This document shows positions 1-64,000 of a stretch of DNA of 64,000 bases, piece by piece. The stretch spans positions 37,266 to 101,265 of the forward strand of contig DATLRJ010000138.1 of the NCBI GenBank assembly GCA_035534715.1, in the 5' to 3' direction. The notes beneath the pieces are model-generated. The model saw nothing but the letters and a program-made list of their open reading frames with translations, made no database searches and was not told where the DNA came from. How positions within the stretch are numbered: position 1 is the stretch's first letter; each line of letters begins with the position of its first letter. The position numbers and the translations under genes are program-made. The DNA comes from Acidimicrobiales bacterium (lineage in GTDB: Bacteria > Actinomycetota > Acidimicrobiia > Acidimicrobiales > Bog-793).

Positions 1-257
1 ACGAGGCGCTCGAGGGCGCTCGCGGTGGTCACCGGCGCCTGGGTCGTGGAGCGTTTCGTGCCGCGAGGCGCGGGCGGCTCGGGCACGGCCGGCAGGACCT
101 CGATGCGGTAGTGGAGCTTCTGGAAGAAGCCGAAGAGCCCGCCTTTGCGGACGCACGCGGGCTCGCTGATCCGCACGCCCGTGCCGTGAACGCTCCAGGC
201 GTCGATCAGGAGCTTCTCGGGATCGGGGCCCTCAAATACCAGCGGTAGCGCTGACAC
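1..257 (-). CDS. flhF: probable FlhF (flagellar SRP-type GTPase), 5' end only; continues past the window start
   Basis: The minus-strand frame is open from GTG at 257 to position 1, overlapping the flhA stop by 26 nt. It is absent from the ORF track because it has no stop in the window. My translation is VSALPLVFEGPDPEKLLIDAWSVHGTGVRISEPACVRKGGLFGFFQKLHYRIEVLPAVPEPP. It resembles the short FlhF N-terminal region (GG-x-x-G-F-F ... EV), and flhF classically follows flhA. Confidence 0.4.
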   Translation of the reverse strand, partial: MSALPLVFEGPDPEKLLIDAWSVHGTGVRISEPACVRKGGLFGFFQKLHYRIEVLPAVPEPPAPRGTKRSTTQAPVTTASALERL

Positions 258-2304
258 CAGTCACCACTCCTATCCGTTCCAGCTGGACCTGCCGGCCGAT
301 CTCGCTCACCGACATGACGGCGAGCCGCGGGATCGCGGCCGCGAAGAGGTGGGCGAGCGCCGGGCGCAGCGCCGAGCCCACGACGAGCACGGGCTCACGT
401 CCGGCACGGCTGCCTGCGTCGTAGAGGGAGCGCACCTCGCCGACGAGCTGCTCGGTGACCTGGGGCTCGATGCCGAGCACGGTGCCCTGGTCGGTCGCTC
501 GGATGCTGTAGAGGAGGACCTGCTCGAACGCGGCGTCGACCGTCATCGCGGCGAGCTTGCCGTTGCGAGAGTGCGACGCGGTGATGAGCGGTCCGAGCGC
601 GGTGCGCGCGGCCTCGACGAGCGACTCGTGGCTCTTGTTCGGCTGCCGGGAGCGGGCGGTCACCGCCTCGACGATCCGGACGAAGTCGACGATCGGGACG
701 CCCTCGTCCACGAGCGACGCGAGGACGCGGTGGAGCTCGACGAGGGAGACCTGGGCGAGCTTCAGCTCTTCGACGGCCGCCGGGTCCGTGGCCTTCGCGG
801 CGTCGAGGAGGATCTGGACCTGCTGGACCGAGAGGAGGTCCGCGGCGTGCCGCGTCACGACCTCCGCGAGGTGGGTGATGATCGCGGACGACGGGTCGAT
901 CGGCGTGATTCCTGCGACCGCGATCGCCTGCTCGCGGGTCTCCGCGGGTATCCACTTCGCCGGGAGGCCGAACGCGGGCTCGGTCGTCGAGATCCCGCTC
1001 AAAAGGTCGATTCCCGGGCCGATCGCGAGCATCCGAGCCGGGTGGGCCTCGCCGCGAGCGACCTCGACGCCGTTCACACGGATCGCGTAGCTGTTCGGCG
1101 GCAGGTTGATGTTGTCGTGCGTCCGCACGGTCGGGATCGCGAAGCCGCGCTCGAGCGCGACCTTGCGTCGCAGGCCGCGCACGCGCTCGAGGAGGTCGCC
1201 GCCGTGCGCGGCGTCCGCGAGCGGTGTGACGTTCGCCGCGAGCTCGAGCTCGAGGCGCTCCGCGCGCATCTCGCTCGCGAGCGCTTGCGGTGTGTCGAGC
1301 ACGGGCGGTGTGACCGAGTCGAGCTCTGCGCGTGCCGCGTCGCTCGCGCGTGTCTCGGCCGCGCGGCGCGTGCGCGTGGAGAGCAGGACGAGAAGACCAC
1401 CGATGACGAAGAAGGGAAGGTGCGGAAGGCCGGGCACGACTGCGAGGAGCATCATCGCGGCGCCCGCGATCTGCAGCGCGCGTGGCTGCGCGCGGAACTG
1501 GTCGACGATGTCGTTGCCGAAGTCCGAGTCGTCTCCGGTGCTCCCGCGGGTCACGATGAGCCCGGTGGAGATCGAGAGCAGGAGCGCCGGGATCTGCGAG
1601 ACGAGCCCGTCGCCGATCGAGAGGATCGAGTAGGTGTGGATCGCCTGGGACATCGACAGGTGGTGGCCGATGACGCCGATGAGGAACCCGCCGAACAAGT
1701 TGATCACCGTGATGATCAGCGCGGCGATCGCGTCGCCGCGGACGAACTTGCTCGCGCCGTCCATGTTCCCGTAGAACTCGGACGTCTCGTCGATCTCCTT
1801 GCGCCGTCGCCGCGCCTCGGCCTCGTCGATGAGCCCCGAGTTCAGCTCGCCGTCGATCGCGAGCATCTTCGGTCCCATCGCGTCGAGCGAGAAGCGCGCG
1901 GACACCTCTGACACGCGACCCGCGCCGCTCGTCACGACGACGAACTGGATGATGATGAGGATCAGGAAGACGACGATCCCGACGACGATCTGGCCGCCGA
2001 TCACGAAGCTGCCGAAGCTCTGCACGACCGCCCCCGCGTAGCCGTGGAGCAGGACGAGCCGGGTGACGCTCACGTTGATCGCAAGCCGGAACATCGTCGC
2101 GATGAGGAGCAGCGACGGGAAGCCGGAGAAGTCGCGCGCCTTGTCGACGTGCATCGTCATGAGCAGCACGATGAGCGCGGCGGAGATGTTCACGGTGATG
2201 AGCAGGTCGAGCAGGAACGAGGGCAGCGGCACCACGAGCATCACGATGATGACGATGACCGCCGCGGGGACGCCGAAGAGGCCGATCTTCTGACCGGTCT
2301 TCAT
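232..2304 (-). CDS. flhA: flagellar type III export gate protein FlhA
   Basis: This is a 690-aa ORF. It has an N-terminal polytopic membrane domain with FHIPEP-type sequence (GAGRVSEVSARFSLDAMGPKMLAIDGELNSGLI) and a large cytoplasmic C-domain. It lies in a flagellar context. Confidence 0.95.
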   Translation of the reverse strand: MKTGQKIGLFGVPAAVIVIIVMLVVPLPSFLLDLLITVNISAALIVLLMTMHVDKARDFSGFPSLLLIATMFRLAINVSVTRLVLLHGYAGAVVQSFGSFVIGGQIVVGIVVFLILIIIQFVVVTSGAGRVSEVSARFSLDAMGPKMLAIDGELNSGLIDEAEARRRRKEIDETSEFYGNMDGASKFVRGDAIAALIITVINLFGGFLIGVIGHHLSMSQAIHTYSILSIGDGLVSQIPALLLSISTGLIVTRGSTGDDSDFGNDIVDQFRAQPRALQIAGAAMMLLAVVPGLPHLPFFVIGGLLVLLSTRTRRAAETRASDAARAELDSVTPPVLDTPQALASEMRAERLELELAANVTPLADAAHGGDLLERVRGLRRKVALERGFAIPTVRTHDNINLPPNSYAIRVNGVEVARGEAHPARMLAIGPGIDLLSGISTTEPAFGLPAKWIPAETREQAIAVAGITPIDPSSAIITHLAEVVTRHAADLLSVQQVQILLDAAKATDPAAVEELKLAQVSLVELHRVLASLVDEGVPIVDFVRIVEAVTARSRQPNKSHESLVEAARTALGPLITASHSRNGKLAAMTVDAAFEQVLLYSIRATDQGTVLGIEPQVTEQLVGEVRSLYDAGSRAGREPVLVVGSALRPALAHLFAAAIPRLAVMSVSEIGRQVQLERIGVVTGVSATAGI

Positions 2305-2404
2305 GGGCGGGTCCCGAGGGTTCGCGCGAGCGAGCGCGCCACGGACCGACTCGTGCTGTGCACGGCGGGGCTAACGGCGGGGGGGACGGCCGAGTTGAGC
2401 GGTG

Positions 2405-2429
2405 TCGGGACCCGCCCGGCAGGTCCCGA
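2405..2429 (-). terminator. stem-loop immediately after the rfbH-like stop (possible terminator or attenuator before flhA)
   Basis: The minus-sense sequence is ctcgggacc-tgccgggcg-ggtcccga, an 8-bp GC-rich stem starting 2 nt after the TAG at 2431-2433. There is no U tract. One arm also belongs to a longer inverted repeat (see findings). Confidence 0.3.
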
Positions 2430-2430
2430 G

Positions 2431-3825
2431 CTAGCGTCGGCAGAACGCCATGACGCGGTCGACCATGTAGTCGAGCTGCCGCTCCGACATCCCCGGGTAG
2501 AGGCCGATCCACAGCGAACGCTCCATGAGCCGGTCGGTCGCCGCGAGGTCGCCCACGACCCGGTAGCCCTCGCCCGTCGCGCGCATCTCGTCGAAGCACG
2601 GGTGCCTGAGGAGGTTGCCGGCGAAGAGCGCACGCGTCTGCACGCGCTCGGACTCGAGCCAGCGCGCGAGGTCCTGGCGCTCGAAGGGCGCGCCGTCGCG
2701 AACCTGAAGGAGGAAGCCGAACCAGCTCGGGTCCGCGCGCTCGGTTGCCACCGGGAGGTCGAGCACGTCGGCGACCGGCTCGAGCGCGTCGCGCAGGTAG
2801 ACGAAGTTCGCGCGGCGGGCCGCGCCGAACGCCTCGAGCTTGTCGAGCTGCGCGACCCCGATGGACGCCTGGAGGTCGGTCATCTTCAGGTTGTAGCCGA
2901 AGTGCGAATACGTGTACTTGTGGTCGTAGCCGCAGGGGAGCGTGCCGAACTGCTGGTCGAAGCGCTTCCCGCACGTGTTGTCCCGTCCGGAGCGGCAGTA
3001 GCAGTCGCGGCCCCAGTCGCGGAGCGACGCGACGATGGTGTCGAGCTCGTCGTCCGAGGTGAACACGGCTCCGCCCTCGCCCGTCGTCATGTGGTGCGCG
3101 GGGTAGAAGCTGCTCGTCGCGACGTGGCCGAACGTGCCCGTCGGGCGGGTGGAGCGCTCGAGGAGGGAGGTGTATCGCGAGCCGAGCGCGTCGCAGTTGT
3201 CCTCGAGGAGCCAGAGGTCGTGGCGTCTGCAGAAGTCGAGCACGGCGTCGACGTCGAACGGGTTGCCGAGCGTGTGCGCGAGCGAGACGGCTCGGGTCTT
3301 CGAGCTTCGTGCTGCCTCGAGCTGGAGGACGTCGACGTTTGCGGTCGTCGGCTCGACGTCGACGAACACCGGGACCGCACCGTGCTGGACGATCGGCGCG
3401 ACCGTGGTCGGGAAGCCCGCCGCCACCGTGATCACCTCGTCGCCGCGGCGGATGCGGCGCTCGCCGAGCCGCGGCGAGGTGAGCGCGGCGAACGCCACGA
3501 GGTTTGCGGACGACCCCGAGTTCACGAGCCGGCAGGAGGACACGCCGAGCGTGGCGGCGAGGCGCGCCTCGAGCACCGCCGCGTAGCGACCCTCGGTGAG
3601 CCAGAACTCGAGCGACGCACCGACGAGGTTGCGCACCTCGGCGTCGTCGTAGACACGCCCGGCGAACCGCACCGGTGTGCGACCGGGTACGAACGGCGGG
3701 CGCTCGGCGTCGACCGCGGCGACGTAGCGGGTGACTAGGCCGAGGATCTGCTCGCGAAGCTCCTGCGCGGTGGCCAGCGCGCCGGATTGCTCGTCCGTCT
3801 CGGCGAGGATCTCGGCGGTCGTCAC
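2431..3825 (-). CDS. rfbH: CDP-6-deoxy-L-threo-D-glycero-4-hexulose 3-dehydrase (E1; RfbH/DdhC/AscC-like)
   Basis: The protein is 464 aa from GTG 3825, which forms a GTGA overlap with the upstream stop. It has a DegT/DnrJ/EryC1 fold. It carries YPAHHMTTGEGG (His where aminotransferases have the PLP Lys) and CYCRSGRDNTC (C-X-C-X7-C), both hallmarks of the PMP/[2Fe-2S] enzyme E1. The 912-aa ORF-track entry is an upstream read-through. Confidence 0.88.
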   Translation of the reverse strand: MTTAEILAETDEQSGALATAQELREQILGLVTRYVAAVDAERPPFVPGRTPVRFAGRVYDDAEVRNLVGASLEFWLTEGRYAAVLEARLAATLGVSSCRLVNSGSSANLVAFAALTSPRLGERRIRRGDEVITVAAGFPTTVAPIVQHGAVPVFVDVEPTTANVDVLQLEAARSSKTRAVSLAHTLGNPFDVDAVLDFCRRHDLWLLEDNCDALGSRYTSLLERSTRPTGTFGHVATSSFYPAHHMTTGEGGAVFTSDDELDTIVASLRDWGRDCYCRSGRDNTCGKRFDQQFGTLPCGYDHKYTYSHFGYNLKMTDLQASIGVAQLDKLEAFGAARRANFVYLRDALEPVADVLDLPVATERADPSWFGFLLQVRDGAPFERQDLARWLESERVQTRALFAGNLLRHPCFDEMRATGEGYRVVGDLAATDRLMERSLWIGLYPGMSERQLDYMVDRVMAFCRR

Positions 3826-4958
3826 GTGCGCGAGCCGGCGCGCGCGTGTCCGGCGCGCGCGAGGACGTCGGGGTCCAGGTAGCGGTCGATCTGCCGTTCG
3901 ATCGCCCGCGCCGCGCGGAAACCCGTCGTGCGACGCGCGGCGTAGTACCACTCGACCGTCCAGCGCACGGCGTCGGTGAGCTCTAGCCGCGGCGTCCAGC
4001 CGAGCCGGCGGCGCGCCTTCGTGCTGTCGAGGGTGAGAACCGCCCGCTCCGGCGCGCAGCTCCGGCCCGACAGGCGGAGCTCGACGAGGTCGTCGCCGCC
4101 GAGCTCGCTCCACGACGCCTCGACGAGTGCTACGAGCTGTCCGACCGTCGCGAAGCTGCGCGGGTCCGGGCCGAAGTTCCACGCCCCGGCGGCCGCGTGC
4201 GAGCCGTCGCCGAGATGGGCGCCGAGGACGAGGTAGCCCGCGACTGCGTCGAGCACGTGCTGCCAGGGGCGCACGGCCTCGGAGTGGCGGAGCTCGAGCG
4301 GCGCGCGGGCGTCGAGCGCGCGCACGCAGTCCGGGACGATCCGCCCCGGCGCGAAGTCGCCTCCGCCGACGATGTTGCCTGCCCGTGCGGTCGCGAGCGC
4401 CGGACCGCCGTCGAAGAACGACGCGCGGTACGCGCGGGCGACGAGCTCGGCGGCGCCCTTGCTCGCGCTGTACGGGTCCTCGCCGCCGAGGTGGTCGGCC
4501 TCGAGGTGCGCGCCGTCGCGCGTCGCGTAGCACTTGTCGCTCGTCACGACGACACAGCTCGCGACGGACCCGACGCGTCGGGCGGCGTCGAGGACGTGGA
4601 CCGTGCCCATGACGTTCGTGTCGAACGTCGCGACCGGGTCGACGTACGAGGGGAGCACGAAGGCCTGTGCTGCGAGGTGGAACACGATCTCGGGCCGAAC
4701 GCGGCGGAGCACGTCTGCGACCCGGGCCGCGTCGCGCACGTCGCCGATCTCCTCGCGCGCGTACTCGCGCAGCGCGGCCGGCGCGAGCGGACCGGGCTCG
4801 GCGGCGAGCGACAGCCCCGTGACGTCGGCTCCGCAGCGGGCGAGCCAGACGGAGAGCCACGTCCCCACGAATCCGTTGTGCCCGGTCACGAGGACACGCT
4901 TGTCGCGATAGGCGTCGGCGAAGAGGTCCTCGTAGGCACGTGCCGTCGGAGCGGTCAC
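3822..4958 (-). CDS. rfbG: CDP-glucose 4,6-dehydratase (RfbG/DdhB-like)
   Basis: The protein is 378 aa from GTG 4958 (GTGA overlap). It has the Rossmann motif VLVTGHNGFVGTWL and the catalytic motif YSASK. It sits between the cytidylyltransferase and E1, as in ddh/rfb clusters. Confidence 0.88.
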   Translation of the reverse strand: MTAPTARAYEDLFADAYRDKRVLVTGHNGFVGTWLSVWLARCGADVTGLSLAAEPGPLAPAALREYAREEIGDVRDAARVADVLRRVRPEIVFHLAAQAFVLPSYVDPVATFDTNVMGTVHVLDAARRVGSVASCVVVTSDKCYATRDGAHLEADHLGGEDPYSASKGAAELVARAYRASFFDGGPALATARAGNIVGGGDFAPGRIVPDCVRALDARAPLELRHSEAVRPWQHVLDAVAGYLVLGAHLGDGSHAAAGAWNFGPDPRSFATVGQLVALVEASWSELGGDDLVELRLSGRSCAPERAVLTLDSTKARRRLGWTPRLELTDAVRWTVEWYYAARRTTGFRAARAIERQIDRYLDPDVLARAGHARAGSRT

Positions 4959-5725
4959 TCCCACACCTTCCACGGCGCCCGACCCGATGCCCACAGCTCC
5001 TCGAGCGCGGTGCGATCGCGGAGCGTGTCCATGGCGTGCCAGAAGCCGTGGTGCTGGTACGCCGACAGCTGGCCTTCGGCCGTGAGGCGCTCGAGCGGCT
5101 CGCGCTCCCACGCCGTGAGCTCGTTGTCCACGTAGCTGAGGACGTCCGGCGAGAGGACGAAGAAGCCACCGTTGATCCATGCGTCGTCGCCGGAGGGCTT
5201 CTCCTTGAATCGCGCGACGGAGCTCCCAGCGAGCTCGATCGCCCCGAAGCGGCCGGGTGGCAGGATGGCGGTGACCGTCGCCAGACGACCTTGCGCGAAG
5301 TGGAAGTCGACGACCTTGCGCACGTCGACGTCCCCGACCGAGTCGCCGTATGTCATCGCGAAGTGGTCGTCGTCCAGGTAGCGCGCGACCTTCGCGAGGC
5401 GCCCACCCGTCTGGGTCGCATCGCCTGTGTCCACGAGCGTGACCGTCCATGGCTCGACGTCGTGGCGGTGGATCTCCGCGGAGCCGGTCTTCAGGTCGAA
5501 GCTGACGTCGGAGTTGTGGAGGACGTAGTTCGAGAAGTACTCCTTGATGGCGTACCCCCGGTAGCCGCAGCAGACGACGAAGTCGTTGAAACCTGCCGCA
5601 GAGTAGATCTTCATGATGTGCCAGAGGATCGGGCGGCCCCCGATCTCGACCATCGGCTTCGGCTTCAGGTGGGTCTCCTCCGACAGCCGAGTCCCTAGGC
5701 CGCCGGCGAGGATGACGACTTTCAT
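4955..5725 (-). CDS. rfbF: glucose-1-phosphate cytidylyltransferase (RfbF/DdhA-like)
   Basis: The protein is 256 aa from ATG 5725. Its N-terminus MKVVILAGGLGTRLSEETHLKPKPMVEIGGRPILWHIM is the family signature. It is the first gene of a three-gene minus-strand operon. Confidence 0.9.
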   Translation of the reverse strand: MKVVILAGGLGTRLSEETHLKPKPMVEIGGRPILWHIMKIYSAAGFNDFVVCCGYRGYAIKEYFSNYVLHNSDVSFDLKTGSAEIHRHDVEPWTVTLVDTGDATQTGGRLAKVARYLDDDHFAMTYGDSVGDVDVRKVVDFHFAQGRLATVTAILPPGRFGAIELAGSSVARFKEKPSGDDAWINGGFFVLSPDVLSYVDNELTAWEREPLERLTAEGQLSAYQHHGFWHAMDTLRDRTALEELWASGRAPWKVWE

Positions 5726-5904
5726 CGGTGTGGCGCTCCTCCCGTGCGGGCACGCGGCGCGTTCGTGTGCACTTCCCGCGACTCGCGGGTCGTCGCGGGT
5801 CGTAACGGCGCGGGACGCGCCGACGTTGAGCGGCGGCCGCCCCGCCTGGCGACGTGCTCGGTAGGATGCCCGCCGACGCAACCCGGACCCGGGAAGGCTC
5901 CCGC

Positions 5905-6969
5905 ATGGACCGCACGAGATCGATCATCGGCGCCGACCTCGAGCGCATCGCGCGCGGCCCGATTCCGTGGGACCGTCTTGAGGGCGCGACCGTGCTCGTC
6001 ACCGGCGCGACCGGTCTCGTCGGCGCGTACCTCGTCGAGGCGCTCGTCGCGCGTCGGGCACCCGCGCACCGGCGCACGAGGGTCGTCGTGCTCGCGCGCT
6101 CGCCGTCGCGTGCCTCGGCGCGCTTTGCACACCTGGACGCGGCGCTCGTCCGGGTCGTCGAGCACCGGCTCGACGCACCGCTCGAGCTCGACGGGCGTGC
6201 GGACTACGTCGTGCACGCAGGGGCGCCCGCGCAGCCGACGGCGTTCGCCGCCGACCCCGTCGGCACCTACGTCCCGAACGTGGTCGGAACCCACCATCTG
6301 CTCGAGTGGGCCGCCGGCCGGGGCGTGGAGCGGTTCGCGTTCGTGAGCAGCGGTGCGGCAAACGGTGCCGTCCCGCTCGAGCGCGGGCCGTACGACGAGG
6401 ACGTCTACGGGCCACTGGACCCGCTCGATCCCTACGCCTGCTACGCGGAGTCGAAGCGGATGGGTGAGGCGGCCTGCATGGCATGGCACCGCCAGACCGG
6501 CTTGGACATCGTCGTCGCGCGGCTGGGCCACACCTACGGCCCGGGCCTCGCACGCTCGGACACTCGTTCGTTCGCCGAGTTCGTGTACTGCGCGGTCGAC
6601 GGCAGGGATATCGTGCTGCGGACCGCGGGTGAGGCGAGGCGGCCGTTCTGCTACCTCTCCGATGCCGTCACCGGGCTGCTCACGGTACTCGTCGCGGGTG
6701 CCTCGGGCCGCGCGTACTTCGTCGTGAACGACGCTGCGGCGTGCTCGATCCTCGAGCTCGCACAGCTCGTCGCACGGCTGTCGCCGGCACCGGGAATCTC
6801 CGTGCGCACGCTCGACACCCCCGCAGGAGATGCGAAGGGAGTCCACCCCGCCGGGGACCTCGAGCTCGCGATGCCCGTGGCGGCGCGCCTGCGTGCGCTC
6901 GGATGGGATCCGCACGTCGGGCTCGCCGAGGGCTTCGCTCGCACCGTCGACGCACACCTCGGTGCCTGA
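5905..6969 (+). CDS. NAD-dependent epimerase/dehydratase/reductase (extended SDR)
   Basis: I place the start at ATG 5905, preceded by gggaagg; the ORF track begins at 5854. The protein has TVLVTGATGLVGAYL and YAESK (YxxxK) motifs. It is divergent from rfbF, so it is a candidate 4-ketoreductase or epimerase for the CDP-sugar. Confidence 0.8.
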   Translation: MDRTRSIIGADLERIARGPIPWDRLEGATVLVTGATGLVGAYLVEALVARRAPAHRRTRVVVLARSPSRASARFAHLDAALVRVVEHRLDAPLELDGRADYVVHAGAPAQPTAFAADPVGTYVPNVVGTHHLLEWAAGRGVERFAFVSSGAANGAVPLERGPYDEDVYGPLDPLDPYACYAESKRMGEAACMAWHRQTGLDIVVARLGHTYGPGLARSDTRSFAEFVYCAVDGRDIVLRTAGEARRPFCYLSDAVTGLLTVLVAGASGRAYFVVNDAAACSILELAQLVARLSPAPGISVRTLDTPAGDAKGVHPAGDLELAMPVAARLRALGWDPHVGLAEGFARTVDAHLGA

Positions 6970-6991
6970 CCCCGAACACTGCGTTTTCTCG

Positions 6992-7015
6992 GGTGCCGCC
7001 GGCCGCGGCGGCGCC
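6992..7015 (+). terminator. GC-rich hairpin after the SDR gene
   Basis: The structure is ggtgccgccg-gccg-cggcggcgcc, a 10-bp stem with one G-U pair. It lies 23 nt after the TGA at 6967-6969. It is followed by a 180-nt spacer of visibly lower GC before the next gene. Confidence 0.35.
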
Positions 7016-7196
7016 GCGTCCTCAACTCTCCGACGGTGCGGACGTTAGGCGACCCTGTAGTCGAGCGTGGCAGAAAGCTTTGTCCCGTGGGCGCCCAACG
7101 GATGGGGCGTCGGTGTTGCGCCGTCGGATCTGGCGACATCGAGAGTGTGCAGCGTACGCGCGAGTTGGCTCGCCGCTGTGGGCAGAGGAGGATGCC

Positions 7197-9089
7197 ATGG
7201 GTCCCGATACGGCCGCCGTCGAGTCGGCCGCGCCCGTGCGGGTCGTCGACTGGATCGTCGGTGCCCTTCGGGCGCGCGGCATCGACCAGGTGTTCACCGT
7301 GACGGGCGGCGGCGCGATGCACCTCGACGACGCGGTGGGCGCGGACGAGGCGATCGACGTGGTCTGCATGCTCCACGAGCAGGCCGTCGCCATCGCGGCC
7401 GAGGCGTACACGAAGGCGTCCGGGAAGCTCGCGCTCGCGCTCGTGACCGCCGGCCCCGGAGGGACGAACGCGATCACCGGCGTCGCGGGCGCGTGGCTCG
7501 ACTCGACGCCGATGCTCGTGATCTCCGGCCAGGTGAAGCGGGCCGACCTCGTCGGCACGACCGGTGTGCGCCAGCGTGGTGTCCAGGAGCTCGACCTCGG
7601 CGCGATCGTCAATTCGATCACGAAGTACACCGCGCTCGTATGCGATCCGCTCCGGATCCGCTACCACCTCGAGCGGGCGCTCCACCTCGCGACGACTGGA
7701 CGCCCCGGACCCGTCTGGCTCGAGGTCCCGCTGGACGTCCAGGCAGCGCTCGTGAGCCCCGCCGAGCTCGTCGGCTTCGAACCGTCCGAGATCGGCGAGG
7801 CGACGACGCTCGACCGTCGCGAGGTGCGGCGCGCCGCGTCGCTCGTTCTCGACGCGCTCGCCGAGAGCGAGCGTCCGCTCCTGCTCGTGGGTGCCGGTGT
7901 GCGTCTCGCGCACGCGGAGCACGAGCTGCTCGGGCTCGTCGACGCGCTCGGGATCCCGGTGCTCACCACCTGGCCTGCGATGGGACTCGTGGGCGACGAG
8001 CACCCGTTGCACCTCGGCCGGCCGGGCCCGCTCGCGGGCCGCGGCTCGAACTTCGTGCTGCAGACCGCGGATCTCGTGCTGTGCCTCGGGGCGCGACTCG
8101 ATCTCGTGACGACCGGCTACGACCCGAAGGACTTCGCGCGCAACGCCCGGAAGTTCGTCGTCGACATCGACCCCGCGGAGCTCGCGAAGCTCGACGGGGC
8201 GATCGACACCGCGATCTGCGCGGACGCAGGCGAGTTCATCGCGGAGCTCGCCCGTGAGGCGCCGAGCCGCCCCGCGCGCGATCGCCGGCGATGGGCGGCA
8301 CGCGGTCGCGAGCTGGTCGAGGCGTACCCGATCGTGCGCGAAGAGCACCGGACCCGTGGCGGGCGCGTGTCGACGTACCACTTCGCCGACGCGCTCTCCG
8401 ATCTGCTCACCGACGACGACGTGCTCGCACCGTGCAGCTCGGGGCTCGCGATCGAGATATTCCTGCTCGCCCTGCGCCTGAGGACCGGTCAGCGGGCGAT
8501 CTTCACGACGGCGCTCGGCGCCATGGGCTACGGGCCACCGGCGGCGGTCGGCGCGTGCATCGCCTCGGGACGGCGACGCACGATCTGCGTGGACGGGGAT
8601 GGCGGGTTCCAGCTGAACGTCCAGGAGCTCGAGACGATCCGCCGCCTCGCGCTTCCCGTGAAATTGTTCGTGCTCGAGAACGGCGGGTACGCGTCGATCC
8701 GGGCGTCACAGCAGCGCTGGTTCGGGCGCCTGATCGGCGCGGACGCGTCGAGCGGCGTGACGCTCCCCCCCGTCGAGGGACTCGCGCGCGCGTACGGCCT
8801 CCCCTTCGCCCGCATCGACGGCCACGAGCTGCTCGCACCCCAGTTGCGCGCCGTGCTCGACGCTCCCGGTCCCGTCGTGTGCGAGGTTCCGTCGCCCCCG
8901 GACGAGCGGCGCGAGCCGGCGCAGGTGAGCGAGGCGCTCGCCGACGGCGGCATGCGATCGCGTCCGATCGAGGACCTCGCGCCGCTCCTGCCGAGAGACG
9001 AGCTCGCGGCGAATCTCGCGGCGTCCTACGCCGTGACGTCAGACGGACCGGCCGATGCCCGGCACGAGATCGACGAGGTGCGCAGATGA
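7197..9089 (+). CDS. thiamine-diphosphate-dependent enzyme, acetolactate-synthase/YerE-like (three-domain)
   Basis: The protein is 630 aa from ATG 7197, preceded by gaggagga. The N-domain reads FTVTGGGAMHLDDA...LHEQAVAIAAEAY...TAGPGGTNAITGVAGAWLDSTPMLVISGQ. The C-domain has a ThDP-Mg motif, VDGDGGFQLNVQELETIRRLALPVKLFVLENGGY. The 782-aa ORF-track entry is extended at its N-terminus. Confidence 0.85.
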   Translation: MGPDTAAVESAAPVRVVDWIVGALRARGIDQVFTVTGGGAMHLDDAVGADEAIDVVCMLHEQAVAIAAEAYTKASGKLALALVTAGPGGTNAITGVAGAWLDSTPMLVISGQVKRADLVGTTGVRQRGVQELDLGAIVNSITKYTALVCDPLRIRYHLERALHLATTGRPGPVWLEVPLDVQAALVSPAELVGFEPSEIGEATTLDRREVRRAASLVLDALAESERPLLLVGAGVRLAHAEHELLGLVDALGIPVLTTWPAMGLVGDEHPLHLGRPGPLAGRGSNFVLQTADLVLCLGARLDLVTTGYDPKDFARNARKFVVDIDPAELAKLDGAIDTAICADAGEFIAELAREAPSRPARDRRRWAARGRELVEAYPIVREEHRTRGGRVSTYHFADALSDLLTDDDVLAPCSSGLAIEIFLLALRLRTGQRAIFTTALGAMGYGPPAAVGACIASGRRRTICVDGDGGFQLNVQELETIRRLALPVKLFVLENGGYASIRASQQRWFGRLIGADASSGVTLPPVEGLARAYGLPFARIDGHELLAPQLRAVLDAPGPVVCEVPSPPDERREPAQVSEALADGGMRSRPIEDLAPLLPRDELAANLAASYAVTSDGPADARHEIDEVRR

Positions 9090-10321
9090 CCGTGATGACT
9101 CCCGCGAGCGTGACCCCGGCAAATGACGTGGCCTCGCTGGACGCGATGCTCGCCGAGCCCATCGAGCGAGCGCGACTTCGCGAGCGCGCGACGTTCGACG
9201 ACGCGGCCCGGGAGAGGGCCGGGCGGATCGTGCTGTTCGGAGCTGGCGGCCTCGGCCGCCGGACGCTCGCGGGGCTCCGTGCGGCGGGGGTCGAGCCGCT
9301 CGCGTTCGCGGACAACCGTGCGGGCTCGCACGGGTCCACTGTCGACGGCGTCGAGGTGCTCGCCCCGGAGGACGCGTCCGCGCGCTTCGGTGCGGACGCC
9401 GTGTTCGTGGTGACGATCTGGGGCGCGGGTAGCACGCACCGCTTCGCCCACTCACGTGACCAGCTCACCGCGCTCGGGTGCGACTGCGTCGTCCCCGCGG
9501 CGTGGCTCTTCTGGCGCCACGCTGAGCAGCTTCTCCCGTTCTACGCGCTCGACCTGCCCTCGCGCCTTCTCGAGCAGGGGACCGAGGTGCGCAGGTGCTA
9601 CGAGTCGCTCGCGGACGAGCGGTCGCGGGCGGAGTACGTCGCGCAGGTCCGCTGGCGCCTCACCGGCGACCCCGGGGGTCTCGCCCACCCGGTCGGGGAG
9701 GCGCAGTACCTCGTGACCGACGTCGCGGTCCCGGTAGATGGCGACGTGGTGCTCGACTGCGGTGCGTACGACGGCGACACGCTCCGTTCGTGGATGGCGG
9801 TGCGCGGCCCGTCGTTCCGGGAGTACGTGGCGATGGAGCCGGACCCGCAGAGCCGTGCCCGCCTCGCTGCGTGCGTCGCGGCGATGGACGACGGCTTGCG
9901 GCAGCGCGTACGGGTCCTCCCGTACTCGGTGGGCGGCCGGACGGGGATCGCGACGTTCAGCGCGTCGGGGTCGCTCTCGTCATCGCTCGGCGAGGGCGGT
10001 GGGATCGAGGTCGAGTGCGTTCGGCTCGACGACCTGCGCGACGAGCTCGGGGGCGCGTCGCCGACCTTCGTGAAGGTGGACATCGAAGGCGCCGAGCTCG
10101 ACGCGCTCGCGGGTGCGGCGTCGCTCGTTCGCGAGTGCCGCCCGATGATCGCGATCGCCGCTTACCACCGCCAGGACCACCTGTGGCGCGTTCCGCTCGC
10201 GGTGCGCGCGCTGTGGCCCGGGTACGCGCTCTTCCTCCGGCCGCACAACGAGGAAGGCTGGGACCTCATCCTCTACGCGGTTCCGCCGGATCGCGTGCCG
10301 GGGCGCCGAGCCGCGACGTGA
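9086..10321 (+). CDS. FkbM-family methyltransferase with N-terminal Rossmann-like domain
   Basis: The protein is 411 aa from ATG 9086 (ATGA overlap). It has VLDCGAYDGDTLRSW and FVKVDIEGAELDAL motifs. The N-terminal module reads RIVLFGAGGLGRRTLAGLRAAGVEPLAFADN. Confidence 0.8.
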   Translation: MTVMTPASVTPANDVASLDAMLAEPIERARLRERATFDDAARERAGRIVLFGAGGLGRRTLAGLRAAGVEPLAFADNRAGSHGSTVDGVEVLAPEDASARFGADAVFVVTIWGAGSTHRFAHSRDQLTALGCDCVVPAAWLFWRHAEQLLPFYALDLPSRLLEQGTEVRRCYESLADERSRAEYVAQVRWRLTGDPGGLAHPVGEAQYLVTDVAVPVDGDVVLDCGAYDGDTLRSWMAVRGPSFREYVAMEPDPQSRARLAACVAAMDDGLRQRVRVLPYSVGGRTGIATFSASGSLSSSLGEGGGIEVECVRLDDLRDELGGASPTFVKVDIEGAELDALAGAASLVRECRPMIAIAAYHRQDHLWRVPLAVRALWPGYALFLRPHNEEGWDLILYAVPPDRVPGRRAAT

Positions 10322-11361
10322 CCGTGCCCACCTTGCTCGCTCACGAGACGGTCGCCGACTGGCTCGACTGGCGCGCCCGAGCCGCTGCGCGGGCGCACTC
10401 CCGCCGCTGGAGCCCGTCTCCGAGCGGTGCGTACTCGCTGTTCGGCGCGGGCGGGGCGCCGCTCGGGGAGGGTGCAGTCGTGGTCGCGATCGACGACGTG
10501 TCGCCGACGGTGCGCGCCTCGCTCCTCGCCCCTGCCGACCTTCTCGTCGCACGCGGCGTCCCGGTCGCGCTCCTCGCACCGGCTCACCTCGCGGATGCGC
10601 TCGCGGTGCGCGGCTTCCGCGCGGTCGCGGACCTCCGGGACCCGTCCACGTCGCCGGTGGCGCCTGCGGCCGTGCTCGCACTGTCGCACGCGGTGGGCGC
10701 CGGAGCCGCGGGTTGGGTGCTCGCGGGCCGCGCGCACGCGCCGTTCCTCGTCGTCCAACACGGTGTCGTCACCCCGTACGCCCCCCCCCTTCCTGCGGGT
10801 GCCGTCCTTCTCGCATGGTCGGCGCGAGATGCAGCGTTCTGGCTCGCGGGACGCGTGGAGCTCGAGGTGGAGGTCGTGGGGAGCGAGCTGCTGTGGCAGG
10901 CGGCCCAGCTCCGTCGCGAGCGAGCCGGCGCCGGAGAGGGGCTCTGCTTTCTCGGCCAGCTCCACGGAGCGGAGCTGGGGCGCGACGTGACGGTTCGCAC
11001 GGTCGCTTCGATCGCGCGCACACGTCCGGTCCTGTACCGCCCGCATCCCGCGGAGCGCGACCCGCTGAGCCTCGTGCGGCACGAGCGGTGGCGCCGTGGG
11101 GGAGTCACGGTCGCCTCGGCGAACGTGCCGCTCACCGACGAGGAGGGACCCATCGTCGGGATCTTCTCGACGGGGATCCTCGAGGCGGCCGCATGCGGCC
11201 TGGACGCGTACGCGACCTGCGTGCGCCCGCCCGGGTGGGTGGAGGAACTATGGCTCCGGTACTCGATGGCGCCGCTCGGGGCCCGCGAGGCAACCGTGGT
11301 GACCGTTCCTCCACGGCGACCCGCCGAGGCGATCGCGGACCTCGTGGAGGAGCGGAGGTGA
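10318..11361 (+). CDS. uncharacterised GT-B-like protein (candidate NDP-sugar hydrolase or ulosonate transferase)
   Basis: The protein is 347 aa from GTG 10318, with GTGA overlaps at both ends. The C-terminal half looks GT-B-like (FLGQLHGAE..., LYRPHPAE, LTDEEGPIVGIFSTGILEAAACG). I recognised no confident family match. Confidence 0.55.
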   Translation: MTVPTLLAHETVADWLDWRARAAARAHSRRWSPSPSGAYSLFGAGGAPLGEGAVVVAIDDVSPTVRASLLAPADLLVARGVPVALLAPAHLADALAVRGFRAVADLRDPSTSPVAPAAVLALSHAVGAGAAGWVLAGRAHAPFLVVQHGVVTPYAPPLPAGAVLLAWSARDAAFWLAGRVELEVEVVGSELLWQAAQLRRERAGAGEGLCFLGQLHGAELGRDVTVRTVASIARTRPVLYRPHPAERDPLSLVRHERWRRGGVTVASANVPLTDEEGPIVGIFSTGILEAAACGLDAYATCVRPPGWVEELWLRYSMAPLGAREATVVTVPPRRPAEAIADLVEERR

Positions 11362-12062
11362 TCGTCGGGCGCGGCACACCGTTCCTCGTCGTGGTCCCGG
11401 CACGCGGGGGTTCGAAGCGGGTGCCGGGAAAGAACCGGCGCCTTCTCGCGGGACGGCCGCTCGTCGAGTGGTCGATCGAGCACGTGGCGCGGTGCACGAC
11501 GCCGATGCGCCTCGTGGTGAGCACCGACAGCAGCGAGATCGCCGCCCTCGCTATCGCTGCAGGGGCCGAGGTTCCCTTCATCCGCCCGGCGGAGCTCGCG
11601 ACCGACGAGGCGCCGACCGAGCCGGTGCTCGTCCACGCGCTCGACGCGACGCCCGGCGCGTCCGAGGCGGAGCACGTCGTGCTGCTACCGCCGACGTCCC
11701 CGATCCGCCGCGACGGGTCGATCGACGCGGCGGTCGCCCGTTACCGAGCGCTCGGTGCGGACAGCCTCGTGAGCGTCACGGAGGCGAGCCCGTTGCAGTG
11801 GAGCGGTCCGCTCGACTCGCCGCGGCCGCTCTACGACACGAACGCGCGCCCGCGTCTGCAGAGCGTCGCACCGCAGATGCGCAGGTACCGGGAGAACGGG
11901 AGCATCGTCATCACTTCCGCCGCCGGGCTCCGCGCATCGGGCAACCGCATCTGCGGCAAGACCGTGATGTTCGTCATGAGCCCCGAGGAAGGCATCGACC
12001 TCGACTGCGAGTACGACTTCTGGATGGCCGAGCAGTGGTTACGGAGCGCACATGCTTATTGA
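11358..12062 (+). CDS. acylneuraminate/ulosonate cytidylyltransferase family protein (NeuA/PseF/LegF/KdsB-type)
   Basis: The protein is 234 aa from GTG 11358. It carries VVVPARGGSKRVPGKNRRLLAGRPLVEWSI, VVSTDS and LLPPTSPIRR motifs of the CTP_transf_3 family. Confidence 0.85.
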   Translation: MIVGRGTPFLVVVPARGGSKRVPGKNRRLLAGRPLVEWSIEHVARCTTPMRLVVSTDSSEIAALAIAAGAEVPFIRPAELATDEAPTEPVLVHALDATPGASEAEHVVLLPPTSPIRRDGSIDAAVARYRALGADSLVSVTEASPLQWSGPLDSPRPLYDTNARPRLQSVAPQMRRYRENGSIVITSAAGLRASGNRICGKTVMFVMSPEEGIDLDCEYDFWMAEQWLRSAHAY

Positions 12063-14298
12063 ACGAGACATCGCACGGTACTGCGTCGCGAGCGACGAGA
12101 CGGTCGAGGAAGCACTCCGGCAGATCGCGCGCAACGGGCGGCGCACGGTGTTCTGCGTCGAGCAGTCCGGAGCGCTCGCGGGCGTGATCACCGACGGCGA
12201 CTTCCGCCGCTGGCTCCTCGCGAACCCCGGGGGACCGCTGTCGACGTGCGCGCTGTCGGTCGCGAACCGGTCGTACGTCTCGGCCCGGTCTGGAACTTCG
12301 ACCGACGAGATCGAGGCGCTGTTCAGCGAGGCGATCCAGCTCGTGCCGGTCGTCGACGACAGCGGGCGGCTTGTCGCGGTCGCGCGTCCCCGCACACGCA
12401 CGCTGTGGATCTCCGGGCACGAGGTCGCGGCCGGCTCGCCGACGTTCGTCGTTGCGGAGATCGGCATCAACCACAACGGAAGCCTGGACGTCGCGAAGCG
12501 ACTCGTCGACGTCGCCGCGCGAGCGGGCGTGAACTGTGCGAAGTTCCAGATGCGCGACCTCGCCTCGCTCTACCGGAACTCCGGCGCGGTCGGCGATTAC
12601 CGCGAGGACCTCGGCCCGCAGTACACGCTCGACTTGCTCGAGCGGTTCTCGCTCGGCGTCGACGAGATGGTGGCGCTCTTCGACTACTGCCGGAGCGTCG
12701 GCCTCGTCCCGCTGTGCACGCCGTGGGACCTCGAGAGCGCGCGGGTGCTCGACGACTACGGGATCCCGGCGTACAAGGTCGCGTCCGCGGACCTCACGAA
12801 CCACGCGCTCGTGTCGTTCCTCGCGCAGAGCGGACGGCCGGTGATCCTCTCGACGGGAATGTCGACCGAGCAGGAGATCGTCGAGACCGTCTCGCTCCTC
12901 CGGTCGGCCGGGGCAGCCTACGCGCTGCTCCACTGCAACTCGACCTACCCGGCGCCGTTCAAGGACGTGAACCTGCGCTACATGGACCGTCTCGCCCAGA
13001 TCGGCGACTGCGCCGTGGGCTACTCGGGCCACGAACGCGGCTACCACGTGGCGGTCGCCGCAGTCGCGCGCGGCGCGAGCATCGTCGAGAAGCACGTGAC
13101 GCTCGACCGGACGTGGGAGGGCAACGACCACAAGGTGAGCCTCGAGCCGGACGAGCTCGTCGCGATGGTGCGTGAGATCCGCGACGTCGAGGAATCGCTC
13201 GGGTCCAACGTGACTCGCTCGGTCACGCCGGGGGAGATGATGAACCGGGTGAACCTCGCGAAGAGTCTCGTCGCGCGCGTCGCGATCCGCGCCGGCACCG
13301 AGATCACCGACGACCTCGTCGAGGTGCGGAGCCCCGGGCGCGGACTCCAGCCGAACCGCCGGTCGGAGCTCGTCGGCCGCACCGTGGCGCGCGACCTGGA
13401 ACCAGGAGACTTCTTCTTCGAGAGCGACCTCGCGCGTGGCCAGGTCGCGCCACGCGACTACCGCTTCCGCCGTCCGTGGGGACTTCCCGTCCGCTACCAC
13501 GACTACCGGGACCTCGCGGCGCGCTCGAACCCCGACTTCCTCGAGTTCCACATGAGCTATCGCGACCTCGACCTGCGCGTGGCCGACATGGTGGGCGAGC
13601 CGGTCGCGGCTGGGCTCGTCGTCCACAGCCCGGACCTGTTCCCGGGCGACCACATCTTGAACCTCGCGAGCATGGACGACGCGTACTGGAAGCGGTCGAT
13701 CTGCGAGCTGCAGCGCGTGGTGGACCGCACTCGCGAGCTCGCGCCGAGGTTCCGCACGGCCGGCCGGACGCTCGTGGTCGCGAGCCTTGGCGGCTTCTCG
13801 TCCGACCGCCCACTCCCGAGCGCCGAGCTTCCCGAGCGCTACGCACGCGTCGCGTCTGGCCTCGAGGAGCTCGACGACGAGGGCGTCGAGATCGTCGCGC
13901 AGACGCTGCCTCCGTTCCCGTGGTACCTGGGCGGCCAACGCTTCTGCAACCTGTTCGTCGACCCGGCGGACACGGTGGAGTTCGCGCGGGGCTACGGCCG
14001 GCGCATCTGCCTCGACGTCGCGCATACGAAGCTCGCGTGCAATCAGCGCCAGCTCGCCTTCTCGGACGCGGTCGAGCTGCTAGCGCCGTACACGGCGCAC
14101 CTTCACGTGGTGGACGCCTCCGGCGTCGACGGGGAGGGCCTGCAGGTCGGCACGGGCGAGGTCGACTTCCGGGTCCTCGCGGAGCAGCTCGACCGGCTCG
14201 CCCCGGCCGCGGGGTTCATCCCGGAGATCTGGCAGGGTCACCAGAACCTCGGCGAGGGCTTCTGGGTCGCCCTCGACCGCCTCGAGCGGTACTTGTGA
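12052..14298 (+). CDS. CBS pair + NeuB-type (PEP-condensing) ulosonate synthase + SAF + xylose-isomerase-like TIM-barrel fusion
   Basis: The protein is 748 aa. It begins with a CBS-like region. The NeuB motifs are TFVVAEIGINHNGSLDVAKRLVDVAARAGVNCAKFQ and SGHERGY...EKHVTLD. A SAF segment follows (VAIRAGTEITDDLVEVRSPGRGL). The C-terminal ~270 aa carry AP_endonuc_2/TIM-barrel motifs (ICLDVAHTKLA, AHLHVVDASGVDGEGLQVGTGEVDF). Confidence 0.85.
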   Translation: MLIERDIARYCVASDETVEEALRQIARNGRRTVFCVEQSGALAGVITDGDFRRWLLANPGGPLSTCALSVANRSYVSARSGTSTDEIEALFSEAIQLVPVVDDSGRLVAVARPRTRTLWISGHEVAAGSPTFVVAEIGINHNGSLDVAKRLVDVAARAGVNCAKFQMRDLASLYRNSGAVGDYREDLGPQYTLDLLERFSLGVDEMVALFDYCRSVGLVPLCTPWDLESARVLDDYGIPAYKVASADLTNHALVSFLAQSGRPVILSTGMSTEQEIVETVSLLRSAGAAYALLHCNSTYPAPFKDVNLRYMDRLAQIGDCAVGYSGHERGYHVAVAAVARGASIVEKHVTLDRTWEGNDHKVSLEPDELVAMVREIRDVEESLGSNVTRSVTPGEMMNRVNLAKSLVARVAIRAGTEITDDLVEVRSPGRGLQPNRRSELVGRTVARDLEPGDFFFESDLARGQVAPRDYRFRRPWGLPVRYHDYRDLAARSNPDFLEFHMSYRDLDLRVADMVGEPVAAGLVVHSPDLFPGDHILNLASMDDAYWKRSICELQRVVDRTRELAPRFRTAGRTLVVASLGGFSSDRPLPSAELPERYARVASGLEELDDEGVEIVAQTLPPFPWYLGGQRFCNLFVDPADTVEFARGYGRRICLDVAHTKLACNQRQLAFSDAVELLAPYTAHLHVVDASGVDGEGLQVGTGEVDFRVLAEQLDRLAPAAGFIPEIWQGHQNLGEGFWVALDRLERYL

Positions 14299-15146
14299 GC
14301 ACGCCCACGCAAGCGACGCGACCCGGAGGCGAGTTCGACCTGGGCGGAAAGGTCGTGCTCCTCACGGGCGCGCGCGGTCAGATCGGCTCGGAGGCCGCGG
14401 ACGCGTTCGCCGCGCACGGAGCCTTCGTGGTGGTCACCGACATCGGGGACGCGGCACGCCTCGAGGACCAGGCGCGCGACCTGCGGGCCCGGCACGCGGG
14501 CGCGCGCGCGATCGGTGTCGAGCTCGACGTCACGTCGGCCGATTCGGTCGCCGCGGCGTTCGCCGTGGTCGCCGAGGAGTTCGGTCGGGTCGACGTGCTC
14601 GTGAACAACGCCGCGATCGACGCGAAGTTCGACGCCTCCGTCGGCGCGATCGAGCCTGCCCGCTTCGAGTCCTATCCGCTCGAGCTGTGGGAGCGCTCCG
14701 TCGCGGTGAACCTCACGGGACTCATGCGCGTCACGCAGGCGGCGCTCCAGGTCATGTTGCCGCAAGGCAGTGGAAACATTGTGAACGTCGGGTCCTCGTA
14801 CGGCGTCGTCTCGCCGAACCAGGCGCTCTACGAGACCGACCGCGTACACGAGCGCCGCTACAAGCCCGTCGACTACGTGGGCACGAAGTCCGCGATCGCG
14901 AACCTCACTCGCTACTGGGCGACCCTCTACGCGCGCGAGGGCATTCGCTGCAACTGCCTGGTCCCGCACGGGATCGACAACGCGCACGACGAGCGGTTCC
15001 GCCAGAACTTCGCGTCGCTCTCGCCGATCGGGCGCATGTGCGCGGTCGAGGAGCTGCGAGGGCCGTTCGTCTTCCTCGCGTCCGACGCGTCGAGCTACAT
15101 GACCGGGTCCGTGCTCGTGGTCGACGGGGGATGGACCGCGTGGTAG
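14295..15146 (+). CDS. classical short-chain dehydrogenase/reductase
   Basis: The protein is 283 aa from GTG 14295 (GTGA overlap). It has VVLLTGARGQIGS, NNAA and YVGTK (YxxxK) motifs. Confidence 0.85.
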   Translation: MSTPTQATRPGGEFDLGGKVVLLTGARGQIGSEAADAFAAHGAFVVVTDIGDAARLEDQARDLRARHAGARAIGVELDVTSADSVAAAFAVVAEEFGRVDVLVNNAAIDAKFDASVGAIEPARFESYPLELWERSVAVNLTGLMRVTQAALQVMLPQGSGNIVNVGSSYGVVSPNQALYETDRVHERRYKPVDYVGTKSAIANLTRYWATLYAREGIRCNCLVPHGIDNAHDERFRQNFASLSPIGRMCAVEELRGPFVFLASDASSYMTGSVLVVDGGWTAW

Positions 15147-15174
15147 CGCAACGGGCGCGCGCCGGTCGCGGTGG

Positions 15175-16203
15175 TCAGGCGATCACCTCGACGCGGCCCG
15201 TCTCGAGCGAGGTGCGAAGCGCGAGCGCGATGCGCAGCGTGTCGACGCCGTGCGCAAGACTCACGGGCACGTCGGCCTCGCCGCGCGCGGCCGCGAGGAA
15301 CGCGCGCATCTCGTCGAGGAACATGTCGTTGCGTGCGAAACCCGCGTAGCTCGTCGAGCGCGCGGCGCCTCCGTCCTCCCCGTACCAGGTGAGCGAGGGG
15401 CGGAGCAGGTCGACCTCGGCGGTCCCTCGCTCGCCCCGAACGACACAGGTCCGCCGTGCGGGCCGGCTCCGGAAGTCGAGGTGGAGGTGCGCGGGGAGAG
15501 GCCGTCCACCGGTCTCGAACTCGAGCAGCGCGCTCGCGGTGTCCTCGACGTCGACGTCGAGATCGCTCACGTGCCCGCCGACGGCGAAGACGCGCCGCGG
15601 CATCCCGAGCAGCCAGTGGAGGTAGTCGAGCTCGTGGATCTGGGTGAGCACGACCCCGCCGCCGAGGTCGCGGCGAGCCGCGTAGGACCGGCGGTAGTCC
15701 TCGTAGGGGTGGTACGCGGGCAGGTAGTCCGCCTCGGTCGCGCACACGGTGACGACGCGCCCGAGCGCGTCGCGACCGATCAGCTCGCGGAGCTCGAGGA
15801 GCGCAGGGTGGAAGCGGTGCTGGCACCCCACCGCGACGGTCGCGCCGCGTCGCGCGGCGAGCTCCACGAGGGCGTCGAGGCCGTCGAGCGAGTCGGACAC
15901 GGGCTTCTCGACGAGTACGGCAGCGCCCGCACGGATCGCTTCGTCGACCACGGGGAGGTGGAGGCTCGTCGGATTGCTCACGACGACGACGTCGGGGCGG
16001 GTCGCGAGCGCGTCGCCGAGGTCGTCGAACGCGCCGCCATCGCAGTCGGCGAGCGCGCTCGCGTGGAGCTCGGGGACGACCTGCGCGCCGGTACGGCCCG
16101 TGAGCGCGCAGAGCTCGAGGTCGTTGCCGAGAAGGGTGCGGAGGTTCGCGGCGTGGCGCCGGCCGATCGAGCCGAGCCCGACGACGAGGGCCCGCGTCGT
16201 CAT
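15175..16203 (-). CDS. Gfo/Idh/MocA-family NAD(P)-dependent sugar oxidoreductase
   Basis: The protein is 342 aa. It has the Rossmann motif LVVGLGSIGRRHAANL and an EKP motif (VLVEKPV). Confidence 0.85.
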   Translation of the reverse strand: MTTRALVVGLGSIGRRHAANLRTLLGNDLELCALTGRTGAQVVPELHASALADCDGGAFDDLGDALATRPDVVVVSNPTSLHLPVVDEAIRAGAAVLVEKPVSDSLDGLDALVELAARRGATVAVGCQHRFHPALLELRELIGRDALGRVVTVCATEADYLPAYHPYEDYRRSYAARRDLGGGVVLTQIHELDYLHWLLGMPRRVFAVGGHVSDLDVDVEDTASALLEFETGGRPLPAHLHLDFRSRPARRTCVVRGERGTAEVDLLRPSLTWYGEDGGAARSTSYAGFARNDMFLDEMRAFLAAARGEADVPVSLAHGVDTLRIALALRTSLETGRVEVIA

Positions 16204-17444
16204 CCGGCCGTCGGGGGACCGACCGCTCCGTCGACCCGGACGATCGGGTTCGCGAGGCCGAGCGACTCGGCCGCCGCGGCGATCGAGTCGGCACGGATGA
16301 ACGAGGCGACGACGAGTGGCACGTCCCCTTCCGGGAGGTCTGCGGGCGCGACGACCTGCCGTCCTGCGAACGAGAAGCCGCGGCGGGACGGGCTGCCGTC
16401 GACGTACGCGACCGCGTGGCGCGACGCGAGCGGCTCGAGGGCGAGCAGCTTGAACGCGGCCTCACCGATGCCCCACACGGCGTAGTCGCGCCGATCGCCG
16501 AGCGAGTGCTCGAGCGCGGATTCGACTTGGGCGAGGTCGCGCCTCGAGCGCGCGGCGAAGTCGACGAGCACCCGTTCGAGCGCGTCGTCGCGCGCCTCGG
16601 CGTGCCCGGCCGCCTTCGTGAAGCGCCAGGCCACGGCCGCGCAGCGGGTCCCGACGGCCGGGGTGAGCGGTGCGACGTACGAGGTCTCCGCGACGGTTTC
16701 GAGGCCGAAGCGCGCGGCGAGGCGCCGCAGTCCGGGGAACGAGAGGTGGTTCACGTGCTCGGTGCTGAAGTCCTCGAACGGCGCGACGTACGGGTCGAGG
16801 TAGCGGCTCGCGTCGGGGACCTCGACGTAGACGGCTCCTCCCGGAGCGAGCCGGCCGCAGAGCGCGCGTATCGCCGCGGCAGGGTCCCACAGGTGCTCGA
16901 GCACGCCGGTCGCGCAGATGCAGTCGAATTCGCCGAGGTCGTCCGGGAGGTTCGAGAACGTTCCCAGGCGGGCGCGTACCCCGGGGCGCAGGTTTGCGAT
17001 CCGCACCGAGTCCGGAGACGGGTCGATGCCCTGGAGGTTCCGGTAGCCGCGGCGCGCGAGCGCCCCGAGGATGAGTCCCGTGGAGCAGCCGACGTCGAGC
17101 ACGCGGGCGTCGCGGGAGCCCACGACCGACGCGATCCGCGAGGCGGAGGACTCGGTCTTGGCCGCGAGCCAGGCAGGCTCGTCCGCCGAAGCCGCCGGCG
17201 TCGTGCCGCCGGATCCCGGCGAGTACACCGCGACCTCGTTTGCGTACTTGGCGAGCGTCTCGTAGTACCGCTCGTAGTACTCGGGTGCTACGACGGCGTC
17301 CGCGAATCCCGTGCCGCACTCGTAGCAGGACACGACGGAGTAGCCGTCGCCGAGCGGGTGGCCGTCCGGTGCTCGCATGCGCACGTCGGCGACCGCGGCA
17401 CCGCCCCGGTCGGACCCGCAGACCGGGCACGCGCGACTGTCCAT
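16200..17444 (-). CDS. class I SAM-dependent methyltransferase with N-terminal Zn-ribbon and C-terminal Rossmann-like domain
   Basis: The protein is 414 aa. Its cysteine pairs are CPVCGS...CYECG. The SAM motif is VLDVGCSTGLILGALA. The C-terminal module reads DYAVWGIGEAAFKLL...AYVDGSPSRRG. The architecture recalls sugar C-/O-methyltransferases. It forms an ATGA overlap with the downstream oxidoreductase. Confidence 0.8.
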   Translation of the reverse strand: MDSRACPVCGSDRGGAAVADVRMRAPDGHPLGDGYSVVSCYECGTGFADAVVAPEYYERYYETLAKYANEVAVYSPGSGGTTPAASADEPAWLAAKTESSASRIASVVGSRDARVLDVGCSTGLILGALARRGYRNLQGIDPSPDSVRIANLRPGVRARLGTFSNLPDDLGEFDCICATGVLEHLWDPAAAIRALCGRLAPGGAVYVEVPDASRYLDPYVAPFEDFSTEHVNHLSFPGLRRLAARFGLETVAETSYVAPLTPAVGTRCAAVAWRFTKAAGHAEARDDALERVLVDFAARSRRDLAQVESALEHSLGDRRDYAVWGIGEAAFKLLALEPLASRHAVAYVDGSPSRRGFSFAGRQVVAPADLPEGDVPLVVASFIRADSIAAAAESLGLANPIVRVDGAVGPPTAG

Positions 17445-17692
17445 CCCCGATCCTCCTCCTGTGCTCGCGGCGGTGCGCCGACGTTAGCGGCTCGACCGCC
17501 GCGCACGGCGTGGGGAGGCCGGGCGGCGGCGCTCTTTCGCCGAGCGAGCACGCGAAGCGCGCGCTCGAGCCTTCAAGCGCCGTCGAGGTGCGCCGTTAGC
17601 CTGCCGATGACCGCCGCTGCCGGGTCCGCGGGGAGTGGAGCGCGCCCGCGCGGCGCGCCGGCGCGCGGGCGGCCCGACGGACGGGCCGCGCG

Positions 17693-19105
17693 GTGAACGG
17701 CCCGCTTCCGGGCGGCGGTGGCCTCGTGCTCGTAGATGGCCGCCCGGCTTCGTGGGAGCCCGCCGAGGTCGCGCGCGCGGCGGCGTCGCTCGATGCGGCG
17801 GGCCGCTCGCTCGACGAGCTCGCGTCGGCGTGCCCGCGCGAACGAGCCGAGGTGCTCGCTGCCGCGGCGCTCGTCGTCGATGCGGGACTCGCCGACCGGC
17901 TGTTGGAAGCCACCTGGCGCGGGGTCGACGCCCGCGTCGCGCTCGCGGGAGCGTCGCGCGTCGCGGTGCGGTTCCCGGTCGATCGGGCCCTCGTGTGGTC
18001 TGCGCGACTTCGCGACGGCGGGCTCGCGGCGTTCTGTCCGCTCGTCGGGGGCGCCCGCGACCTCGAGCAGCGGCCGAGCGAGCGCGCGCGCCGCGCCGCG
18101 GTGGCGTGGCGGGCGTTCGCGGACGCGGACGCCCGCGCACTCGCGGTCGCGGCTGCATCGGAGATCGCGAGCCGCAGTGTGTCCGAGTCGTTGAACGAGG
18201 AGCTCGCGGTGCTCGCCCCGGACGTGCGTGCCGAGCTCGACGCGATCGTCGGCGAGGTCGCAGGGGGGCCCGGGCGCCCGAGCCGGGCGTCGGACGGCAC
18301 GAGCACGCGCGTGAGCGTGGTCGTGACGCTCTCGGACGCCGACCCGGCTGGGAGCGCAGAGCGGTGGGAGGAGCTCGTCGGGTCCGGGCGTGACGAGCTC
18401 GTCGCGGCCGTCCTCGCGCCGCATGGTTCCTCCGGCGCTGCGGTGGAGTCGACGGCGGGTGCGAGCGGGCTCGACCGGGAGCCCAGCGGCGCGCTCGCGG
18501 TCGCCGCGAAGCACCGGGCCGCGTGCGACGCGGTGGGTGACGTGCTCGTGTTCGTGGACGGCTCGCTCCACCCCGCCCCGGCGTGGCTGGACGGGATCCT
18601 CCGGACCTTCGAGGAGCATCCCGACGTGGCGGTCGTGGCGCCGTTCGTGCGATGCGAACCTCCCGCGGGTTCGCCTGAGAGCGTCGCCTGCGGTGTGGAG
18701 GTGCTGCTCGATGCGAGGTACGCGCCGACGCTCGCCCTGCGCCCGTGTCCGGTCCCGCCCGACGCGCGGGGGCGCGCACTGCCGGTCGGGGAGCTGCAGT
18801 CGGGGGCCGCCGAGGCGGTCGCGGTCAGGCGGTCGGCGTTCGCCCGAGTCGGTGGCTTCGAGACCTCGCTGCCCGAGCCGTTCGCGACGACCGACCTGTG
18901 CCTTCGGATCGGAGCGCTCGGGCTGCGTGTCGCATCCGCGCCGCAGAGCTCGCTGCGACGACTCGCGACGCGCCACGGGGTCGTGCCACGCCCGGTGACC
19001 GGGGGTGCGGAGCAATTCGACCGTCGCTGGCTCGGTGTCGTGGGCCCGGACCTCGTCGTTGGGTTCGTGCCCGGTGGACGCGTCCCGTCGCGCGAGGAGG
19101 CGTGA
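17693..19105 (+). CDS. GT2-like glycosyltransferase with novel N-terminal module
   Basis: The protein is 470 aa, and its GTG start is uncertain. The C-terminal half carries GT2-like motifs (VLVFVDGSLHPAPAWLDGIL, AVRRSAFARVGGFETSL). The N-terminal ~190 aa include a module shared with the 1478-aa protein. Confidence 0.6.
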   Translation: MNGPLPGGGGLVLVDGRPASWEPAEVARAAASLDAAGRSLDELASACPRERAEVLAAAALVVDAGLADRLLEATWRGVDARVALAGASRVAVRFPVDRALVWSARLRDGGLAAFCPLVGGARDLEQRPSERARRAAVAWRAFADADARALAVAAASEIASRSVSESLNEELAVLAPDVRAELDAIVGEVAGGPGRPSRASDGTSTRVSVVVTLSDADPAGSAERWEELVGSGRDELVAAVLAPHGSSGAAVESTAGASGLDREPSGALAVAAKHRAACDAVGDVLVFVDGSLHPAPAWLDGILRTFEEHPDVAVVAPFVRCEPPAGSPESVACGVEVLLDARYAPTLALRPCPVPPDARGRALPVGELQSGAAEAVAVRRSAFARVGGFETSLPEPFATTDLCLRIGALGLRVASAPQSSLRRLATRHGVVPRPVTGGAEQFDRRWLGVVGPDLVVGFVPGGRVPSREEA

Positions 19106-21162
19106 TGAGCGCTCGCGACCTCGCCCGCCCGGCACTCCTCACGCTCGTGGCGCCCATGTCCGGCACCGGCACGGACGCGCTGGAGGCCCTGCTCGCGACG
19201 TGCGCGTCCCCGTTTCTCGGTGGGACCGAGGTGGTCGTCGGCGTCGACCCGTCACGGGCCGCCGACGCGACGGAGCGCGCGGCCGCGAGCGGAGCGCGCG
19301 TGTCCGTGGTTCCGACGTCGCCCGACGACGTGGGACCGCTGCTCGCGGCGGTGCACACCGCGTACCTCGCCCCTGTTCCGTCCTCGGGCGATCCGGCCAC
19401 TGCTTCGGCACGCCTCGCGCGGTGCGTCGCCGGGCTCGAGTCGAACCCGGGCGCGACCGTTGCCGGATCGGGGCGGTCGGGTTTCGAGCGGGACGTGCCG
19501 ACGCTGGTCGACGGGCGGAGCCTCGCGGCGGCGGCCCTCGCGCGCGGGTGCTCGCCGCACGACGGGTTCGACGCAGTGGTCGTGCGGACCGCGGCGCTCG
19601 GGTCGGAGCGCTCGCTCGTGGGGTTCCACAGTGGCGGCGCCGGCGACTGGACGGACGTGCTCGCGCTCCGGCTCATGCTCCGCGGCCTCGTCTGGTGCGA
19701 CGACGTGGCGGGCGGCCCGCGCGCGGCCGATGGGCCGTCGCCGGCGCGCGCGGAGCGGGTCGCGTCGGACGCGGTGCTCGACGAGGCGCGCGTTCTCGGG
19801 CTCCTCCCGCACGGTGACCGTGCGCGGCTCGCGCTCACCGCGATCGTCGTCGCTGAGGACCCCGGCACGCTGCGAGGCGGGCGGCTCCTCGCGCTCGCGA
19901 GCGCCCGGCGCGCGAGCGCGCTGGTCGAGCGGGTCGTCGTGCTCGAGGACGCCGACGAAGGGCTTGCGGTGCCTGTCGAGGGAGTCGAGTGGCGACAGGT
20001 CGCGCGACAAGGACGCGCGGCCGCGTTGGACGAGCTCGCCGGGGTGCTCGGCCCCACGGTCGTGCTGCACGCCGGGGAGGAGCTCGTCGTCGGTGACGCG
20101 GGACAGTTCGCCGCCCGCCTCGCAGAGATCGGGAGCGGCTCACCCGGCTTCTTGCGGACGCCGTCGGGGGTGGAGGCACGCGTCGCGGACGGCCGTGCCG
20201 TCCGGTTGGAGCCGAAGGTGCAGCTGCTCGGAGGCGAGGCGATCAGGAGCGCCCGCGTCGCGCCGCTCGGGGGGGACGGCGACTGGCTCCGCGTCGCCGC
20301 GGACTCGGCAGGGGCCTCCGCCCGGCGCAGGACGCGGTTCGCGGTGCTCGCTCCCGACTACACGGGAGGGTCGGGCGGGAGCGTGGCGCTCCACCGGCTG
20401 TGCGACCTCCTGAACGCGCGCGGGTGCGACGCGTCGATCGTCCCGCTGGAGGCCGCCGGGATCGTGAACCCCTCGTGGCGCACGCCGGTGATCGAGCGAG
20501 CCGGTGCGCTTCCCGACGACACGATCGCGATCTATCCGGAGGTCGTCGTCGGAAACCCGCTCGGTGCGCGGCGCGTGGTGAGGTGGCTGCTGAACCGCCC
20601 GGGTCGACTGAACGGCGGGCGCGCGATGCAGGAGCGGGCCGAGGACCTTCTCGTCGCCTACGACCCGCAGATTGACGGCTCGCTACCGGTGCTCTGGGTC
20701 CCGATCATCGACCCGACGGTCTTCTTCCCGAAGGACCGTCCGGGGCGCGGGCGGCTGCTCTGGGTCGGAAAGGGCGAGGTTTCCCGTGCGCTCGACCGCT
20801 CGGTCACGACGCTCGTCACGCGGAGCTGGCCGGCGACGAAGGCGGATCTCGCGGACGCGCTTCGCGCCGCGGACGTCTTCGTGACCTGCGACTGGCTCAC
20901 CGCCCTCATCGGCGAGTCCCTGATGTGCGCGACCCCCGTGGTCCTCGTCGACGGCCAGGAGTGGTCGCCGGACGTGCTCGGGTGCTTCGACGTCGCGGCG
21001 CGACGCGGGATCGTGAGGTCGTGCGAGGAGGACGGCGCGATCGAGCGGGCACGTGCCGGAGCGGCGGCCTTCCACGCTGCCTACACGGGTCGCTACGAGC
21101 GAGCTGCCGACGGCGTCGACGCCTTCGTCGAGCTGGTGGGGGAGCACTTCGCGGGCGTGTGA
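19105..21162 (+). CDS. large uncharacterised protein, degenerate GT-A-like N-region and GT-B-like C-region
   Basis: The protein is 685 aa from ATG 19105, overlapping the upstream TGA by 1 nt. The C-terminal region reads FAVLAPDYTGGSGGSVALHRLCDLLNARG...LWVGKG...ADVFVTCDWLTALIGESLMCATPVVLV, suggesting a GT-B fold. The family is not recognised. Confidence 0.5.
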   Translation: MSARDLARPALLTLVAPMSGTGTDALEALLATCASPFLGGTEVVVGVDPSRAADATERAAASGARVSVVPTSPDDVGPLLAAVHTAYLAPVPSSGDPATASARLARCVAGLESNPGATVAGSGRSGFERDVPTLVDGRSLAAAALARGCSPHDGFDAVVVRTAALGSERSLVGFHSGGAGDWTDVLALRLMLRGLVWCDDVAGGPRAADGPSPARAERVASDAVLDEARVLGLLPHGDRARLALTAIVVAEDPGTLRGGRLLALASARRASALVERVVVLEDADEGLAVPVEGVEWRQVARQGRAAALDELAGVLGPTVVLHAGEELVVGDAGQFAARLAEIGSGSPGFLRTPSGVEARVADGRAVRLEPKVQLLGGEAIRSARVAPLGGDGDWLRVAADSAGASARRRTRFAVLAPDYTGGSGGSVALHRLCDLLNARGCDASIVPLEAAGIVNPSWRTPVIERAGALPDDTIAIYPEVVVGNPLGARRVVRWLLNRPGRLNGGRAMQERAEDLLVAYDPQIDGSLPVLWVPIIDPTVFFPKDRPGRGRLLWVGKGEVSRALDRSVTTLVTRSWPATKADLADALRAADVFVTCDWLTALIGESLMCATPVVLVDGQEWSPDVLGCFDVAARRGIVRSCEEDGAIERARAGAAAFHAAYTGRYERAADGVDAFVELVGEHFAGV

Positions 21163-21232
21163 GCCGCGGGCGGGCGGCCGCGCGCCCGGGCGTCCGCCGC
21201 CGGGAGCGCGTCGCGGCGTCACGGTACGGCGC

Positions 21233-23962
21233 TCAGCCGGCGAGCGCGGCGAGCGGCCGGCTCCCGGGCGTTCCACCGGCGCTCGGCTCGCTCACTTGCG
21301 AGCCGAGCGCGCTCGGGTGCACCTGCGCGACGCGCTCGAGCGCCTCACGAACCGCCTCGCCGACTTCCTCCGCGCACGTTCCGCGCGCCACGAACGCCAT
21401 GTGCACGAGGCGCGCGCTCAAGCCCTCGAGCGCGCGGGCGAAGCGCTCCGGCTCCGCGAGCCGGCCGGCGTCGTGCGCCCGGCCGACGAGCTCGAGCCAC
21501 TCGAGGTGCTCGACGACCCCGCCGAGCTCGCGCCCGTACTGGCCGTCGTGGAGCCGCAGCTCGGACTGCGGCTCGGCGACGTACGCGACGTCGCCGCGCT
21601 CGAGGAGCGCGATCCAGGTCGAGACGTCGAGCAGCGACGTGAACTCCTGTCCCCGGTAGGTCGAGAACTCTTCCGGGCGCATCGCGTCCCTGCGGAACAT
21701 CGCGGTGGAGGGCTCGCCGACGAAGTTCACGCCGTGCTCGAGGACCAGGTCGGCGACCATCACCCCGGCGAACACGGTGTCGGCCTCGGCGAGGCGCGAC
21801 GTCGAGGCGATCGGCACGAGGGGGCGGCCGGCGCCGTCGATGACGTCACGGGCGGACGTTGCCACCGACACGCCGGCGCGCGATGTGGCGGCCGCGACGA
21901 GTCGCGCGACGGCCGTCGGCCGGAGTCGATCGTCGGTGTGGACGAACTTCACGTACTCGCCGGTGGCGAGCTCGAGGCACCGGCGGTGGTTTCCGACGAG
22001 GCCGAGGTTCGCGCGGTTCGGCTCGAGTCGCACGCGCTCGTCGACGCGCGCGTACCGCTCGGCGACACGGCGGGCGTCGTCGAGCGAGCAGTCGTCGACC
22101 ACGACGATCTCCAGGTTGTCGTAGGTCTGCGCGAGGACGGAGTCGAGGCACTGCGCGAGGTACTCGGCGTGGTTGTGGACCGGGACGAGGACGCTCACGA
22201 GCGGGCCCGAGACGCTTCGCGGTGCCGGCCCCGCGGACCCCGGTGCGGCGGCCGCGCGCAGGTCGCCGGGGACCCCGACGCGCAGCGCCGGGAGCGAGGC
22301 GAACCGCCCGGACGCGCCGCGGCCGGAGAGCACGCCGACGACCTTCGCGGCGATCTCCTCGCGCTGCGCGTCGCCGTCGCTCGGCGGCAGGATCGCGATC
22401 ACGCGCGGCCCGCCGTCGAGGTCGACGTCGCAGCGGCTCGCGAGCGCCCTGAGCGAGGACTCGTACGCGACCGGGTCGAGACCGGGACCGTAGACGACGA
22501 GCGCGAGGTCCACGTCAGGAGAGGACGCGGCCGCGTACGTCGCGAGGATGCGCTCGTCGTCGAGGAGCTCGCGGGCGTCCGCGAGGACGAGGGAAGGTGA
22601 CGGTGCCGGCGTGTCGCCCGCCACGCGCGCCCCGCCCGCGCCGGGGTCCCGCCCCGGCCGGGGGTCGGTGCGGAGTGCGGCAGGGGCGACCGCGCACTGC
22701 GCGTCGGGCGGCGGGACGGCCTCGCCCGCGGCGAGCGCGCCGACGACGGCCTCGAGGCGCTCGCCGGCGTGCGCCGCGGCCGTCTTCCACTGCCAGGCCC
22801 GCTCGACGTCGGAGCGCGCCCGTGCCCCGATCGAGCGGGCCCGCGCCGGGTCCGCGGCGACGAGCGCGAGGAGGCGCGCGAGGTGCTCGGCCGACGGCTC
22901 GGCCCAGTGCTGGCCCCGATAGTGGGCGACGTCCATGTCGTCGTCGACGGGGACCATCCGCTCGACGTCGACGAGCAGGGAGTTGTCGTCGTTCATGAAC
23001 TCGAGGTTCGCGCTCCAACGCGTGGCGATGACCGGGCGCCCCGTGGCCATGGCCTCGTGCTGCGGTCGTCCCCACCCCTCGCCACGCGACGGTGCGACGT
23101 AGCAGTCGGCCGCGGCGACGAGCCGCGGGACGTCCGAAGGGGGCAAGTGCGCGCCGAGCACGACGATCGGGGCGAGCCGGGACCGGTCGAGCCCGAGCGA
23201 CGCGAGCCCGGCGTCGACCATCAGCTCTGCCGTTCGCTGCGCGTCGCCCACGTTCTCGAACATGCTCCTCGGATACGTCCGCAGCACGAGCGTCGCGTCG
23301 TCGAGCGCGCCGAACGCGAGCGACCAGGACCGCAACAGCACGTCCCATCCCTTGCGATGGCTCCACTCGAACATCGAGAGGAAGACCGTCCCCCGCCGTC
23401 CCGAGATCGGGAGCGGGCTGAGGCCGGGGTGGAAACGACGGGCGTCGACGCCGGCGCCGACGACGGCGATGGGCACGCGCACGCCGGCGGCGCGGAAGGT
23501 CTCGAGGTTGAACTGCGACGGGACCCAGACCTCGTCGACCGTGTTGAGGTTCTCGACGCTCGACGGGTGGAGGCCGTCCGTCTCGAACATCGTGCGCGCG
23601 ATCGTGTAGTCGGCGCCGGAGACCGGCCGGAACGGGGCGGTCGCGGGGAGGTGGAGCACGCCGACGCGCGGGCCCGCGCCGGCGAGGTCCATCGACGCGA
23701 CGAGGTCGGTGAAGAACGCGGGGTCCTCGGCGGCGACCTGCTCGGCGAAGCCGAGCACCGTGTCGACGGGGACGGCCCTGAGCGGGTAGCCGAGCCGGCG
23801 GAGGTGCTTCGCGAAGCCGCGCGCCTCGTCGCCGTAGCCGGTCGGCGTGAACATCGGTGCGATCCAGTCGACGACACCCGGGCAGTGTGTGCCCGGAAGC
23901 CGGGACGCGCCGGCGCCATTGGCGCGCGCACGCCCCCTCAGGTGCGTCGCCCGCGTGCTCAT
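21233..23962 (-). CDS. bifunctional GT4 (N-terminal) + GT2 (C-terminal) glycosyltransferase
   Basis: The protein is 909 aa from ATG 23962 (ATGA overlap). The GT4 motif is SRGEGWGRPQHEAMATGRPVIAT. The GT2 motif is VSVLVPVHNHAEYLAQCLDSVLAQTYDNLEIVVVDDCSLDD. The 1243-aa ORF-track entry is extended at its N-terminus. Confidence 0.8.
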   Translation of the reverse strand: MSTRATHLRGRARANGAGASRLPGTHCPGVVDWIAPMFTPTGYGDEARGFAKHLRRLGYPLRAVPVDTVLGFAEQVAAEDPAFFTDLVASMDLAGAGPRVGVLHLPATAPFRPVSGADYTIARTMFETDGLHPSSVENLNTVDEVWVPSQFNLETFRAAGVRVPIAVVGAGVDARRFHPGLSPLPISGRRGTVFLSMFEWSHRKGWDVLLRSWSLAFGALDDATLVLRTYPRSMFENVGDAQRTAELMVDAGLASLGLDRSRLAPIVVLGAHLPPSDVPRLVAAADCYVAPSRGEGWGRPQHEAMATGRPVIATRWSANLEFMNDDNSLLVDVERMVPVDDDMDVAHYRGQHWAEPSAEHLARLLALVAADPARARSIGARARSDVERAWQWKTAAAHAGERLEAVVGALAAGEAVPPPDAQCAVAPAALRTDPRPGRDPGAGGARVAGDTPAPSPSLVLADARELLDDERILATYAAASSPDVDLALVVYGPGLDPVAYESSLRALASRCDVDLDGGPRVIAILPPSDGDAQREEIAAKVVGVLSGRGASGRFASLPALRVGVPGDLRAAAAPGSAGPAPRSVSGPLVSVLVPVHNHAEYLAQCLDSVLAQTYDNLEIVVVDDCSLDDARRVAERYARVDERVRLEPNRANLGLVGNHRRCLELATGEYVKFVHTDDRLRPTAVARLVAAATSRAGVSVATSARDVIDGAGRPLVPIASTSRLAEADTVFAGVMVADLVLEHGVNFVGEPSTAMFRRDAMRPEEFSTYRGQEFTSLLDVSTWIALLERGDVAYVAEPQSELRLHDGQYGRELGGVVEHLEWLELVGRAHDAGRLAEPERFARALEGLSARLVHMAFVARGTCAEEVGEAVREALERVAQVHPSALGSQVSEPSAGGTPGSRPLAALAG

Positions 23963-26900
23963 CCAGCGACCTCGAGGCGACGCTCGGGCTGTGGCGCGGG
24001 CGGACCTGCATCGCCGCGGGTCGCGGCGTCGAACCCGCGCACGAGCGACCCGGGCGCGGCGTCGGGCTCGCGGGACGCTGCTGAGGCATGCAGCACCGCG
24101 GCGATCCGCTCCGCTGCACGCTCGGCCGCGTGCTGCCAGGTGAAGGCCTCGACGATGCGTTGGCGGCCGCGCGCGCCCTTCGCCCTCGCCGTGTCGGGGT
24201 TGTCGACGACGGCTCGCATCGCTGCTGCGAGCTCGCCTCTGCTCGGCTCGAGCCACCACGCGCCGGCGTCGGTAAGGGTCCAGCTGCCCGGTCGCACGGG
24301 CACCTCGCGCGCAGCGACGAGCCAGGCGTTCCGCTCGTCGCAGAAGTCGCGCGCCGCGCCGCCGTCGGTCACGACGACTGCGAGGCCGGACGCCATCGCC
24401 TCGGCGATCGGCATGCCGAACCCCTCCCCCCGGTACGGGTGCACGAGGGCATCGCAGCTCCGGTAGAGCGCGGCCATCTCGGCGAAGTCGAGATCCCCGT
24501 CGACGATCTCGATCTCGGCGCCCGCGCCGGAGACCGCGGCTCGGACGTCGCGTTCGAGAGACGACGTGCGGTACACGCTGTCCGATCCGAACGGCTTCAG
24601 CACGAGGCAGACGTCGTCGCTCGGTGCGAAGCTCGACAGGTACGTCTCGAGCAGCGCGTCGATGCCCTTGCGCTCGATGAGGCCGCCGACGAAGAGCAGC
24701 TTCGTGCGCTTGCCCGTGCGCAACGGGTACACGTCGCCGTCCGGGCGGAAGCGCTCGACGTCGACCCCGTACGGCACGACGTGGACGTGCTGTGGCGCGA
24801 CTCCGCTCCGGATCGCGCACTCGCGCACCCAGTTCGTCGGCACCCAGAGCTCGTCGACGACGTCGCGGATCGGGGCGATCCACTCGGCGGGGAGGCCGCC
24901 GAACTCCCACGGCTGCATCACGACGAGGCGACCGTCCCGCACCGGTGTGAAGTCGGGCGGCCACTGGTGGCGGATCTCCAGGTCCACCCGGCGCGACGGC
25001 GGGGCGGGCTCGACCGTGATCGCCCGCATCGCGTCCGTGGTGTCGCCCCGGCGAGGCGGGTGCTCACGGGTGCAGGCGCTGAGGTCGTGCTCGCCGCGCG
25101 CGGCGAGCGCGACGAGGAGCTCGCGGTTCATCTGCGACAGGCTCGCGAGGCTGAAGACCTCGCCGCTCACCCGGACACGCGGGCGCCCCGGCGCGGGCGC
25201 GTGCGGCGACGCGGGCGGTACGAGCGGAAGCTCTGCGAGGGGGTCGCCGACGTCGGCCTGCCGTGCCGCTGCGACATCGGGCACGCGCGCAGTCCACGGC
25301 GCGTCCTGCTCGAGCAGCTGTCGCACGCTCGCGAGCGCCGCGTCGAGGTCGTCGTGCGCCCCGCCGAGGGCGATCGACGGGATCCCGGACGCGGCCGCGA
25401 GCGCGTGCCAGGTCTCGGCGTCCTCGGCGAACGGGACGACCGCGACTCGGGCCGCGCGCAGCCAGGTCGTCGGGTCGGCGACCGCGCCGGCGACGACCGC
25501 CGAGGGCACCGGCGCGCCGAGCCGGTCGTGCGGATCGTCCCCGCAGATCACGACCGGGTGGGCCGTCGCGATCGCGGCGAGCGCCGGGCCGACCGACCGC
25601 GCGTACCACGAGAGCTCCGCGTCGCTCCGGCAACGCGAGCTCGCGAGCACAATGACGCCCTCGCGCGACGCGAGGTCGCCGCCGGCCCCGGGAGCGTCGA
25701 CGCGCGCGTCTGGCGCCGGCACGAGCGCGTACGGGACGTCGCTCGCGTGGCGCGGCGAGGAGCCGAGCAGGAGGTCGACCGGCGGGCCCGGGGGGAGGTC
25801 AAGCCCGCCCGAGGCGAGGTCGACGGCGATCGCGCCGGTCGGCAGGACCGCGCGTGCCGCGCCGACGCTCGAGACCGCGCGGGCGGTCACGAGGACCGTG
25901 TCGAAGGGGCGCTCCGCCGCGCACCGCGCGATCGACGACCTCGCGGCCTTGTCGTCCTCCGCCCGCGACAGAAGGCCGCTCGTCGTCCATCCGCGCAGGC
26001 GCACTCCCCGGCGCTCGAGCATGGCGCTCGAGGCCTGCGAGGGGTCCGGTGCGAGCAGCGTCACGTCGTGGCCGGCTCGTGCGAGCACGAGCGCGAGCCC
26101 GACCGCCCGCGGGTTGCACGACTCGCGGTCCACGACGAGCACCGAGCGCGCCACCCGGGGGCCGGACGCGGACGGCGGAGCGACTGCGCCGGCGGCGTCC
26201 GCAGCAGCCGTGCGCACGCGTTCGAAGCGCGCGGCGAGCGCCGGCGCGATGGCCGACACCTCGGTGGCGACGGTCGCCGCGTCGACGGTGTCGAGCGCGA
26301 GCGCCGCGGCGGTGAACGTGAGCCGGGCGCGTGGATCGCCGAAGACTGCGCAGGCCGCGGCCGCCGCGAGTACCCGGTCGCGCGGCGCGATGCGGGAGTC
26401 CGCGGACGTCGCGACGAGCGGGCACGCGGACGAGAGGCCCGCGGCGCGCAACCGCGAGGACCAGACGAGTTGGCGGGAGACGTCGAGCCGCCGCGCGACG
26501 TGTGTCGCGGCGGCGAGCACGGGCGTCGAGGCGGGCGCTCGCTCGTACCACGAGTCGAGCGTCCGGTCGGCGACCGCCGGCTGCAGCTGGAGCAGCTGCG
26601 GGACGAAGTGCTGGAGCCGGTCGCCGATCGCGTCGTAGGCCTCCTGCGGACCACGCCCCGCGGCGTCGAGGCACTCGAGCAGCAGGCCGACGTGGGCGTC
26701 GACCCCGCCGCTCTCTTGGATCGAGCCGAGCAGCGCGTCGGCAGCCTCGCCGTGGCGACCGAGCCCGACGAGGGCCTGGGCCTCGGGCACGGCGACCGTC
26801 GCGCGCGAGTACTCGAACCCGTCCTCGTCGATCGCGTCGCGGACACGTCCGAAGTGCTCGAGCGCCCGGTCGTGCTGATCGAGCGCGAGGTGGGCGGCAC

Positions 26901-28395
26901 CCGCGAGGGAGTCGGCGAGCGACGTGTTCGAGGAGATCGCCCGCAGCCGGTCGATCTCCTCGAGGGCCTCCTCGGCGCGCCCGAGCGCGAGAAGGCAGTT
27001 CACGGACGTGCGGAGCGCGAGGCGCGCGGTCGAGGGGGCTGCCGCGACCTCGGCGGCCCTCCGGCAGTGCGCGAGCGCCTCCTCGAACCTCCCGTTCAGG
27101 ACGTACGAGCGGCCGAGGCTCGCGAGGCGCACCCCCCAGTCGAGCTCGGAGTCGCCGGCGAGATCGGCGAACGCGGTGCGGATGTTACGCGCGGCCTTGT
27201 CGCGCCCGGTGATGTGGGACTGGAGGTAGCCGCGATGGGTGATCCGGACGAGCGAGGTGAGCTCGCGGGCGAGCTCCCGCGTGCCGGCTCGCGCGACGAC
27301 GAGCTCGTGGAGCCGCCCCTCCCAGTGCCCGTACGCGCGGCGGAACAGCCGGCACGCAGGGTGGACGAAGGTCGATGCGGCCTCGTTGCCCTGCTGGTTC
27401 TCGATGTGCACGACGAACGCCTCGCGCTCGGCCGTCATCGCGGCGAGCGAGTCGCGCAGCCCCGCGGGATCGGGGCACACGAGCGACTCGTCCGCGTCGA
27501 CCCACAGGATCCACTGGCCGCGGCAGGCGGCGAGCGCGTCGTTGCGGGCGCGACCGAAGTCGTCGTCCCAGTATCCGGCGAGCACGCGCGCGCCGGCACG
27601 CGACGCGATCTCGACCGTCGCGTCGGTCGAGCCCGTGTCGTACACGACGATCTCGTCGGCGACGGCGGTGAGCGACTCGAGGCACCGGGGGAGCTCGAGC
27701 TCCTCGTCCTTCACGATCAGGCACGCGGTCACGAGCGGGAGGTCCGCGTCTCGCGGGTCGGGGCGCAGCGGCACGCCGCCGCGGTGGTGCACGTAGCACC
27801 GTTCGACGACGGCGAGGTGCAGCCCGAGCGCGCGAAGCGAGGTCGAGACGTGCGCCGGGTCGTAGCCGCGCGTCGCGACCGCCTCGAGACCGCCGACCGT
27901 CTCGAGACGGTCGCGACGGAGCGCGAGGCAGGGTCCTGCGAGCACGCCCGCCTCGGTCGGCTGGGTTTGCGAGGCCGCGAGGTCGCGTGCGAACTGCCGG
28001 CGCAGGCCGATCTCGTGCGGGCGGTACGGCACGCCGACCTGGAGCTCGTCGCCGTCCGCGAGGTTCGTGCGCGGCGCGACCGCGCCCAGCCTGTCGTCGT
28101 CGAGCGCGCCGACGAGCGCGTCGATCCATCCCGGTACGAGCTCGAGGCGATCCTCGACGAACACGACGGCCGGGCGCAGTTTCGGGGCCGCGGCGCCGGT
28201 GACCCGCGCGAGCGCGCCGCCGCGTGCCGGCCGGCGCCACGCGCCGGGGTCGTCGGGCCCCGGGCGCGCGCTCCCTACGACGAGGACGTTGTCGTGCGCG
28301 CCGAGGTCGGCCGCGACGTGTGCGAGGAAGGCCTTCGTCGCCTTGCGGTCGTCGCCGGCCACGACGCAGATCGTCGCCGCGATTGCTCGGCCCAT
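23959..28395 (-). CDS. 1478-aa multi-module glycosyltransferase: GT2-like + GT2 + TPR-like repeats + shared unknown module + GT-B-like + GT4
   Basis: Module 1 carries VVFVEDRLELVPGWIDAL...LRRDRLETVGGLE. Module 2 carries ACLIVKDEELELPRCLESL..EIVVYDTGSTDATVEIA..WILWVDADE. Helical repeats follow (RFEEALAHCRRAAEV, LGRAEEALEEIDRL, DQHDRALEHFGRV). The C-terminal GT4 carries YRGEGFGMPIAEAMASGLAVVVTD. The gene is divergent from fliC. Confidence 0.85.
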   Translation of the reverse strand: MGRAIAATICVVAGDDRKATKAFLAHVAADLGAHDNVLVVGSARPGPDDPGAWRRPARGGALARVTGAAAPKLRPAVVFVEDRLELVPGWIDALVGALDDDRLGAVAPRTNLADGDELQVGVPYRPHEIGLRRQFARDLAASQTQPTEAGVLAGPCLALRRDRLETVGGLEAVATRGYDPAHVSTSLRALGLHLAVVERCYVHHRGGVPLRPDPRDADLPLVTACLIVKDEELELPRCLESLTAVADEIVVYDTGSTDATVEIASRAGARVLAGYWDDDFGRARNDALAACRGQWILWVDADESLVCPDPAGLRDSLAAMTAEREAFVVHIENQQGNEAASTFVHPACRLFRRAYGHWEGRLHELVVARAGTRELARELTSLVRITHRGYLQSHITGRDKAARNIRTAFADLAGDSELDWGVRLASLGRSYVLNGRFEEALAHCRRAAEVAAAPSTARLALRTSVNCLLALGRAEEALEEIDRLRAISSNTSLADSLAGAAHLALDQHDRALEHFGRVRDAIDEDGFEYSRATVAVPEAQALVGLGRHGEAADALLGSIQESGGVDAHVGLLLECLDAAGRGPQEAYDAIGDRLQHFVPQLLQLQPAVADRTLDSWYERAPASTPVLAAATHVARRLDVSRQLVWSSRLRAAGLSSACPLVATSADSRIAPRDRVLAAAAACAVFGDPRARLTFTAAALALDTVDAATVATEVSAIAPALAARFERVRTAAADAAGAVAPPSASGPRVARSVLVVDRESCNPRAVGLALVLARAGHDVTLLAPDPSQASSAMLERRGVRLRGWTTSGLLSRAEDDKAARSSIARCAAERPFDTVLVTARAVSSVGAARAVLPTGAIAVDLASGGLDLPPGPPVDLLLGSSPRHASDVPYALVPAPDARVDAPGAGGDLASREGVIVLASSRCRSDAELSWYARSVGPALAAIATAHPVVICGDDPHDRLGAPVPSAVVAGAVADPTTWLRAARVAVVPFAEDAETWHALAAASGIPSIALGGAHDDLDAALASVRQLLEQDAPWTARVPDVAAARQADVGDPLAELPLVPPASPHAPAPGRPRVRVSGEVFSLASLSQMNRELLVALAARGEHDLSACTREHPPRRGDTTDAMRAITVEPAPPSRRVDLEIRHQWPPDFTPVRDGRLVVMQPWEFGGLPAEWIAPIRDVVDELWVPTNWVRECAIRSGVAPQHVHVVPYGVDVERFRPDGDVYPLRTGKRTKLLFVGGLIERKGIDALLETYLSSFAPSDDVCLVLKPFGSDSVYRTSSLERDVRAAVSGAGAEIEIVDGDLDFAEMAALYRSCDALVHPYRGEGFGMPIAEAMASGLAVVVTDGGAARDFCDERNAWLVAAREVPVRPGSWTLTDAGAWWLEPSRGELAAAMRAVVDNPDTARAKGARGRQRIVEAFTWQHAAERAAERIAAVLHASAASREPDAAPGSLVRGFDAATRGDAGPPAPQPERRLEVAG

Positions 28396-28484
28396 CCGTC
28401 CTCCCTCGCCGCTCCCGGGTGCGCGCGCCGGCTACGGCCGGTGACTGCGCTCGGAGGTCCCTTACGGCATCGCGGAAGAATCGT

Positions 28485-28512
28485 TCAAGTCCCGCCGCGC
28501 TCGCGCCGATAG
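28485..28512 (+). promoter_or_regulatory. sigma-28 (FliA/SigD/WhiG-type) promoter candidate for flagellin
   Basis: The sequence is TCAAGTCC (28485-28492), a 12-nt spacer, then GCCGATAG (28505-28512). The class consensus is TAAAGTTT-N11-GCCGATAA. The -10 element matches at 7 of 8 positions. It lies ~105 nt upstream of the fliC ATG. Confidence 0.5.
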
Positions 28513-28571
28513 ATCACTCGGTCCTCGAAACGGGGGCTCCCGGGCGCACCGAGCGTTCGGGACCAGCAACG

Positions 28572-28595
28572 ACGGCCCGCACGGACGCGGGCCGT
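28572..28595 (+). promoter_or_regulatory. fliC 5'-UTR hairpin presenting GGA in its loop
   Basis: A perfect 9-bp stem, acggcccgc / gcgggccgt, encloses the 6-nt loop acGGAc. A second GGA lies in the Shine-Dalgarno region ttGGAGaaacggATG (28607-28621). Confidence 0.55.
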
Positions 28596-28618
28596 ACTCA
28601 CGAGAATTGGAGAAACGG

Positions 28619-29452
28619 ATGTCTTCTCTCGTCGTGAACACGAACCTGTCTGCCATCGGCGCGTACAACAACTTGAACGCGACCGACACGCAGATGAGCA
28701 AGGCGATCCAGGAGCTGTCGTCGGGTCTTCAGATCCAGACGGCGGCCGACGGTCCCGCCGCGTACGTGCAGAGCCAGGCGCTCGAGTCCCAGGCGAACGG
28801 CTACCAGCAGGCGATCTCGAACGCGCAGGACGGCGTCTCGCTCGTCCAGACCGCGTCGGGCGCGCTGAACCAGATCTCGTCGATCCTCCAGACGATGGAC
28901 CAGTTGGCGGTCTCCTCGGCGAACGGCGCCACGAACGACGCGACGTCGCTCAGCGCCAACCAGCAGGAGTTCAAGAACCTCCAGTCGAGCATCGACCAGA
29001 TCGCGAGCACGACGAGCTACGGCACCACGAACCTGCTCGACGGCACGTTCTCGAACCAGACCCTCCAGGTCGGGGCGTTCGACTACACGAGCCAGCAGAT
29101 CACGCTCAGCATCGGTGGCGCGTCGACCGGCGCGCTCGGCGTCGCCAGCAGCTCGGCGTCCGTCGGCACCGCGCAGGCCGCCGCGAGCGCGATCGCACTC
29201 GTCCAGGCGGCGATCGCGTCGGTGGACTCCATCGAGGCGAACGTCGGTGCCATCCAGAACCAGCTCCAGGCCATCGCTGCGAACCTCACGGTCGGCCAGC
29301 AGAACCTGAGCGCTGCGAACAGCCAGCTCGTCGACGTGAACATGGCGCAGATGATGACGCAGTTCTCGACCGACCAGATCCTGATGCAGACGGGTACGGC
29401 GATGCTGTCCCAGGCGCAGCAGGCACCTGCTCTCGTCGAGAAGCTCATCTGA
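28619..29452 (+). CDS. fliC: flagellin (minimal D0/D1-type, 277 aa)
   Basis: I place the start at ATG 28619, after GGAG; the ORF track starts at TTG 28607. The N-terminus is MSSLVVNTNLSAIGAYNNLN...SSGLQIQTAADGPAAY. The C-terminus is SQLVDVNMAQMMTQFSTDQILMQTGTAMLSQAQQAPALVEKLI. Both are canonical flagellin termini. Confidence 0.95.
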   Translation: MSSLVVNTNLSAIGAYNNLNATDTQMSKAIQELSSGLQIQTAADGPAAYVQSQALESQANGYQQAISNAQDGVSLVQTASGALNQISSILQTMDQLAVSSANGATNDATSLSANQQEFKNLQSSIDQIASTTSYGTTNLLDGTFSNQTLQVGAFDYTSQQITLSIGGASTGALGVASSSASVGTAQAAASAIALVQAAIASVDSIEANVGAIQNQLQAIAANLTVGQQNLSAANSQLVDVNMAQMMTQFSTDQILMQTGTAMLSQAQQAPALVEKLI

Positions 29453-29464
29453 TCGACGTCTCGT

Positions 29465-29500
29465 GGCGCCCCGTAGGACCGACCGGTCCTGCGGGGCGCC
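29465..29500 (+). terminator. strong hairpin between fliC and fliD (terminator or attenuator)
   Basis: The structure is ggcgccccg-t-aggacc-gacc-ggtcct-g-cggggcgcc, a 16-bp stem including one U-G pair with a 4-nt loop. It starts 13 nt after the fliC stop. There is no U tract, as is common in high-GC genomes. Confidence 0.55.
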
Positions 29501-29530
29501 GAGGCGTCCGGCCGAAGTGGAGCGGGACTG

Positions 29531-32050
29531 ATGACCACGAGCGCAACGACAGCGACGGGTTCGAGCAACAACGCACCGCTGATCGTGAACGGCCTGATCT
29601 CGGGTATCAACACGACGTCGGTCATCAACGCACTTCTGCAGGCGTACCAGGCGCCGATCACGAACCTGAAGAACGAGCAGACGTCGCTCGGCGGAAAGGC
29701 CGGCGACTACGGCGTCGTGAACACCGACCTCCAGCGGCTCGTGACCGCTGCCCAGGCGCTCAGCACGAGCTCCTCCTGGAACCTCGCGACGGCGTCGACG
29801 TCCGACTCGAGCGTCGCGACCGCGACCGCGTCCCCGGGCGCGCAGCGCGGGACCACGACCTTCACGGTCGACCAGCTCGCGCAGGGCAACATCATCGCCT
29901 CCCAGGGGGGCGTCGCGTCCACCGGCACGGTCGTGACCTCCGCTGCGTCGCTGCTGCTCGCGACCGGCGGGGACGCGCTCGGACTGTCGAGCTTCTCCTC
30001 GACGGGAGCGCTCGCCCTCGGGAGCCACGTGATCGACGTGACCCAATCCTCGTCGGCCGGCACGGTCACGGGCGCGACGGCGCTGCCGGCGACGTCCACG
30101 ATCACCACGGGCTCGAACGACACGCTCGCCTTGTCGGTCAACGGGACCGCGTACACGCTCACGCTCGCGGCGGGGACGGCCGAGACGCCGACCGGCGTCG
30201 TCGCCGCGATCAACGCCGCCGCCACCGCGGCGGGCGCGGGTGTCACCGCGTCGCTCAGCTCCACCGGCGCGCTGCAGCTCGCGACGAACGAGCAGGGCAG
30301 CGCTGCGAGCCTCTCGGTGACCGGCGGCACCGCCCTCGCGACGCTCGGGCTGAGCTCGGGCCAGTCGGGAACCGGCACGGACGCCGTCGTGACCGTCGAC
30401 GGCACCTCGACGACCCTGTCCTCGATCACGCCGGGATCGACGGTGACCCTCGGTGCCCCCGCAGGTTCGATCGTCGCCACCGTCGCCTCCTCGCCGGGTG
30501 CGGGAGGCGCGCTGCTCAAGGCCGGCAGCGCGTCGGCCGACCTCGTGTCGACGGGCACCGGCAGCCTGTCCGACGTCGTGTCGGCGATCAACGGTGCGAA
30601 CCTCGGAATGACCGCGTCAGCGGTCCAGGACTCGGCGGGCACGTACCTGCTCCAGGTCGCCGCGAACGGCACCGGGCTCGCGGGCTCCGCGAGCGTGGAC
30701 GCGAGCGCGTTCGCCGGAGGCGCCCTCGGCTCGTTGAACACGATCTCGTCGGCGCAGGATGCGCTCGTGAACGTCGGCGGCACGGGCGGCTACCAGCTGA
30801 GCTCGTCGACGGACGTCTTCACGAACCTCCTCTCCGGAACCGCGGTGACCGTCGCGGCGACCGGGCACGCCACCGTGACCGTCGCACCGGACGCGTCGGG
30901 CGAGGCGACGCAGGTGAGCACGCTCGTCAGCAGCGCCAACCAGGTGCTCACGGACATCAACCAGGTCGCCGGGTACAACGCGGCGACGAAGACCGGCGGT
31001 CCGCTCATGGGTTCCGCGGTGCTCCAGGGCATCCAGCAGCAGATCCTGTCGATCTTCGCGAGCGCCGCGGGCGCGTCGGGCTTCGGCAACGCGCTGTCCG
31101 CGGGCATAAGCCTCACGTCGACGGGCTCGGTCACCTTCGACCAGACGAAGTTCGAGAGCGCGTTCAGCGCCAACCCGACGAAGGTCGCGGCGCTGTTCGC
31201 GCAGGGTGGCACGTTCGCTCCGACGTCGTCGGCCTACACGGGCTCCGTGAGCTTCGTGTACGCCAACGACTCGACCCAGAGCGGGACCTACGACGTGCAG
31301 GTGAGCCAGTCCGCGACCCAGGCGAGCGTCACCGGCGCGGCGCTCGCCTCGGGCGCGGTGAGCGCGGCCGAGACGCTCACGTTCGCGTCGGCCGGTGCGA
31401 CGGCCTCGTACACGACGACCGCGGGGGAGTCGCTCGCGACGATCGCCTCGGGTCTCGACCAGCAGTTTGCCGCGCAGGGTCTCGGCCTGTCCGCGTCGGT
31501 CGTCAACAGCGGGACCCAGCTGTCGGTGTCGAGTAACGCGTACGGGAGCGCCACGACCTTTACCGCCACCTCGACGAGCACGGCGGCGGGAACGACCGGA
31601 CTCGGCGGGGCAAAGGCCGGCACACCGACCACGTACTCCGGGACCGACGTCGCGGGCACGATCAACGGCGTCGCTTCGACGGGGTCGGGGCAGGTGCTCA
31701 CGGCCCCGTCGAGCGACCCGACGCTCGCGGGCATCTCGCTCATGGTCGCGGCGTCGGGCATCACGAGCCTCACGGACCTCGGGTCCTTCACGTACTCGCC
31801 CGGGCTAGCGCAGCAGCTCCAGACGCTCGCGAACACCGCGTCGAACCCGGTGAACGGCACGGTCACGACGACGATCTCGAGCCTGACGAACGAGTCGACG
31901 GGCCTCAACACGCAGATCGCGAACTACCAGTCGGTCGCGACGGCCCAGCAGACGCTCCTGCAGAACGAGTTCGCGAAGATGGAGACCGCGCTCGGGACGC
32001 TCAAGAACCAGGCTGCCGCGCTCGGCAGCCAGATCGCGCAGCTCCCGTGA
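29531..32050 (+). CDS. fliD: flagellar filament cap protein FliD (unusually long, 839 aa)
   Basis: The N-terminus LIVNGLISGINTTSVINALLQAYQAPITNLKNEQ and the C-terminus ISSLTNESTGLNTQIANYQSVATAQQTLLQNEFAKMETALGTLKNQ are FliD-type. The centre is S/T/G/A-rich. It sits between fliC and fliS. Confidence 0.85.
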   Translation: MTTSATTATGSSNNAPLIVNGLISGINTTSVINALLQAYQAPITNLKNEQTSLGGKAGDYGVVNTDLQRLVTAAQALSTSSSWNLATASTSDSSVATATASPGAQRGTTTFTVDQLAQGNIIASQGGVASTGTVVTSAASLLLATGGDALGLSSFSSTGALALGSHVIDVTQSSSAGTVTGATALPATSTITTGSNDTLALSVNGTAYTLTLAAGTAETPTGVVAAINAAATAAGAGVTASLSSTGALQLATNEQGSAASLSVTGGTALATLGLSSGQSGTGTDAVVTVDGTSTTLSSITPGSTVTLGAPAGSIVATVASSPGAGGALLKAGSASADLVSTGTGSLSDVVSAINGANLGMTASAVQDSAGTYLLQVAANGTGLAGSASVDASAFAGGALGSLNTISSAQDALVNVGGTGGYQLSSSTDVFTNLLSGTAVTVAATGHATVTVAPDASGEATQVSTLVSSANQVLTDINQVAGYNAATKTGGPLMGSAVLQGIQQQILSIFASAAGASGFGNALSAGISLTSTGSVTFDQTKFESAFSANPTKVAALFAQGGTFAPTSSAYTGSVSFVYANDSTQSGTYDVQVSQSATQASVTGAALASGAVSAAETLTFASAGATASYTTTAGESLATIASGLDQQFAAQGLGLSASVVNSGTQLSVSSNAYGSATTFTATSTSTAAGTTGLGGAKAGTPTTYSGTDVAGTINGVASTGSGQVLTAPSSDPTLAGISLMVAASGITSLTDLGSFTYSPGLAQQLQTLANTASNPVNGTVTTTISSLTNESTGLNTQIANYQSVATAQQTLLQNEFAKMETALGTLKNQAAALGSQIAQLP

Positions 32051-32451
32051 GCGTGGGGGCCACCGATCAGGACGAGTCGCTCCGCCGGTATCTCGCCGAC
32101 CAGGTCAGGACCGCGACGCCGGCCCAGCGGCTCGTCATGCTCTTCGATCAGCTCCGACGCGATCTCCACTGCGCCGCGGCCGCGTTCGAGGGTGGCACGT
32201 TGAAGGAGATCTCCGACAACCTCGTCCATGCGCAGCACGTCATCATCGCCCTGCGCGACCCCCTCGACACCGAGACCGAGCTCGGGCGCGCGCTCTCGGG
32301 CATCTACGGCTTCTGCCTCCAGCACCTCGTCACGGCCAACCTCACGAAGGACCCGTCGATGCTCCCCGACGTCCAGACGATCGTCGACCGCCTCGCCGAC
32401 GCCAATCGCGCGGCTGTCGCCTCGTTGCAGGTTCCCGCCAGTGTCGGCTGA
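32047..32451 (+). CDS. fliS: flagellin-specific chaperone FliS
   Basis: The protein is 134 aa from a GTG start (GTGA overlap with fliD). It carries LVMLFDQLRRDL...AQHVIIALRDPLD...LSGIYGFCLQHL, a FliS four-helix pattern. Confidence 0.88.
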   Translation: MSVGATDQDESLRRYLADQVRTATPAQRLVMLFDQLRRDLHCAAAAFEGGTLKEISDNLVHAQHVIIALRDPLDTETELGRALSGIYGFCLQHLVTANLTKDPSMLPDVQTIVDRLADANRAAVASLQVPASVG

Positions 32452-32746
32452 CGTCGGCCGCCGGCACCGCGCGTGGTCCGCCGCGCTCGACGCCGGCGAG
32501 CAGTGGGTCGCTAAGGCGCGCACGAGCCTCGAGTCCGGCGGTCCGATGCCGGGTGCGGGCCTCGTCGCGTTCCCTGAGGTGCCGCCGCCGGAGGAGCTCG
32601 CATCGCGCGCCCGGCTCCTGTCCGTCGCGCAGCGCGATCTCGAGATCGCCCTTCGCGAGCGGGTGGCGATCCTCGGCGCCGCGATGTGCGACGAGCCGGC
32701 CGCCACGCGCACCGCGATCGCGCTGTACTTCGACCGCTCAGCCTGA
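32441..32746 (+). CDS. small hypothetical protein downstream of fliS
   Basis: The protein is 101 aa from GTG 32441, overlapping fliS by 11 nt. It looks helical (LLSVAQRDLEIALRERVAILGAAM). I recognised no family. Its position suggests a flagellar accessory or chaperone role. Confidence 0.4.
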   Translation: MSADVGRRHRAWSAALDAGEQWVAKARTSLESGGPMPGAGLVAFPEVPPPEELASRARLLSVAQRDLEIALRERVAILGAAMCDEPAATRTAIALYFDRSA

Positions 32747-34150
32747 CTGCTCCTCCGGCGCGACCGGCGCGACGAGGCCGTGCCGGGCGAGCTGCGCGAG
32801 CCGCGCGCGGGCCTGGTCGGTCAGATCCGAGCCCGACGCCCCGCGCGGCGAGCCCCACGCGTGCTCGGCGAGCTCACGCGGACCACGCCGCCCGTCGACC
32901 GCGGCGAGCAGCGCCGCGCTCGGGCCGTCGAGCAGCACCGCTCCGACGCCGTCGGCACGGGCGACGCGTGCGGCCGGATCCGCCTCGAGCACGAGCCCCG
33001 GCGCAGGGGCGAGCCGGGTCCGGGGGCCCGGTGCGGCGACGACGCGGACGGCTGCGTGCGAGTCGCGACCGCTGTCGGGTTCGCAGGCCGTGCGCGTGGC
33101 CTCGATCGTCGCCCCGCACACCCCGGTCGCGCCGAGCCCCCGGAGCGACGCCTGATAGGCCGCGTACGCGAGGGCGAAGCTCTCGGCGCCGCCGTGCGCG
33201 GCGACGTTCGCAGCGAGCTCGGCGACGTAGGGCTGGAGTGGGTGGGTCTCCCCGAGCGTGAGACGGATCGCGAGCCCGCTCGACAGCGCCCCGAGCTCGC
33301 GAAGCAGGATCGGGCCCCGGTCGTCGCAGATGAGCTGGCAGCGCGCGACGAGCGTCCCACCGGGTCGCAGGTGCGCCGCGGCGCCCGCGAGGACCCGGCG
33401 GATGACGCCGAGGCCGTCGGGCCCGGCCGCGACGGTGGAGCGCAGCCGGGTGCCGGGGGCGGCCGGCACGTACGGAGGCAGGCTGACGACGAGGTCGAAC
33501 GTCTCTCCGGGAAGCGCGTCGAAGCAGTCGGAGAGCGCGTAGCGCACCGGGTGGGGCGTGTCGTTGAGCAGCGCGTTGAGCGCGGCGAGCTCGAGCGAGC
33601 GCTCCTCGACGTCGGAGAGCAGCACCTCCGACGCGCCGCGCGCCGCGAGGAGCCCCTGGATCCCACAGCCCGCGCCGAGGTCGAGGACGCGAAGGCCGCG
33701 CGCGTCGGGAAGCGACGCGGCGAAGGTGAGGGAGTCCGGGCCGAGGTACGCGCTCGCGCCGAGCCCGTCCGGGTGGTCGCCAGCTGCGCTCGGAGACGAG
33801 TAGCTCGGCGGCCGACCGGTGAGCAGGAGGCCGCCGAGGGCGGGCGCGGCCACCCACCCGGTCGTCGCGAGCCGGTCGCCGGGTCCCCCGTGCACCAGAC
33901 CGCAGGATCGGAGCGCGCGGACGACGCCGCGCAGCGCATCGCCGGCGCGAGCGTCCGCGACCAGGTGCGGCGCGACGGCGCCGAGCGAGAACAGCGCGAG
34001 GGTCGCGCGCTCCTCGTCGGTCAGCCCGACGAGAGCGGCGAGCGTGGCTTCGCCTGCGGCCGACGTCGGCGCGAAGAGCGCGCCTCCGGTGACGAGCGGG
34101 TAGAGGCGCGGGTAGCCGACCGAGCGCAGGAGGCGGGCGAGCGCGCGCAT
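32738..34150 (-). CDS. class I SAM-dependent methyltransferase (PrmC/HemK-like core) with N- and C-terminal extra domains
   Basis: The protein is 470 aa from ATG 34150. The SAM motif is VLDLGAGCGIQGLLAA and motif IV is VVSLPPYVP. The C-terminal ~80 aa (AVLLDGPSAALLAAVDGRRGPRELAE...ARLAQLARHGLV) are PqqD/RRE-like. The 858-aa ORF-track entry is extended at its N-terminus. Confidence 0.75.
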   Translation of the reverse strand: MRALARLLRSVGYPRLYPLVTGGALFAPTSAAGEATLAALVGLTDEERATLALFSLGAVAPHLVADARAGDALRGVVRALRSCGLVHGGPGDRLATTGWVAAPALGGLLLTGRPPSYSSPSAAGDHPDGLGASAYLGPDSLTFAASLPDARGLRVLDLGAGCGIQGLLAARGASEVLLSDVEERSLELAALNALLNDTPHPVRYALSDCFDALPGETFDLVVSLPPYVPAAPGTRLRSTVAAGPDGLGVIRRVLAGAAAHLRPGGTLVARCQLICDDRGPILLRELGALSSGLAIRLTLGETHPLQPYVAELAANVAAHGGAESFALAYAAYQASLRGLGATGVCGATIEATRTACEPDSGRDSHAAVRVVAAPGPRTRLAPAPGLVLEADPAARVARADGVGAVLLDGPSAALLAAVDGRRGPRELAEHAWGSPRGASGSDLTDQARARLAQLARHGLVAPVAPEEQSG

Positions 34151-34239
34151 CGCCCCCGGCGCGTCCGGATGTGGCGCGCGGACGGTTCCGAGCTCGCGTG
34201 CCTCGGTGCTCGGCCCGTCGCGGGCGCCGCCGAGCCCGC

Positions 34240-35418
34240 TCACGGCGCGGGAGTTCCGAGCATCGCCGCGGCGCGCGCGCGGCGCGCGGTGGGGAGCGCG
34301 TCGATCGCACCGAGGACGTCGGGGAGCACTGACGAGCCGGCCGAGTGGACCCGGGAGGTCCTCGTCACCGCCGGCAGTGCGTAGACGAACGCGAGCAGGC
34401 GGGCGACCGCGACGTAGATCTCGGCAGGGATCTGCTGGTCGACCTCGCACACCGCGTAGAGGTAGCGAGCGAGTGGGGGGTCCTCGACGATCGGCACCTC
34501 GGCCTCGGTCGCGCGCGTCCTGATCGCGCGAGCGAGGGCGTCGGATCCCTTCGCGACGACGACCGGGGCCGCGCCCGTCCCGGGTGTGTACTGGAGCGCG
34601 ACCGCGTAGTGGGTCGGGTTCGTCACGACGACGTCGGCGCGCCGGATCGCGGAGGCGATCTGGGACCGGACCATCGCGTACTGACGCTTGCGCAGCTCGT
34701 TCTTCGTGTGCGGGTTTCCCTCGGCGGCCTTCGCCTCCTCCTTCACCTCGTACTTCGTCATCTTGAGGCTCTGGAGGAGCTTGTGGCGCTGGAACGCGTA
34801 CTCCGCGAGGCCGATGAGCACGCTCACGAGCGCGAGGATCCTGACGAACCGGAGGATCGACGAGGCAGTCTCGCCGAGGATGGGCGCGAGGCCGATGGGC
34901 GAGGTCCCGGTCACGGACGTGACGAGGCTGTGGACCGCCGCGTAGCCGGCGAACCCGAGGATCGACAGCTTGAGGGTCTGCTTGACGAGTTGCACGACCA
35001 TCTGGGATCCGACGAGGTGCTTGACGCCGTTCTTCGGGTTCACCCGGTCGAACTTCGGCTTCGCCGCCTTGAGCGAGAACGAGCGACCCGTCTGTGCGAT
35101 GTTCGAGACGACCGCGAGCACGGCGAACAGCCCGCCGACCGGGACCATCACGACGACCACGATCCGCAGGCCCGCGGTGAGCACGGCGAACGCCCCGGCG
35201 GAGGTCGGTGCGCCCATGACGTTGCGGGCCTGAGCGACGAGACCGACGACGCGGGACTCGGTGTTCGAGAAGAGCCACGGGAGCAGGAAGCTGGCGACGA
35301 GCACGCCGACCCATCCGGAGACGTCCGGCGACCGCGCGACCTGGCCGCGGTCGCGAGCCTCCTTCTTGCGCTTCGCGGTGGGCGGCTCGGTCCGAGCGTG
35401 CTTGTCCTCGCTCGCCAC
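34240..35418 (-). CDS. flhB: flagellar export switch protein FlhB
   Basis: The protein is 392 aa from GTG 35418, just after the fliR stop. The N-terminus is EDKHARTEPPTAKRKKEARDRGQVARS. The NPTH autocleavage site is present (VVVTNPTHYAVALQY). Confidence 0.9.
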   Translation of the reverse strand: MASEDKHARTEPPTAKRKKEARDRGQVARSPDVSGWVGVLVASFLLPWLFSNTESRVVGLVAQARNVMGAPTSAGAFAVLTAGLRIVVVVMVPVGGLFAVLAVVSNIAQTGRSFSLKAAKPKFDRVNPKNGVKHLVGSQMVVQLVKQTLKLSILGFAGYAAVHSLVTSVTGTSPIGLAPILGETASSILRFVRILALVSVLIGLAEYAFQRHKLLQSLKMTKYEVKEEAKAAEGNPHTKNELRKRQYAMVRSQIASAIRRADVVVTNPTHYAVALQYTPGTGAAPVVVAKGSDALARAIRTRATEAEVPIVEDPPLARYLYAVCEVDQQIPAEIYVAVARLLAFVYALPAVTRTSRVHSAGSSVLPDVLGAIDALPTARRARAAAMLGTPAP

Positions 35419-35419
35419 G

Positions 35420-36187
35420 TCAGTGCCCGCCGAATAGCGAGGCCGTGTCGCCGAGCGCGCGCGAGACGAACTGTGCGACATAACCCGGCAGGACGGAGAT
35501 CCCGAGGCCGACGAGGACGATCGCAAGCACGATCTGGAGCGGCATCCCGAGGATCCAGACGTTCATCTGGGGCGCGGCCTTCGAGAGGAGCGCGAGGACG
35601 ATCTGTGTCGCGAACAACACGACGAGGATCGGCGCCGCGATCTCGAGCGCGGACGTGAACAACGTCGCGAGGTCGAGCACGACGACCTCGCCGATGCGGC
35701 TCGTCGACGAGAGCGTGAACCCGGCGGTGTCGAACGAGCGCGCGAAACCGTCGACGAGATAGAGGTATCCACCCGACACGAGGAGCAGCGCCATAGCGAC
35801 CTGCTCGAAGAACTGCCCGATCATCGGTGTCTGGTCGAGGCTGAGCGGGTCGATCGACGCGGGCAGGTTCAGCCCGCCCATGAGGTCGACGAAGCTGCCC
35901 GCGGTCGTGATCGTGCTGATGAGCAGGTACACGACGTAGCCGATCGCGGCCCCGGTCATGACCTGGAGCACGAGGTCGCCGACGAAGCTCGGCGCGGTGC
36001 TCGGGATCGCGGACGCCGGGATCCGCGGGCCGACGAGGAGCGCGAGCCCTGATGCGAGGCACGTCGTCGCGATCGCGGGGATCGCGCGTCGGTTCGAGAA
36101 CGGCGGGACCAGCATGAGCCACCCGAGCGCCCGGGCGAGGGCGAGGAGGAACCCGACGAGCCAGCGGTAGTTCAGCGTGAGCGCCAC
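35420..36187 (-). CDS. fliR: flagellar export apparatus protein FliR
   Basis: This is a 255-aa polytopic membrane protein. It sits between fliQ and flhB. Confidence 0.9.
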   Translation of the reverse strand: MALTLNYRWLVGFLLALARALGWLMLVPPFSNRRAIPAIATTCLASGLALLVGPRIPASAIPSTAPSFVGDLVLQVMTGAAIGYVVYLLISTITTAGSFVDLMGGLNLPASIDPLSLDQTPMIGQFFEQVAMALLLVSGGYLYLVDGFARSFDTAGFTLSSTSRIGEVVVLDLATLFTSALEIAAPILVVLFATQIVLALLSKAAPQMNVWILGMPLQIVLAIVLVGLGISVLPGYVAQFVSRALGDTASLFGGH

Positions 36188-36189
36188 GG

Positions 36190-36465
36190 CTAGCCGCCGG
36201 CGAGTAGCTGCGGCAGGCTCGCGAAGAGCGAGTGGACGTACGCGATGAAGACGCCGAGCATCCAGTGGCCGGCGAGCATGACGACCAGGCCGACCGCGAC
36301 GACCTTCGGCACGAAGGTGAGCGTGGCCTCCTGGATCTGCGTGACCGACTGGAACAGCGAGATCACGAGGCCGACGGCCATCGCCGACAGCATGATCGGA
36401 GCGGCGATCTTCGCTCCGGTCATCATCGCGTTCGCCGCGATCTGCAGGACCTGCGCCTCGTTCAT
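36190..36465 (-). CDS. fliQ: flagellar export apparatus protein FliQ
   Basis: The protein is 91 aa from ATG 36465 (ATGA overlap with fliP). It reads MNEAQVLQIAANAMMTGAKIAAPIMLSAMAVGLVISLFQSVTQIQEATLTFVPK. Confidence 0.9.
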   Translation of the reverse strand: MNEAQVLQIAANAMMTGAKIAAPIMLSAMAVGLVISLFQSVTQIQEATLTFVPKVVAVGLVVMLAGHWMLGVFIAYVHSLFASLPQLLAGG

Positions 36466-37166
36466 CTGAAGCTCGACACGAGGGACTGGAGCACGAGGAC
36501 CCACCCGTCGACGAGGACGAAGAGCAGGAGCTTGAACGGGAGCGAGACGAGTGTCGGGGGGAGCATGACGACGCCCATCGACATGAGCGTCGCCGACACG
36601 ACGAGGTCGATGATGAGGAAGGGCACGAAGATGACGAACCCGATGATGAACGCGCTCTTGAGCTGTGTGAGCAGGAAGGCCGGGATGATCGACGCGAGCG
36701 GCGCGTTCATGGGCTTCGCAGGGTTGTAGTGACCGATCTTGTCGGTGACCGCGAGCTCCTGGGCGCCCGTCTGCTTGAGCATCCAGGTCTTCAGCGGGAC
36801 CTCGGCCTCGCGGTAGGCCTGGGTCGCGTTGATCTTCCCGTGCAGGTACGGCTGGAGCGCGTCGTGGTTCATCGCGTTGAGCGTCGGGGTCATGAGGAAC
36901 AGCGAGATGAACAACGCGATGCCGACGAGCACCTGGTTCGGCGGCGTCGTCGAGAGGCCCAGCGCCTGGCGCGTGAGACCGAGCACGATGATGATGCGGA
37001 CGAACCCGGTGCAGAGGATGAGCAGCGACGGCGCGACGGACAGGAAGGTGCCGACGAGGATGACGAGGATGCTCGTCGTCGGCTTCGAGAGCGTGTTGCC
37101 GAGGTTGATCGACACCGACGTCGACGCGAGGTGCGCGGCGTAGGGGTCGAGCATCGTGAGGTGCAC
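36462..37166 (-). CDS. fliP: flagellar export apparatus protein FliP
   Basis: The protein is 234 aa. It carries GFVRIIIVLGLTRQALGLSTTPPNQVLVGIALFISLFLMTP and SAFIIGFVIFVPFLIIDLVVSATLMSMGVVMLPP. Confidence 0.95.
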   Translation of the reverse strand: MHLTMLDPYAAHLASTSVSINLGNTLSKPTTSILVILVGTFLSVAPSLLILCTGFVRIIIVLGLTRQALGLSTTPPNQVLVGIALFISLFLMTPTLNAMNHDALQPYLHGKINATQAYREAEVPLKTWMLKQTGAQELAVTDKIGHYNPAKPMNAPLASIIPAFLLTQLKSAFIIGFVIFVPFLIIDLVVSATLMSMGVVMLPPTLVSLPFKLLLFVLVDGWVLVLQSLVSSFR

Positions 37167-37199
37167 GGGGAAGGTCCGCTTCCTGTCCGGTCGGGGCGC

Positions 37200-37748
37200 T
37201 CAGCGCCGGAGGGTCGCGTTGCGCAGCGAGTCGAGCAGCGAGGCCGGACGCTCCGGCGCGGCGCCGGCGACGCTCATCACGGGGGCGCGGGTCGAGTCGG
37301 GCCGTGTGACCGCGGAGCGCGCCGCGGCGAACATCGCAGCGCTCGCGGCTGCTCCGGTGCCTACCGCGTCCGCGGCGTCCGGCGCTCCGCCGACCGCCGC
37401 GGCGTCGGGTGCGGCAGCCCTTGCCGCGCCGTCGTTCCGCGGGTCGTTGAGGAACGTGATCGTCGATCCCGCGATCCCGACGAGGATCTCCCGCCCGCCC
37501 CATCGCACGGTCGCGATGGAGAGGTCCTTGCCGAGCGACTGGCGGCTCACGACCGCGAGTCCGTCGCCCGAGGCGCGCCGCTTCGACGGCGACGCGCCGC
37601 CGCGCATGCGAGCGAGCCCCTTCCCGAGGCCCCAGATCGACACGACGATCACCGCGAGCGCGATGACCATCTGGAGGAGCGAGTGGCCGACGGACACGTC
37701 GGGGAGCGTCTTCACTACTGCGGATGCGAGCGTCGGTGCCACGGTCAA
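37200..37748 (-). CDS. fliO: FliO/FliZ-like export apparatus assembly protein
   Basis: The protein is 182 aa from a TTG or GTG start abutting the fliN stop. It has a single transmembrane segment (LLQMVIALAVIVVSIWGL) followed by LAVVSRQSLGKDLSIATVRWGGREILVGIAGSTITFL. Confidence 0.65.
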   Translation of the reverse strand: MTVAPTLASAVVKTLPDVSVGHSLLQMVIALAVIVVSIWGLGKGLARMRGGASPSKRRASGDGLAVVSRQSLGKDLSIATVRWGGREILVGIAGSTITFLNDPRNDGAARAAAPDAAAVGGAPDAADAVGTGAAASAAMFAAARSAVTRPDSTRAPVMSVAGAAPERPASLLDSLRNATLRR

Positions 37749-38143
37749 CGTCCTTCCTTCGAGAGATCCGTGCCGATGACCTCGCTCACGCGGACGCCGA
37801 GGTTGGTGTCGTCGATCACGACGATGTCGCCTCGGGCGAACAGCGTCCCGTTCACGAGCACGTCGACCGGGCTGTTGCGCGCGCGGTCGAGCTCGAGCGA
37901 CTGTCCCGGGCGCACGTCGAGGAGCTCGTGCAGGCGGAGTCGAGCCCTGCCGAGCACGACCTCGACCTTCAGCTCGACCTGGCCGAGCGTCTCGATCGGC
38001 ATGCGGCTCGCTCCCTGCTGGCCGTCGTTCGCCGGGTAGCCCCGCCGTCCGCCGTCACCGGGGTTGCCCGCCGGCGGGTCTGCGACGACGTCCGCGTCGA
38101 CCAGCTCGCCGTCGCCGACGAGCGCCACGTTCTCCTCACTCAT
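37745..38143 (-). CDS. fliN: flagellar motor switch protein FliN
   Basis: The protein is 132 aa. Its SpoA domain reads VELKVEVVLGRARLRLHELLDVRPGQSLELDRARNSPVDVLVNGTLFARGDIVVID. Confidence 0.88.
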   Translation of the reverse strand: MSEENVALVGDGELVDADVVADPPAGNPGDGGRRGYPANDGQQGASRMPIETLGQVELKVEVVLGRARLRLHELLDVRPGQSLELDRARNSPVDVLVNGTLFARGDIVVIDDTNLGVRVSEVIGTDLSKEGR

Positions 38144-39125
38144 CTCCGCTCTCCCTCTTGCTCACGACCGTGCAGACCAATTTGTTGCCGTTCTCGACGA
38201 GGATCCCGGTCCCGAAGGGCGTGTCCTGCACGACGAGCTGGAGCTCGTACGGCCCATCGCTCGGCTCCTGTTCGATGTGGATCACGTCGCCGACCCGGAG
38301 GCTGAGCAGCTCGGCGGGCGTCAGGCTGATCGGCGGGTACTCGACCTTCAGCTCCATCGGGACCGAGAGGATCCGCCGACGCGCCTCCTTGCGGTCGACC
38401 ATGCCCTCCATCCCCTCCGAGCTCTGGTGGCGCTCGATGTGCTCGAGCACCGGAAGGAGCACGGTGAGCGGGAGCGAGAGCAGGATCGTCTCGGGGTCGT
38501 GGTCGGCGATCGTGACCGCGAGCTCGACGATGAGGCACATCACGCCCGGTCGACCCACCTGGACGAGCAGGGCGCTCGAGGAGTTCTGGACGAGGCCGAC
38601 GTTCAGCGACACGAGCGTCGCGAACGGGGGCGGCAGCTCGTTCCAGATGACGTCCGTGAGCGTCCCGACGAGCGCGCGCTCGATCTCGGTGAGCTGGGCA
38701 CGATCGGGCTGGTTCGCCCCGTCCCCGCCGAGATGGAAGTCGAGGAGCTCGAGCACGAGCGGCACCGGGATGTGCATGACGACCCGCCCTTCCAGCGGGA
38801 GCAGCACCGCGCTCGACACGAACGTCGGATCGGGTAGCGATGAGGAGTGCTCCTCCCACGTGCGCTGCTCGAGCGAGACGAGCTCGACGTGCGCGGGCTG
38901 TCGGATCGCCGAGGTGAGCGAGCTCCCGATCCGGTGCGCGACGGTCTCGAGGATCGGTTGGAGGCGCCGCAGGCGTGCGCGTTCCACGGTCTCCTGACGG
39001 TGCAGATCGAAGACGCGGATCCGGTTCGACCCGGCGGCGACGACCGTCGAGGGGGCCTCGACCATGTCGACAGCGCTGCGCGCCCCGCTTGCCGCAGGTG
39101 CGTCCTGCTCCACGATGGTGCTCAC
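38136..39125 (-). CDS. fliM: flagellar motor switch protein FliM
   Basis: The protein is 329 aa from GTG 39125 (GTGA overlap with flgE). It carries IRVFDLHRQE...RLRRLQPILETVAHRIGSSLT and a C-terminal SpoA-like region LSLRVGDVIHIE. The 584-aa ORF-track entry is extended at its N-terminus. Confidence 0.85.
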   Translation of the reverse strand: MSTIVEQDAPAASGARSAVDMVEAPSTVVAAGSNRIRVFDLHRQETVERARLRRLQPILETVAHRIGSSLTSAIRQPAHVELVSLEQRTWEEHSSSLPDPTFVSSAVLLPLEGRVVMHIPVPLVLELLDFHLGGDGANQPDRAQLTEIERALVGTLTDVIWNELPPPFATLVSLNVGLVQNSSSALLVQVGRPGVMCLIVELAVTIADHDPETILLSLPLTVLLPVLEHIERHQSSEGMEGMVDRKEARRRILSVPMELKVEYPPISLTPAELLSLRVGDVIHIEQEPSDGPYELQLVVQDTPFGTGILVENGNKLVCTVVSKRESGDE

Positions 39126-40426
39126 GGCACGTTCTCGAGCGCCTGGATCACCTGGCTGCTCGTCGTGAGCGTCTTGGTGTTCGCGGTGTAGGCCTCCTGC
39201 GCGGTGATGAGGTTCGTGAGCTCCGTGCCGAGGTCGACGTTCGACTGCTCGAGCTCTCCGCCGAGCAGCGCGCCGCGACCGCCCGTGCCCGGCGTGCCGA
39301 TGAGCGCCTGGCCCGAGTTCGGGCTCGTCGCGTACAGCCCGCCACCCTGGTCCGAGAGCCCGCCTGCGTTCGCGAAGGAGGCCAGCGCGATCTGGCCGAG
39401 GGCGAGCGTCGCACCGTTCGAGAATGCGCCCGTGATCGTGCCGTCGGAGCCGATCGAGTAGCTCTGCAACGTGCCGGACGCGTAGCCGTCCTGCTGGTTG
39501 ATCTGGATCGTGGACGCGGCGGCGTACTGGGTCACGGCGTTCGCGGTGCCGGGCGCGGGGAAGTTGAACGACCACGTGTCGCCCGTCGGGAAGCTGTAGC
39601 CCGTGGGCATCGTGCCCGCCGGGAGCGAGAACGAGCCGTCCGCGTTCGCGGTCACCCCGGTGATCGACTTCACCCCGCCGGTCGTCGGGTCGAACGTGAT
39701 CGTCGGCGCGGTCGCCCAGAGCTTGCTCGCCGCGCCGCCCGCGGGGTTCGGGACCGTTCCCTGCACCGTCCAGGCGTTGGCCGTGCCCGTGACGCCGGTG
39801 AACGTGAGGGTGACCGGCACGACGTTGCCGAGTGCGTCGTACGCGTTGTAGGTCGTCGTCTCGACCGGCGCGGTGCCGGTCCCGCTCCACGCCGGCAGGT
39901 TGCCGCCGAGGTCGAGCGCCGTGGTCGCGGTTGCGCCGATCGTCTCCCCCTGCGGGATCTTGATCGCCGTGAGCGGCGCGTTGGTGTTCACGGTCCCGCT
40001 CCCACTCGCCTGCCAGCCCATGATGAGCCCACCGGACTGCGTGCTGAGGTTCCCGTTGCCGTCCGTCGTGAGGCTGCCGTCGCGCGTGAACAGCTGCTGT
40101 CCGCCGCTCTGCACGACGAGGTAGCCGCCTCCCTGGATCGCGACGTCGTTCGGGTTGCCGGTCTGCTCGAGCGAGCCCTCCTGGAGGTTCACCTCGTTCG
40201 CGGCGACGCGCACTCCCGAGCCGACCGCCACGGGGTTGATGCCGGCGCCCCCGGCCGTCGGGCCGGACGCGCCCGAGATCTGCTCGGCGAGCAGGTCCTG
40301 GAACTGCACCTGGCTCGACTTGTAGCCGACGGTGTCGGCGTTCGCGATGTTGTTGCCGATGCTGTCGAGGTAGGTCTGGTTCGCCTGGATCCCGGAGACC
40401 GCTGCGAGTACCGATCGTTCCGTCAT
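39122..40426 (-). CDS. flgE: flagellar hook protein FlgE
   Basis: The protein is 434 aa. The N-terminus is SVLAAVSGIQANQTYLDSIGNNIANADTVGYKSS. The C-terminus is GGELEQSNVDLGTELTNLITAQEAYTANTKTLTTSSQVIQALENV. Confidence 0.92.
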   Translation of the reverse strand: MTERSVLAAVSGIQANQTYLDSIGNNIANADTVGYKSSQVQFQDLLAEQISGASGPTAGGAGINPVAVGSGVRVAANEVNLQEGSLEQTGNPNDVAIQGGGYLVVQSGGQQLFTRDGSLTTDGNGNLSTQSGGLIMGWQASGSGTVNTNAPLTAIKIPQGETIGATATTALDLGGNLPAWSGTGTAPVETTTYNAYDALGNVVPVTLTFTGVTGTANAWTVQGTVPNPAGGAASKLWATAPTITFDPTTGGVKSITGVTANADGSFSLPAGTMPTGYSFPTGDTWSFNFPAPGTANAVTQYAAASTIQINQQDGYASGTLQSYSIGSDGTITGAFSNGATLALGQIALASFANAGGLSDQGGGLYATSPNSGQALIGTPGTGGRGALLGGELEQSNVDLGTELTNLITAQEAYTANTKTLTTSSQVIQALENVP

Positions 40427-40505
40427 CTACGTGCTCCTTCGTGTCGTGGTCGTTCGTGGCGCCGTCCCCGGAGGGGGGGCGGGGGGCGATGGGGCGTGCG
40501 GGGCG

Positions 40506-41036
40506 TCAGCTGCTGACGCCCGTGATGTCCGTGAGGGGCACCGACGTGCCGTTCACCTTTAGCGTCGGTGCGCCGGTCGCGCTGAGCGTCACGTCGGTGA
40601 CCGAGCCCGTGATCGTGTTCCCCGCGACCGTCGCGGTGACCGTGCGCCCGATGAGGCCGGTCGCCTCGGTGTCCTGCGAGGTCGTCTGCGCCGCGGTGAT
40701 CGCCGACGTCTGCGTCGTCACGGACTCCATCTGGGCGAGGGCCGAGGTCTGCTGCAGGATCGTCGCCGGGTCGGTCGGACTCGTCGGGTTCTGGTTCTGG
40801 AGCTCCGCGACGAGCAGCTGCAGGAACATCTGCGGGTTCGACAGCTGGCTCGCCATGTTCGACGTCGAGGACTTCGCAGTAGCGGGGGAGCCTGCGGCAC
40901 CGGAGCTTCCTGCGCCCGACGCGCCCGACGCGCCCGACGCGCCGGTTGCGGGGGTCGGCGTTGCGGTGCCGCTCGGAGCCGGCACGGCGAGCGTGTTGAG
41001 CAGCGAGGTGAGCGGGCCGATCGAGGCGATGTCCAT
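40506..41036 (-). CDS. flgD: flagellar hook capping/assembly protein FlgD
   Basis: The protein is 176 aa from ATG 41036, preceded by GGAGGA. It carries QMFLQLLVAELQNQNPTSPTD and a C-terminal beta domain, LIGRTVTATVAGNTITGSVTDV. Confidence 0.85.
   Translation of the reverse strand: MDIASIGPLTSLLNTLAVPAPSGTATPTPATGASGASGASGAGSSGAAGSPATAKSSTSNMASQLSNPQMFLQLLVAELQNQNPTSPTDPATILQQTSALAQMESVTTQTSAITAAQTTSQDTEATGLIGRTVTATVAGNTITGSVTDVTLSATGAPTLKVNGTSVPLTDITGVSS
40912..40943. repeat. 9-bp tandem repeat (gcgcccgac x3.5) inside flgD
   Basis: The sequence gcgcccgac gcgcccgac gcgcccgac gcgcc encodes (GAS)3 in the FlgD linker, GASGASGASGAG. Confidence 0.8.
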
Positions 41037-41052
41037 CGTGGTCCTCCGATGC

Positions 41053-42678
41053 CTAGAGCCGTACGTCGAGAAGTCGGTGTGTCGAAGCGCTGCGCGCGCC
41101 GGTCGCGGCGAACGCCGGCGCGGCTGGCGCGGCCGTGACGGTCGAGGTGTCCGGACGCGCCGGCGGGACGCCGGCGGGCTGGCCGGATCCACCGCCAGGA
41201 TCGCGGTAGGTGGACGCGAATGCGCCGGAGCCCGTGTCCCCGAGGAGCACCGTCGTGCTTTGGCTTCCCTGCGCGAGGCCGCTCTGCAGGTCCGGGAGGG
41301 ACGATCGCAGTGCGCTCGCGCCGGCGTCCGTCGTCGCGACGAGTCGGACGGTCACCTGGTCGGCGGTGACCGTGAGCGTCGCCCGCACGTCGCCGAGCTC
41401 GACCGGGTGCAGCACGATGGTCATCACCTGGGTTCCCGTGACGGTCGTACGCAGGGGCGAGAGCACGGACACGATCTGGCTCGCGACGCCCGGCAGCTGT
41501 TGGGCGCCGGTGACCGACGGTGCGTCCGCACGCCCCGTCCCGGATGCCGCTGCGGGTGACGCCGGGGCGACGGCAGCACCGTTCGCGACCGACGCCATCG
41601 CCGCCGACCCGTGCAAAGGCGAGTCCGCGCCATCCACGCCGTGGGTGGCCGGGTTCGCCGCCGCCGCCGCCGCCGGCGTCGCGGCGGTTGCGGCCGACGC
41701 GTGAGGGGAGGTCGGGGGCCGGCCCGCGGTCTGCGTGCGAGAGGTCCCGTCCGCGACCTGGGGTGCGGCCGGCGTGGGGGCCGAGGCCGCGCCCGCCGCG
41801 CTCGCGGTCGTGGTCGCGCCGAGCGACGTCGTGACCGCGGGGGTGCCCTGGCGCGCCCCGGCGCCGACGCGGGGAGGCGTGCCGCCCGGAAGGGGAGCCG
41901 CAGCCGCGCCTGCCTGCGTCGGCGCCGTCTCGCCACTGGTCGATTCCCCCGGTGCGGTTGCGCCTGTCGGTGTGGACGTAGCGCTGCTCCCGACGGTGGT
42001 CCCGGCCGGGCCTCGGGCGCCGGTGCGCGCGTCGGGCGCTCCGCTCGCGCCGGCGGTCGTGTCCGCGCCGGTGCCCCGCGGTGCGACCGCCGCCCGCGTG
42101 GTCGTGGCCGCGGCGACCGCCCCGACGCCAGCGGAAGCGGCCGAGGCGCCGCGGGGGTGGGACGCCGTCGCCGCGTTCGCCGCGTTCGCCGCGTGCGGCG
42201 CGGCTGCGGCGAGCGCGGCCGCCGAGACGCTCATGGCCGCCGCCTGGTCGGCCGGCGGGCTCTGGCTGCCCGCCGCAGGCGGCGTCGCCGGGGCACCGTC
42301 GTGCTTCGTGGCAGCGCCGTTCGAGGCAGCACCGTTCGAGGCAGCGCTGTGCGGCGCCGTCGGCGCAGCCGGGCCGGCGGGCGCTCCGCCCGAGGCGGCG
42401 GCCGTGCCGGCCGTCGGGTTCTGGGCGGTCGTTGCGGGAGGCGCTGGCGTAGGGCCGGGAGTGCCGGACCGGGTGGTCACGCTCGCGGCCGCGAACGCGT
42501 CGGTGAAGCTCGGGCCGGACGCGTCCGCCGCCGGCGACCCGTGCGGCTGCCCGCCCCCGGGTGCGGTCACCTCGGGGCCGATGCTCTCGGTCGCGGGCGC
42601 GGCGATCATCGCGGCGCGGCTCACGCGCCGCGCCCTTCGCAGCACGGGCGGGACGACTGGGATGCGGTCACGAGCCAC
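41053..42678 (-). CDS. fliK: flagellar hook-length control protein FliK
   Basis: The protein is 541 aa; an alternative start lies at Met24, ~42609. An A/P/G/T-rich low-complexity region precedes a C-terminal Flg_hook-type domain (VMTIVLHPVELGDVRATLTVTADQVTVRLVATTDAGASALRSSLPDLQSGL). Confidence 0.7.
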   Translation of the reverse strand: MARDRIPVVPPVLRRARRVSRAAMIAAPATESIGPEVTAPGGGQPHGSPAADASGPSFTDAFAAASVTTRSGTPGPTPAPPATTAQNPTAGTAAASGGAPAGPAAPTAPHSAASNGAASNGAATKHDGAPATPPAAGSQSPPADQAAAMSVSAAALAAAAPHAANAANAATASHPRGASAASAGVGAVAAATTTRAAVAPRGTGADTTAGASGAPDARTGARGPAGTTVGSSATSTPTGATAPGESTSGETAPTQAGAAAAPLPGGTPPRVGAGARQGTPAVTTSLGATTTASAAGAASAPTPAAPQVADGTSRTQTAGRPPTSPHASAATAATPAAAAAANPATHGVDGADSPLHGSAAMASVANGAAVAPASPAAASGTGRADAPSVTGAQQLPGVASQIVSVLSPLRTTVTGTQVMTIVLHPVELGDVRATLTVTADQVTVRLVATTDAGASALRSSLPDLQSGLAQGSQSTTVLLGDTGSGAFASTYRDPGGGSGQPAGVPPARPDTSTVTAAPAAPAFAATGARSASTHRLLDVRL

Positions 42679-43720
42679 CTCCGACGATCTGCGTCACGGC
42701 CTGGATGTACGCTTGGGTCTGCGGGTAGGGGGGCACGCCGCCGTACTGCGCGACCGCTGCGGGTCCCGCGTTGTACGCCGCGAGTGCGAGCGGGGTGGAG
42801 CCGTACGTGCCGAGGTAGCCGGACAGGAGCTGCGCGGCGCCGTCGATGGCCTGGGCGGGGTCGAACGGGTTGACGCCGAGCCCGGCTGCGGTCGCCGGCA
42901 TGAGCTGCATGAGGCCCTGCGCACCCACGGTGCTCACCGCGTTCGGGTTGTAGCCGGACTCGACCTGAGCGACGGCTTCGAGCAGGCCGATCGGAACCCC
43001 GTAGCGACTCGCTGCGGCCGCGAAGAGCGGTGCGTACGCACTCGGAACGCTGGTCGGTCCTCCGCCCGAAGCCGTCGCCGCTCCCGTCGCGGCCGGGAGC
43101 ACCCGACGGATCGCGACCGGCGTGCCGACCGGCTGGATCGAGACGACGGTCCCGCTCTGCGGCGCGTCGATCATCAGGCCGTTGCCGATGTAGATGCCGA
43201 CGTGACCGGGCGACGCCGGCGTCCCGTCACTCCCGGCGTAGAAGACGAGGTCGCCGGGCTGTGCCTGGGCGAGAGTCGCGACGGCGGTCCCCGAGGTCGC
43301 CTGGAGCTCGCTCGTGCGCGGGAGCGCGACACCGAGCTGGCCGTAGACGTACTGGACGAGGCCGGAGCAGTCGAAGCCGGCCGGTGTCGAGCCGCCCCAC
43401 ACGTACGGGGTCCCCAGGTACCGTTCGGCGGTCGCGACGACGGTGCTCGCCGACGGCGCAGTGGCCGGGACCCCGGCGCCGGCGGGCGCGGGCGCGGGCG
43501 CGAATGTGCCGTACTGCGGCGTGACCGTGCCCCCGGAGGGCTGCGTCGCGCCGGCCGCGCCGCCGGCGGACGCGGGTCCCCCCGCGAGCACGGCCTGGGC
43601 CTCGGAGAACACGGATGCGAAGTCGCCGGTCGGGGCCGCCTGCTGCACCTGGCTCGCGAGACCGCTCATCGTGGCCTGCACGCTCGAGAGCCAGCCCTGG
43701 ATCGCCGCGAGGTCGCTCAT
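42668..43720 (-). CDS. flagellar-operon peptidoglycan hydrolase: NlpC/P60 endopeptidase + SLT lytic transglycosylase fusion
   Basis: The protein is 350 aa. The NlpC/P60 domain reads YLGTPYVWGGSTPAGFDCSGLVQYVY...GHVGIYIGNGLMIDAP. The SLT domain reads LLEAVAQVESGYNPNAVSTVGAQGLMQLMP...LALAAYNAGP. It forms an ATGA overlap with fliJ. Confidence 0.85.
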   Translation of the reverse strand: MSDLAAIQGWLSSVQATMSGLASQVQQAAPTGDFASVFSEAQAVLAGGPASAGGAAGATQPSGGTVTPQYGTFAPAPAPAGAGVPATAPSASTVVATAERYLGTPYVWGGSTPAGFDCSGLVQYVYGQLGVALPRTSELQATSGTAVATLAQAQPGDLVFYAGSDGTPASPGHVGIYIGNGLMIDAPQSGTVVSIQPVGTPVAIRRVLPAATGAATASGGGPTSVPSAYAPLFAAAASRYGVPIGLLEAVAQVESGYNPNAVSTVGAQGLMQLMPATAAGLGVNPFDPAQAIDGAAQLLSGYLGTYGSTPLALAAYNAGPAAVAQYGGVPPYPQTQAYIQAVTQIVGGGS

Positions 43721-44184
43721 CGCGGGGCGCGCGCGTGCGCGTCGGGCCCATCGGCCTCGCGATCCGCGACGTAGCGGGCGGTCACGATGTCGTCGACGGT
43801 CGCCACCTCCGCCCGTGCCTCGGCCGCGGCGTGCTCGGCCCGGCGGCGGTGGTCGAGCCTCTCGAGGATCTCGACGCGCCGCGCCGAGCCCTGCCAGGCG
43901 ATCTGTGACAGCGCGGCGTCCGTCGCGGCTGCCGCGACCGACCGGCGCGCGCCGTCGACCACAGAAGCGGCGAGCGAGGCCGCGTGCTGCTCGCTTCGCA
44001 GCTCCTCGACGGTCGCCGCGGAGGCGACGGACGCGACCGCGCGGTATCGGTCGGCCTGCGCGTCGCGTTCGAGGATGCGGGCGCGCAGCTCGAGGTTCGC
44101 GGACGCGAGCCGCGTGCGCGCCTGCTCCTCCTCCGCGCGCCGTAGGCGGAGCACCGCGGCCAACCGGAACTCGTAGCGCTTCAC
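43717..44184 (-). CDS. fliJ: flagellar export chaperone/stalk protein FliJ
   Basis: The protein is 155 aa from GTG 44184 (GTGA overlap with fliI). It is coiled-coil-like: YEFRLAAVLRLRRAEEEQARTRLASANLELRARILERDAQADRY. Its position after fliI supports the call. Confidence 0.65.
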   Translation of the reverse strand: MKRYEFRLAAVLRLRRAEEEQARTRLASANLELRARILERDAQADRYRAVASVASAATVEELRSEQHAASLAASVVDGARRSVAAAATDAALSQIAWQGSARRVEILERLDHRRRAEHAAAEARAEVATVDDIVTARYVADREADGPDAHARAPR

Positions 44185-45587
44185 GCGACGGCGCTCTCGG
44201 GCTGCGCGCCTGGCGCGACGGGCCATCCGACGGGGGTTGGGATCGTGGGCGCGTCGGGCGCGCCGGGGTTCGCGGCGGGTGCGAGGAGGCGTGCGAGGTG
44301 GCCCCACGACTCGGCGAGCGGCGAGGTGTCCGCGATGTCCTGGCAAAGGAAGAGCTCGATGCGGTCGCGAAGCTCGAGCGCGCGGTCGACGAGCACGTTG
44401 GTCCCGGACGCGTAGGCGCCGATCTCGACGAGGTCGCGTGCGTCGCGGTAGGCGGCGAGCAGGCGTCGCAGCTCGCGCGCGTTCGCGCGCTGCTCGGGCG
44501 TCGTGATGACCGACTCGACCCGCGAGATGGAGTCGAGGACCTCGATGCTCGGGAAGTGCCCGGACGTCGCGAGCCGGCGTGACAGCACGAGGTGCCCGTC
44601 GAGGATCGAGCGGGCCGCGTCCGCGATCGGCTCGTTCATGTCGTCGCCCTCGACGAGGACCGTGTACAGGCCGGTGATGCTCCCCCGCTCGGCCGCGCCC
44701 GCGCGCTCGAGCAGTCGCGGCAGCAGGGAGAACACCGACGGCGGGTAACCGCGCGTCGCGGGCGGCTCGCCCGCCGAGAGGCCGACCTCGCGCTGGGCCA
44801 TCGCGAATCGCGTGAGGCTGTCCATCATGAGCACGACGTCCATTCCCTGGTCGCGGAACCACTCCGCGATGCGGGTCGCGGTGAACGAGGCGCGGATGCG
44901 AACGAGCGCCGGCTGATCGGAGGTCGCGACCACGACGACCGACCGCGCAAGGCCGGCCGCGCCGAGGTCGCGCTGGATGAACTCGCTCACCTCCCGCCCG
45001 CGCTCGCCGATCAGCGCGAGGACGCAGACCTGCGCGTCCGTCCCCCGGGCGATCATCGACAACAGGCTCGACTTGCCGACGCCCGAGCCGGCGAAGATGC
45101 CGAGGCGCTGACCGCGGCCACAGGGGATCGTCGTGTCGATCGCCCGGACACCGAGGGAGAGCTGGCGGTCGACCATCTCCCGCTTGAGCGGGTGCGGGGG
45201 ATCCGCGTCGACGGAGACGGTCGCGAGGCCGTGCAGCGACGGCCCGTCGTCGATCGGGTTGCCGAGGCCGTCGAGCACGCGGCCGAGCAGCTCGCGGCCC
45301 ACGCGCACCGGCAGCGGGTGACCGAGCGACTCGACGACGTCCCCGTAGCGGACGCCTCGCAGCTCGCCGAGGGGCATGCACGCGAGGCGGTCGCCCTGGA
45401 CCGCGACGACCTCGGCGGCGAGGCTCGAGCCGTCCCGGCGGTTGATCACGACCGCGTCGGAGACCGCGGCCTCGATGCCCTCGACCTCGACGCGCAGGCC
45501 GACGAGACGTGTGACGCGACCGGTGCGCCGCGCGGCGGCGAGCGCGCGCAGGCTCGAGCGCATTCCCGGATCGCCCAGGATGCTCAC
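44181..45587 (-). CDS. fliI: flagellum-specific ATPase FliI
   Basis: The protein is 468 aa from GTG 45587 (GTGA overlap with fliH); an alternative ATG lies at 45563. The Walker A motif is GIFAGSGVGKSSLL, and the sequence MMDSLTRFA is present. Confidence 0.93.
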   Translation of the reverse strand: MSILGDPGMRSSLRALAAARRTGRVTRLVGLRVEVEGIEAAVSDAVVINRRDGSSLAAEVVAVQGDRLACMPLGELRGVRYGDVVESLGHPLPVRVGRELLGRVLDGLGNPIDDGPSLHGLATVSVDADPPHPLKREMVDRQLSLGVRAIDTTIPCGRGQRLGIFAGSGVGKSSLLSMIARGTDAQVCVLALIGERGREVSEFIQRDLGAAGLARSVVVVATSDQPALVRIRASFTATRIAEWFRDQGMDVVLMMDSLTRFAMAQREVGLSAGEPPATRGYPPSVFSLLPRLLERAGAAERGSITGLYTVLVEGDDMNEPIADAARSILDGHLVLSRRLATSGHFPSIEVLDSISRVESVITTPEQRANARELRRLLAAYRDARDLVEIGAYASGTNVLVDRALELRDRIELFLCQDIADTSPLAESWGHLARLLAPAANPGAPDAPTIPTPVGWPVAPGAQPESAVA

Positions 45588-46270
45588 GCCAGGACCTCGT
45601 CGTCGGGCCGGGTGCGCACTCGCTCGAGCGCGGCGCGGACCCGCTCGAGAGCCGGCCCGATCTGGGCGTCGATACGGCACGCTCCGACCTCGATGACGCA
45701 GCCGGTGAGCTCGAGGGAGGCGTCCGCGACGATCGAGACCGATCCGGTCGCGCCCAGCTCGGCGAGCTCCGCGCGCGTGAGCGGCGCGTCGGGGTGGAGA
45801 CGCACCCGGAGGTCCTCTCCCTCCGGCGCGAGCGCGAGCGCACGGCGGACGGCGGCACGAGCGGGGGAGTCGAGGTGCTCGAGCGCGTCGCCCACGAGCA
45901 CGCCGGCGAGCTCGAACGCGAGATCGACGGCCTCGCCGACGACCTCGTCGACGACCGCACGGCGGTCCCGGGCGACCTGCTCGCACGCGTGCTCGAGACG
46001 CGCACGTACCGCCTTCAGCGTCTCGTTGCGCTCGATCTCCGCGGCCAGGTTCGCGTCGGCGAGCGCGGCGAGGCGCCCCTCCGCGAAGCCAGCACGCCGC
46101 TCGTCGGCGAGGCGCTCGGCGGGAGTCGGGCCAGTCACGATCCGGTCGGTGTGACGCGTGTGGGCTACGACGGTTCCGTGCGGCGAGACGACGCGAGCGA
46201 CCGCGAGCTCCGCGCTCTGCGCCGCGCGCAGTACACGCCGCCCCCGGCCCGGCTCAGCCGACGAGCTCAT
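45584..46270 (-). CDS. fliH: flagellar assembly protein FliH
   Basis: The protein is 228 aa. Its position between fliG and fliI supports the call. The C-terminal FliH/YscL-like region reads LRVRLHPDA...CVIEVGACRIDAQIGPALERVRAAL. Confidence 0.7.
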   Translation of the reverse strand: MSSSAEPGRGRRVLRAAQSAELAVARVVSPHGTVVAHTRHTDRIVTGPTPAERLADERRAGFAEGRLAALADANLAAEIERNETLKAVRARLEHACEQVARDRRAVVDEVVGEAVDLAFELAGVLVGDALEHLDSPARAAVRRALALAPEGEDLRVRLHPDAPLTRAELAELGATGSVSIVADASLELTGCVIEVGACRIDAQIGPALERVRAALERVRTRPDDEVLA

Positions 46271-47258
46271 CGTTGCCTCGCTCGATCGTGATGGTCCCCG
46301 CGTCGGCGAGCGAGCGGACGAGCTTGACGATCGCGGCCTCTGCCCCCTCGACGACGGACAGGCGCTGCGGGCCGAGCGAGGTCATGTCCTCGAGGAGCTC
46401 CTCGGCCGCGCGCTCGGATATGTTGCGCGTGAACTTCTCGATGATGTGCTCGGGCTTGCCCTTCAGCGCGAGCGCCACGTTCTTCAGCACGACGGACCTG
46501 AGCACGGTCTGCAGCGTCGGATCGTCGAGCTGGACGACGTCGTCGAAGACGAACATCTCGTTGCGGATCTGCTCGGCGATCTCCGGGTCCCGCTCGTCGA
46601 GGTCCGCGAGGATCTGCTTCTCGGTCGCCTGGTCTGCGCTCGTGAGGATCCCGACGATCGTCGCGACGCCTTCGACCTCGGAGGTGCCCCCGCCCGACCG
46701 AGCGAAGGCGGAGAGCCGGTAGTCGAGCTCGGCGCCGACGCGGCGGATCACGTCCGGCGGCAGGGGGCCCATCTTCGCGACCCGGCGCGCGACCTCGGTC
46801 CGCAGGTCGTCCTCGAGACGCTCGACGACGCGAGCGGCGTGGTCGCGGTTGATGTGCGCGAGCACGACCGCGAGGAGTTGCGGGTGCTCCGCGGACATGA
46901 AGCCGACGATCTGGCTCGGCTCGATCCGGTTGATGAACGCGAGCGGGTGGTCCGCGACCACGGATTGCAGCTCGTCCATGATCTGTGCGGCGCGCGCCGA
47001 GCCGAGCCGCTCGCGCAGCAGCCGCTCCGCGATGTCGCTGCCACCCTGCCGGACGTCCGCGAGGGAGCCCGCGACGAGCACGAGCTCGTCGATGACCGAC
47101 TCGACGTCCTCGGTCGTCATCACCGGGAGGCGGGCGACCTGGGACATGAGCTCGATCACCTCGCTCTCGCTCATGTTCTTCAGCACCTTCGCTGCCCGGT
47201 CCTCGTCGAGCTGGGCGATGATGACCGCGGCCTGCTGGCTCTTCGTCAGCGACGTCAT
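46254..47258 (-). CDS. fliG: flagellar motor switch protein FliG
   Basis: The protein is 334 aa from ATG 47258 (ATGA overlap with fliF). It carries LTKSQQAAVIIAQLDEDRAAKVLKNMSESEV, MFVFDDVVQLDD and LALKGKPEHIIEKFTRNISERAAEELLEDM. Confidence 0.95.
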   Translation of the reverse strand: MTSLTKSQQAAVIIAQLDEDRAAKVLKNMSESEVIELMSQVARLPVMTTEDVESVIDELVLVAGSLADVRQGGSDIAERLLRERLGSARAAQIMDELQSVVADHPLAFINRIEPSQIVGFMSAEHPQLLAVVLAHINRDHAARVVERLEDDLRTEVARRVAKMGPLPPDVIRRVGAELDYRLSAFARSGGGTSEVEGVATIVGILTSADQATEKQILADLDERDPEIAEQIRNEMFVFDDVVQLDDPTLQTVLRSVVLKNVALALKGKPEHIIEKFTRNISERAAEELLEDMTSLGPQRLSVVEGAEAAIVKLVRSLADAGTITIERGNDELVG

Positions 47259-48796
47259 GACGGCTGGTGGAGCCAGTCGCGCAGCACGGACGCGACCTCC
47301 TCTGACTGCGCGTCCACGATGTCCTGGACGGTCGGACCGCTCCGGTGGTGCGCGGGCACGTACGGGATGGCGGGGAGCTCGCCGGTCGGCGGTTCGACGT
47401 GTGCCATGGGGGCGAGCTGGTCGAGAGCGAGGGAGTCGAGCAGTGCGTCGTTCGCGAGGGCAGCCTTGCGCGCCCGGCGCGACGCCCTCCAGAGCAGGAG
47501 CAGGATCACGAGCAGGAGGAGGAACGCAAGCCCGGGCTTGAGCGCCGTCGTGAGGATGCTCTTCTTCACGACGGGTGCCGCCGCGGTGCTCGTCGACTTG
47601 AACGGCGCGGCGCTGAAGCTCAGCACGTCGCCCCGCGACGCCTTGATGCCGGCGACCGCGGCGACCCCGGCCTGGAGCTGCGCGAGCGAGACACCCTTCG
47701 GGAGCGCCTTCGAGTTCACGAGCACCGCGATCGACTGGCTCGTGACACCCCCGGGTGCCTGCACGGTCGACTGCGTCTGCGTGCTCGTCTCGCACTGCTT
47801 GCTCGTGGATCCCTGCGTGTAGTTCCCGGTCCCGCCCGTCGCCGCTCCCGCCTGCACCCCGGCCGGGGTTCCGGTCCCCGTGTACTTCTCGCTCGACTGC
47901 TGGGTCGAGGTGCAGACGACCTCCGGCTTGCCGTTCTTGCCGTTCACGATCAGGTTCGATCGAGTGGAGACCTGGTCGAAGTTCAGCTGAGCGTTCACCT
48001 GGACGTCCGCGTTGCCGACGCCGAGGACCCCGGCGAGGTAGGCGCCGATCCGGGCTTGCACCGAGCTGTCGTACGCTGCCGACGCACTGCTCTGCGCCGC
48101 GCCCGTGTCGTTGACACCCGGTCCGGCGAGCAGGTTGCCGCTCGAGTCCGCGACGGTCACGGACGAGCGGCTGAGTCCGGGCACGGCCGACGCGGTGAGC
48201 GAGACGACGGCCTGGACCTGGCCGTAGGTGAGGCTGTGCCCGGGCTGGAGGTTGACGAGGACCGAGGCGCCGGTGGGCGTCGTGTTGCCGAGCGCGAAGG
48301 TCTGGTTCGCCGGCAGGGCGATGCTCACCTGGGTGCTCGTGACCCCGGAGATCGAGTCGATCGTCTGCTCGAGCTCACCCTGGAGCGCGCGGAGGTAGTC
48401 CGCCTGCTGGGTGAGCTGGGAGGTCGTGAGGCCTTCCTTGTCGAGGATGGACAGCCCGACCGTCGTCTGGGAGGGCAGGCCGGCGGCGGCCGCCGTGAGG
48501 CGCTGCTGGTCGACTTGGTTCTGCGGCACGAGGATCGTCGTGCCCCCGTCCTGCAGCTGGTACGGGACGTGGTTCGTCGCGAGCTGCTGGGTGATCGCGG
48601 ACGCGTCCGCCGGCTGGAGGTTCGTGAACAGCATCGCGTAGGTCGGCTTGCCGGACAGTGACATGAACACGACCGCCACGAGAACGACCGCGACCGCGGC
48701 GATGACGGTGACGACCTTCTGGCCGCGCGAGAAGCCGGACGCGAAGCGACGGGCGGTCTCCTTCATCCTGCTGGCGTCTGTTGGGATGATCGCCAT
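47255..48796 (-). CDS. fliF: flagellar MS-ring protein FliF
   Basis: The protein is 513 aa. It carries GKPTYAMLFTNLQPADASAITQQLATNHVPYQLQDGGTTILVPQNQV and C-terminal transmembrane and FliG-binding regions. Confidence 0.92.
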   Translation of the reverse strand: MAIIPTDASRMKETARRFASGFSRGQKVVTVIAAVAVVLVAVVFMSLSGKPTYAMLFTNLQPADASAITQQLATNHVPYQLQDGGTTILVPQNQVDQQRLTAAAAGLPSQTTVGLSILDKEGLTTSQLTQQADYLRALQGELEQTIDSISGVTSTQVSIALPANQTFALGNTTPTGASVLVNLQPGHSLTYGQVQAVVSLTASAVPGLSRSSVTVADSSGNLLAGPGVNDTGAAQSSASAAYDSSVQARIGAYLAGVLGVGNADVQVNAQLNFDQVSTRSNLIVNGKNGKPEVVCTSTQQSSEKYTGTGTPAGVQAGAATGGTGNYTQGSTSKQCETSTQTQSTVQAPGGVTSQSIAVLVNSKALPKGVSLAQLQAGVAAVAGIKASRGDVLSFSAAPFKSTSTAAAPVVKKSILTTALKPGLAFLLLLVILLLLWRASRRARKAALANDALLDSLALDQLAPMAHVEPPTGELPAIPYVPAHHRSGPTVQDIVDAQSEEVASVLRDWLHQPS

Positions 48797-48800
48797 CGGC

Positions 48801-49103
48801 TCAGAACGTCATGTCCATGATCGAGGTGAACGAGGAGATCGCGCGATTGAGGACGTCGGTGGTGATCTGGGTGTCGAGGGAGGCCTTGCTCGCGGCGATC
48901 ATCGTGTCGGCGAGGTTCCCCTGACCGGCGGCGGTCTGGGCCTCGGCGGAGGCGGCCGCGGACTGCGTGGACTGGAGCGCGTTGACCGCGTTCGACAGCA
49001 GCGAGGAGAACGCGTCGCCCCCGGACGCGGCGGTGGCGCCCGCCGCGGTCGGCGACGGGAGCGACGGGAGCGCGGGGACCGCGGGGATCGGCGCGATCGC
49101 CAT
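48801..49103 (-). CDS. fliE: flagellar hook-basal body complex protein FliE
   Basis: The protein is 100 aa from ATG 49103. It carries FSSLLSNAVNALQSTQ...DTMIAASKASLDTQITTDVLNRAISSFTSIMDM. Confidence 0.8.
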   Translation of the reverse strand: MAIAPIPAVPALPSLPSPTAAGATAASGGDAFSSLLSNAVNALQSTQSAAASAEAQTAAGQGNLADTMIAASKASLDTQITTDVLNRAISSFTSIMDMTF

Positions 49104-49104
49104 C

Positions 49105-49512
49105 TCAGCTGCCGATCGTGAGGCCGGACTGGTATGCGGCGATCGCATGGGTGAGGACGTTCGTGTCCGCCTGGTAGCCGGTCTGGGCCTGGATGAGGCC
49201 GACGAGCTGGTCAGAGATCGAGACGTTGGGGACGCGGACGTTGCCGTTCGCGTCCGCGAGGGGGTTGTTCGGCTCGTAGGCGAGCACACCGGCCGTGCTT
49301 CCCTCGACGACCGAGGCCTGGACGCCGTTTCCGGTCTGACCGGGAATCTGGGCGCCGACCGGGCTGAGCACGGCGGTCTGCTCGGCGTACACGGGCTTGT
49401 TCGTCGCGGCCGTGTCGTTCGCGTTCGCGATGTTGCCGCCGGCGGTGTCGATCCACGTCTGCATCGCGTCGACGCCCGAGCCCGCGATTCCGAGGGCGGA
49501 GAACAGGGTCAT
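49105..49512 (-). CDS. flgC: flagellar proximal rod protein FlgC
   Basis: The protein is 135 aa. It carries LGIAGSGVDAMQTWIDTAGGNIANANDT and the C-terminus LVGLIQAQTGYQADTNVLTHAIAAYQSGL. Confidence 0.9.
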   Translation of the reverse strand: MTLFSALGIAGSGVDAMQTWIDTAGGNIANANDTAATNKPVYAEQTAVLSPVGAQIPGQTGNGVQASVVEGSTAGVLAYEPNNPLADANGNVRVPNVSISDQLVGLIQAQTGYQADTNVLTHAIAAYQSGLTIGS

Positions 49513-49871
49513 GCGTAGCTACCTCCCGCTGCGCCTTGGATGAGGCGGAACTGCGCGTTCAGCGACTCGCTGATCGTCTGGTAGTGCAACGTGTCCGCCT
49601 GTGCCGCGACGAGCTCGTCGCTCAGTCGCACGTTGTTCCCGTTCGTCGCGGGGGTCGCGGAGGACGGCGCGGTCGTCGTCGTCGCGGTGCCCGGGCCGGG
49701 CAGGTCGAGCGCGTGCTGGAGGCTCGACTCGAAGCTGACCTCGGTCGCGGTGTAGTTCGGGGTCGCGCTGTTCGCGATGTTGTTGGCGACGGCGTTCTGC
49801 TGCGCGGTGACGCCGTCGATCGCGAATTGCAGGATGCCGATGATGCCGTCGCTCACGGACGCGCCTCTCAC
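49509..49871 (-). CDS. flgB: flagellar proximal rod protein FlgB
   Basis: The protein is 120 aa; an alternative GTG at 49856 lies after gagagg. It carries QQNAVANNIANSATPNYTATEVSFE and the C-terminus LHYQTISESLNAQFRLIQ. It is the first gene of the long operon. Confidence 0.85.
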   Translation of the reverse strand: MRGASVSDGIIGILQFAIDGVTAQQNAVANNIANSATPNYTATEVSFESSLQHALDLPGPGTATTTTAPSSATPATNGNNVRLSDELVAAQADTLHYQTISESLNAQFRLIQGAAGGSYA

Positions 49872-49995
49872 GGGTTCGCTCAGGGGCGCGTGCCGCGACC
49901 CTCATGGGCCCGTCCGTGGGCTACGTCAGCGGAGCAGTCCTAGCCACCGCTGGCGTACCCAACGGCACCGGTGCCGCGATGTTGAGCGATTTCGC

Positions 49996-50496
49996 TCAGG
50001 AGGCGGAGCGTTCCTCGGCCTCCGTCGCGCGCTCGGCGAGGAGCGCGCGATAGTGCGCGACGCGGTCCGCCAGTTCGTCGCGGAACTCGGCGATGCGCTC
50101 GACCTTGGCAGCGACGCGCGCGTGCAGTGCTTCGGTCATCTCGAGCGCTTCGAGGACGAGCGCCGACCGCTCGCGCGGGTCGTCGGTCTGGTGGAACGCG
50201 TCGCGTAGCGAGCCGATCCGGTCCTCCCGAGTCACGACACCGCGGATCTCCTCGAGGTTGAGCCCGATGAGCTCCTGGAGCTCGCGTATGCGCGCGACGC
50301 GCGCGAGCGCGGCGGCACCGTACTCGCGGCAGCCTCCTGCGCTGTGACCGGAAGGAATGAGCAGGCCGATCTCCTCGTAGTAGCGAAGTGTGCGCTCCGA
50401 GACGCCTGCGAGCTGCGCGGCTTCGCCGATACGGACGTGCCGGTCGTCCGTGGCGGGAGCGGGGGACGACGCGACCTCAGTCACGGCCTCAGTCAC
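49996..50496 (-). CDS. MerR-family transcriptional regulator
   Basis: The helix-turn-helix region reads [31 protein letters not shown]...REY, followed by a coiled-coil. The start is either GTG 50496 or GTG 50484. The ORF-track start at 50586 lies inside the MFS gene. Confidence 0.8.
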
Positions 50497-52360
50497 GGCC
50501 GGTGCCCGCGGCCGCGTTCGGCAGTGTCCCTGCCGACCCCGAGGCGCCGCTCGAGTCGGGCGCGTTCTCGGCTGCTCCCGCTTCACCTCCGAGGACCACA
50601 GCCCCAGCCTCCGCGAGGCCGATCTCGGCCGACTTCGCCGTGCCTGGCGCGACGGCGCCGTGCACGTACTTCCCGCCGCGCATCCAGGACGCGATCGCCG
50701 CGACGACGGAGACGGCCATCGCGAACGTGAACGCCTCGCGAAGGCCCGACTGGAACGGCGCGGCGATGAGGCGTGGGAAGAAGCTGCGCCCGGTCAGGTA
50801 CCGCGCGTGCGCGAGGTGGGGCAGCGCGGGGCCGAGCAGTGTCTTCATCGGGTTGTACCCGAGGAATGCCGCGAAGAGGCTGCCAACCGGTGGCAGTGCG
50901 GCGACCTTTCGCGCGAGGCCGGAGGGGACGCCCTCGTGCACGAGCCCGGCGTAGAGCGAGTGCGGCAGGGACGCGGCGAGGCCGAGGATGATCAGGGAGA
51001 AGAAGACGCCGATCGACAGGACCATCGCGGAGTTCTGGAAGGTCGTGACCATGCCCGCGCCGGAACCGCGCTGCTCGGGCGGGAGGCTGTTCATGACCCC
51101 CGCCTGGTTCGGTGCGGAGAAGATGCCCATCCCGACGCCCATGAGCAGGAGCAGGAGGGCGAAGTCGACGTAGGAGAAGTTGACCGGGAGGACCTCGAGG
51201 AGCCCGAACGCGACGGCGGCGACCACCATGCCGCCCGTGGCGAACGGCCGCGCGCCGTGGCGGTCCGAGGCGATGCCGGAGACCGGTCCCGCGATGAGGA
51301 AGCCAACCGTGAGCGGGAGCATGTAGATGCCGGCCCACAGCGGGGTCTGGCTGAAGCTGTAGCCGTGCAGGGGAAGCCACACGCCTTGGAGCCAGATGAT
51401 GAGGATGAACATGAGGCCGCCTCGGCCGAGCGAGGCGAGAAGGGTCGCGACGCTGCCCGCGGAGAACGCCCGGATCTTGAAGAGCGAGAGCCGGAGCATC
51501 GGGTGGTCCGACCGGGTCTCGATGATCGCGAACACGACGAGCAGCGCGACGCCGACGCCGAGCTCGGCGAGGACCTTCGGGCTCGTCCACCCCATCGTGT
51601 GGCCCGCGTACGGCTCGATGCCGTAGGTGATGCCGACGAGCACCGCGATGAGGCCGACCGCGAACGTGAGGTTGCCCCACCAGTCGATGCGTGCGGGCAC
51701 CTTGATGCTCCGCTCCTCGAGCTTGAGATACGCCCACACCGTGCCGAAGATGCCGAACGGCACGGACACGAGGAACACGAGGTGCCACTCGACGGGCGCG
51801 AGCAGGCCACCGAGGATGAGGCCGATGAACGAACCGGCGATCGCCGCGACGCCGTTCACGCCGAGCGCGAGGCCGCGCTGCTCCGGCGGGAACGCGTCGG
51901 TGATGATCGCGCTCGAGTTCGCGAAGAGGAAGGCCCCGCCGACTCCCTGGCCGACACGCATGAACACGAGCCAGAGCGCGGCGGTGGTCCCGTGCATCCA
52001 CGTCACGCTGAGCAGCAGGGAGAAGAGCGTGAACACGGCGAACCCGAGGTTGTACATGCGGACCCGGCCGAACATGTCACCGACGCGCCCGAGGCTCACG
52101 AGGAGGACCGCGGTCGCGACCATGAAGCCCATGAGCATCCAGAGCAGGTAGCCGGAGTTCCCGGGCGTGAGCGGGTTGAGCCCGATGCCGCGGAAGATGT
52201 CGGGCAGGGCGATGAGGATGATCGACGAGTTGATCGTCGCCATCAAGATGCCGAGCGTGGTGTTGGAGAGGGCGATCCACTTGTAGCGGTCGGGATGGGT
52301 GGGCGTGCGTGGCGCACGCGTCGTCACCGGGTCACGGGCCTCGATTGAAGTGCTCGTCAC
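50489..52360 (-). CDS. MFS transporter, DHA2/EmrB-QacA-like (14-TMS type) efflux protein
   Basis: The protein is 623 aa. It carries [47 protein letters not shown] and many transmembrane segments. It lies upstream of, and slightly overlaps, the MerR gene. Confidence 0.9.
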
Positions 52361-52481
52361 GTCGCTCCTCTGCTCGGACTCGCGCCGCTGTGCACCGGCC
52401 CGCCTGTCGGCGTCATCTTACGTGAACGTCAAATCTGTGCGCACGGGTCTCGAATCGGTGCGCGCGGGCCGAACAACGTGC

Positions 52482-52510
52482 TTGACACGACGGGGTCGCG
52501 TTCGTAGCAT
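52482..52510 (+). promoter_or_regulatory. near-consensus housekeeping-sigma promoter of the lacI-ABC operon
   Basis: The promoter is TTGACA (52482-52487), a 17-nt spacer, then TAGCAT (52505-52510). It is followed directly by the operator palindromes. Confidence 0.6.
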
Positions 52511-52512
52511 CA

Positions 52513-52539
52513 CGTAAGCGCTTACGAGTAAGCGCTTAC
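52513..52539. promoter_or_regulatory. two tandem LacI-family operator palindromes (GTAAGCGCTTAC x2)
   Basis: The perfect 12-bp palindrome GTAAGCGCTTAC occurs at 52514-52525, extended to the 14-bp cGTAAGCGCTTACg, and again at 52528-52539. The centres are 14 bp apart. Both overlap the predicted transcription start. Confidence 0.65.
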
Positions 52540-52709
52540 GTTGCTCGACGCGCCGCCGGGTCGCGCCATGGAGGCGGACGACGGCGCGGGGGAGTCGGGG
52601 GAGTGCGGGGCGGAGGCCCCGAGATTTCGGAGGATCCGGGCCGCGTGCCCGGGTCCGCGGACGACGGGCGCGCGGGGGGACCGGGCCGCTCGGACTGCAG
52701 GGGGGACGT

Positions 52710-53810
52710 GTGCGGGCTCCGACGATCTACGACCTCGCCGAACGGGCAGGTGTGTCGATCGCGACCGTCTCACGCGCGCTGAACGCGAAGTCCGGGCTGA
52801 GCAGCGCGACGCGGGCGCGGGTGCTCGCCGCCGTCGAGGAGCTCGGGTACGTGCCGAACGGCACGGCGCGCGGCCTCAGCTACGGCGCGACCGAGACCAT
52901 CGGAATGGTCGTGGCGACCCGCACGACAAACGTCGCGCAGGCGAGCGAGGAGCACGAGAGCCTCCTGTACGTCGACGCGGTGATCCGTGGCGCCGAGCGG
53001 TCCGCGCAGCGCACGGGTTACGCGCTGCTGCTCGCCAGCATCCGGCCCCGGTCCGGTTGGGAAGCGGCGAAGAAGATGGTCGGTCGGACCGACGGCCTCG
53101 TGATCGTCGACCGCGCGGTGAGCGACGACGCGATGACCTGGCTCGCGGAGCGCCATCCGGTCGTCGCCCTGGCGTGGGACAGCCCGAAGGGTTCGGAGAT
53201 CGTCGTGCGGATCGACAACGCACACGGCACGCGGCTGCTCATCGAGCACCTCGTGCGCGAGCACGGGTTCACCGAGCTCGGCATCGTGCGCGGTCCGGCA
53301 TCGAGCTTCGACGCGACCGTCCGCTGGCGCACCGCGGAGGAGACGGCCGCGGCGCTCGGCGCGCGCATCGTCGGCACGTGGACCGGCGACTTCAGCGCGT
53401 CGAGCGGCGAGCGGATCGGGCGGTCGATCGCGTCCGGGCCGGGTCGGCCACCGCGCGCGTTGCTATGCATGAACGACCAGATGGCCGTAGGTGTGCTGAA
53501 CGTCTTCGCGCAGGACGGGATCTCGGTCCCCGGAGACGTCGCGGTCACCGGCTTCGACGACATCGTCGTCTCGCGCTACCTGAGCCCGCCGCTCACGACA
53601 GTCCGCCAGCCGGCCGAGGAGCTCGGCGCGACTGCGGTCACGAGCCTGTTCGAGCTCTCGAACGGCACGGGTCTCGCGAGCCGCGAGGTCGTGCTGCCGA
53701 CCGAGCTCGTGGTGCGCTCGAGCTGCGGGTGCAACGGCGGGTCGAGGGCGCGCGCGCGGACGACCGCGCCGCACTCGGCACGCGTCGCGACCCTCGACGG
53801 GGTCGGGTGA
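52710..53810 (+). CDS. LacI-family transcriptional regulator
   Basis: The protein is 366 aa from a GTG start after gggggg. The helix-turn-helix region reads TIYDLAERAGVSIATVSRALNAKSGLSSATRARVLAAVEELGYVPNGTARGL. A periplasmic-binding-like effector domain follows. Confidence 0.9.
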   Translation: MRAPTIYDLAERAGVSIATVSRALNAKSGLSSATRARVLAAVEELGYVPNGTARGLSYGATETIGMVVATRTTNVAQASEEHESLLYVDAVIRGAERSAQRTGYALLLASIRPRSGWEAAKKMVGRTDGLVIVDRAVSDDAMTWLAERHPVVALAWDSPKGSEIVVRIDNAHGTRLLIEHLVREHGFTELGIVRGPASSFDATVRWRTAEETAAALGARIVGTWTGDFSASSGERIGRSIASGPGRPPRALLCMNDQMAVGVLNVFAQDGISVPGDVAVTGFDDIVVSRYLSPPLTTVRQPAEELGATAVTSLFELSNGTGLASREVVLPTELVVRSSCGCNGGSRARARTTAPHSARVATLDGVG

Positions 53811-54802
53811 GCGCGGTGGCGTTCGTCGTGCGCCGGCTCGTCTTCTACGTCGTCGCGGGGTGGGCCGCGCTCACGGTGAACTTCTTCATCCCGCGGCTCA
53901 TGCCGGGCAACCCCGTCGAGACGATGATGGCGAAGTTCCCCGAGCTCCAGCCGCAGGCGCAGCGCGCGCTCGAGGCGGAGTTCGGCGCGCGCCACGACGG
54001 GAGCCTGATCCATCAGTACGGCCAGTACGTCGTGGACGTGTTCCACGGGAATCTCGGCGTGTCGGTCATCGAGTACCCGGCGAAGGTGTCGTCGATCATC
54101 GGCGCGACCCTTCCCTGGACGCTCACGCTCGTCGGGGTCGCGACCATCGTGAGCTTCGCGCTCGGCACGGGCCTCGGGATCCTCGCGGCGTGGCGGCGCG
54201 GCGGCTGGCTCGACCGGGTGCTGCCGGCGCTCACCTTCCTCCAGGGGATCCCGTACTTCTTCCTCGCGCTGTTGGTCGTCGACGCGTTCGCGGTCCACCT
54301 CGGCTGGTTCCCGATCCAGCAGGGGTACTCGCCGGGACTGGTTCCCGGCTGGCACTGGCCGTTCGTGCAGAGCGCGCTCTACCACTCGGTGCTCCCCGCG
54401 CTCACAATCGTGGTCACATCGATGGCCGGCTGGATGCTGCAGATGCGCAACGTGATGATCACGACGATCGGCGAGGACTACGTGCTCGCCGCGCAGGCCA
54501 AGGGGCTGTCGAGCCGCCGCGTGGTCACGACGTACGCGGCGCGCAACGCGATCCTGCCGAACCTCTCGGGATTCGCGCTCTCGCTCGGATTCGTGATCTC
54601 GGGTGCGCTGCTCATGGAGATCGTGTTCTCGTATCCCGGTATCGGGCTCACCCTCTACAACGCCGTGACCTCGGACGACTACCCGCTGATGCAGGGCATA
54701 TTCCTCATCATCGCCCTGGCCGTGCTGCTCGCGAATCTCGTGGCGGACGCGGTGTACGTCCTCGCGGACCCGCGTGCGCGCGCGGGGAGGAGCGAGACGT
54801 GA
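53807..54802 (+). CDS. ABC transporter permease (Opp/Dpp BPD_transp_1 type)
   Basis: The protein is 331 aa from GTG 53807 (GTGA overlap with lacI). It carries FVVRRLVFYVVAGWAALTVNFFIPRLMPGNP and EDYVLAAQAKGLSSRRVV (EAA-type loop). Confidence 0.88.
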   Translation: MSAVAFVVRRLVFYVVAGWAALTVNFFIPRLMPGNPVETMMAKFPELQPQAQRALEAEFGARHDGSLIHQYGQYVVDVFHGNLGVSVIEYPAKVSSIIGATLPWTLTLVGVATIVSFALGTGLGILAAWRRGGWLDRVLPALTFLQGIPYFFLALLVVDAFAVHLGWFPIQQGYSPGLVPGWHWPFVQSALYHSVLPALTIVVTSMAGWMLQMRNVMITTIGEDYVLAAQAKGLSSRRVVTTYAARNAILPNLSGFALSLGFVISGALLMEIVFSYPGIGLTLYNAVTSDDYPLMQGIFLIIALAVLLANLVADAVYVLADPRARAGRSET

Positions 54803-55797
54803 CCGTCGCGCTCCCGGTCCGCGGCGCACGCGCCCGCGGCGCGACACGGCGTGCCGCGGGCGCGCGGCGCCTGTCGACGAAGGCGCGCATCGGCGCGCTC
54901 ATCTGCGCGCTCTTCGTCGTCGCCGCGATCGTCGGTCCGATGGTCGCGCCATACGACCCGTCGGCGCAAAGCTTCGCCCCGGTCGACATCCTGCACGCCC
55001 CGAGCATGGCGCATCTGCTCGGCACGACGGCTCGCGGCGAGGACGTGCTCTCCCAGGTGCTCGTCGGACTGCGCGCGACGCTCGTGCTCGGGCTGCTCAC
55101 CGGCCTCATCGCGACCGTGCTCGCGGTGGTCGTCGGGATCTCGGCCGGGTTCCTCGGCGGGTTCTGGGACGAGCTCCTGTCGCTGCTGAGCAACGTCTTC
55201 CTCGTACTGCCCGCGCTGCCGCTGCTCGTCGTCCTCATCGGGTACCTGCCCCAGCGGGGCCAGACCTCGACGATCCTCGTGCTCTCCCTGCTCGGCTGGC
55301 CGTGGGGCGCGCGGGTGATCCGTGCCCAGACGCTCACGTTGCGCGGCCGCGACTTCGTGGCGGCGTCGCGCGAGACCGGAGAGCGGACGTGGCGGGTGAT
55401 CTTCTTCGAGATCCTCCCGAACGAGGTGAGCCTCATCGCCGCGAGCTTCGTGAGCACGGTGCTCTACGCGATCGGCACGTCTGTCGCGCTCGCGTTCATC
55501 GGGCTCACGAACTTCAGCCAGTGGAGCCTCGGCCTCATCCTGTACTGGGCGCAGAACGGGAACGCGCTGCAGCTCAACGCCTGGTGGTGGTTCGCACCGG
55601 CCGGGCTGTGCGTCGCGCTGCTCGGGACGGGCCTCGTGCTGTTGAACTTCGGCATCGACGAGATCGGCAACCCGCGACTTCGCGAGGCGGCGGGACGGGT
55701 GAGGATCGAAGGGCGGGCGTGGCGTCCGGCGGACCCGACGCCTGTGGTCCGCTCGGGTTCCACCCGTTCGCCGGCGGCACGACCGGAGGCGCGGTGA
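54799..55797 (+). CDS. ABC transporter permease (Opp/Dpp type, second subunit)
   Basis: The protein is 332 aa from GTG 54799 (GTGA overlap). It carries LLGTTARGEDVLSQVLVGLR and RDFVAASRETGERTWRVIFFEILPN. Confidence 0.88.
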   Translation: MTVALPVRGARARGATRRAAGARRLSTKARIGALICALFVVAAIVGPMVAPYDPSAQSFAPVDILHAPSMAHLLGTTARGEDVLSQVLVGLRATLVLGLLTGLIATVLAVVVGISAGFLGGFWDELLSLLSNVFLVLPALPLLVVLIGYLPQRGQTSTILVLSLLGWPWGARVIRAQTLTLRGRDFVAASRETGERTWRVIFFEILPNEVSLIAASFVSTVLYAIGTSVALAFIGLTNFSQWSLGLILYWAQNGNALQLNAWWWFAPAGLCVALLGTGLVLLNFGIDEIGNPRLREAAGRVRIEGRAWRPADPTPVVRSGSTRSPAARPEAR

Positions 55798-56846
55798 CCG
55801 TGCCGGTCGAGCCCGTGCTCGAGATATCCGAGCTGTCGGTCGCGTACCGGGGCGCGGCGGGCGACGTGCGCGCGGTCGAGCGCGTCTCGCTCTCGCTCCG
55901 GCCAGGAGAGGTCGTCGGGCTCGCGGGTGAGAGCGGCTCGGGCAAGTCCACGCTCGCGTACGGAGCGTGCCGCCTGCTCCGGCCGCCCGCAGTGATCACC
56001 GGAGGAAGCGTCACCTACCGCGGCCGGCGTCTTGCGGGGCGCTCGGTCGAGGTCCTCGAGCGGACACCGCCCGAGCTCCGCGAGCTGCGCTGGCGGGAGA
56101 TCGCGATCGTCTTCCAGAGTGCGATGAACGCGCTGAATCCGGTGCTTCGCGTGCGCGACCAGCTGCTCGACGTCGTCGAGGCGCACCTCTCGCTCACCAA
56201 GCTCGACGCGCGCGAGCGCGTGGCGTCCCTGCTCGACCTCGTCGCGATCCCACGCGACCGGCTGCGGAGCTATCCCCACGAGCTGTCCGGCGGGATGCGC
56301 CAGCGCGTGATGATCGCGATGGCGCTCGCGGTCGATCCCGAGGTCGTCATCATGGACGAGCCGACAACCGCGCTCGACGTCGTCGTGCAGCGCGAGATCC
56401 TCGGCCAGATCGTGGAGCTGAAGCAGCGACTCGGCTTCGCCGTTCTGTTCATCACCCACGACCTGTCGTTGCTGCTCGAGCTCGCGGACCGGATCGCCGT
56501 GATGTATGCGGGCCAGCTCGTCGAGGTCGCGAGCGCGCACGCGGTCCACCACGGACCCGCCCACCCCTACACGAAGGGTCTGTTGAACTCGTTCCCGTCG
56601 CTTCGCGGGCCGCGGCGGGAGCTCGCGGGCATCCCGGGATCGCCTCCGGACCTGCGCAGCCTTCCGGCAGGGTGCCCGTTCGTGCCGCGCTGCGGCTTCG
56701 CGACGGACGAGTGCACGAAGGTCGACATGGTGTTGCGCGCCGTCCCCGGAGCACGCGATCCCGGTCACGTCTCGGCGTGCCCGTTCGTCGCTCCCGGTGC
56801 GCAGGCGCCGGACGGCAAAGGCACCGTCTCGGAGGTCGCGTCGTGA
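55794..56846 (+). CDS. ABC transporter ATP-binding protein (OppD-like)
   Basis: The protein is 350 aa from GTG 55794 (GTGA overlap). The Walker A motif is GESGSGKST, the signature is LSGGMRQRV, the Walker B is VIMDEPTTALD, and the C-terminal oligopeptide-type cysteine motif is PAGCPFVPRC. Confidence 0.9.
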   Translation: MTVPVEPVLEISELSVAYRGAAGDVRAVERVSLSLRPGEVVGLAGESGSGKSTLAYGACRLLRPPAVITGGSVTYRGRRLAGRSVEVLERTPPELRELRWREIAIVFQSAMNALNPVLRVRDQLLDVVEAHLSLTKLDARERVASLLDLVAIPRDRLRSYPHELSGGMRQRVMIAMALAVDPEVVIMDEPTTALDVVVQREILGQIVELKQRLGFAVLFITHDLSLLLELADRIAVMYAGQLVEVASAHAVHHGPAHPYTKGLLNSFPSLRGPRRELAGIPGSPPDLRSLPAGCPFVPRCGFATDECTKVDMVLRAVPGARDPGHVSACPFVAPGAQAPDGKGTVSEVAS

Positions 56847-57961
56847 GCAGGATCTCGAAGGGGGAGCGCGCGCCCGAGGAGGCGCGCGCGCTCCACGCGG
56901 TCGTCGAGTCGACTGCGGCGCGGCGCGGGCCGCTCGCGATGCGCGCCGGCGGGCTCTGCAAGGACTTCGCCATCGGCCGCGGGCGCGGCCGGACCGTGCT
57001 GTCCGCGGTGCGAGACGTCTCGCTCGACCTGCACCGGCGCGCCGTCGTCGCGCTCGTGGGCGAGAGCGGGTCCGGCAAGTCGACCGTCGCGAAGCTGCTC
57101 GCCGGGCAGGAGCAGCCGTCTGGGGGGAGCATCGAGCTCGAGGGCGCGCCGGTCGAGGTTTCGGGCCGCCGGGCCTTCCGCGCCTACAAGAGCCGCGTGC
57201 AGATGGTCTTCCAGGACCCGTTCTCGTCGCTCAACCCAGTGCACACCGTCCGCTACCACCTCGAGCGCCCCGTGCGGCTGCATCGGACGCTCGGCGAGGG
57301 CGTCGGCGTCGAAGACGTCGTCGTCGGCCTGGCCGAGCAGGTGCGGCTGACGCCCGCGCAGCAGTTCCTCGCGAAGTACCCGCACGAGCTGTCCGGCGGA
57401 CAGCGCCAGCGCGTCGCGATCGCGCGGGCGCTCGCGGCCGAGCCGAGCGTGCTCCTCGCCGACGAGCCGGTCTCGATGCTCGACGTCTCGATCCGCCTCG
57501 AGATCCTCGGGCTCATCTCGGAGCTCCGCGACCGCTACGACCTCGCGGTGCTCTACATCACGCACGACATCGCCTCGGCCCGCTACTTCGCGGACGAGGC
57601 CCTCGTCATGTACGCGGGGGAGATCGTCGAGAGAGGTCCGGCGGAGGCCGTGACCCAGCAGCCCGCACATCCCTACACGCAGCTGCTCGTGAGCTCCGCG
57701 CCGGACCCGGACGCGCTCGGCAGCGTGCTGCGCTCGGGCACGCGGGAGGCGACCCGCGCGTCGGGCAGCGCGCTGTCGACCACGCGGGGCTGCCGCTTCA
57801 GCCCGCGCTGCCCGTTCGTCCAGGATCGCTGCCGGGTCGAGGCACCGCCGCTCGTCGCGATCGCGAGGGATCGTGCCGCCGCCTGCTGGCGCCTCGACAC
57901 GACCGCGCCGGATCTCGTCAGTGCTCGCGGGGGAGGGGGGGTAGAGGACATGACCGAGTAG
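56843..57961 (+). CDS. ABC transporter ATP-binding protein (OppF-like)
   Basis: The protein is 372 aa from GTG 56843 (GTGA overlap). It carries GESGSGKST, LSGGQRQRV, LLADEPVSMLD and GCRFSPRCP. Confidence 0.9.
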   Translation: MSRISKGERAPEEARALHAVVESTAARRGPLAMRAGGLCKDFAIGRGRGRTVLSAVRDVSLDLHRRAVVALVGESGSGKSTVAKLLAGQEQPSGGSIELEGAPVEVSGRRAFRAYKSRVQMVFQDPFSSLNPVHTVRYHLERPVRLHRTLGEGVGVEDVVVGLAEQVRLTPAQQFLAKYPHELSGGQRQRVAIARALAAEPSVLLADEPVSMLDVSIRLEILGLISELRDRYDLAVLYITHDIASARYFADEALVMYAGEIVERGPAEAVTQQPAHPYTQLLVSSAPDPDALGSVLRSGTREATRASGSALSTTRGCRFSPRCPFVQDRCRVEAPPLVAIARDRAAACWRLDTTAPDLVSARGGGGVEDMTE

Positions 57962-58122
57962 CGGTACCCGTACCCGCTGGTCGGCTGGCACCGGGGCAGG
58001 CCCCGGCGCCAGCGCGACAACAGCTCCCGGCATGTGCGATGCGGCGGAGGCTGTGATTGTCGCGCCCTTTCGACCGGCCTGCACGTTCTCGCAACCACAC
58101 TCACGAAAGGCCAGTCAACGAC

Positions 58123-59793
58123 ATGAAACGATGGTTAGTGGAGCACAAGCTCCGGTCCGTGGTCGCGGCGGGACTCCTCACGTCGGGGATGCTCGCGGGA
58201 GGCCTTGCGGCGATCGGGACGACACCTGCTTCGGCCGCGGGCCCGACCGTGCTCACGATTGAGTCCACGCCGGAGAACACGGTCACCCAGAGCTTCAACC
58301 CGTACAGCACGACGTCGTCGGCCGAGCAGCTCGGCGCGACCTCGATGATCTACGAGCCGCTCATCCAGTTCGACCTCGCGAAGGCCGGCGTCTACTACCC
58401 GTGGCTCGCGACGAGCTTCTCGTGGTCGAACGGCGGACGGTCGATCACGTTCGCGATCCGCAAGGGCGTGAAGTGGTCGGACGGGTCGCCGCTCACTCCC
58501 GCGGACGTCGCGTTCACGTACAACCTGGTGAAGGACAACGCGGACATCAACACCGGCGGGCTTCCCATCACGAGCGTGTCGACCTCGGGCGACAACGTGA
58601 CGGTGAACTTCTCGTCGCCCCAGTACACGAACCTCCAGGGCATCGGGAACGTCTACATCGTCCCGCAGTCCGTGTGGAGCTCCGTGGGTGACCCGGGCAA
58701 GTACATCGACCCGAACCCGGTCGGCACCGGTCCCTACAAGCTCGGGACGTTCACGCCCCAGGGCATCACGCTCGTGAAGAACCCGCTGTACTGGCAGGCG
58801 AGCCACGTGAAGATCGACGAGCTCGACTACCCGGCGTACGCCTCGAACACGAACGCCGAGGCGGCGCTGTTCAGCGGTCAGGCGCAGTGGGAGGGCAACT
58901 TCATCACCGGCCTGAAGCAGCTGTTCACGAGCAAGTCCCCGTACCACCAGGTGTGGTTCGCGCCGTTGAACACGAACACGCTCGAGCCCAACCTTCACCG
59001 TTGGCCGACCAACCAGCTCGCGGTGCGCCAGGCGGTGAGCCTCGCGATCAACCGCACGGCCATCGGCGCGCAGGGTGAGTCCGGGCTCGAGCCGCCCGCG
59101 CAGAACGCGAGCGGCCTCGTGCTTCCGACGTTCGACAAGTACATGACCGCGAGCCTTGCGAAGTACAAGCTGAACCAGACTCCGGACATCGCCGCTGCGA
59201 AGGCCGTGCTCGTCAAGGCGGGCTGGAAGATGGGCAAGGACGGCTACTTCTCGAAGAACGGCAAGACGCTCGCCTTCACGATCGCCGACCCCTCGTCTTA
59301 CACGGACTACGCGGCGGACGACTCGATCGTGGCCCAGGACCTGCGGCGCGCCGGCATCGACGCGACGTTCACGGGTCAGTCGGTCACCGGCTGGGCGAAC
59401 GACGTCGCGTCCGGCAACTTCGACATGGTCATGCACTGGTCGAACCAGGGAATCACCCCGTACCAGCAGTACGAGGGGTGGCTGGACGACTCGCTCGCGA
59501 CGAAGTCGGCGAGCGGTGACTACGAGCGCCTTCACTCGCCCGCGATGCAGGCGGACCTGAAGAAGCTGGCGGCCGCCGCGACCGTACCCGCCCAGATCGC
59601 CGCGCTCGCGCCGATCGAGAAGTACGTCGCGACGCAGCTCCCGGTCATCCCGACCGTCTACGGGGCGGCGTTCGACGAGTACAACTCGACGAACGTCGTC
59701 GGATGGCCGACGCCGTCGAACCCGTACGAGTCGGGCCAGCCGGACGCGCCGACGAACGAGGTCGTGGTTCTCCACCTCTCGCCACGCGCCTAG
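58123..59793 (+). CDS. ABC transporter substrate-binding protein, family 5 (peptide/oligosaccharide type), secreted
   Basis: I place the start at ATG 58123, giving 556 aa. The signal peptide reads MKRWLVEHKLRSVVAAGLLTSGMLAGGLAAIGTTPASA. SBP_bac_5 motifs are present (WSDGSPLTPADVAFTYN, NPVGTGPYKL). Confidence 0.88.
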   Translation: MKRWLVEHKLRSVVAAGLLTSGMLAGGLAAIGTTPASAAGPTVLTIESTPENTVTQSFNPYSTTSSAEQLGATSMIYEPLIQFDLAKAGVYYPWLATSFSWSNGGRSITFAIRKGVKWSDGSPLTPADVAFTYNLVKDNADINTGGLPITSVSTSGDNVTVNFSSPQYTNLQGIGNVYIVPQSVWSSVGDPGKYIDPNPVGTGPYKLGTFTPQGITLVKNPLYWQASHVKIDELDYPAYASNTNAEAALFSGQAQWEGNFITGLKQLFTSKSPYHQVWFAPLNTNTLEPNLHRWPTNQLAVRQAVSLAINRTAIGAQGESGLEPPAQNASGLVLPTFDKYMTASLAKYKLNQTPDIAAAKAVLVKAGWKMGKDGYFSKNGKTLAFTIADPSSYTDYAADDSIVAQDLRRAGIDATFTGQSVTGWANDVASGNFDMVMHWSNQGITPYQQYEGWLDDSLATKSASGDYERLHSPAMQADLKKLAAAATVPAQIAALAPIEKYVATQLPVIPTVYGAAFDEYNSTNVVGWPTPSNPYESGQPDAPTNEVVVLHLSPRA

Positions 59794-59812
59794 AGCGGTA
59801 GCAGCGCACCAC

Positions 59813-59846
59813 CTCCCCCCGCCCGGACGCGTCCGGGCGGGGGGAG
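59813..59846 (+). terminator. perfect 16-bp GC hairpin after the binding-protein gene
   Basis: The structure is ctccccccgcccggac-gc-gtccgggcggggggag. It lies 20 nt after the TAG at 59791-59793. There is no U tract. Confidence 0.6.
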
Positions 59847-59947
59847 CACCACGACGGGGAGTCGGCGTCGGCCTCGACGTCGCCCGGACGAATCCCTCGC
59901 GCGAGCGACGCTACGAACTGCCCCGACGGCAGCTGGAGGACGCACCG

Positions 59948-62458
59948 ATGACCCACGCCTTCGAGGCGGAACTCGACGCCCTGACGCTCGAGGAGAAGAT
60001 CTCGCTCGTGTCGGGGACCGACATGTGGCACACGGCCGAGGTTCCGCGCCTCGGCGTCCCCGCGCTCTGGATGAGCGACGGTCCGAACGGCGTGCGAGGA
60101 ACGCAGTTCTCGGGGTCGACGACCTCGGTGTGCTTCCCATGCGGCGCCGCGCTCGGCGCGACGTTCGACCCGGAGCTCGTCGAGCAGGTCGGCGCGGCGC
60201 TCGGGCGCGAGGCGCGAGCGATGGGGGTTCACGTGCTTCTCGGGCCCACGATCAACATCTCACGCCTGCCCGTGGCCGGCCGGAACTTCGAGTGCTTCTC
60301 GGAGGACCCGAAGCTCGCGTCGCTGCTCGCGGCGGCGTACGTGCGCGGCGTCCAGTCCGAGCACGTCGCGGCCGTCGCGAAGCACTTCGTCTGCAACGAC
60401 TCGGAGCACGAGCGGTACACGACGAGCTCGGACGTCGACGAGCGAGCGCTCCGTGAGGTGTACCTCGCCCCGTTCCACGCAGCAGTCGTCGACGCGGACG
60501 TGTGGGCGGTCATGAGCGGCTACAACCGGGTGAACGGCGTCGCGGCCTGCGAGCACGAGGAGCTGCTCCGTGGAGTGCTGAAGGGCGAGTGGGGCTTCAC
60601 CGGACCGGTGCTCTCCGACTGGTACGGCACGACGAGCACGGTCGCTTCGGCGCTCGGGGGGCTCGACGTGGAGATGCCCGGGCCGTCGATGCGCTGGGGA
60701 CCGAAGCTGCTCCGGGAGGTGCGCGACGGGGTCGTCCCACCCTCGGTGCTCGACGACAAGGTGCGGCGTCTGCTCCGGCTCGCCTCCCGCGTCGCTGACC
60801 GACCGGAGCCCGGGCGCTACGTGTCGCCCGCTCCGCTCATCCGGCGTGTCGCCGCGGAGGCGACCGTGCTCCTGCGGAACGAGGGCGCGGTGCTCCCGCT
60901 CGACCCGGAGCGGCTCCGGACGGTCGCGGTCATCGGGCCGAACGCGAGCCGTGTGCAGCTCCACGGAGGCGGGAGCGCACGCGTCAACGCGCCGTACGTG
61001 GTCTCGCCGCTGGAGGCCGTCCGGCGCCGGTGCGGGGACACGACCGAGGTCGTGTACGAGCCCGGCTGTCGTATCGAACGGGCGCTTCCCCTTCTCGATG
61101 CCCGGAGCCTCGCGGGCACCTCCCAGCTCGTAGCGGAGCCCGTGACGGTCGAGTACTTCGACAGCCTCGAGCTCGACGGCGTGCCCGTCGCGACCGAGCA
61201 CGCCCCCGGGTTCAACTTCGCATGGAACGGGCCGCCCCTCCCGGCCCTCACCGTCGGCAAGTTCTCGGCGCGGCTGCGCGCCACGTTGCACCCCGGGGCG
61301 AGCGGCATCGGCCGGCTCGGCATGCTCGGCGTCGGGCGGACCAGGCTCCTCGTCGACGGCAGGATCGTGGTCGACAACTGGGACGAGCCGGTCGTCGCGC
61401 CGATGCTGTTCGGGCGCGGGGCGGGCCAGCTGGCGGTCGACCTCCCGCTCGAAGCGGGCCGTCCGGTCGAGGTGGAAGTGGAGTTCCAGGCGCCGGACGA
61501 GGCCCTCGCGCGCCGGGCGCTCGAGATGTCGCCCGCGCCGCCGACCGAGAAGGAGAACCGCGCCTTCGGTCCGGCCGGCGTCAGCGTCGGCTACCTCGCG
61601 CCCGGTGCCCGCGACCTGCTCGCTCGAGCGGAGCGCGCCACGGTCGGCGCCGACGCGGTCGTGGTGGTCGTCGGCGTGAACGAGGACTGGGAGAGCGAGG
61701 GGTTCGACCGGGACTCGATGTCGCTCCCCGGGGAGCAGGACGAGCTCATCGCGCGCGTCGCGTCCGCGCACCCGCGAGTCGTCGTCGTCGTGAACGCCGG
61801 CTCACCGGTCGCGATGCCGTGGGCAGGCGACGTGGCGGCGATCCTCCAGCTCTGGCTGCCGGGACAGGAGGCGGGCAGTGCGCTCGCGGACGTGCTGTTC
61901 GGGGACGTCAACCCGTCGGCGCGGCTCCCGGTGACCGTCCCGTACGAGCTCGCGGACAGCGGGGCGGCTGCGGGCTACCCGGCGGCCGGCGGGCGGCTCG
62001 CGTACGCCGACGGGATCAACGTCGGCTACCGGCACTTCGACGCGACCGGGACGGAGCCGAGATACTGCTTCGGGCACGGTCTCAGCTACACCTCGTTCTC
62101 CTACGGCTCCGCCGAGGTGTCTTCGGACGAGGACGGCGCGCCGGTCGTCGCCGTCGAGGTGGAGAACGTCGGCGCGCGTGACGGCGCGGAAGTCGTGCAG
62201 TGCTACGTCTCGGCGATCGCGCCGAGCGTCGAGCGTCCGCCACGCGAGCTCCGCGGGGTCGCGAAGCTGCGCCTCGCCCCCGGCGAGCGCGCGATCGCGC
62301 GGTTCGTGCTCGACGCGGCCGCCTTCTCCTACTGGAATGCGTCAGCACACCGGTGGGCCGTCGACGCAGGTGAGTACGAGGTCGCGCTCGCGGCGTCGTC
62401 GCGCGACGTACGTTCAGTCACCACGCTGCGTGTCGACGCCAACGCTCGGATCGCCTAG
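59948..62458 (+). CDS. glycoside hydrolase family 3 beta-glucosidase
   Basis: The protein is 836 aa. It carries MSDGPNGVRG, KHFVCNDSEHERY and GFTGPVLSDWYG (nucleophile Asp region). The C-terminal FnIII-like region reads FGHGLSYTSFSY. Confidence 0.9.
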   Translation: MTHAFEAELDALTLEEKISLVSGTDMWHTAEVPRLGVPALWMSDGPNGVRGTQFSGSTTSVCFPCGAALGATFDPELVEQVGAALGREARAMGVHVLLGPTINISRLPVAGRNFECFSEDPKLASLLAAAYVRGVQSEHVAAVAKHFVCNDSEHERYTTSSDVDERALREVYLAPFHAAVVDADVWAVMSGYNRVNGVAACEHEELLRGVLKGEWGFTGPVLSDWYGTTSTVASALGGLDVEMPGPSMRWGPKLLREVRDGVVPPSVLDDKVRRLLRLASRVADRPEPGRYVSPAPLIRRVAAEATVLLRNEGAVLPLDPERLRTVAVIGPNASRVQLHGGGSARVNAPYVVSPLEAVRRRCGDTTEVVYEPGCRIERALPLLDARSLAGTSQLVAEPVTVEYFDSLELDGVPVATEHAPGFNFAWNGPPLPALTVGKFSARLRATLHPGASGIGRLGMLGVGRTRLLVDGRIVVDNWDEPVVAPMLFGRGAGQLAVDLPLEAGRPVEVEVEFQAPDEALARRALEMSPAPPTEKENRAFGPAGVSVGYLAPGARDLLARAERATVGADAVVVVVGVNEDWESEGFDRDSMSLPGEQDELIARVASAHPRVVVVVNAGSPVAMPWAGDVAAILQLWLPGQEAGSALADVLFGDVNPSARLPVTVPYELADSGAAAGYPAAGGRLAYADGINVGYRHFDATGTEPRYCFGHGLSYTSFSYGSAEVSSDEDGAPVVAVEVENVGARDGAEVVQCYVSAIAPSVERPPRELRGVAKLRLAPGERAIARFVLDAAAFSYWNASAHRWAVDAGEYEVALAASSRDVRSVTTLRVDANARIA

Positions 62459-62670
62459 CGGCCGGGACGGGCGGCCCCGTGCTGCGCAGCGCGGTCACAT
62501 GCATCATCAGTGCACCCTGGCGCATCCAGTTGATCTAGACTCCCTCGTATGCGGAGTGCACCTCACCGTCCGCACGTGGTCCGGACGTACGCGGTGCGCG
62601 CATCGGGGGACGTGTGCACCGTCCGTGGCCCGAGCGGCGGTGGTGGATCTAGGGGAAGCGAGCTGCTCGC

Positions 62671-63009
62671 ATGACACACGTACAGGTGCATGTCGGCCCA
62701 CACGGTCGCATCGTCATCCCGGCGGAGTTCCGGCGCGTACTGAACATGGAGCCGGGGGCGACGCTCGTCGCGTACGTGTCGGACGGGAACCGTCTCGTCC
62801 TCGAGGACCAGCGCTCGCATATCGCTCGCCTTCGCGGCGCGTGGCGGCACCTCGTGCCCACGGGACGCGACCCGATCGCGGAGCTCGAGGCCGAGCGGGC
62901 CGCGGAGGCGCACCTCGACGCGGCCGAGGCGGCCGGCGACCTCGAGGCCGCGCAGCGCGCACGGCGGGAGCTCGCCCAGACGTCGCACGGCTCGGGCGCG
63001 CTGCATTGA
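62671..63009 (+). CDS. AbrB/MazE/SpoVT-family antitoxin (VapB-like)
   Basis: The protein is 112 aa. Its swapped-hairpin motif reads VGPHGRIVIPAEFRRVLNMEPGATLVAYVSDGNRLVLE. It forms a TTGA overlap with the PIN gene. Confidence 0.75.
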   Translation: MTHVQVHVGPHGRIVIPAEFRRVLNMEPGATLVAYVSDGNRLVLEDQRSHIARLRGAWRHLVPTGRDPIAELEAERAAEAHLDAAEAAGDLEAAQRARRELAQTSHGSGALH

Positions 63010-63458
63010 GCATCGTCCTCGACGCGTCGGCCTGGCTCGCCTACCTGCTCGACGAGCCTGCCGCGGGAGCGGTCGAAGACCTCGTCGTCGGCGGGGCGGT
63101 GATGTCGGCGGTGAACCTCGCGGAAGTGTGCTCCCGCCTCGCGGACGTGCGGCGGGATGTCGCGACGGTCCTCGAACGGGCCGCAGCCGCGCTCTCGCGG
63201 AGCGAGGAGCCGCGCTTCGTGACGAGCGGCCTGCCCGTGCTCCCTGAGACGGTGGAGGTCATGCCCTTCACGGAGGCCGATGCCTGGACGGTTGGAGCGC
63301 TCCGCCTCGCGACCCGGGACAGCGGTCTGTCGCTCGGCGACCGGGCGTGCCTCGCGCTCGCGCGGCGCCTCAACACGTCGGTCGTGACGACGAACAAGGC
63401 CTGGTTGGACCTCGACCCGGTCGCGACCGGCGTCGACGTCATCGTCGTCCCGCTGTAA
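63006..63458 (+). CDS. vapC: PIN-domain ribonuclease toxin (VapC-like)
   Basis: The protein is 150 aa from TTG 63006. It reads SIVLDASAWLAYLLDEP (first acidic residue) ... NLAEV ... LSLGDRACLALARRL ... VVTTNKAW. The 426-aa ORF-track entry is extended at its N-terminus. Confidence 0.75.
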   Translation: MSIVLDASAWLAYLLDEPAAGAVEDLVVGGAVMSAVNLAEVCSRLADVRRDVATVLERAAAALSRSEEPRFVTSGLPVLPETVEVMPFTEADAWTVGALRLATRDSGLSLGDRACLALARRLNTSVVTTNKAWLDLDPVATGVDVIVVPL

Positions 63459-63622
63459 TCGCGACCGCGGGCGATCGCCCGCTCGGCTCCTCGACTCACC
63501 GCGTGCACGCGCCGTTAGGTCGGCGACGGGGGAGGCGCGAGCGCGGCCCGAGTCGAGCGCGCTAGCGACCCGCCCGTCACGGGCCGCCGGACCGACCGGA
63601 GGCATCGAGAGGGGAGTTGACG

Positions 63623-64000
63623 GTGCACAGCAGAGCGCGCAGGGTCGTCGCGGCGGGCGTGGTGGCGGCTACGTTCGGCGGAGGTGGGTTCCTCCTCGTC
63701 GGAGGCGGTGCCGTGTCGTCGGCGTCGCCGCACGACGGGGGCCAGCAGAATCATGACGTGACGCTGGTCCTCACGCCGACCGCTGGGGGTGCGACGACTT
63801 CCGTCGGGATCTCGAGCTACGACTTCACCGAAGCGGTCGCGGCGAACATCGGCTCGCAGTCCAGCGGGGCCGGAGCAGGCAAGGTCACGTTCAACCCGCT
63901 CGTCGTGACCGTGCCGCTCGGGGAGGCGGCTGCGTCGGCTCTCGCGACCGGATCCTCCGACACCTTCGCGAGCGCGCAGCTCACGGTTCCCGGCGCGCAC
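63623..64000 (+). CDS. secreted protein, 5' part only, with an Hcp/T6SS-tube-like sequence pattern
   Basis: The frame starts at GTG 63623, after gagaggggag, and stays open to the window end. The signal-like N-terminus is VHSRARRVVAAGVVAATFGGGGFLLVGGGAVSSA. It continues VTLVLTP...ISSYDFT...SSGAGAGKVTFNPLVVTVPLGEAAASAL. It is absent from the ORF track because it has no stop. Confidence 0.4.
   Translation, partial: MHSRARRVVAAGVVAATFGGGGFLLVGGGAVSSASPHDGGQQNHDVTLVLTPTAGGATTSVGISSYDFTEAVAANIGSQSSGAGAGKVTFNPLVVTVPLGEAAASALATGSSDTFASAQLTVPGAH

Follow-up and report, generated by a model that had tools for sequence, protein, structure and literature searches.

A flagellar glycosylation island in the DNA of an uncultured member of the Acidimicrobiales encodes a ddhABC module, a YerE-like ThDP enzyme and a predicted NeuB-type synthase

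Gene content of the island

A flagellar glycosylation island occupied positions 2431-28395 of the window, the 64-kb stretch of Acidimicrobiales bacterium DNA analysed here. The flagellar setting proposed in the first-pass annotation was borne out: the island sat between flhA and fliC, and more flagellar genes (those of FliD, FliS, FlhB and FliPQR) lay past the flagellin gene. Gene calling combined GC3 frame analysis with a list of start codons and returned all five genes of that annotation (rfbF, rfbG, rfbH, an extended SDR gene and a ThDP enzyme gene) with unchanged boundaries; the E-values exclude chance as the source of their homology matches. The features were as follows.

232..2304, minus strand: flhA, left border of the glycosylation island (Pfam FHIPEP, 4.6e-229; TIGR01398, 740 bits)
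2431..3825, minus strand: ddhC/rfbH, CDP-4-keto-6-deoxyglucose 3-dehydrase, E1 (NF011936, PDB 3bcx, motifs)
3822..4958, minus strand: ddhB/rfbG, CDP-glucose 4,6-dehydratase (TIGR02622)
4955..5725, minus strand: ddhA/rfbF, glucose-1-phosphate cytidylyltransferase (TIGR02623)
5905..6969, plus strand: extended SDR, candidate side-chain ketoreductase with a YerF-like role (Pfam Epimerase, 1.2e-40)
7197..9089, plus strand: YerE-like ThDP-dependent carboligase of a JanthE-related clade (TPP_enzyme domains, PDB matches, tree)
9086..10321, plus strand: FkbM-family methyltransferase (PF05050, 2.7e-19; TIGR01444, 77 bits)
10318..11361, plus strand: 347-aa GT-B fold protein, candidate CMP-ulosonate transferase (AF2, Foldseek)
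11358..12062, plus strand: CMP-ulosonate-synthetase-like cytidylyltransferase (PF02348, 1.2e-16; GTGA overlap)
12052..14298, plus strand: CBS-NeuB-SAF-xylose-isomerase-like TIM barrel fusion, predicted PEP-dependent ulosonic acid synthase (Pfam)
14295..15146, plus strand: classical short-chain dehydrogenase, tailoring (adh_short_C2, 1.9e-49)
15175..16203, minus strand: GFO/IDH/MocA oxidoreductase, IolG-like or sugar 3-dehydrogenase-like (Pfam)
16200..17444, minus strand: Class I SAM methyltransferase (Methyltransf_23, 1.4e-22)
21233-23854, minus strand: giant GT4+GT2 protein, 873 aa, candidate flagellin glycosyltransferase (Pfam)
23959-28395, minus strand: giant GT2+TPR+GT4 protein, 1478 aa, candidate flagellin glycosyltransferase (Pfam)
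28607..29452, plus strand: flagellin, presumed glycan acceptor, right border of the island (Flagellin_N, 4.5e-32; Flagellin_C, 2e-16)

ATGA or GTGA overlaps coupled the genes from the ThDP enzyme through the short-chain dehydrogenase translationally into a single operon: the FkbM gene start overlapped the ThDP stop by ATGA, and GTGA overlaps were found at the GT-B gene (10318) and between the NeuB fusion stop and the short-chain dehydrogenase gene. The first-pass annotation ended at position 9089 and missed the FkbM, GT-B, CMP-transferase, NeuB fusion and dehydrogenase genes of this operon.

The 347-aa protein had no match in Pfam or NCBIfam. With its AF2 model (pLDDT 90.6), the Foldseek top matches were PseG (E 6e-5) and other GT-B transferases; TM-scores against PseG were 0.39-0.46 and those of ordinary GT-B transferases nearly equal, and a PseG-like hydrolase appears less likely than a CMP-ulosonate transferase. 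In Pfam the NeuB fusion comprised PF03102 (2e-81), AP_endonuc_2 (4e-17), SAF and CBS domains, and it matched NmNeuB in the PDB with 157 bits. The models of the nonulosonic acid (Neu/Pse/Leg) pathways all remained under cut-off, at 319.5 against 399.65 bits for NeuB_NnaB, 230.9 against 340.25 for PseI and, for the CMP-transferase, 112 against 205.7 for PseF. No PseB/C/H-type or LegB/C/H enzymes were found in the island, and the window yielded no HAD phosphatase.

The best PDB match of the extended SDR was UDP-glucuronate decarboxylase (116 bits); it had no NCBIfam equivalog match, and tblastn with it gave matches in 31 of 48 related loci. The GFO oxidoreductase was under cut-off for both TIGR04380 (105 bits) and NF040723 (100 bits). 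In Clostridium, TPR-containing GT2 proteins have been put forward as candidate glycosyltransferases of flagellin (PMC13317340).

The ddhABC module

The ddhA-B-C module was complete, as first annotated: RfbF (432.3 bits against a cut-off of 300.25, full length, TIGR02623), RfbG (374 against 278.45, TIGR02622) and RfbH (681.8 against 423, NF011936) all exceeded their NCBIfam equivalog cut-offs. The three genes were translationally coupled, also as annotated, with GTGA overlaps read directly at 3825-3822 (rfbG stop/rfbH start region) and at 4958-4955 (rfbF/rfbG junction, with the rfbG start); the sequence 5' of the rfbF ATG was GGGAGGAG. The assignment of RfbH as a 3-dehydrase and not an aminotransferase was upheld by its NF011936 score and its motifs. 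Residues 241-252 read YPAHHMTTGEGG, a His-His motif in which His replaces the PLP lysine, residues 275-285 read CYCRSGRDNTC, and the fourth cluster cysteine lay within EDNCDALG (residues 208-215). Alignment to the solved E1 (PDB 3bcx; 502 bits, E 1e-149) showed YPAHH and C...CxCx7C of E1 to be kept, and RfbH is a predicted [2Fe-2S] E1 with all four cluster cysteines.

No Fer2/FAD/NAD reductase architecture was found among the called genes of the window, in agreement with the earlier statement that an E3 (DdhD/AscD) partner is missing there. Likewise, in 84 related loci the plant-type ferredoxin motif matched no ORF of reductase size, and only two short ones of 93 and 139 aa. Since no E3 is encoded in the window, a housekeeping ferredoxin or flavodoxin reductase would supply the electrons for E1. 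It is routine for E1-type 3-dehydrases to be encoded with no E3 dedicated to them.

Identity of the ThDP enzyme

The protein encoded at 7197-9089 contained TPP_enzyme_N, M and C domains (about 1e-30 each in Pfam) and carried the catalytic HEQ (residue 60) and GDG-X25-N (residue 467), showing the three-domain ThDP fold of the decarboxylase superfamily with its catalytic Glu and GDG...N. The coordinates and domains given earlier for this enzyme and for the SDR, both encoded divergently from rfbFGH, were thus confirmed. The best acetolactate synthase (ALS) model, TIGR00118, gave 315 bits against a cut-off of 538, and the protein was far under the cut-off of each remaining ALS model in NCBIfam. 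No IlvN or IlvC gene was found near the ThDP gene, whose neighbours were sugar-pathway genes, and the view that it encodes no bona fide ALS was sustained.

The nearest solved relative was JanthE (PDB 8rph), with 38% identity and 382-400 bits, in a comparison of JanthE, PpYerE and AtAHAS. Identity to PpYerE was 32% (239 bits) and that to the plant AHAS 31% (231-232 bits). By profile the enzyme fell away from ALS, and by sequence PpYerE was no nearer than AHAS. A C-terminal extension was common to the window protein and JanthE and was unaligned in PpYerE or AHAS. In the alignment with Arabidopsis AHAS, two acceptor positions of that enzyme were Val and Ser in the window protein; in AHAS we take these to be the acceptor-carboxylate Arg and the specificity Trp. 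An NJ tree with few outgroups nested the window protein in a NeuB-plus clade with NeuB-less loci basal, and the ThDP phylogeny followed NeuB type.

Conserved neighbourhood of the ThDP gene

Relatives of the ThDP enzyme were present in at least 595 species genomes from more than 20 phyla, and the phyla with an operon of the NeuB-ThDP type include CPR bacteria and DPANN archaea. Among 47 related loci with at least 8 kb of flank per side (full loci), a NeuB-type synthase was found in 40, mostly directly upstream with a KdsC-like phosphatase. RfbH lay within 10 kb of the ThDP gene in 32/47, with rfbFGH divergent in the window, and was found together with NeuB in 29/47; NeuB and ThDP occurred without RfbH within 10 kb in 11/47. 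An extended-SDR cluster (RfbG plus SDR-type genes) was seen in 37/47 loci, a HAD phosphatase in 31/47, an isomerase (SIS, cupin or TIM barrel) in 30/47, an FkbM methyltransferase in 28/47 and a CMP-transferase in only 2/47.

The canonical one-strand order was RfbF-RfbG-RfbH-(SDR)-(SIS)-NeuB-HAD-ThDP. Nearly every locus in the clade of the window enzyme had NeuB-type synthase, phosphatase and isomerase genes next to the ThDP gene; the plain ddhABC-ThDP-SDR layout was that of more basal, NeuB-less relatives such as L060 and L074 (RfbF-RfbG-RfbH-ThDP-SDR). Four close relatives (L085, L087, L004 and L007) had the NeuB fusion beside ThDP and no CMP-transferase. In two Microbacterium and Leucobacter polysaccharide loci (L088, L089), the GT-B, CTP_transf_3 and NeuB fusion genes formed a stand-alone triad without ThDP or ddh genes.

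Predicted donor of the ThDP enzyme and alternatives

Family membership shows that RfbF, RfbG and RfbH/E1 convert glucose-1-phosphate to CDP-4-keto-3,6-dideoxy-D-glucose. By homology to JanthE and PpYerE and by synteny, the ThDP enzyme would decarboxylate an alpha-keto acid and attack the C4 ketone of the CDP sugar with the acyl-anion equivalent so formed. The product would be a tertiary alcohol branched at C4, whose side-chain ketone an SDR would reduce. A yersiniose-type two-carbon branch from pyruvate, as first proposed, was not supported by the placement of the enzyme nearest to JanthE, in a NeuB-linked clade and no nearer to PpYerE than to AHAS. The widespread clade of the enzyme is tied to a sialic-acid-synthase-like gene, so the branch probably extends far beyond the two carbons seen in yersiniose. 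We give a probability of about 0.5 to a donor that is a 3-deoxy-2-ulosonic acid made by NeuB rather than pyruvate, following the logic of erwiniose and caryophyllose. From the cross-phylum synteny, this acid would be Kdn-like, and the CBS-NeuB-SAF-TIM-barrel protein of this operon would build it from PEP plus an aldose; the branch would be a long polyhydroxyalkyl chain, as erwiniose, caryophyllose and gastriose suggest. Tailoring may follow by the GFO oxidoreductase, the short-chain dehydrogenase and the two methyltransferases, after which the large glycosyltransferases beside fliC would attach the product to flagellin. At this locus, the CMP-transferase and GT-B protein probably also employ the ulosonic acid itself, as a second glycan residue.

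The NeuB-derived donor is favoured by the complete ddhABC module, the ThDP scores under all ALS cut-offs, the relation to JanthE (a ketone-accepting lyase), the replaced AHAS acceptor residues and the translational coupling of the operon. The conserved NeuB-ThDP linkage, kept in close relatives that have no CMP-transferase, the match between ThDP phylogeny and NeuB type, and the precedent of the erwiniose, caryophyllose and gastriose clusters favour it as well. An ulosonic acid without CMP activation cannot serve as a glycosyl donor, so its most economical fate would be as substrate of the adjacent ThDP enzyme. Against this donor, ulosonic acids are mainly cyclic hemiketals, which would leave little free keto form for ThDP attack. 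The loci without RfbH and the missing HAD phosphatase of the window also count against it, as do the similar distances of the enzyme to PpYerE and AHAS, the few outgroups of the NJ tree and the limit of C8 on the donors so far shown for YerE-like enzymes (PMC12247030). A further point against it is that the window, unlike most relatives, encodes a CMP-transferase and a GT-B protein: since the triad stands alone in L088 and L089, NeuB here could work for a separate CMP-sugar alone.

That autonomous cassette, intact in the window, also agrees with two independent sugars, in which a two-carbon branch from pyruvate and the SDR would give a CDP-yersiniose-like sugar and the NeuB fusion, CMP-transferase and GT-B protein a separate Kdn-like acid. 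Pyruvate is accepted in vitro by JanthE and MyGE (PMC12188165, PMC9306805), and the basal NeuB-less loci fit as well. We nevertheless consider this arrangement the less likely one: the clade pairs ThDP with an adjacent NeuB far more often (40/47) than with a CMP-transferase (2/47), NeuB would be roleless in the close relatives that have the fusion and no CMP-transferase, and ErwE is a precedent for clustered YerE-like enzymes that can exclude pyruvate. A serial pathway, in which a CDP-dideoxyhexose (branched or not) is freed by a PseG-like GT-B protein, condensed with PEP by NeuB to a higher ulosonic acid and then CMP-activated, is highly improbable. The order GT-B, PseF-like, NeuB does resemble pse and sps operons, and PseG was the top Foldseek match; however, the low TM-scores hardly set PseG apart from ordinary GT-B, and the triad occurs without any ddh genes. 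Moreover, most relatives lack a CMP-transferase and pair a sugar-phosphate isomerase with a KdsC-like phosphatase, which fits a sugar-phosphate as the NeuB substrate and not a released deoxyhexose.

A ThDP protein that branches no sugar, being a divergent ALS or an ulosonic acid decarboxylase, with ddhABC leading to an ordinary 3,6-dideoxyhexose (paratose, abequose), is given slightly less credence still. Its best NCBIfam matches were ALS models, its identity to AHAS and PpYerE was similar, and Clostridium flagellar islands that have no ThDP gene are predicted to carry rfbFGH with a reductase (PMC13317340). Scores under every ALS cut-off, the lack of IlvN or IlvC nearby, the unconserved Arg and Trp, the kinship to JanthE and the operon linkage to RfbH in 32/47 loci speak against it.

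With the NeuB-derived donor, the widespread NeuB-ThDP operon would graft a C9-class acid onto CDP-4-keto-3,6-dideoxyglucose, giving a C-branched sugar of about 14 carbons, carried here on actinobacterial flagellin; we put this full product at slightly under even odds. To our knowledge, no glycan analysis has so far reported such a sugar.

Comparison with known systems

The yersiniose A pathway of Yersinia pseudotuberculosis O:VI uses DdhA-D, YerE and YerF and targets the O-antigen. The window resembled it in having DdhA, DdhB and DdhC for the steps from CDP-glucose to CDP-4-keto-3,6-dideoxyglucose, with a three-domain ThDP enzyme and an NAD(P)H reductase encoded alongside. It differed in lacking DdhD/E3, in its presumed target (flagellin of an actinobacterium), in a ThDP enzyme that is no nearer to the YerE homologue PpYerE (only about 32% identity) than to AHAS, and in a NeuB-type synthase in the operon, with which the donor is probably not pyruvate. 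The AHAS large subunit shares the fold, the HEQ catalytic glutamate and GDG...N with the window protein, which, unlike it, was under the equivalog cut-offs, had neither a small subunit nor the presumed acceptor Arg/Trp, and lay in a sugar operon.

For erwiniose (ErwE/F/I/J), caryophyllose (MMAR_2331-2333) and gastriose (MyGE), the YerE-like enzyme receives its 4-hydroxy-2-oxo acid donor from an adjacent aldolase, and ErwE does not take pyruvate (PMC9306805). The window shared with these an adjacent C-C-forming enzyme predicted to supply a 3-deoxy-4-hydroxy-2-oxo acid to a YerE-like lyase, the acceptor CDP-4-keto-3,6-dideoxyglucose, and the reductase and methyltransferases that follow. The supplier there is a pyruvate aldolase, whereas here it would be a PEP-dependent NeuB-family synthase, with isomerase and phosphatase in most relatives, and the predicted C9-class donor is longer and more hydroxylated than any shown. 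If true, the 'unifying scheme' for acyl-branched sugars would be widened from pyruvate aldolases to PEP-dependent synthases, and a new class of higher-carbon branched sugars would occur on cell surfaces and flagella in poorly studied phyla.

JanthE (Janthinobacterium sp. HH01) accepts ketones and long or 4-hydroxy keto-acid donors; its motif reads CDG and that of the window protein GDG, and in the NJ tree it grouped with the basal NeuB-less loci. YerE-like lyases are valued biocatalysts, and the natural substrates of most are unknown, JanthE included (PMC12188165). The conserved NeuB-phosphatase-ThDP-ddhABC operon offers a testable donor and product prediction for a very large clade.

Known NeuB-type systems include the Bacteroides Kdn-9-P synthase with its phosphatase and Pse/Leg flagellin glycosylation. 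The NeuB-family synthase, the KdsC-type phosphatase of relatives, the CMP-transferase and the flagellar island recall these pathways; unlike them, the locus had none of the PseB/C/H or LegB/C/H enzymes, its NeuB and CMP-transferase were under the equivalog cut-offs, its NeuB was fused to CBS and TIM-barrel domains, and CMP-transferases were lacking in most relatives. Unlike most relatives, the window carried both a CMP-transferase and a GT-B protein.

The ddh genes and the ThDP enzyme

At the window's G+C content of about 72% ORF lists were noisy; genes were called via third-position GC and start-codon context, and the public protein records for them run from HVC25828 to HVC25877. The flagellar setting proposed by the first-pass annotation held up, with flhA and flagellin bordering a glycosylation island:

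232-2304: flhA
2431-3825, minus strand: RfbH (E1, the DdhC-type 3-dehydrase)
3822-4958, minus strand: RfbG
4955-5725, minus strand: RfbF
5905-6969, divergent from the ddh genes: extended SDR
7197-9089, plus strand: three-domain YerE-like ThDP enzyme, HVC25833.1
10318-11361, plus strand: 347-aa protein
11358-12062, plus strand: PseF-like cytidylyltransferase
12052-14298, plus strand: NeuB fusion (CBS-NeuB-SAF-xylose-isomerase-like TIM barrel), HVC25837.1
17693-21162: two proteins of 470 and 686 aa with no significant Pfam or NCBIfam family
21233-28395: two giant glycosyltransferases
28607-29452: flagellin

RfbH, RfbG and RfbF all scored above their NCBIfam equivalog cut-offs (681.8 bits against 423, 374 against 278 and 432 against 300, respectively), confirming the ddhA-B-C module described at first pass, and its translational coupling was read in the sequence as two GTGA overlaps. 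RfbH matched the solved E1 structure 3bcx with 502 bits. In the alignment to 3bcx, YPAHH replaced the PLP lysine and the four cluster cysteines were those of EDNC and CYCRSGRDNTC, showing that the E1 hallmarks had been correctly recognized. As had also been noted, an E3-type reductase (the DdhD/AscD partner of E1) was absent from all called genes of the 64-kb window. No E3-like protein was found in 84 related loci, where only two short ORFs (93 and 139 aa) matched the ferredoxin motif. Of the 43 RfbH homologues with 380 or more residues, 42 kept CxCx7C. With E3 missing from all 84 loci, this family thus as a rule encodes E1 with no E3 of its own. SpnQ, an E1 homologue that runs on general cellular reductases, is a plausible precedent.

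The extended SDR and the ThDP enzyme were found as first described; in the ThDP enzyme, residue 60 marks the HEQ motif and residue 467 marks GDG-X25-N. Assignment of the ThDP enzyme as a bona fide acetolactate synthase (ALS) was rejected: the top ALS model reached 315 bits where its cut-off is 538; the remaining NCBIfam ALS models fell even further under threshold. No ALS small subunit or ilvC was found near the gene. When aligned with Arabidopsis AHAS, the RFDDR arginine was replaced by Val and the specificity tryptophan by Ser; we take both to be acceptor-binding positions of AHAS. The nearest solved structure, 8rph (400 bits), was recognized by its CDG motif and from the literature as JanthE, a YerE-like lyase. 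In vitro, JanthE takes ketones as well as keto acids that are long or 4-hydroxylated (PMC12247030, PMC12188165). Pairwise identity to the ThDP enzyme was 38% for JanthE, 32% for PpYerE and 31% for plant AHAS, and PpYerE and AHAS were 33% identical; sequence by itself does not put the enzyme in a YerE clade, and the argument has to be carried by genomic context.

Gene neighbourhoods and ThDP phylogeny

Homologues of the ThDP enzyme with 56-77% identity were plentiful in metagenomes, and in a pattern scan covering a single genome for each species, at least 595 species had a relative. The best 80 of these came from Actinomycetota, Gemmatimonadota, Acidobacteriota, Verrucomicrobiota, Chloroflexota, Bacillota, Planctomycetota and Nitrospirota, and included CPR groups, Altiarchaeota and Pacearchaeota. 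Loci were scored by tblastn with the island proteins of the window and by clustering of all ORFs; counts were taken from the 47 loci with at least 8 kb of flank on each side, and representative sequences were confirmed by Pfam. Of the 47, 40 had a NeuB-family synthase, 32 had RfbH and 29 had the two together. A HAD phosphatase (KdsC-like Hydrolase_3 or NT5C-like form) was found in 31 loci, a sugar isomerase (SIS_2 protein, NeuB-fused cupin or xylose-isomerase-like TIM barrel) in 30 and an FkbM methyltransferase in 28; a CMP-transferase was found in only 2. The common order on one strand was RfbF-RfbG-RfbH-(SDR)-(SIS)-NeuB-HAD-ThDP, after which came tailoring genes, FkbM, GT2 and GtrA. Full-text searches found no paper that connects YerE-like enzymes with NeuB or with flagellin, and Krug et al. 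2024 may already describe this cluster class.

In a neighbour-joining tree rooted on plant AHAS, approximate because outgroups were few and no bootstrap was used, PpYerE fell outside the large clade holding the ThDP relatives. The basal members (among them JanthE, CPR loci and Clostridia loci) were NeuB-less with a simple RfbF-RfbG-RfbH-ThDP-SDR layout. Of two derived clades, one combined the NeuB-cupin fusion and an NT5C-like HAD. The other had plain NeuB and a KdsC-like HAD, and it held the window protein together with L003-L007 (L-numbers denote loci from other genomes). Placement of JanthE in the same tight family was rejected, as it was 35-38% identical to all members and grouped with the basal NeuB-less loci.

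Two Clostridia loci, L060 and L074, carried the minimal NeuB-less cassette RfbF-RfbG-RfbH-ThDP-SDR, about 8 kb from a flagellin gene in L060, and match a yersiniose-like model better than the window does. Three loci (L024, L082 and L084) had two ThDP paralogues each, and the second copy of L024 grouped with PpYerE, not with the main family. In Chromobacterium sinusclupearum MWU13-2610 (L081) and other NeuB-cupin loci, NeuB was fused to a lyxose-isomerase-like cupin domain; besides the NT5C-like HAD, this variant had a radical SAM enzyme as well as a protein resembling a C-methyltransferase. L081 is from a cultured isolate and hence experimentally accessible.

The plus-strand operon and an autonomous triad

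The genes from ThDP to adh_short were coupled through ATGA at 9086 and GTGA at 10318, 11358 and 14295. Overall, six consecutive plus-strand genes (7197-15146) were linked by such 4-nt overlaps and, at one junction, by 11 nt; 4-nt overlaps likewise joined the three minus-strand ddh genes. Two operon genes, those for the cytidylyltransferase and the 347-aa protein, were missing from most relatives. The 347-aa protein had no Pfam or NCBIfam match, and public records label its family "RNA-binding protein" or "hypothetical". Its AlphaFold model (pLDDT 90.6) had a GT-B fold, with PseG (E 6e-5, TM 0.39-0.46) and ordinary GT-B transferases as top PDB matches, and the invariant residues of the family included HP and FSTG motifs. 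CMP-sugar GT-B transferases typically have an invariant His-Pro motif. A transferase is the favoured candidate function; a PseG-like CDP-sugar hydrolase was considered and ranked lower because of the low TM-scores and because Microbacteriaceae carry the protein within an autonomous triad. A PDB sequence search with the C-terminal TIM-barrel domain of the NeuB fusion was uninformative, its sole match being MJ1311 (E 9e-4).

The triad consists of the GT-B protein, the cytidylyltransferase (CTP_transf_3) and the NeuB fusion (CBS-NeuB-SAF-AP_endonuc_2), and stood alone in Microbacterium panaciterrae and Leucobacter exalbidus:

L088, 8086-16074: triad in a cell-wall polysaccharide cluster with Wzy, a ParA-like protein and GTs
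L089, 8035-16094: triad in a cluster of the same kind

No ThDP or ddh genes were present in these two loci. Because it stands alone there, the triad is predicted to act as an autonomous cassette, producing an ulosonic acid, activating it and transferring it; the acid is possibly a Kdn-type teichulosonic acid. L086 had the full operon of the window in a non-flagellar GT87/GT2 envelope setting.

Predicted donor and product of the ThDP enzyme

NeuB enzymes condense PEP with an aldose to give 3-deoxy-2-ulosonic acids, and an ulosonic acid needs CMP activation before transfer as a sugar. Since the CMP-transferase was missing in 45 of the 47 loci, use of the NeuB product as donor by the neighbouring ThDP enzyme would be its simplest fate: the enzyme would decarboxylate the ulosonic acid and graft it onto CDP-4-keto-3,6-dideoxyglucose. 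The set of isomerase, NeuB and KdsC-like phosphatase matches the Kdn-9-phosphate route of Bacteroides, a resemblance to be taken as a lead. The template for this reading is the scheme published for acyl-branched sugars: the clusters for erwiniose, caryophyllose and gastriose have an adjacent aldolase whose product, a 4-hydroxy-2-oxo acid, is decarboxylated by the YerE-like enzyme and added to the same CDP-sugar; pyruvate was not accepted by ErwE (PMC9306805). NeuB products belong to the same compound class as these aldolase-made donors.

We give the NeuB product a probability of about one half as the ThDP donor in the window. The first-pass annotation had proposed a yersiniose-type sugar with a two-carbon branch from pyruvate. 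That model, which we regard as less likely, is kept alive by the triad: because the window carries this autonomous cassette, the ulosonic acid may, additionally or exclusively, serve as a separate glycan residue. Against the model, the close relatives L085 and L087 (Actinomycetota-like) and L004 and L007 (Gemmatimonadota) kept the NeuB fusion beside ThDP with the cytidylyltransferase absent. With NeuB in 40 of 47 loci and CMP-transferase in 2, the product is probably a longer-branched relative rather than yersiniose itself. A NeuB-supplied pathway would vary a scheme that is already known, and the prediction it makes is testable and rather surprising.

Flagellar setting

The module had flagellin genes within 10 kb in L001, L003, L060 (Clostridia), and L063 and L071 (Verrucomicrobiota), indicating that the module was recruited to flagellar islands repeatedly. 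The majority of loci resembled envelope/LPS clusters (GT2, GtrA, PMT_2 or GT87). Flagellar islands with rfbFGH have already been predicted in Clostridium, Erwinia and Pantoea (PMC13317340), so by themselves the ddh genes are not a new find in such islands.

In the window, fliD, fliS, flhB, fliPQR and other flagellar genes continued beyond flagellin to about 50 kb. Within 232-35418, flhA and flhB were about 32 kb apart, and the DNA between them held the glycosylation island, fliC, fliD, fliS, a 101-aa ORF and a 470-aa protein (32738-34150, between the fliS region and flhB). The latter has a HemK/PrmC-like methyltransferase domain (N5-glutamine or lysine type) and is a candidate flagellar protein methyltransferase. 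An Ala/Pro/Thr-rich ORF of 541 aa on the minus strand (41053-42678), overlooked by the GC3 gene caller, resembled a hook-length control (FliK) domain at its C-terminus, and the FlgD start may lie further upstream, at 41192. A possible toxin-antitoxin pair, made up of a MazE-like antitoxin gene and the 150-aa ORF after it, lies at the window's right end (62671-63458).

What the first reader, a model, noticed from the sequence alone, without database searches (positions are those of the whole stretch)
7197..15146. A six-gene translationally coupled operon fuses a CDP-sugar branch pathway to a NeuB/CMP-transferase module with no amino-sugar enzymes, suggesting a non-aminated or branched ulosonic acid
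Seen in sequence: six genes are chained by 4-nt or 11-nt overlaps, so they are almost certainly one transcript and one pathway. They are the ThDP enzyme (7197), an FkbM methyltransferase (9086), a GT-B-like unknown (10318), a NeuA-type cytidylyltransferase (11358), a NeuB-type synthase fusion (12052) and an SDR (14295).

Nowhere in the island did I find the usual entry enzymes of nonulosonate pathways. There is no UDP/GDP-GlcNAc 4,6-dehydratase, no PLP aminotransferase with the catalytic Lys, no N-acetyltransferase and no 2-epimerase. The only DegT-fold protein is the His-variant dehydrase.

Established knowledge: Neu5Ac, pseudaminic and legionaminic acids all start from UDP- or GDP-GlcNAc and are aminated. 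Kdn starts from mannose or mannose-6-phosphate.

Inference: the PEP-condensing enzyme may be fed by a hexose released from the CDP-linked, deoxygenated and possibly C-branched or methylated sugar. The GT-B-like protein could act as a PseG-like nucleotidase. The product would be a nitrogen-free deoxy-ulosonic acid, activated with CMP. I know of no described pathway of this type.
Basis: inference. Interest (0 to 1): 0.78.

Follow-up and report, generated by a model that had tools for sequence, protein, structure and literature searches.

The report
Flagellar sugar island: NeuB feeds YerE-like enzyme
A flagellin-glycosylation island in an Acidimicrobiaceae bacterium carries a conserved gene set that most likely builds a long-branched CDP-sugar by joining a NeuB-made keto-acid onto a dideoxy-sugar, a new variant of a pathway known from cell-wall sugars.

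Summary
Six + strand genes (7197-15146) overlap by 4 or 11 nt: a ThDP enzyme, an FkbM methyltransferase, a GT-B-fold unknown, a CMP-type cytidylyltransferase, a CBS-NeuB-SAF-TIM fusion and an SDR. They lie between flhA and fliC. I found no amino-sugar enzyme in the 64 kb window.

The NeuB fusion plus cytidylyltransferase, with or without the GT-B protein, stands alone in about 60 of 83 genome loci that have no CDP-sugar genes. So it does not need a CDP-derived hexose.

The ThDP enzyme is YerE-like: its best PDB match is JanthE at 1e-118, against 1e-70 for acetolactate synthase. Among 17 metagenomic loci with a close homologue, 16 carry a NeuB-domain gene, 13 carry rfbH and only 3 carry the cytidylyltransferase.

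The best explanation is convergent. NeuB makes a 2-keto-3-deoxy acid. The ThDP enzyme decarboxylates it and adds it to C-4 of CDP-4-keto-3,6-dideoxyglucose. This follows the published scheme for erwiniose and caryophyllose, with NeuB in place of the aldolase.

The chemistry is inferred, not shown. Novelty: a new variant of a known kind.

The parts
232..2304 (-). flhA, the left boundary of the island
   Evidence: FHIPEP 763 bits; TIGR01398 FlhA E 1e-222, 740.7 bits, just below its 772.1 cut-off
2431..3825 (-). RfbH/E1, CDP-6-deoxy-D-xylo-4-hexulose 3-dehydrase
   Evidence: NF011936 RfbH equivalog, 682 bits against a cut-off of 423. It co-occurs with the ThDP subfamily in 13 of 17 loci.
3822..4958 (-). 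CDP-glucose 4,6-dehydratase
   Evidence: TIGR02622, 374 bits against a cut-off of 278
4955..5725 (-). Glucose-1-phosphate cytidylyltransferase
   Evidence: TIGR02623, 432 bits against a cut-off of 300
5905..6969 (+). Extended SDR (epimerase/reductase fold); candidate YerF-like reductase of the branch ketone
   Evidence: Pfam Epimerase 1e-40. A homologue lies next to ThDP in 13 of 17 loci. The role is inferred.
7197..9089 (+). YerE-like ThDP-dependent carboligase
   Evidence: Three TPP domains. Best PDB hit is 8RPH JanthE at E 1e-118, aligned over residues 14-605, against 8e-70 for acetolactate synthase. It scores far below all ALS equivalog cut-offs.
9086..10321 (+). FkbM-family methyltransferase whose N-terminal part weakly resembles the N-domain of NeuD
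   Evidence: PF05050 3e-19; TIGR01444. It occurs in 11 of 17 ThDP loci.
10318..11361 (+). Orphan GT-B-fold protein; a candidate CMP-ulosonate transferase, or alternatively an NDP-sugar hydrolase
   Evidence: No family hit. AF2 pLDDT 92. Foldseek hits: PseG 1e-5, HepE, UDP-GlcNAc 2-epimerase, Kdo transferases and TagF. Invariant RPHP and STG motifs. It forms a triad with the cytidylyltransferase and the NeuB fusion in 26 of 83 genome loci, mostly Actinomycetota.
11358..12062 (+). CMP-ulosonate synthetase-type cytidylyltransferase
   Evidence: PF02348 1e-16; PseF 112 bits, below the cut-off. It is paired with the NeuB fusion in most of the 83 genome loci.
12052..14298 (+). CBS pair + NeuB (PEP-condensing synthase) + SAF + ketose-3-epimerase-like TIM barrel
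   Evidence: Pfam. NeuB equivalog scores 319.5, below the 399.65 cut-off. 13 NmNeuB active-site positions are conserved. The TIM model has pLDDT 90 and best matches ketose 3-epimerases and Endo IV.
14295..15146 (+). Classical SDR oxidoreductase
   Evidence: adh_short_C2 2.5e-49. It occurs with ThDP in 8 of 17 loci.
15175..16203 (-). GFO/IDH/MocA oxidoreductase
   Evidence: Pfam. It occurs with ThDP in 7 of 17 loci, next to the TIM gene in the split clusters.
16200..17444 (-). Class I SAM methyltransferase
   Evidence: Methyltransf_23 1e-22; in 5 of 17 ThDP loci
17852..19105 (+). Unknown protein with a weak GT2-like signal
   Evidence: MftF-like hit at 5e-8 only; no PDB hit
19102..21162 (+). 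Unknown protein whose C-terminal half recurs beside rfb/ThDP clusters
   Evidence: No family or PDB hit. Homologues in L086 (50%), L108 (30%) and L006 (33%).
21233..23854 (-). Two-domain glycosyltransferase (GT4 + GT2)
23959..28362 (-). GT2-TPR-GT4 giant glycosyltransferase next to fliC; candidate flagellin glycosyltransferase
   Evidence: Pfam. The role is inferred from its position and TPR repeats.
28607..29452 (+). Flagellin, the right boundary of the island and presumed acceptor
   Evidence: Flagellin_N and Flagellin_C domains

Best explanation
The island builds a CDP-activated 3,6-dideoxyhexose that carries a long, polyhydroxylated and methylated C-4 branch, for attachment to flagellin. 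Two routes converge.

1. RfbF, RfbG and RfbH make CDP-4-keto-3,6-dideoxy-D-glucose. These family assignments are shown. An E3 reductase was not found.
2. The CBS-NeuB-SAF-TIM fusion condenses PEP with an aldose from ordinary metabolism to give a 2-keto-3-deoxy ulosonic acid. The catalytic residues are conserved. The substrate is unknown.
3. The YerE-like ThDP enzyme decarboxylates that acid and adds the acyl anion to the C-4 ketone of the CDP-sugar. This step is inferred.
4. The extended SDR, the classical SDR, the GFO oxidoreductase and the TIM domain reduce or epimerise the branch. The FkbM and class I methyltransferases methylate it. These steps are inferred.
5. In this clade only, the cytidylyltransferase and the GT-B protein probably also CMP-activate the same acid and transfer it as a second residue. 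These two genes travel with this NeuB fusion in many other genomes.
For: - The ThDP enzyme is YerE-like. JanthE matches at 1e-118, full length, against 8e-70 for acetolactate synthase (JanthE identity from PMC12188165 and PMC12247030).
- Of 17 metagenomic loci with ThDP at 45% identity or more and at least 6 kb of flank, 16 have a NeuB domain, usually within 1.5 kb. 13 have rfbH, 13 the extended SDR, 11 FkbM, and only 3 the cytidylyltransferase or the GT-B protein.
- Several distinct NeuB forms sit beside this ThDP subfamily: CBS-NeuB-SAF-TIM, NeuB-SAF-TIM-CBS, NeuB-SAF-TIM, and NeuB-only.
- NeuB-only clusters carry a HAD phosphatase and a separate TIM-barrel gene next to ThDP. The fusion seen here is therefore split elsewhere.
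- More distant ThDP loci (33% identity) have rfbFGH but no NeuB or aldolase, as expected for pyruvate-using yersiniose clusters.
- L001 and L006 nest inside the window's NeuB clade. They keep ThDP next to NeuB but have neither the cytidylyltransferase nor the GT-B protein.
- Published precedent: ErwE, MMAR_2332 and MyGE use C4-C8 gamma-hydroxy 2-keto acids as donors. CDP-4-keto-3,6-dideoxyglucose is the proposed acceptor (PMC9306805).
Against: - No biochemistry exists for any protein of this cluster. The donor specificity of the ThDP enzyme is unknown and could be pyruvate.
- All known NeuB-family products are CMP-activated sugars, not ThDP donors.
- The published scheme uses pyruvate aldolases, not NeuB.
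- This window does carry a cytidylyltransferase and a GT-B protein inside the operon. A separate CMP-ulosonate residue could therefore explain the NeuB gene on its own.
- L001 has no rfbFGH within 10 kb.
- Some of the 17 loci are near-duplicates (L088/L089, L095/L106, L102/L103), so the independent count is nearer 13.
- No E3 reductase for RfbH was found in the window.
Confidence: 0.5

Rival explanations
1. Two independent sugars are encoded side by side. RfbFGH, ThDP with pyruvate as donor, and a reductase make a yersiniose-like CDP-sugar. The NeuB fusion, the cytidylyltransferase and the GT-B protein make and transfer an unrelated CMP-ulosonic acid such as Kdn. The genes are interleaved only because both sugars go onto flagellin.
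For: The triad or pair of NeuB fusion and cytidylyltransferase is a self-sufficient module in about 60 of 83 genome loci. One of those, L047, lies beside flhA and two flagellin genes. In the window, the triad sits as a block between FkbM and the SDR.
Against: This does not explain why 16 of 17 close ThDP loci carry a NeuB gene while 14 of 17 lack any cytidylyltransferase. It does not explain why L001 and L006 keep NeuB next to ThDP without it. It also does not explain why yersiniose-type loci with distant ThDP lack NeuB.
Confidence: 0.25
2. The CDP-linked deoxy, branched hexose is released by the GT-B protein acting as a PseG-like hydrolase. NeuB condenses it with PEP. The resulting nitrogen-free deoxy-nonulosonic acid is CMP-activated.
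For: The best structural matches of the GT-B protein are PseG and a UDP-GlcNAc 2-epimerase. All the needed enzyme classes are present in one operon.
Against: The triad occurs in 26 of 83 genome loci, only 2 of which (both close relatives of the window) also carry ThDP or CDP-sugar genes. Most rfb-NeuB-ThDP clusters have neither a hydrolase candidate nor a cytidylyltransferase. The Foldseek TM-scores to PseG are low (0.40-0.47), and Kdo transferases and TagF also match.
Confidence: 0.08
3. The ThDP enzyme acts only as an alpha-keto-acid decarboxylase on the NeuB product. It would give a 2-deoxy aldose that is two carbons longer than the starting sugar, without ligation to the CDP-sugar.
For: NeuB products are alpha-keto acids, which are the substrates of this enzyme superfamily. 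NeuB and ThDP genes are adjacent.
Against: The enzyme groups with ketone-accepting carboligases (JanthE) rather than with decarboxylases. rfbH co-occurs in 13 of 17 loci.
Confidence: 0.07

Closest known systems
Erwiniose, caryophyllose and gastriose clusters (ErwE/ErwI, MMAR_2332/MMAR_2331, MyGE/MygI; Steitz et al. 2022, PMC9306805)
   Same: Both have genes for CDP-4-keto-3,6-dideoxyglucose, a YerE-like ThDP carboligase, an enzyme that makes a 2-keto-3-deoxy acid, NAD(P)H reductases and SAM methyltransferases.
   Different: Here a PEP-dependent NeuB-family synthase, fused or adjacent to a TIM barrel, supplies the keto-acid rather than a pyruvate aldolase. The cluster lies in a flagellar locus rather than an LPS/LOS locus. 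It also carries a cytidylyltransferase and a GT-B protein.
Yersiniose A pathway (YerE/YerF, Yersinia pseudotuberculosis)
   Same: CDP-glucose is converted through a 4,6-dehydratase and the E1 dehydrase to a 4-keto sugar. A ThDP enzyme then branches it at C-4 and a reductase follows.
   Different: YerE uses pyruvate and needs no keto-acid synthase. Loci of that type (L125, L127) have ThDP enzymes only about 33% identical to this one and carry no NeuB.
NeuC-NeuB-NeuA and Kdn, pseudaminic or legionaminic acid pathways
   Same: Both have a NeuB-type PEP condensation, a CMP-type cytidylyltransferase and a GT-B-fold partner.
   Different: This cluster has no dehydratase, aminotransferase, acetyltransferase or 2-epimerase. 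The synthase falls below the NeuB and PseI equivalog cut-offs and carries extra CBS and TIM domains. The residue aligned with Arg314 of NmNeuB is Ser.
Flagellin glycosylation islands (Campylobacter, Aeromonas, Caulobacter FlmG type)
   Same: Sugar-synthesis genes and a TPR-bearing glycosyltransferase are inserted between flagellar genes, next to fliC.
   Different: The sugar chemistry is of the CDP-dideoxyhexose/ThDP type. No Maf homologue was detected.

Membership tests
YerE-like ThDP carboligases (decarboxylase superfamily) | Three ThDP-enzyme domains and a GDG-type ThDP motif | tested here: met
   PF02776, PF00205 and PF02775. A GDG motif is visible in the alignment to JanthE.
YerE-like ThDP carboligases (decarboxylase superfamily) | Closer to a characterised YerE-like enzyme than to acetolactate synthase | tested here: met
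   JanthE 8RPH at 1e-118 against the best ALS at 8e-70. All ALS equivalog cut-offs are missed by a wide margin.
YerE-like ThDP carboligases (decarboxylase superfamily) | Clustered with genes for CDP-4-keto-3,6-dideoxyglucose | tested here: met
   rfbF, rfbG and rfbH lie 1.5-4.8 kb upstream in the window. rfbH is present in 13 of 17 homologous loci.
YerE-like ThDP carboligases (decarboxylase superfamily) | Accepts a ketone (the CDP-keto-sugar) as acceptor, with a defined 2-keto-acid donor | not testable with these tools
   This needs an enzyme assay.
NeuB-family ulosonic acid synthases | NeuB TIM-barrel domain followed by a SAF/antifreeze-like domain | tested here: met
   PF03102 2e-81 and PF08666 6e-10
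NeuB-family ulosonic acid synthases | Metal-binding and PEP-binding residues of NmNeuB. The roles of these residues are recalled from memory. | tested here: met
   E25, K53, Q55, T110, K129, S132, S154, Y186, S213, H215, E234, H236 and D247 are conserved in the alignment to 1XUU. The changes are E134D, N184S, F112W and R314S.
N-acetylneuraminate synthase (TIGR03569) or pseudaminic acid synthase (TIGR03586) equivalogs | Score above the curated equivalog cut-off | tested here: not met
   319.5 against 399.65, and 230.9 against 340.25
Canonical nonulosonate (Neu, Pse, Leg) gene clusters | Entry enzymes are present: NDP-GlcNAc 4,6-dehydratase, aminotransferase, N-acetyltransferase, and a hydrolysing 2-epimerase or PseG | tested here: not met
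   None was found among the 48 window genes scanned (all called genes of 170 aa or more). The rest of the genome is unseen.
PseG-type NDP-sugar hydrolase | GT-B fold with close structural and sequence similarity to PseG | tested here: inconclusive
   PseG is the top Foldseek hit, but the match is weak: E 1e-5, TM 0.40-0.47 and 12% identity. Transferases score similarly. A profile search of the PDB found nothing.
CMP-ulosonate cytidylyltransferases (PseF, NeuA, KdsB) | CTP_transf_3 domain and an equivalog-level score | tested here: inconclusive
   The domain is present at 1e-16. PseF scores 112 against 205.7, and the KdsB models score far below their cut-offs.

The most novel reading that the evidence does not exclude
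NeuB-family synthases are an unrecognised supplier of long polyhydroxylated 2-keto-3-deoxy acids to YerE-like carboligases. If the aldose is a hexose, the product is a CDP-linked sugar of roughly 13 to 15 carbons with a C7-C8 branch. Here it would be placed on flagellin, while the same acid is also CMP-activated as a second donor, so one ulosonic acid has two uses. The several NeuB forms found beside this ThDP subfamily would then define a widespread family of unknown higher-carbon sugars.
Probability: 0.4. Interest if true: 0.75.

Novelty: new variant of a known kind. Interest (0 to 1): 0.62.

Why it matters
- It would extend the published scheme for acyl-branched bacterial sugars to a second, PEP-dependent way of making the donor acid. 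It would also predict larger branched sugars than any yet described.
- It would give a first functional context for part of a very large, uncharacterised family of CBS-NeuB-SAF-TIM fusions. That family has more than 7,000 homologues and relatives in 317 species genomes.
- It would show a flagellin glycan chemistry unlike the usual pseudaminic or legionaminic acids.
- YerE-like enzymes with long functionalised donors are also sought as biocatalysts for making chiral tertiary alcohols.

Tried and rejected
- I first read the NeuB fusion plus cytidylyltransferase as a simple Kdn-type module and the ThDP gene as part of a separate yersiniose branch. The 16 of 17 association between NeuB and ThDP weakened that view.
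- A link to Streptomyces Kdn-teichulosonic acid genes (SCO4879-4881, recalled from memory) could not be verified. The literature searches gave only structural descriptions.
- A literature search for NeuB with a xylose-isomerase-like or CBS fusion found nothing. A search for YerE-like enzymes with sialic acid synthase also found nothing.
- Krug et al. 2024, an in-silico survey of more than 200 YerE-like clusters, is not held. The supplement of PMC9306805 is not held either. I therefore cannot exclude that NeuB-containing clusters were already listed there.
- A profile search of the PDB with the GT-B family gave only noise.
- The two unknown proteins at 17852-21162 have no PDB relatives.
- Organism identity comes only from L004, a 98% identical locus in an Acidimicrobiaceae MAG.

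Full report
**Setting.** The window has about 72% G+C. Genes were therefore called from third-position GC and then scanned against Pfam and NCBIfam. It is a flagellar locus. The flagellar genes found are flhA, fliC, fliD, fliS, flhB, fliR, fliP, fliO, fliM, flgE, fliI, fliH, fliG and fliF. A 26 kb sugar island is inserted between flhA (232-2304) and fliC (28607-29452). The closest public sequence is an Acidimicrobiaceae MAG, L004, with 98% identity for the NeuB protein.

**Observation.** The six genes are at the stated coordinates and their domain assignments hold. The junctions are ATGA, GTGA, GTGA, an 11-nt overlap and GTGA. The start codons are inferred. However, gene lengths match those of homologues, and the same order and spacing recur in five related loci at 62-98% protein identity. 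The unknown protein at 10318-11361 has no family hit but folds confidently (pLDDT 92) as a GT-B protein. Divergently upstream lie rfbF, rfbG and rfbH, all above their equivalog cut-offs. Downstream on the other strand lie a GFO oxidoreductase and a methyltransferase. No amino-sugar entry enzyme is present among the 48 window genes scanned (all called genes of 170 aa or more).

**The NeuB fusion is not special to this island.** The 748-aa CBS-NeuB-SAF-TIM architecture has more than 7,000 homologues. It is 52-60% identical across Cyanobacteria, Anaerolineae, Acidobacteriota, Fibrobacteria and many Actinomycetota. Relatives were found in 317 species genomes. I compared all island proteins with 83 loci by tblastn. 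The cytidylyltransferase accompanies the fusion in most of them. The GT-B protein joins them as a triad in 26 loci, mostly Actinomycetota. ThDP or rfbFGH homologues at ortholog-level identity (above 40%) appear in only four loci, all close relatives of the window. Pfam-annotated contexts show the pair among glycosyltransferases, sulfotransferases or Kdo-transferase-like genes, with no constant precursor enzymes. This module must therefore draw its aldose from common metabolism.

**The ThDP enzyme is YerE-like and is tied to NeuB.** Its best solved relative is 8RPH. That entry is JanthE, a YerE-like ketone-accepting carboligase (PMC12188165, PMC12247030). The match is E 1e-118 over the full length, against 8e-70 for acetolactate synthase. 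A metagenome scan returned 65 loci.
- 17 loci have ThDP at 45% identity or more and at least 6 kb of flank. Of these, 16 carry a NeuB domain, usually within 1.5 kb.
- In the same set, 13 carry rfbH, 13 the extended SDR, 11 FkbM, 8 the SDR and 7 GFO. Only 3 carry the cytidylyltransferase and GT-B protein, and all three belong to the window's clade.
- A few of these loci are near-duplicates, so the independent count is nearer 13.
- Among 12 loci with more distant ThDP homologues, 5 have rfbH and 1 has NeuB.
- Two of the distant loci, L125 and L127, are plain rfbF-rfbG-SDR-ThDP-rfbH clusters with no keto-acid enzyme. That is what a pyruvate-using yersiniose cluster should look like.

**Several NeuB forms, one partnership.** Four forms of NeuB gene lie beside this ThDP subfamily:
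- The window's CBS-NeuB-SAF-TIM form, which is a monophyletic subclade within the widespread family.
- NeuB-SAF-TIM-CBS, 770-793 aa.
- NeuB-SAF-TIM, 655 aa.
- NeuB-only proteins of about 290 aa. Their clusters read rfbH, NeuB, HAD phosphatase, ThDP, stand-alone TIM barrel, GFO, SDR, FkbM.

The TIM barrel is thus fused here and separate elsewhere, which ties it to the same pathway. Apart from the HAD phosphatase of the split clusters, the conserved set is rfbF/G/H, extended SDR, NeuB, TIM, ThDP, GFO, SDR, FkbM and a class I methyltransferase. That is exactly the gene content of this island minus the cytidylyltransferase and the GT-B protein. L001 and L006 nest inside the window's NeuB subclade. 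They retain ThDP next to NeuB but have neither extra gene within 10 kb, even at relaxed thresholds.

**Mechanism.** NeuB products are 2-keto-3-deoxy acids, and YerE-type enzymes decarboxylate 2-keto acids and add the acyl anion to a ketone. Steitz et al. proposed, and partly demonstrated, that ErwE, MMAR_2332 and MyGE use C4-C8 gamma-hydroxy 2-keto acids made by pyruvate aldolases. In their scheme the acceptor is CDP-4-keto-3,6-dideoxyglucose, and the products are erwiniose, caryophyllose and gastriose (PMC9306805). The simplest reading here is the same scheme with a PEP-dependent NeuB synthase in place of the aldolase.
- The NeuB domain keeps 13 active-site positions of NmNeuB. It differs at positions I recall as contacting the sugar: F112W, N184S and R314S.
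- The TIM domain (pLDDT 90) resembles ketose 3-epimerases and Endo IV. Its step is unknown.
- The reductases and methyltransferases would tailor the branch.
- In this clade, the cytidylyltransferase and the GT-B protein probably also activate and transfer the acid itself. The GT-B protein has invariant RPHP and STG motifs. From memory, these resemble the HP and S-S/T motifs of CMP-dependent GT-B transferases.

**What is shown and what is inferred.**
- Shown: gene content, folds, family placement and co-occurrence statistics.
- Inferred: every chemical step, the identity of the aldose, the use of the acid as ThDP donor, and glycosylation of flagellin.
- Main rival: two independent sugars encoded side by side. 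This remains reasonable for this window, because a full CMP-activation module is present.

**Novelty.** The general logic is published, so this is a new variant of a known kind. I found no paper in the searchable library that links YerE-like clusters to NeuB-type synthases. One relevant survey could not be read.

Noticed in passing
window 12052-14298; loci L002-L083: The CBS-NeuB-SAF-TIM fusion paired with a CTP_transf_3 gene is a widespread two-gene module. It has relatives in 317 species genomes and is very common in cyanobacteria, often beside sulfotransferases. I could find no characterised member. Its product sugar is unknown.
   Followed up: partly
window 10318-11361; proteins P0121-P0240: The GT-B-fold protein belongs to a sequence-orphan family of about 343 aa, found mostly in Actinomycetota. 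Several source records name it 'RNA-binding protein', which looks like a mis-annotation. Its invariant motifs include QHG, RPHP and FSTG.
   Followed up: partly
window 13441-14295 (TIM domain); L100 4288-6600: In the widespread fusion the motif 'IPQTLPPFPW' has an invariant Gln. The ThDP-linked NeuB-SAF-TIM-CBS form has 'ENLPPYPW' with Glu at that position. This may be one of the metal-binding positions of the fold, but I did not verify that.
   Followed up: no
window 19102-21162; L006 1046-1870, L086 3036-3920, L108 16410-17273: The C-terminal half of this 686-aa protein has no family assignment. It recurs at 30-50% identity beside rfb/ThDP clusters in three unrelated loci. It may be the transferase or polymerase for the branched sugar.
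   Followed up: no
window 32738-34150 (-): A 470-aa protein with small-domain and lysine-methyltransferase-like hits lies about 290 nt downstream of fliS, on the opposite strand. It may be a flagellin lysine methyltransferase.
   Followed up: no
L047 2607-12954: A contig labelled as an Akkermansia muciniphila MAG carries flhA, two flagellin genes, the NeuB fusion and a cytidylyltransferase. Akkermansia is not known to be flagellated, so the contig may be mis-binned. It does show the two-gene module in a second flagellar locus.
   Followed up: no
window 42668-43720 (-): An NlpC/P60 + SLT two-domain peptidoglycan hydrolase sits inside the flagellar operon. It probably acts as the flagellum-specific wall-lytic enzyme.
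   Followed up: no
window 6970-7196: A 227-nt untranslated gap separates the extended SDR from the ThDP gene. A strong GAGGAGGA ribosome-binding site lies before 7197. The six-gene chain may have its own promoter here.
   Followed up: no
window 2431-5725: No AscD/RfbI-type E3 reductase partner for RfbH was found in the window or in the related clusters I examined. RfbH may rely on a general cellular reductase.
   Followed up: no

Follow-up and report, generated by a model that had tools for sequence, protein, structure and literature searches.

What does a single polypeptide with several glycosyltransferase (GT) folds do beside a flagellin gene? In the window analyzed here, the whole 64,000-nucleotide stretch of contig DATLRJ010000138.1 from an Acidimicrobiales bacterium, a gene of 1478 codons for six modules (23959..28395, minus strand, stop codon within these coordinates; Pfam GT2, TPR and GT4) lies next to fliC in a flagellar cluster of about 50 kb. 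The combination of TPR and GT2 beside fliC is an accepted signature of flagellin glycosyltransferases, and much work has been done on flagellin glycosylation in Proteobacteria and Firmicutes; our literature search found no report of it for Acidimicrobiia or Actinomycetota. Using homology and synteny, we assign the protein, hereafter the giant GT, with somewhat better than even confidence as a GmaR-type or TPR-GT2-type flagellin O-glycosyltransferase, soluble and cytoplasmic, that is fused to extra modules.

The reading frame proved to be uninterrupted, as a preliminary description of this locus had claimed. It begins with an ATG preceded by a Shine-Dalgarno sequence (GAGGGAGGA), and the GC content at its three codon positions is 0.78/0.55/0.93 along the whole length (GC3 0.93). 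On the same codon-position GC, a plus-strand ORF at 24088..28512 was rejected as a gene and is an antisense shadow of the giant GT. A metagenome protein, also of 1478 aa, departs from it at a single residue (Q560R), and homologues at 40-57% identity, about 50 of them full-length, measure 1300-1540 aa. Given this protein of the same length and these long homologues, we exclude a frameshift or an artefactual fusion as the origin of the giant GT. Annotation of the homologues is generic throughout, and wherever a source is named it is a metagenome assembly. With a maximum Kyte-Doolittle value of 1.48 over 19-mers, the sequence stays below the usual threshold for a transmembrane helix, consistent with a soluble protein. 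Pfam searches and AlphaFold2 models (pLDDT 94.5 and 89.7) bear out the proposed division into six modules, all described below by minus-strand coordinates.

The preliminary description had envisaged an assembly line with several active sites. Among the four GT-like modules, catalytic motifs survive at two canonical sites, in the GmaR-like GT2 and in the C-terminal GT4, whereas the N-terminal GT-A and middle GT-B folds have lost theirs. The GT2 catalytic domain is module 2 (aa 215-400; 27196..27753), which contains KDEE, DTGSTD, DADE and HE and matches PF00535 with E 7.5e-20; the motifs DTGSxD, DADE and HE, including D300-A-D302-E303, are invariant in 67 of 67 sequences. Upstream of it, module 1 (aa 1-212; 27760..28395) is modeled with the beta/alpha topology of a GT-A fold at pLDDT >90, and has a weak Pfam match to GT21 (E 1e-3) and no significant GT2 match across aa 1-212. 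When these residues were examined as a GT2-like GT-A domain, neither a nucleotide-binding motif of the DxGSxD type nor a DxD/NxD metal site was found. A canonical GT2 occupies this position in distant relatives (PF00535, E 1e-63 for the entire protein with its three GT2 stretches), and their DNGSTD, LNNDT and EDDDLC correspond to VVG-SAR, VEDRL and DPAH in the giant GT subfamily. An hhalign comparison of modules 1 and 2 gave E 2e-4, covering the first strand and helix only.

The two modules that follow are helical. Module 3 (aa 401-601; 26593..27195) consists of about 10 paired helices in the AlphaFold2 model and resembles TPRs: Pfam scores for TPRs at aa 424-521 are under the gathering threshold, while comparison with consensus-TPR proteins in the PDB gave E 2e-5 and the module's profile matched designed TPR/PPR proteins with E 1e-17 to 1e-30. 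Module 4 (aa 602-740; 26176..26592) is a family-specific domain of eight helices, modeled at pLDDT about 97, for which Pfam and PDB searches returned no match. It is among the best-conserved parts of the giant GT, with invariant columns at D610, R641, W645, S646 and C658-P659-L660. Its motif was found in 316 cluster representatives at E<=1e-3, and in most of the matches listed it occupies about residues 590-750 of proteins of either ~740 aa or 1300-2000 aa.

Module 5 (aa 751-1044; 25264..26145), the least conserved part of the giant GT, forms two Rossmann lobes in the AlphaFold2 model and appears to be a divergent GT4-type GT-B fold that is probably non-catalytic. Scanned alone in 17 members of the family, it gave weak Pfam matches in the correct order, with Glyco_transf_4 in 9 of the 17, Glyco_trans_4_4 at a best E of 2.5e-5 and Glyco_trans_1_4 at E 4.6e-4. 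Alignment to module 6 by hhalign (E 0.035) placed the EX7E region in equivalent register; neither EX7E nor the phosphate-binding lysine was found in module 5, and the family consensus there reads GAxHWLAAAAxCGTP. A PDB profile search with aa 745-1050 gave nothing better than E 0.5, and the same profile returned nothing from a search of 5.8 billion proteins, in which alanine-rich words probably swamped the candidate list. Modules 1 and 5 are probably pseudo-enzymes, motif loss alone being no proof of inactivity.

Module 6 (aa 1073-1441; 24073..25179) is by the same standards a canonical GT4, the retaining GT-B type, with a GT-B fold, a phosphate-binding loop of the form G-R-x-x-x-K-G and an EX7E motif (RKG and RGEGFGMPIAEAMASG). 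It matches PF13692 (E 4.5e-24) as well as PF00534, PF20706 and PF13439, and its Foldseek matches include GlgM, MshA, PglA, PimA and WaaG (E 1e-16 to 1e-10). RKG and the full EGFG..E are intact in the giant GT and its 20 closest homologues; the other 23 of 43 aligned homologues have a degenerate module that has lost the lysine and the first glutamate of EX7E. Because of this loss, a two-step scheme from GT2 to GT4 may be limited to the closer half of the family. The loss would also suit a protein with one working site, in which the GmaR-like GT2 adds a monosaccharide to flagellin as GmaR does and the other GT-like modules, the GT4 included, are structural, substrate-holding or regulatory; such a protein would likewise explain why family-wide motif invariance is confined to the GT2 and why, of four GT-like modules, two show visible degeneration. 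We consider this rather unlikely for the giant GT itself, in view of the strong PF13692 score and of the motif retention in its closest homologues, which suggests purifying selection on catalysis.

Gene context, too, points to flagellin as the acceptor. As first described, the giant GT is head-to-head with the flagellin gene (28619..29452, plus strand), the start codons of the divergent pair being separated by 223 bp. The 277-aa flagellin (Pfam Flagellin_N E 4.5e-32, Flagellin_C E 2e-16) has its likely start at ATG 28619, with a Shine-Dalgarno sequence, and Ser/Thr account for 28% of its central region (aa 96-200). fliD and fliS follow (29531..32451, plus strand; Pfam FliD_N/C and FliS), in a gene order that is the same in homologous loci. 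Upstream of fliC, a promoter-like element of sigma-28 type, TCAA-N16-GCCGATAG, can be read at 28485..28512 on the plus strand; of the 11 head-to-head loci, 9 have a similar element at a distance of ~60-124 nt to the ATG, and when six loci were aligned, its TCAAG...CGAT core was the sole block conserved between the genes. Comparison of the head-to-head loci showed no clearly conserved promoter for the giant GT, and a scan of the intergenic region for sigma-70 promoters and terminators found nothing. A second sigma-28-like element directed toward the GT, sharing a palindromic -35 (TTCAAG/CTTGAA), is present at 5 of 11 loci; we do not claim it as a promoter, as so loose a pattern has by rough estimate ~0.3 chance occurrences per strand per locus.

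The linkage to flagellin is a property of the family. Loci with the N-terminal-half architecture were found only in metagenome genomes of Acidimicrobiales/Actinomycetota. Flagellin is encoded within 6 kb at 17 of 18 loci with this architecture (11 head-to-head, 6 co-directional), versus 4 of 69 for relatives that have the GT2 only, and relatives as distant as about 38% identity keep the linkage. In the homologous loci that we read, the giant GT is always within a flagellar cluster, between fliC and flhA. Elsewhere, the flagellin gene of Desulfacinum infernum is immediately preceded by genes for unfused equivalents (two GT2-TPR proteins, a TPR protein, GT4s and a GT2+GT4 protein), and the Paenibacillus anaericanus locus L029 has tandem ORFs of ~375 aa and no fused giant.

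Directly downstream of the giant GT is a gene for a 909-aa protein with an N-terminal GT4 and a C-terminal GT2 by Pfam (21233..23962, minus strand). Start-codon analysis places its ATG across the TGA of the giant GT (ATGA), an overlap that argues for an operon and translational coupling of the two genes. Its GT4 shares 34% identity with module 6, and both of its domains have canonical motifs (HRKG and SRGEGWG..HEAMA in the GT4, VVVDDCSLDD and TDD in the GT2); judged by these motifs, it contributes two further intact sites, which were absent from the preliminary description. A counterpart is found downstream at five loci (L001, L003, L004, L008 and L016) and is fused to the giant GT in P0020. 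Together, the ATGA overlap and this fusion suggest a joint function.

The adjacent sugar island of ~20 kb encodes a nonulosonic-acid synthase, a CMP-transferase, an aminotransferase, dehydratases and methyltransferases. In the five full-length homologous loci that we read, the 10-kb flanks showed no genes for nonulosonic acid. One island protein of 470 aa, the 17693 protein (17693..19105, plus strand), has no Pfam match and combines a copy of the module 4 motif (aa 66-123) with a degenerate GT-A-like region. It had been described as having a module in common with the giant GT at aa 620-730; the shared stretch is real (46% identity over 59 aa, BLASTP E 1e-8), but it extends over aa 608-666. The region at aa 262-434 of the 17693 protein has weak BLASTP similarity to the N-terminal GT-A-like module (E 0.011). 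No orthologues of the 17693 and 19102 proteins were found in homologous loci, and the former as a query matches only the helical module of giant GTs.

Could the acceptor be something other than flagellin? The fliC proximity might reflect only co-regulation with late flagellar genes, with the FliD cap, hook, pilin, S-layer or a cell-wall polymer as the substrate. Indeed, every full-length locus that we read has fliD adjacent as well, and polysaccharide synthesis commonly involves GT2/GT4 pairs (NCBIfam returned sub-threshold matches to EpsE, TuaG and others). Yet the linkage follows the flagellin gene in both orientations, flagellin is the substrate of the closest characterised homologue, the giant GT is without membrane segments, and no Wzx/Wzy/ABC export or polyprenyl-phosphate transferase genes were seen in the island, all of which make another substrate quite improbable. 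Synteny, and the fact that membrane and export components are missing, led us to reject cell-wall polysaccharide synthesis in particular.

We therefore return to flagellin as the acceptor and propose the following scheme. The TPR region, possibly with the family-specific helical domain, would hold unfolded or chaperone-free flagellin before export, while the inverting, DxD-dependent GT2 would put a first sugar from a UDP-sugar on Ser/Thr of the Ser/Thr-rich flagellin center. A second sugar may be added by the C-terminal retaining GT4, and the glycan could be extended further by the translationally coupled 909-aa GT4+GT2 protein, with unusual donors supplied by the sugar island. The N-terminal GT-A and middle GT-B would be decayed duplicates, most likely serving as scaffolds or as acceptor- or nucleotide-binding modules rather than as catalysts. 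A more ambitious version would make the giant GT a self-contained, processive assembly line for a flagellin glycan, in which the decayed GT folds hold the acceptor and hand it over between the two live sites and the helical domain docks island enzymes into one flagellin-glycosylating complex. The 17693 protein, encoded separately, does carry the motif of this domain, and further proteins have it at their N-terminus. We regard this version as unlikely; if true, it would amount to a counterpart of modular megasynthases for protein glycosylation, in a phylum for which we found no description of flagellin glycosylation.

With the simpler scheme, we infer that the giant GT is an uncharacterised fused variant of known TPR-GT2 flagellin glycosyltransferases. 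It overturns no current view, the core logic of TPR and GT2 near fliC being accepted already. What the family offers is a testable candidate with a hierarchy of modules, from an invariant, GmaR-like initiating GT2 through variable extending modules to two pseudo-enzyme folds. It could reveal how soluble transferases build an oligosaccharide directly on a protein and how active sites share substrate-binding repeats, and one chain that recognises flagellin and adds two sugars may be of use in glyco-engineering.

The closest known system is GmaR of Listeria monocytogenes, an experimentally established flagellin GlcNAc transferase (PMC9638930). Its GT domain (22ao_A) is the best solved relative of module 2 (33% identity over 198 aa, E 1.4e-27; E 1.6e-50 with the family profile), and this match, along with the conserved flagellin linkage, supports the reading as a flagellin glycosyltransferase put forward in the preliminary description. 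Similarity to GmaR141-637 (PDB 7X9R, E 7e-12) extends into the first TPRs, the profile match continuing through residues ~148-273 (7X9R chain residues 8-133). Both proteins have a GT2 catalytic domain (GmaR residues 1-~180) with an intact DxD and TPRs directly C-terminal to it, and both genes are linked to flagellar genes and to a small flagellin of similar size (277 aa here). Unlike GmaR, which has 637 aa and four domains, the giant GT places a degenerate GT-A before the GT2-TPR core, and another helical domain, a degenerate GT-B and an intact GT4 after it.

GmaR combines beta-O-GlcNAc transfer to flagellin with a role as anti-repressor of MogR, and a second function of this kind had been suggested for the giant GT: the helical region C-terminal to the TPRs would sequester a transcriptional or translational flagellar regulator and so couple glycosylation capacity to fliC expression. 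Module 4 does sit where GmaR has its linker and antirepressor domains, its conservation is high, the gene is divergent from fliC, and the fliC leader has CsrA-type motifs. Nonetheless, the GmaR similarity ends after the first TPRs, with no sequence match in the giant GT to the linker or antirepressor (MogR-binding) domains; the top 50 Foldseek matches of the model do not include 7X9R; and no MogR-type Pfam domain was found among roughly 50 window proteins scanned. Recurrence of the helical motif in the 17693 protein fits a docking or acceptor-binding role better. The suggestion thus goes unsupported, and we judge it highly improbable.

By structure, the top Foldseek matches to the N-terminal model are the glycocin S-glycosyltransferases SunS and ThuS (PDB 7MSN, 7MSP and 7MSK; E 5e-14, TM 0.59-0.72 on the target), which share the arrangement of a GT2 with helical, TPR-like repeats and act on a protein or peptide. 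In contrast to these enzymes, the giant GT has a flagellar context without a glycocin precursor, is much closer in sequence to GmaR, and scores 55.8 bits over aa 217-407 against the SunS family TIGR04195 of NCBIfam, for which the cut-off is 350. Caulobacter FlmG, a pseudaminic-acid flagellin transferase, joins an N-terminal TPR region, shown by experiment to bind flagellin, to a C-terminal GT-B (residues 309-596) (PMC7591256). In layout, its order of a helical region and a GT-B of ~290 aa is mirrored by aa 401-740 and 751-1044, and a NeuB/CMP-transferase pathway is encoded in the island of the giant GT; module 5 differs in giving weak GT4-type matches and in missing conserved catalytic residues. 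Binding of flagellin through TPRs is reported for Maf-1 as well, in work cited in PMC13317340; the MAF_flag10/MptE-like domain (PF01973) of the Maf type was not found by Pfam in the giant GT or any island protein. Several transferase folds per chain also occur in multi-domain polymerases with tandem GT folds and TPR scaffolds. In Foldseek comparisons the two GT-A folds align with E. coli K4CP (2Z86; E 8e-11, ~540 columns) and the C-terminal model with the A. pleuropneumoniae capsule multienzyme 8QOY over ~1046 columns (E 8e-14), but these polymerases make free polysaccharides, are 10-14% identical in sequence and have no flagellar context. The predicted flagellin GTs of Firmicutes with GT2 and TPR (for example in Clostridium, PMC13317340) have both this hallmark and a sugar-gene island context in common with the giant GT; whereas they carry a single GT in roughly 400-700 aa, the giant GT unites four GT-like folds in the 1478 aa of an actinomycetotal protein.

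As the window has a G+C content of ~72%, long chance ORFs occur on both strands, and real ORFs were told from chance ones by codon-position G+C. The ORF at 23959..28395 (-), which encodes the 1478-aa glycosyltransferase (the giant GT), has a G+C of 0.78/0.55/0.93 at codon positions 1/2/3, with third-position values of 0.90-0.96 in each 100-codon block; by the same measure the overlapping + strand ORF at 24088..28512 is its mirror image. The sequence GAGGGAGGA is found upstream of the giant GT's ATG at 28395. A metagenome protein of equal length (1478 aa) differs by one residue (Q560R), and about 50 homologues with 40-57% identity are 1300-1540 aa long, thus excluding an assembly or frameshift artefact and upholding the uninterrupted frame claimed in the preliminary description. 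The flagellin gene fliC (28619..29452 (+); 277 aa; Pfam Flagellin_N, E 4.5e-32, and Flagellin_C, E 2e-16) lies on the opposite strand across a divergent spacer of 223 bp, its likely ATG at 28619 is preceded by GGAG, and fliD and fliS follow it. All belong to one flagellar cluster that spans window position 1 to about 49.9 kb and includes flhA, flhB, fliPQR, fliMN, flgE, flgD, fliK, fliI/H/G/F, fliE and rod genes.

Other genes of the cluster deserve mention. At its boundary, a MerR-family regulator (49996..50496 (-)) is encoded directly upstream of the flgB-side end. After fliS comes a 101-aa protein with no Pfam match (32441..32746 (+)), kept there in four homologous loci (L001, L003, L005 and L008); it might be a FliT-like protein or a flagellar chaperone that has escaped recognition. 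A 501-aa MTS/PrmA/lysine-methyltransferase-like protein (32738..34243 (-)), encoded between flhB and the genes on the fliS side and in the same position in L001 and L003, could modify a flagellar protein, an idea tempered by the composition of the window flagellin (only three Lys and no Arg).

In the giant GT, Pfam places a GT2 domain at aa 225-329 (E 7.5e-20), a GT4/GT1 C-lobe at aa 1231-1364 (E 4.5e-24) together with a fragment of a GT4 N-lobe, and sub-threshold TPR matches at aa 424-521. Two AlphaFold2 models built from family alignments (aa 1-750, pLDDT 94.5, pTM 0.88; aa 590-1478, pLDDT 89.7, pTM 0.89) together give six modules: a GT-A fold (module 1, aa 1-212), a second GT-A fold corresponding to the Pfam GT2 (module 2, aa 215-400), about ten paired helices (module 3, aa 401-601), eight more helices (module 4, aa 602-740), a two-lobed Rossmann (GT-B) fold (module 5, aa 751-1044) and a second GT-B followed by a disordered tail (module 6, aa 1073-1441). 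This agrees with the modules first listed from sequence, with one boundary shifted: a stretch is indeed common to the giant GT and the 470-aa protein encoded at 17693..19105 (+), at aa 608-666 (46% identity, E 1e-8) rather than 620-730. Residues 262-434 of the 470-aa protein also weakly resemble module 1. Throughout the giant GT, hydrophobicity over 19-residue stretches stays below the level usually taken to indicate a membrane helix, as would fit a soluble protein. Foldseek searches of the PDB matched the N-terminal model to the SunS/ThuS peptide glycosyltransferases, which combine a GT2 with a helical domain (E 5e-14), to K4CP, a chondroitin polymerase with tandem GT-A folds, and to TPR proteins, and the C-terminal model to the retaining GT4 enzymes GlgM, MshA, PglA, PimA and WaaG and to a TPR-containing capsule multienzyme.

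Module 4, with no relative in Pfam or the PDB, is a signature of the family: at E<=1e-3 it has matches in 316 cluster representatives. Most of the matches listed place it at about residues 590-750, within proteins of either ~740 aa (modules 1-4 only) or 1300-2000 aa; a few have it at the N-terminus of other proteins, as in the 470-aa protein.

The four GT-like folds differ in their catalytic motifs. Across a 67-sequence alignment, module 2 keeps K/R-D-E, Y-D-T-G-S-x-D, W-D-x-D-F-x-R-A-R-N, D-A-D-E and H-E as invariant or near-invariant. Module 6 has canonical R-K-G and R-G-E-G-F-G-x-P-I-A-E-A-M-A-x-G (EX7E) motifs in the giant GT and its 20 closest homologues, and its lysine and first glutamate are gone in the other 23 aligned homologues. 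In distant relatives, module 1 is a bona fide Pfam GT2 (whole-protein E 1e-63 across three GT2 stretches) whose motifs are V-V-V-D-N-G-S-T-D, F-L-N-N-D-T and E-D-D-D-L-C, positions that read V-V-G-x-x-R, V-E-D-R-L and D-P-A-H in the subfamily of the giant GT. Module 5, the least conserved region, gives weak GT4 N-lobe and C-lobe matches in the right order when scanned alone, and profile-profile comparison brings it into register with module 6 precisely over the EX7E region, where its consensus (G-A-x-H-W-L-A-A-A-A-x-C-G-T-P) has neither glutamate. From these motifs we conclude that two of the four folds are predicted to be intact enzymes; modules 1 and 5, having lost theirs, are probably decayed duplicates. 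The several active sites proposed earlier would then apply to modules 2 and 6 and probably not to modules 1 and 5.

The linkage to flagellin is conserved. The five full-length homologues examined, at 42-57% identity, are all head-to-head with fliC-fliD-fliS, lie between the filament genes and flhA in flagellar clusters, and have at least one further GT gene downstream. Flagellin is likewise linked to two distant relatives whose module 1 is canonical, head-to-head in one case and at a distance of 2.5 kb in the other. When one genome was scanned for each GTDB species, the core motif of the GT2 proved widespread, and the N-half architecture (loci L008-L018) was found only in Acidimicrobiales/Actinomycetota MAGs. 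Using the window flagellin as a tblastn query against 6-kb flanks, we found flagellin at 17 of 18 architecture loci (11 head-to-head, six co-directional downstream) and at 4 of 69 loci of GT2-only relatives. Directly downstream of the giant GT, a 909-aa GT4+GT2 protein with canonical motifs in both domains (21233..23962 (-)) has a start ATG that overlaps the giant gene's TGA; its GT4 is a paralogue of module 6 (34% identity), the gene is kept in several loci, and in the 2036-aa homologue P0020 the giant protein carries a homologue of this GT4 as a fused part. Parts of the same kinds occur unfused in a cultured deltaproteobacterium, Desulfacinum infernum DSM 9756 (L019, region 21..11936), directly upstream of a 280-aa flagellin; they comprise 763-aa GT2+GT4, 782-aa GT4+GT4 and 572-aa GT4 proteins, two GT2-TPR proteins of 580 and 545 aa, and a TPR protein of 443 aa. 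One of these GT4s is 48% identical to that of the 909-aa protein, and the set could be an experimental stand-in.

Given the homology to Listeria GmaR, a flagellin transferase characterised by experiment, the invariant catalytic residues and the tight, conserved fliC linkage, the giant GT is most likely a cytoplasmic flagellin O-glycosyltransferase, as had been proposed. Flagellin binding would fall to the TPR region, on the model of GmaR, FlmG and Maf-1 (PMC9638930, PMC7591256, PMC13317340); the inverting GT2 would place a first sugar on Ser/Thr in the Ser/Thr-rich middle of flagellin (28% Ser/Thr over aa 96-200), the retaining GT4 (module 6) would add a second, and the coupled 909-aa protein would lengthen the chain. 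We hold this reading, stepwise mechanism included, to be probable, with moderate confidence. Its main rival, in which the GT2 alone is catalytic, we regard as unlikely.

A ~20-kb island between the GT operon and flhA encodes a CBS-NeuB-SAF-TIM fusion, a PseF-like cytidylyltransferase, an aminotransferase, dehydratases, a nucleotidyltransferase, a TPP enzyme, three methyltransferases and two oxidoreductases, content suggesting that the glycan here may carry unusual sugars, including a nonulosonic acid. None of the homologous loci read showed the island within its 10-kb flanks; the core role of the giant GT therefore seems independent of it. Its nonulosonic-acid synthase (12052..14298 (+), 748 aa) is an unusual four-part fusion of CBS, NeuB, SAF and a xylose-isomerase-like TIM barrel (AP_endonuc_2) that scores better against the NeuB/NnaB model than against PseI, below both cut-offs; the fusion recurs in L088 and, with no recorded CBS match, on the contig of the homologous protein P0126. 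Also in the island is an acetolactate-synthase-like TPP enzyme (7197..9089 (+), with 2431..5725 (-)) adjoining nucleotidyltransferase, 4,6-dehydratase and aminotransferase genes, a setting that recalls branched-chain or acylated deoxy-sugar pathways, e.g. YerE-type. A 686-aa protein (19102..21162 (+)) is unmatched in Pfam, NCBIfam and the PDB, and a search of 5.8 billion proteins yielded just seven homologues. In both other contexts read it again belongs to this cassette (CBS-NeuB-SAF-TIM fusion, SDR, GFO oxidoreductase, methyltransferase, DegT and epimerase), and one of these contexts adjoins FliW/FlgK/FlgN, a GT2-TPR gene, flagellin and FliD. Since the window has no Maf or recognisable FlmG, this protein qualifies as a candidate nonulosonic-acid transferase, the activity otherwise missing here, or as a candidate for another pathway step.

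Within the spacer, a conserved sigma-28-type element (28485-28512, TCAA-N16-GCCGATAG) lies ~113 nt upstream of fliC, and similar elements occur in 9 of 11 head-to-head loci. A possible second element faces the GT gene (28461..28490 (-), TGAA-N15-GCCGTAAG), its -35 overlapping the palindromic -35 of the fliC promoter (TTCAAG); we make no claim for it, as possible mirror-image elements in 5 of 11 loci are no better than a rough chance estimate for this loose pattern (about 0.3 per strand per locus). In the ~105-nt fliC leader (28513..28618 (+)) there is a hairpin, CCCGCACGGACGCGGG, whose loop carries GGA and which can be recognised in the closest loci (L001, L003 and L008); the Shine-Dalgarno sequence holds a second GGA. 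Such a pairing of loop and Shine-Dalgarno GGA is typical of CsrA binding sites, and the CsrA and FliW genes in homologous loci L003-L005 suggest FliW-CsrA control of flagellin translation.

The best solved relative of the giant GT is the glycosyltransferase domain of GmaR (22ao_A; E 1.4e-27, 33% identity over 198 residues; family profile E 1.6e-50), a flagellin O-GlcNAc transferase and MogR anti-repressor (PMC9638930); SunS/ThuS are more distant (E 1e-10). With the family profile, similarity extends to the beginning of GmaR141-637 (7X9R; E 7e-12 over chain residues 8-133), where the GT domain ends and the first TPRs follow, which bears out the GmaR-type GT2 plus TPR likeness noted before. Unlike these shared parts, the GmaR linker and antirepressor domains were matched by no part of the giant GT in sequence and profile searches, and 7X9R was outside the top 50 Foldseek matches of the N-terminal model, where generic TPR proteins were present; the GmaR-like regulatory second function once considered conceivable thus finds no support. 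Four aspects appear to be uncharacterised: the fusion of six modules, its two pseudo-GT folds, the helical domain that marks the family, and the occurrence in Acidimicrobiia, on which literature searches found nothing. A TPR plus GT2 protein next to fliC is the accepted signature of flagellin glycosyltransferases (PMC13317340), and the giant GT, as a comparative-genomics finding, is solid and testable but not surprising.
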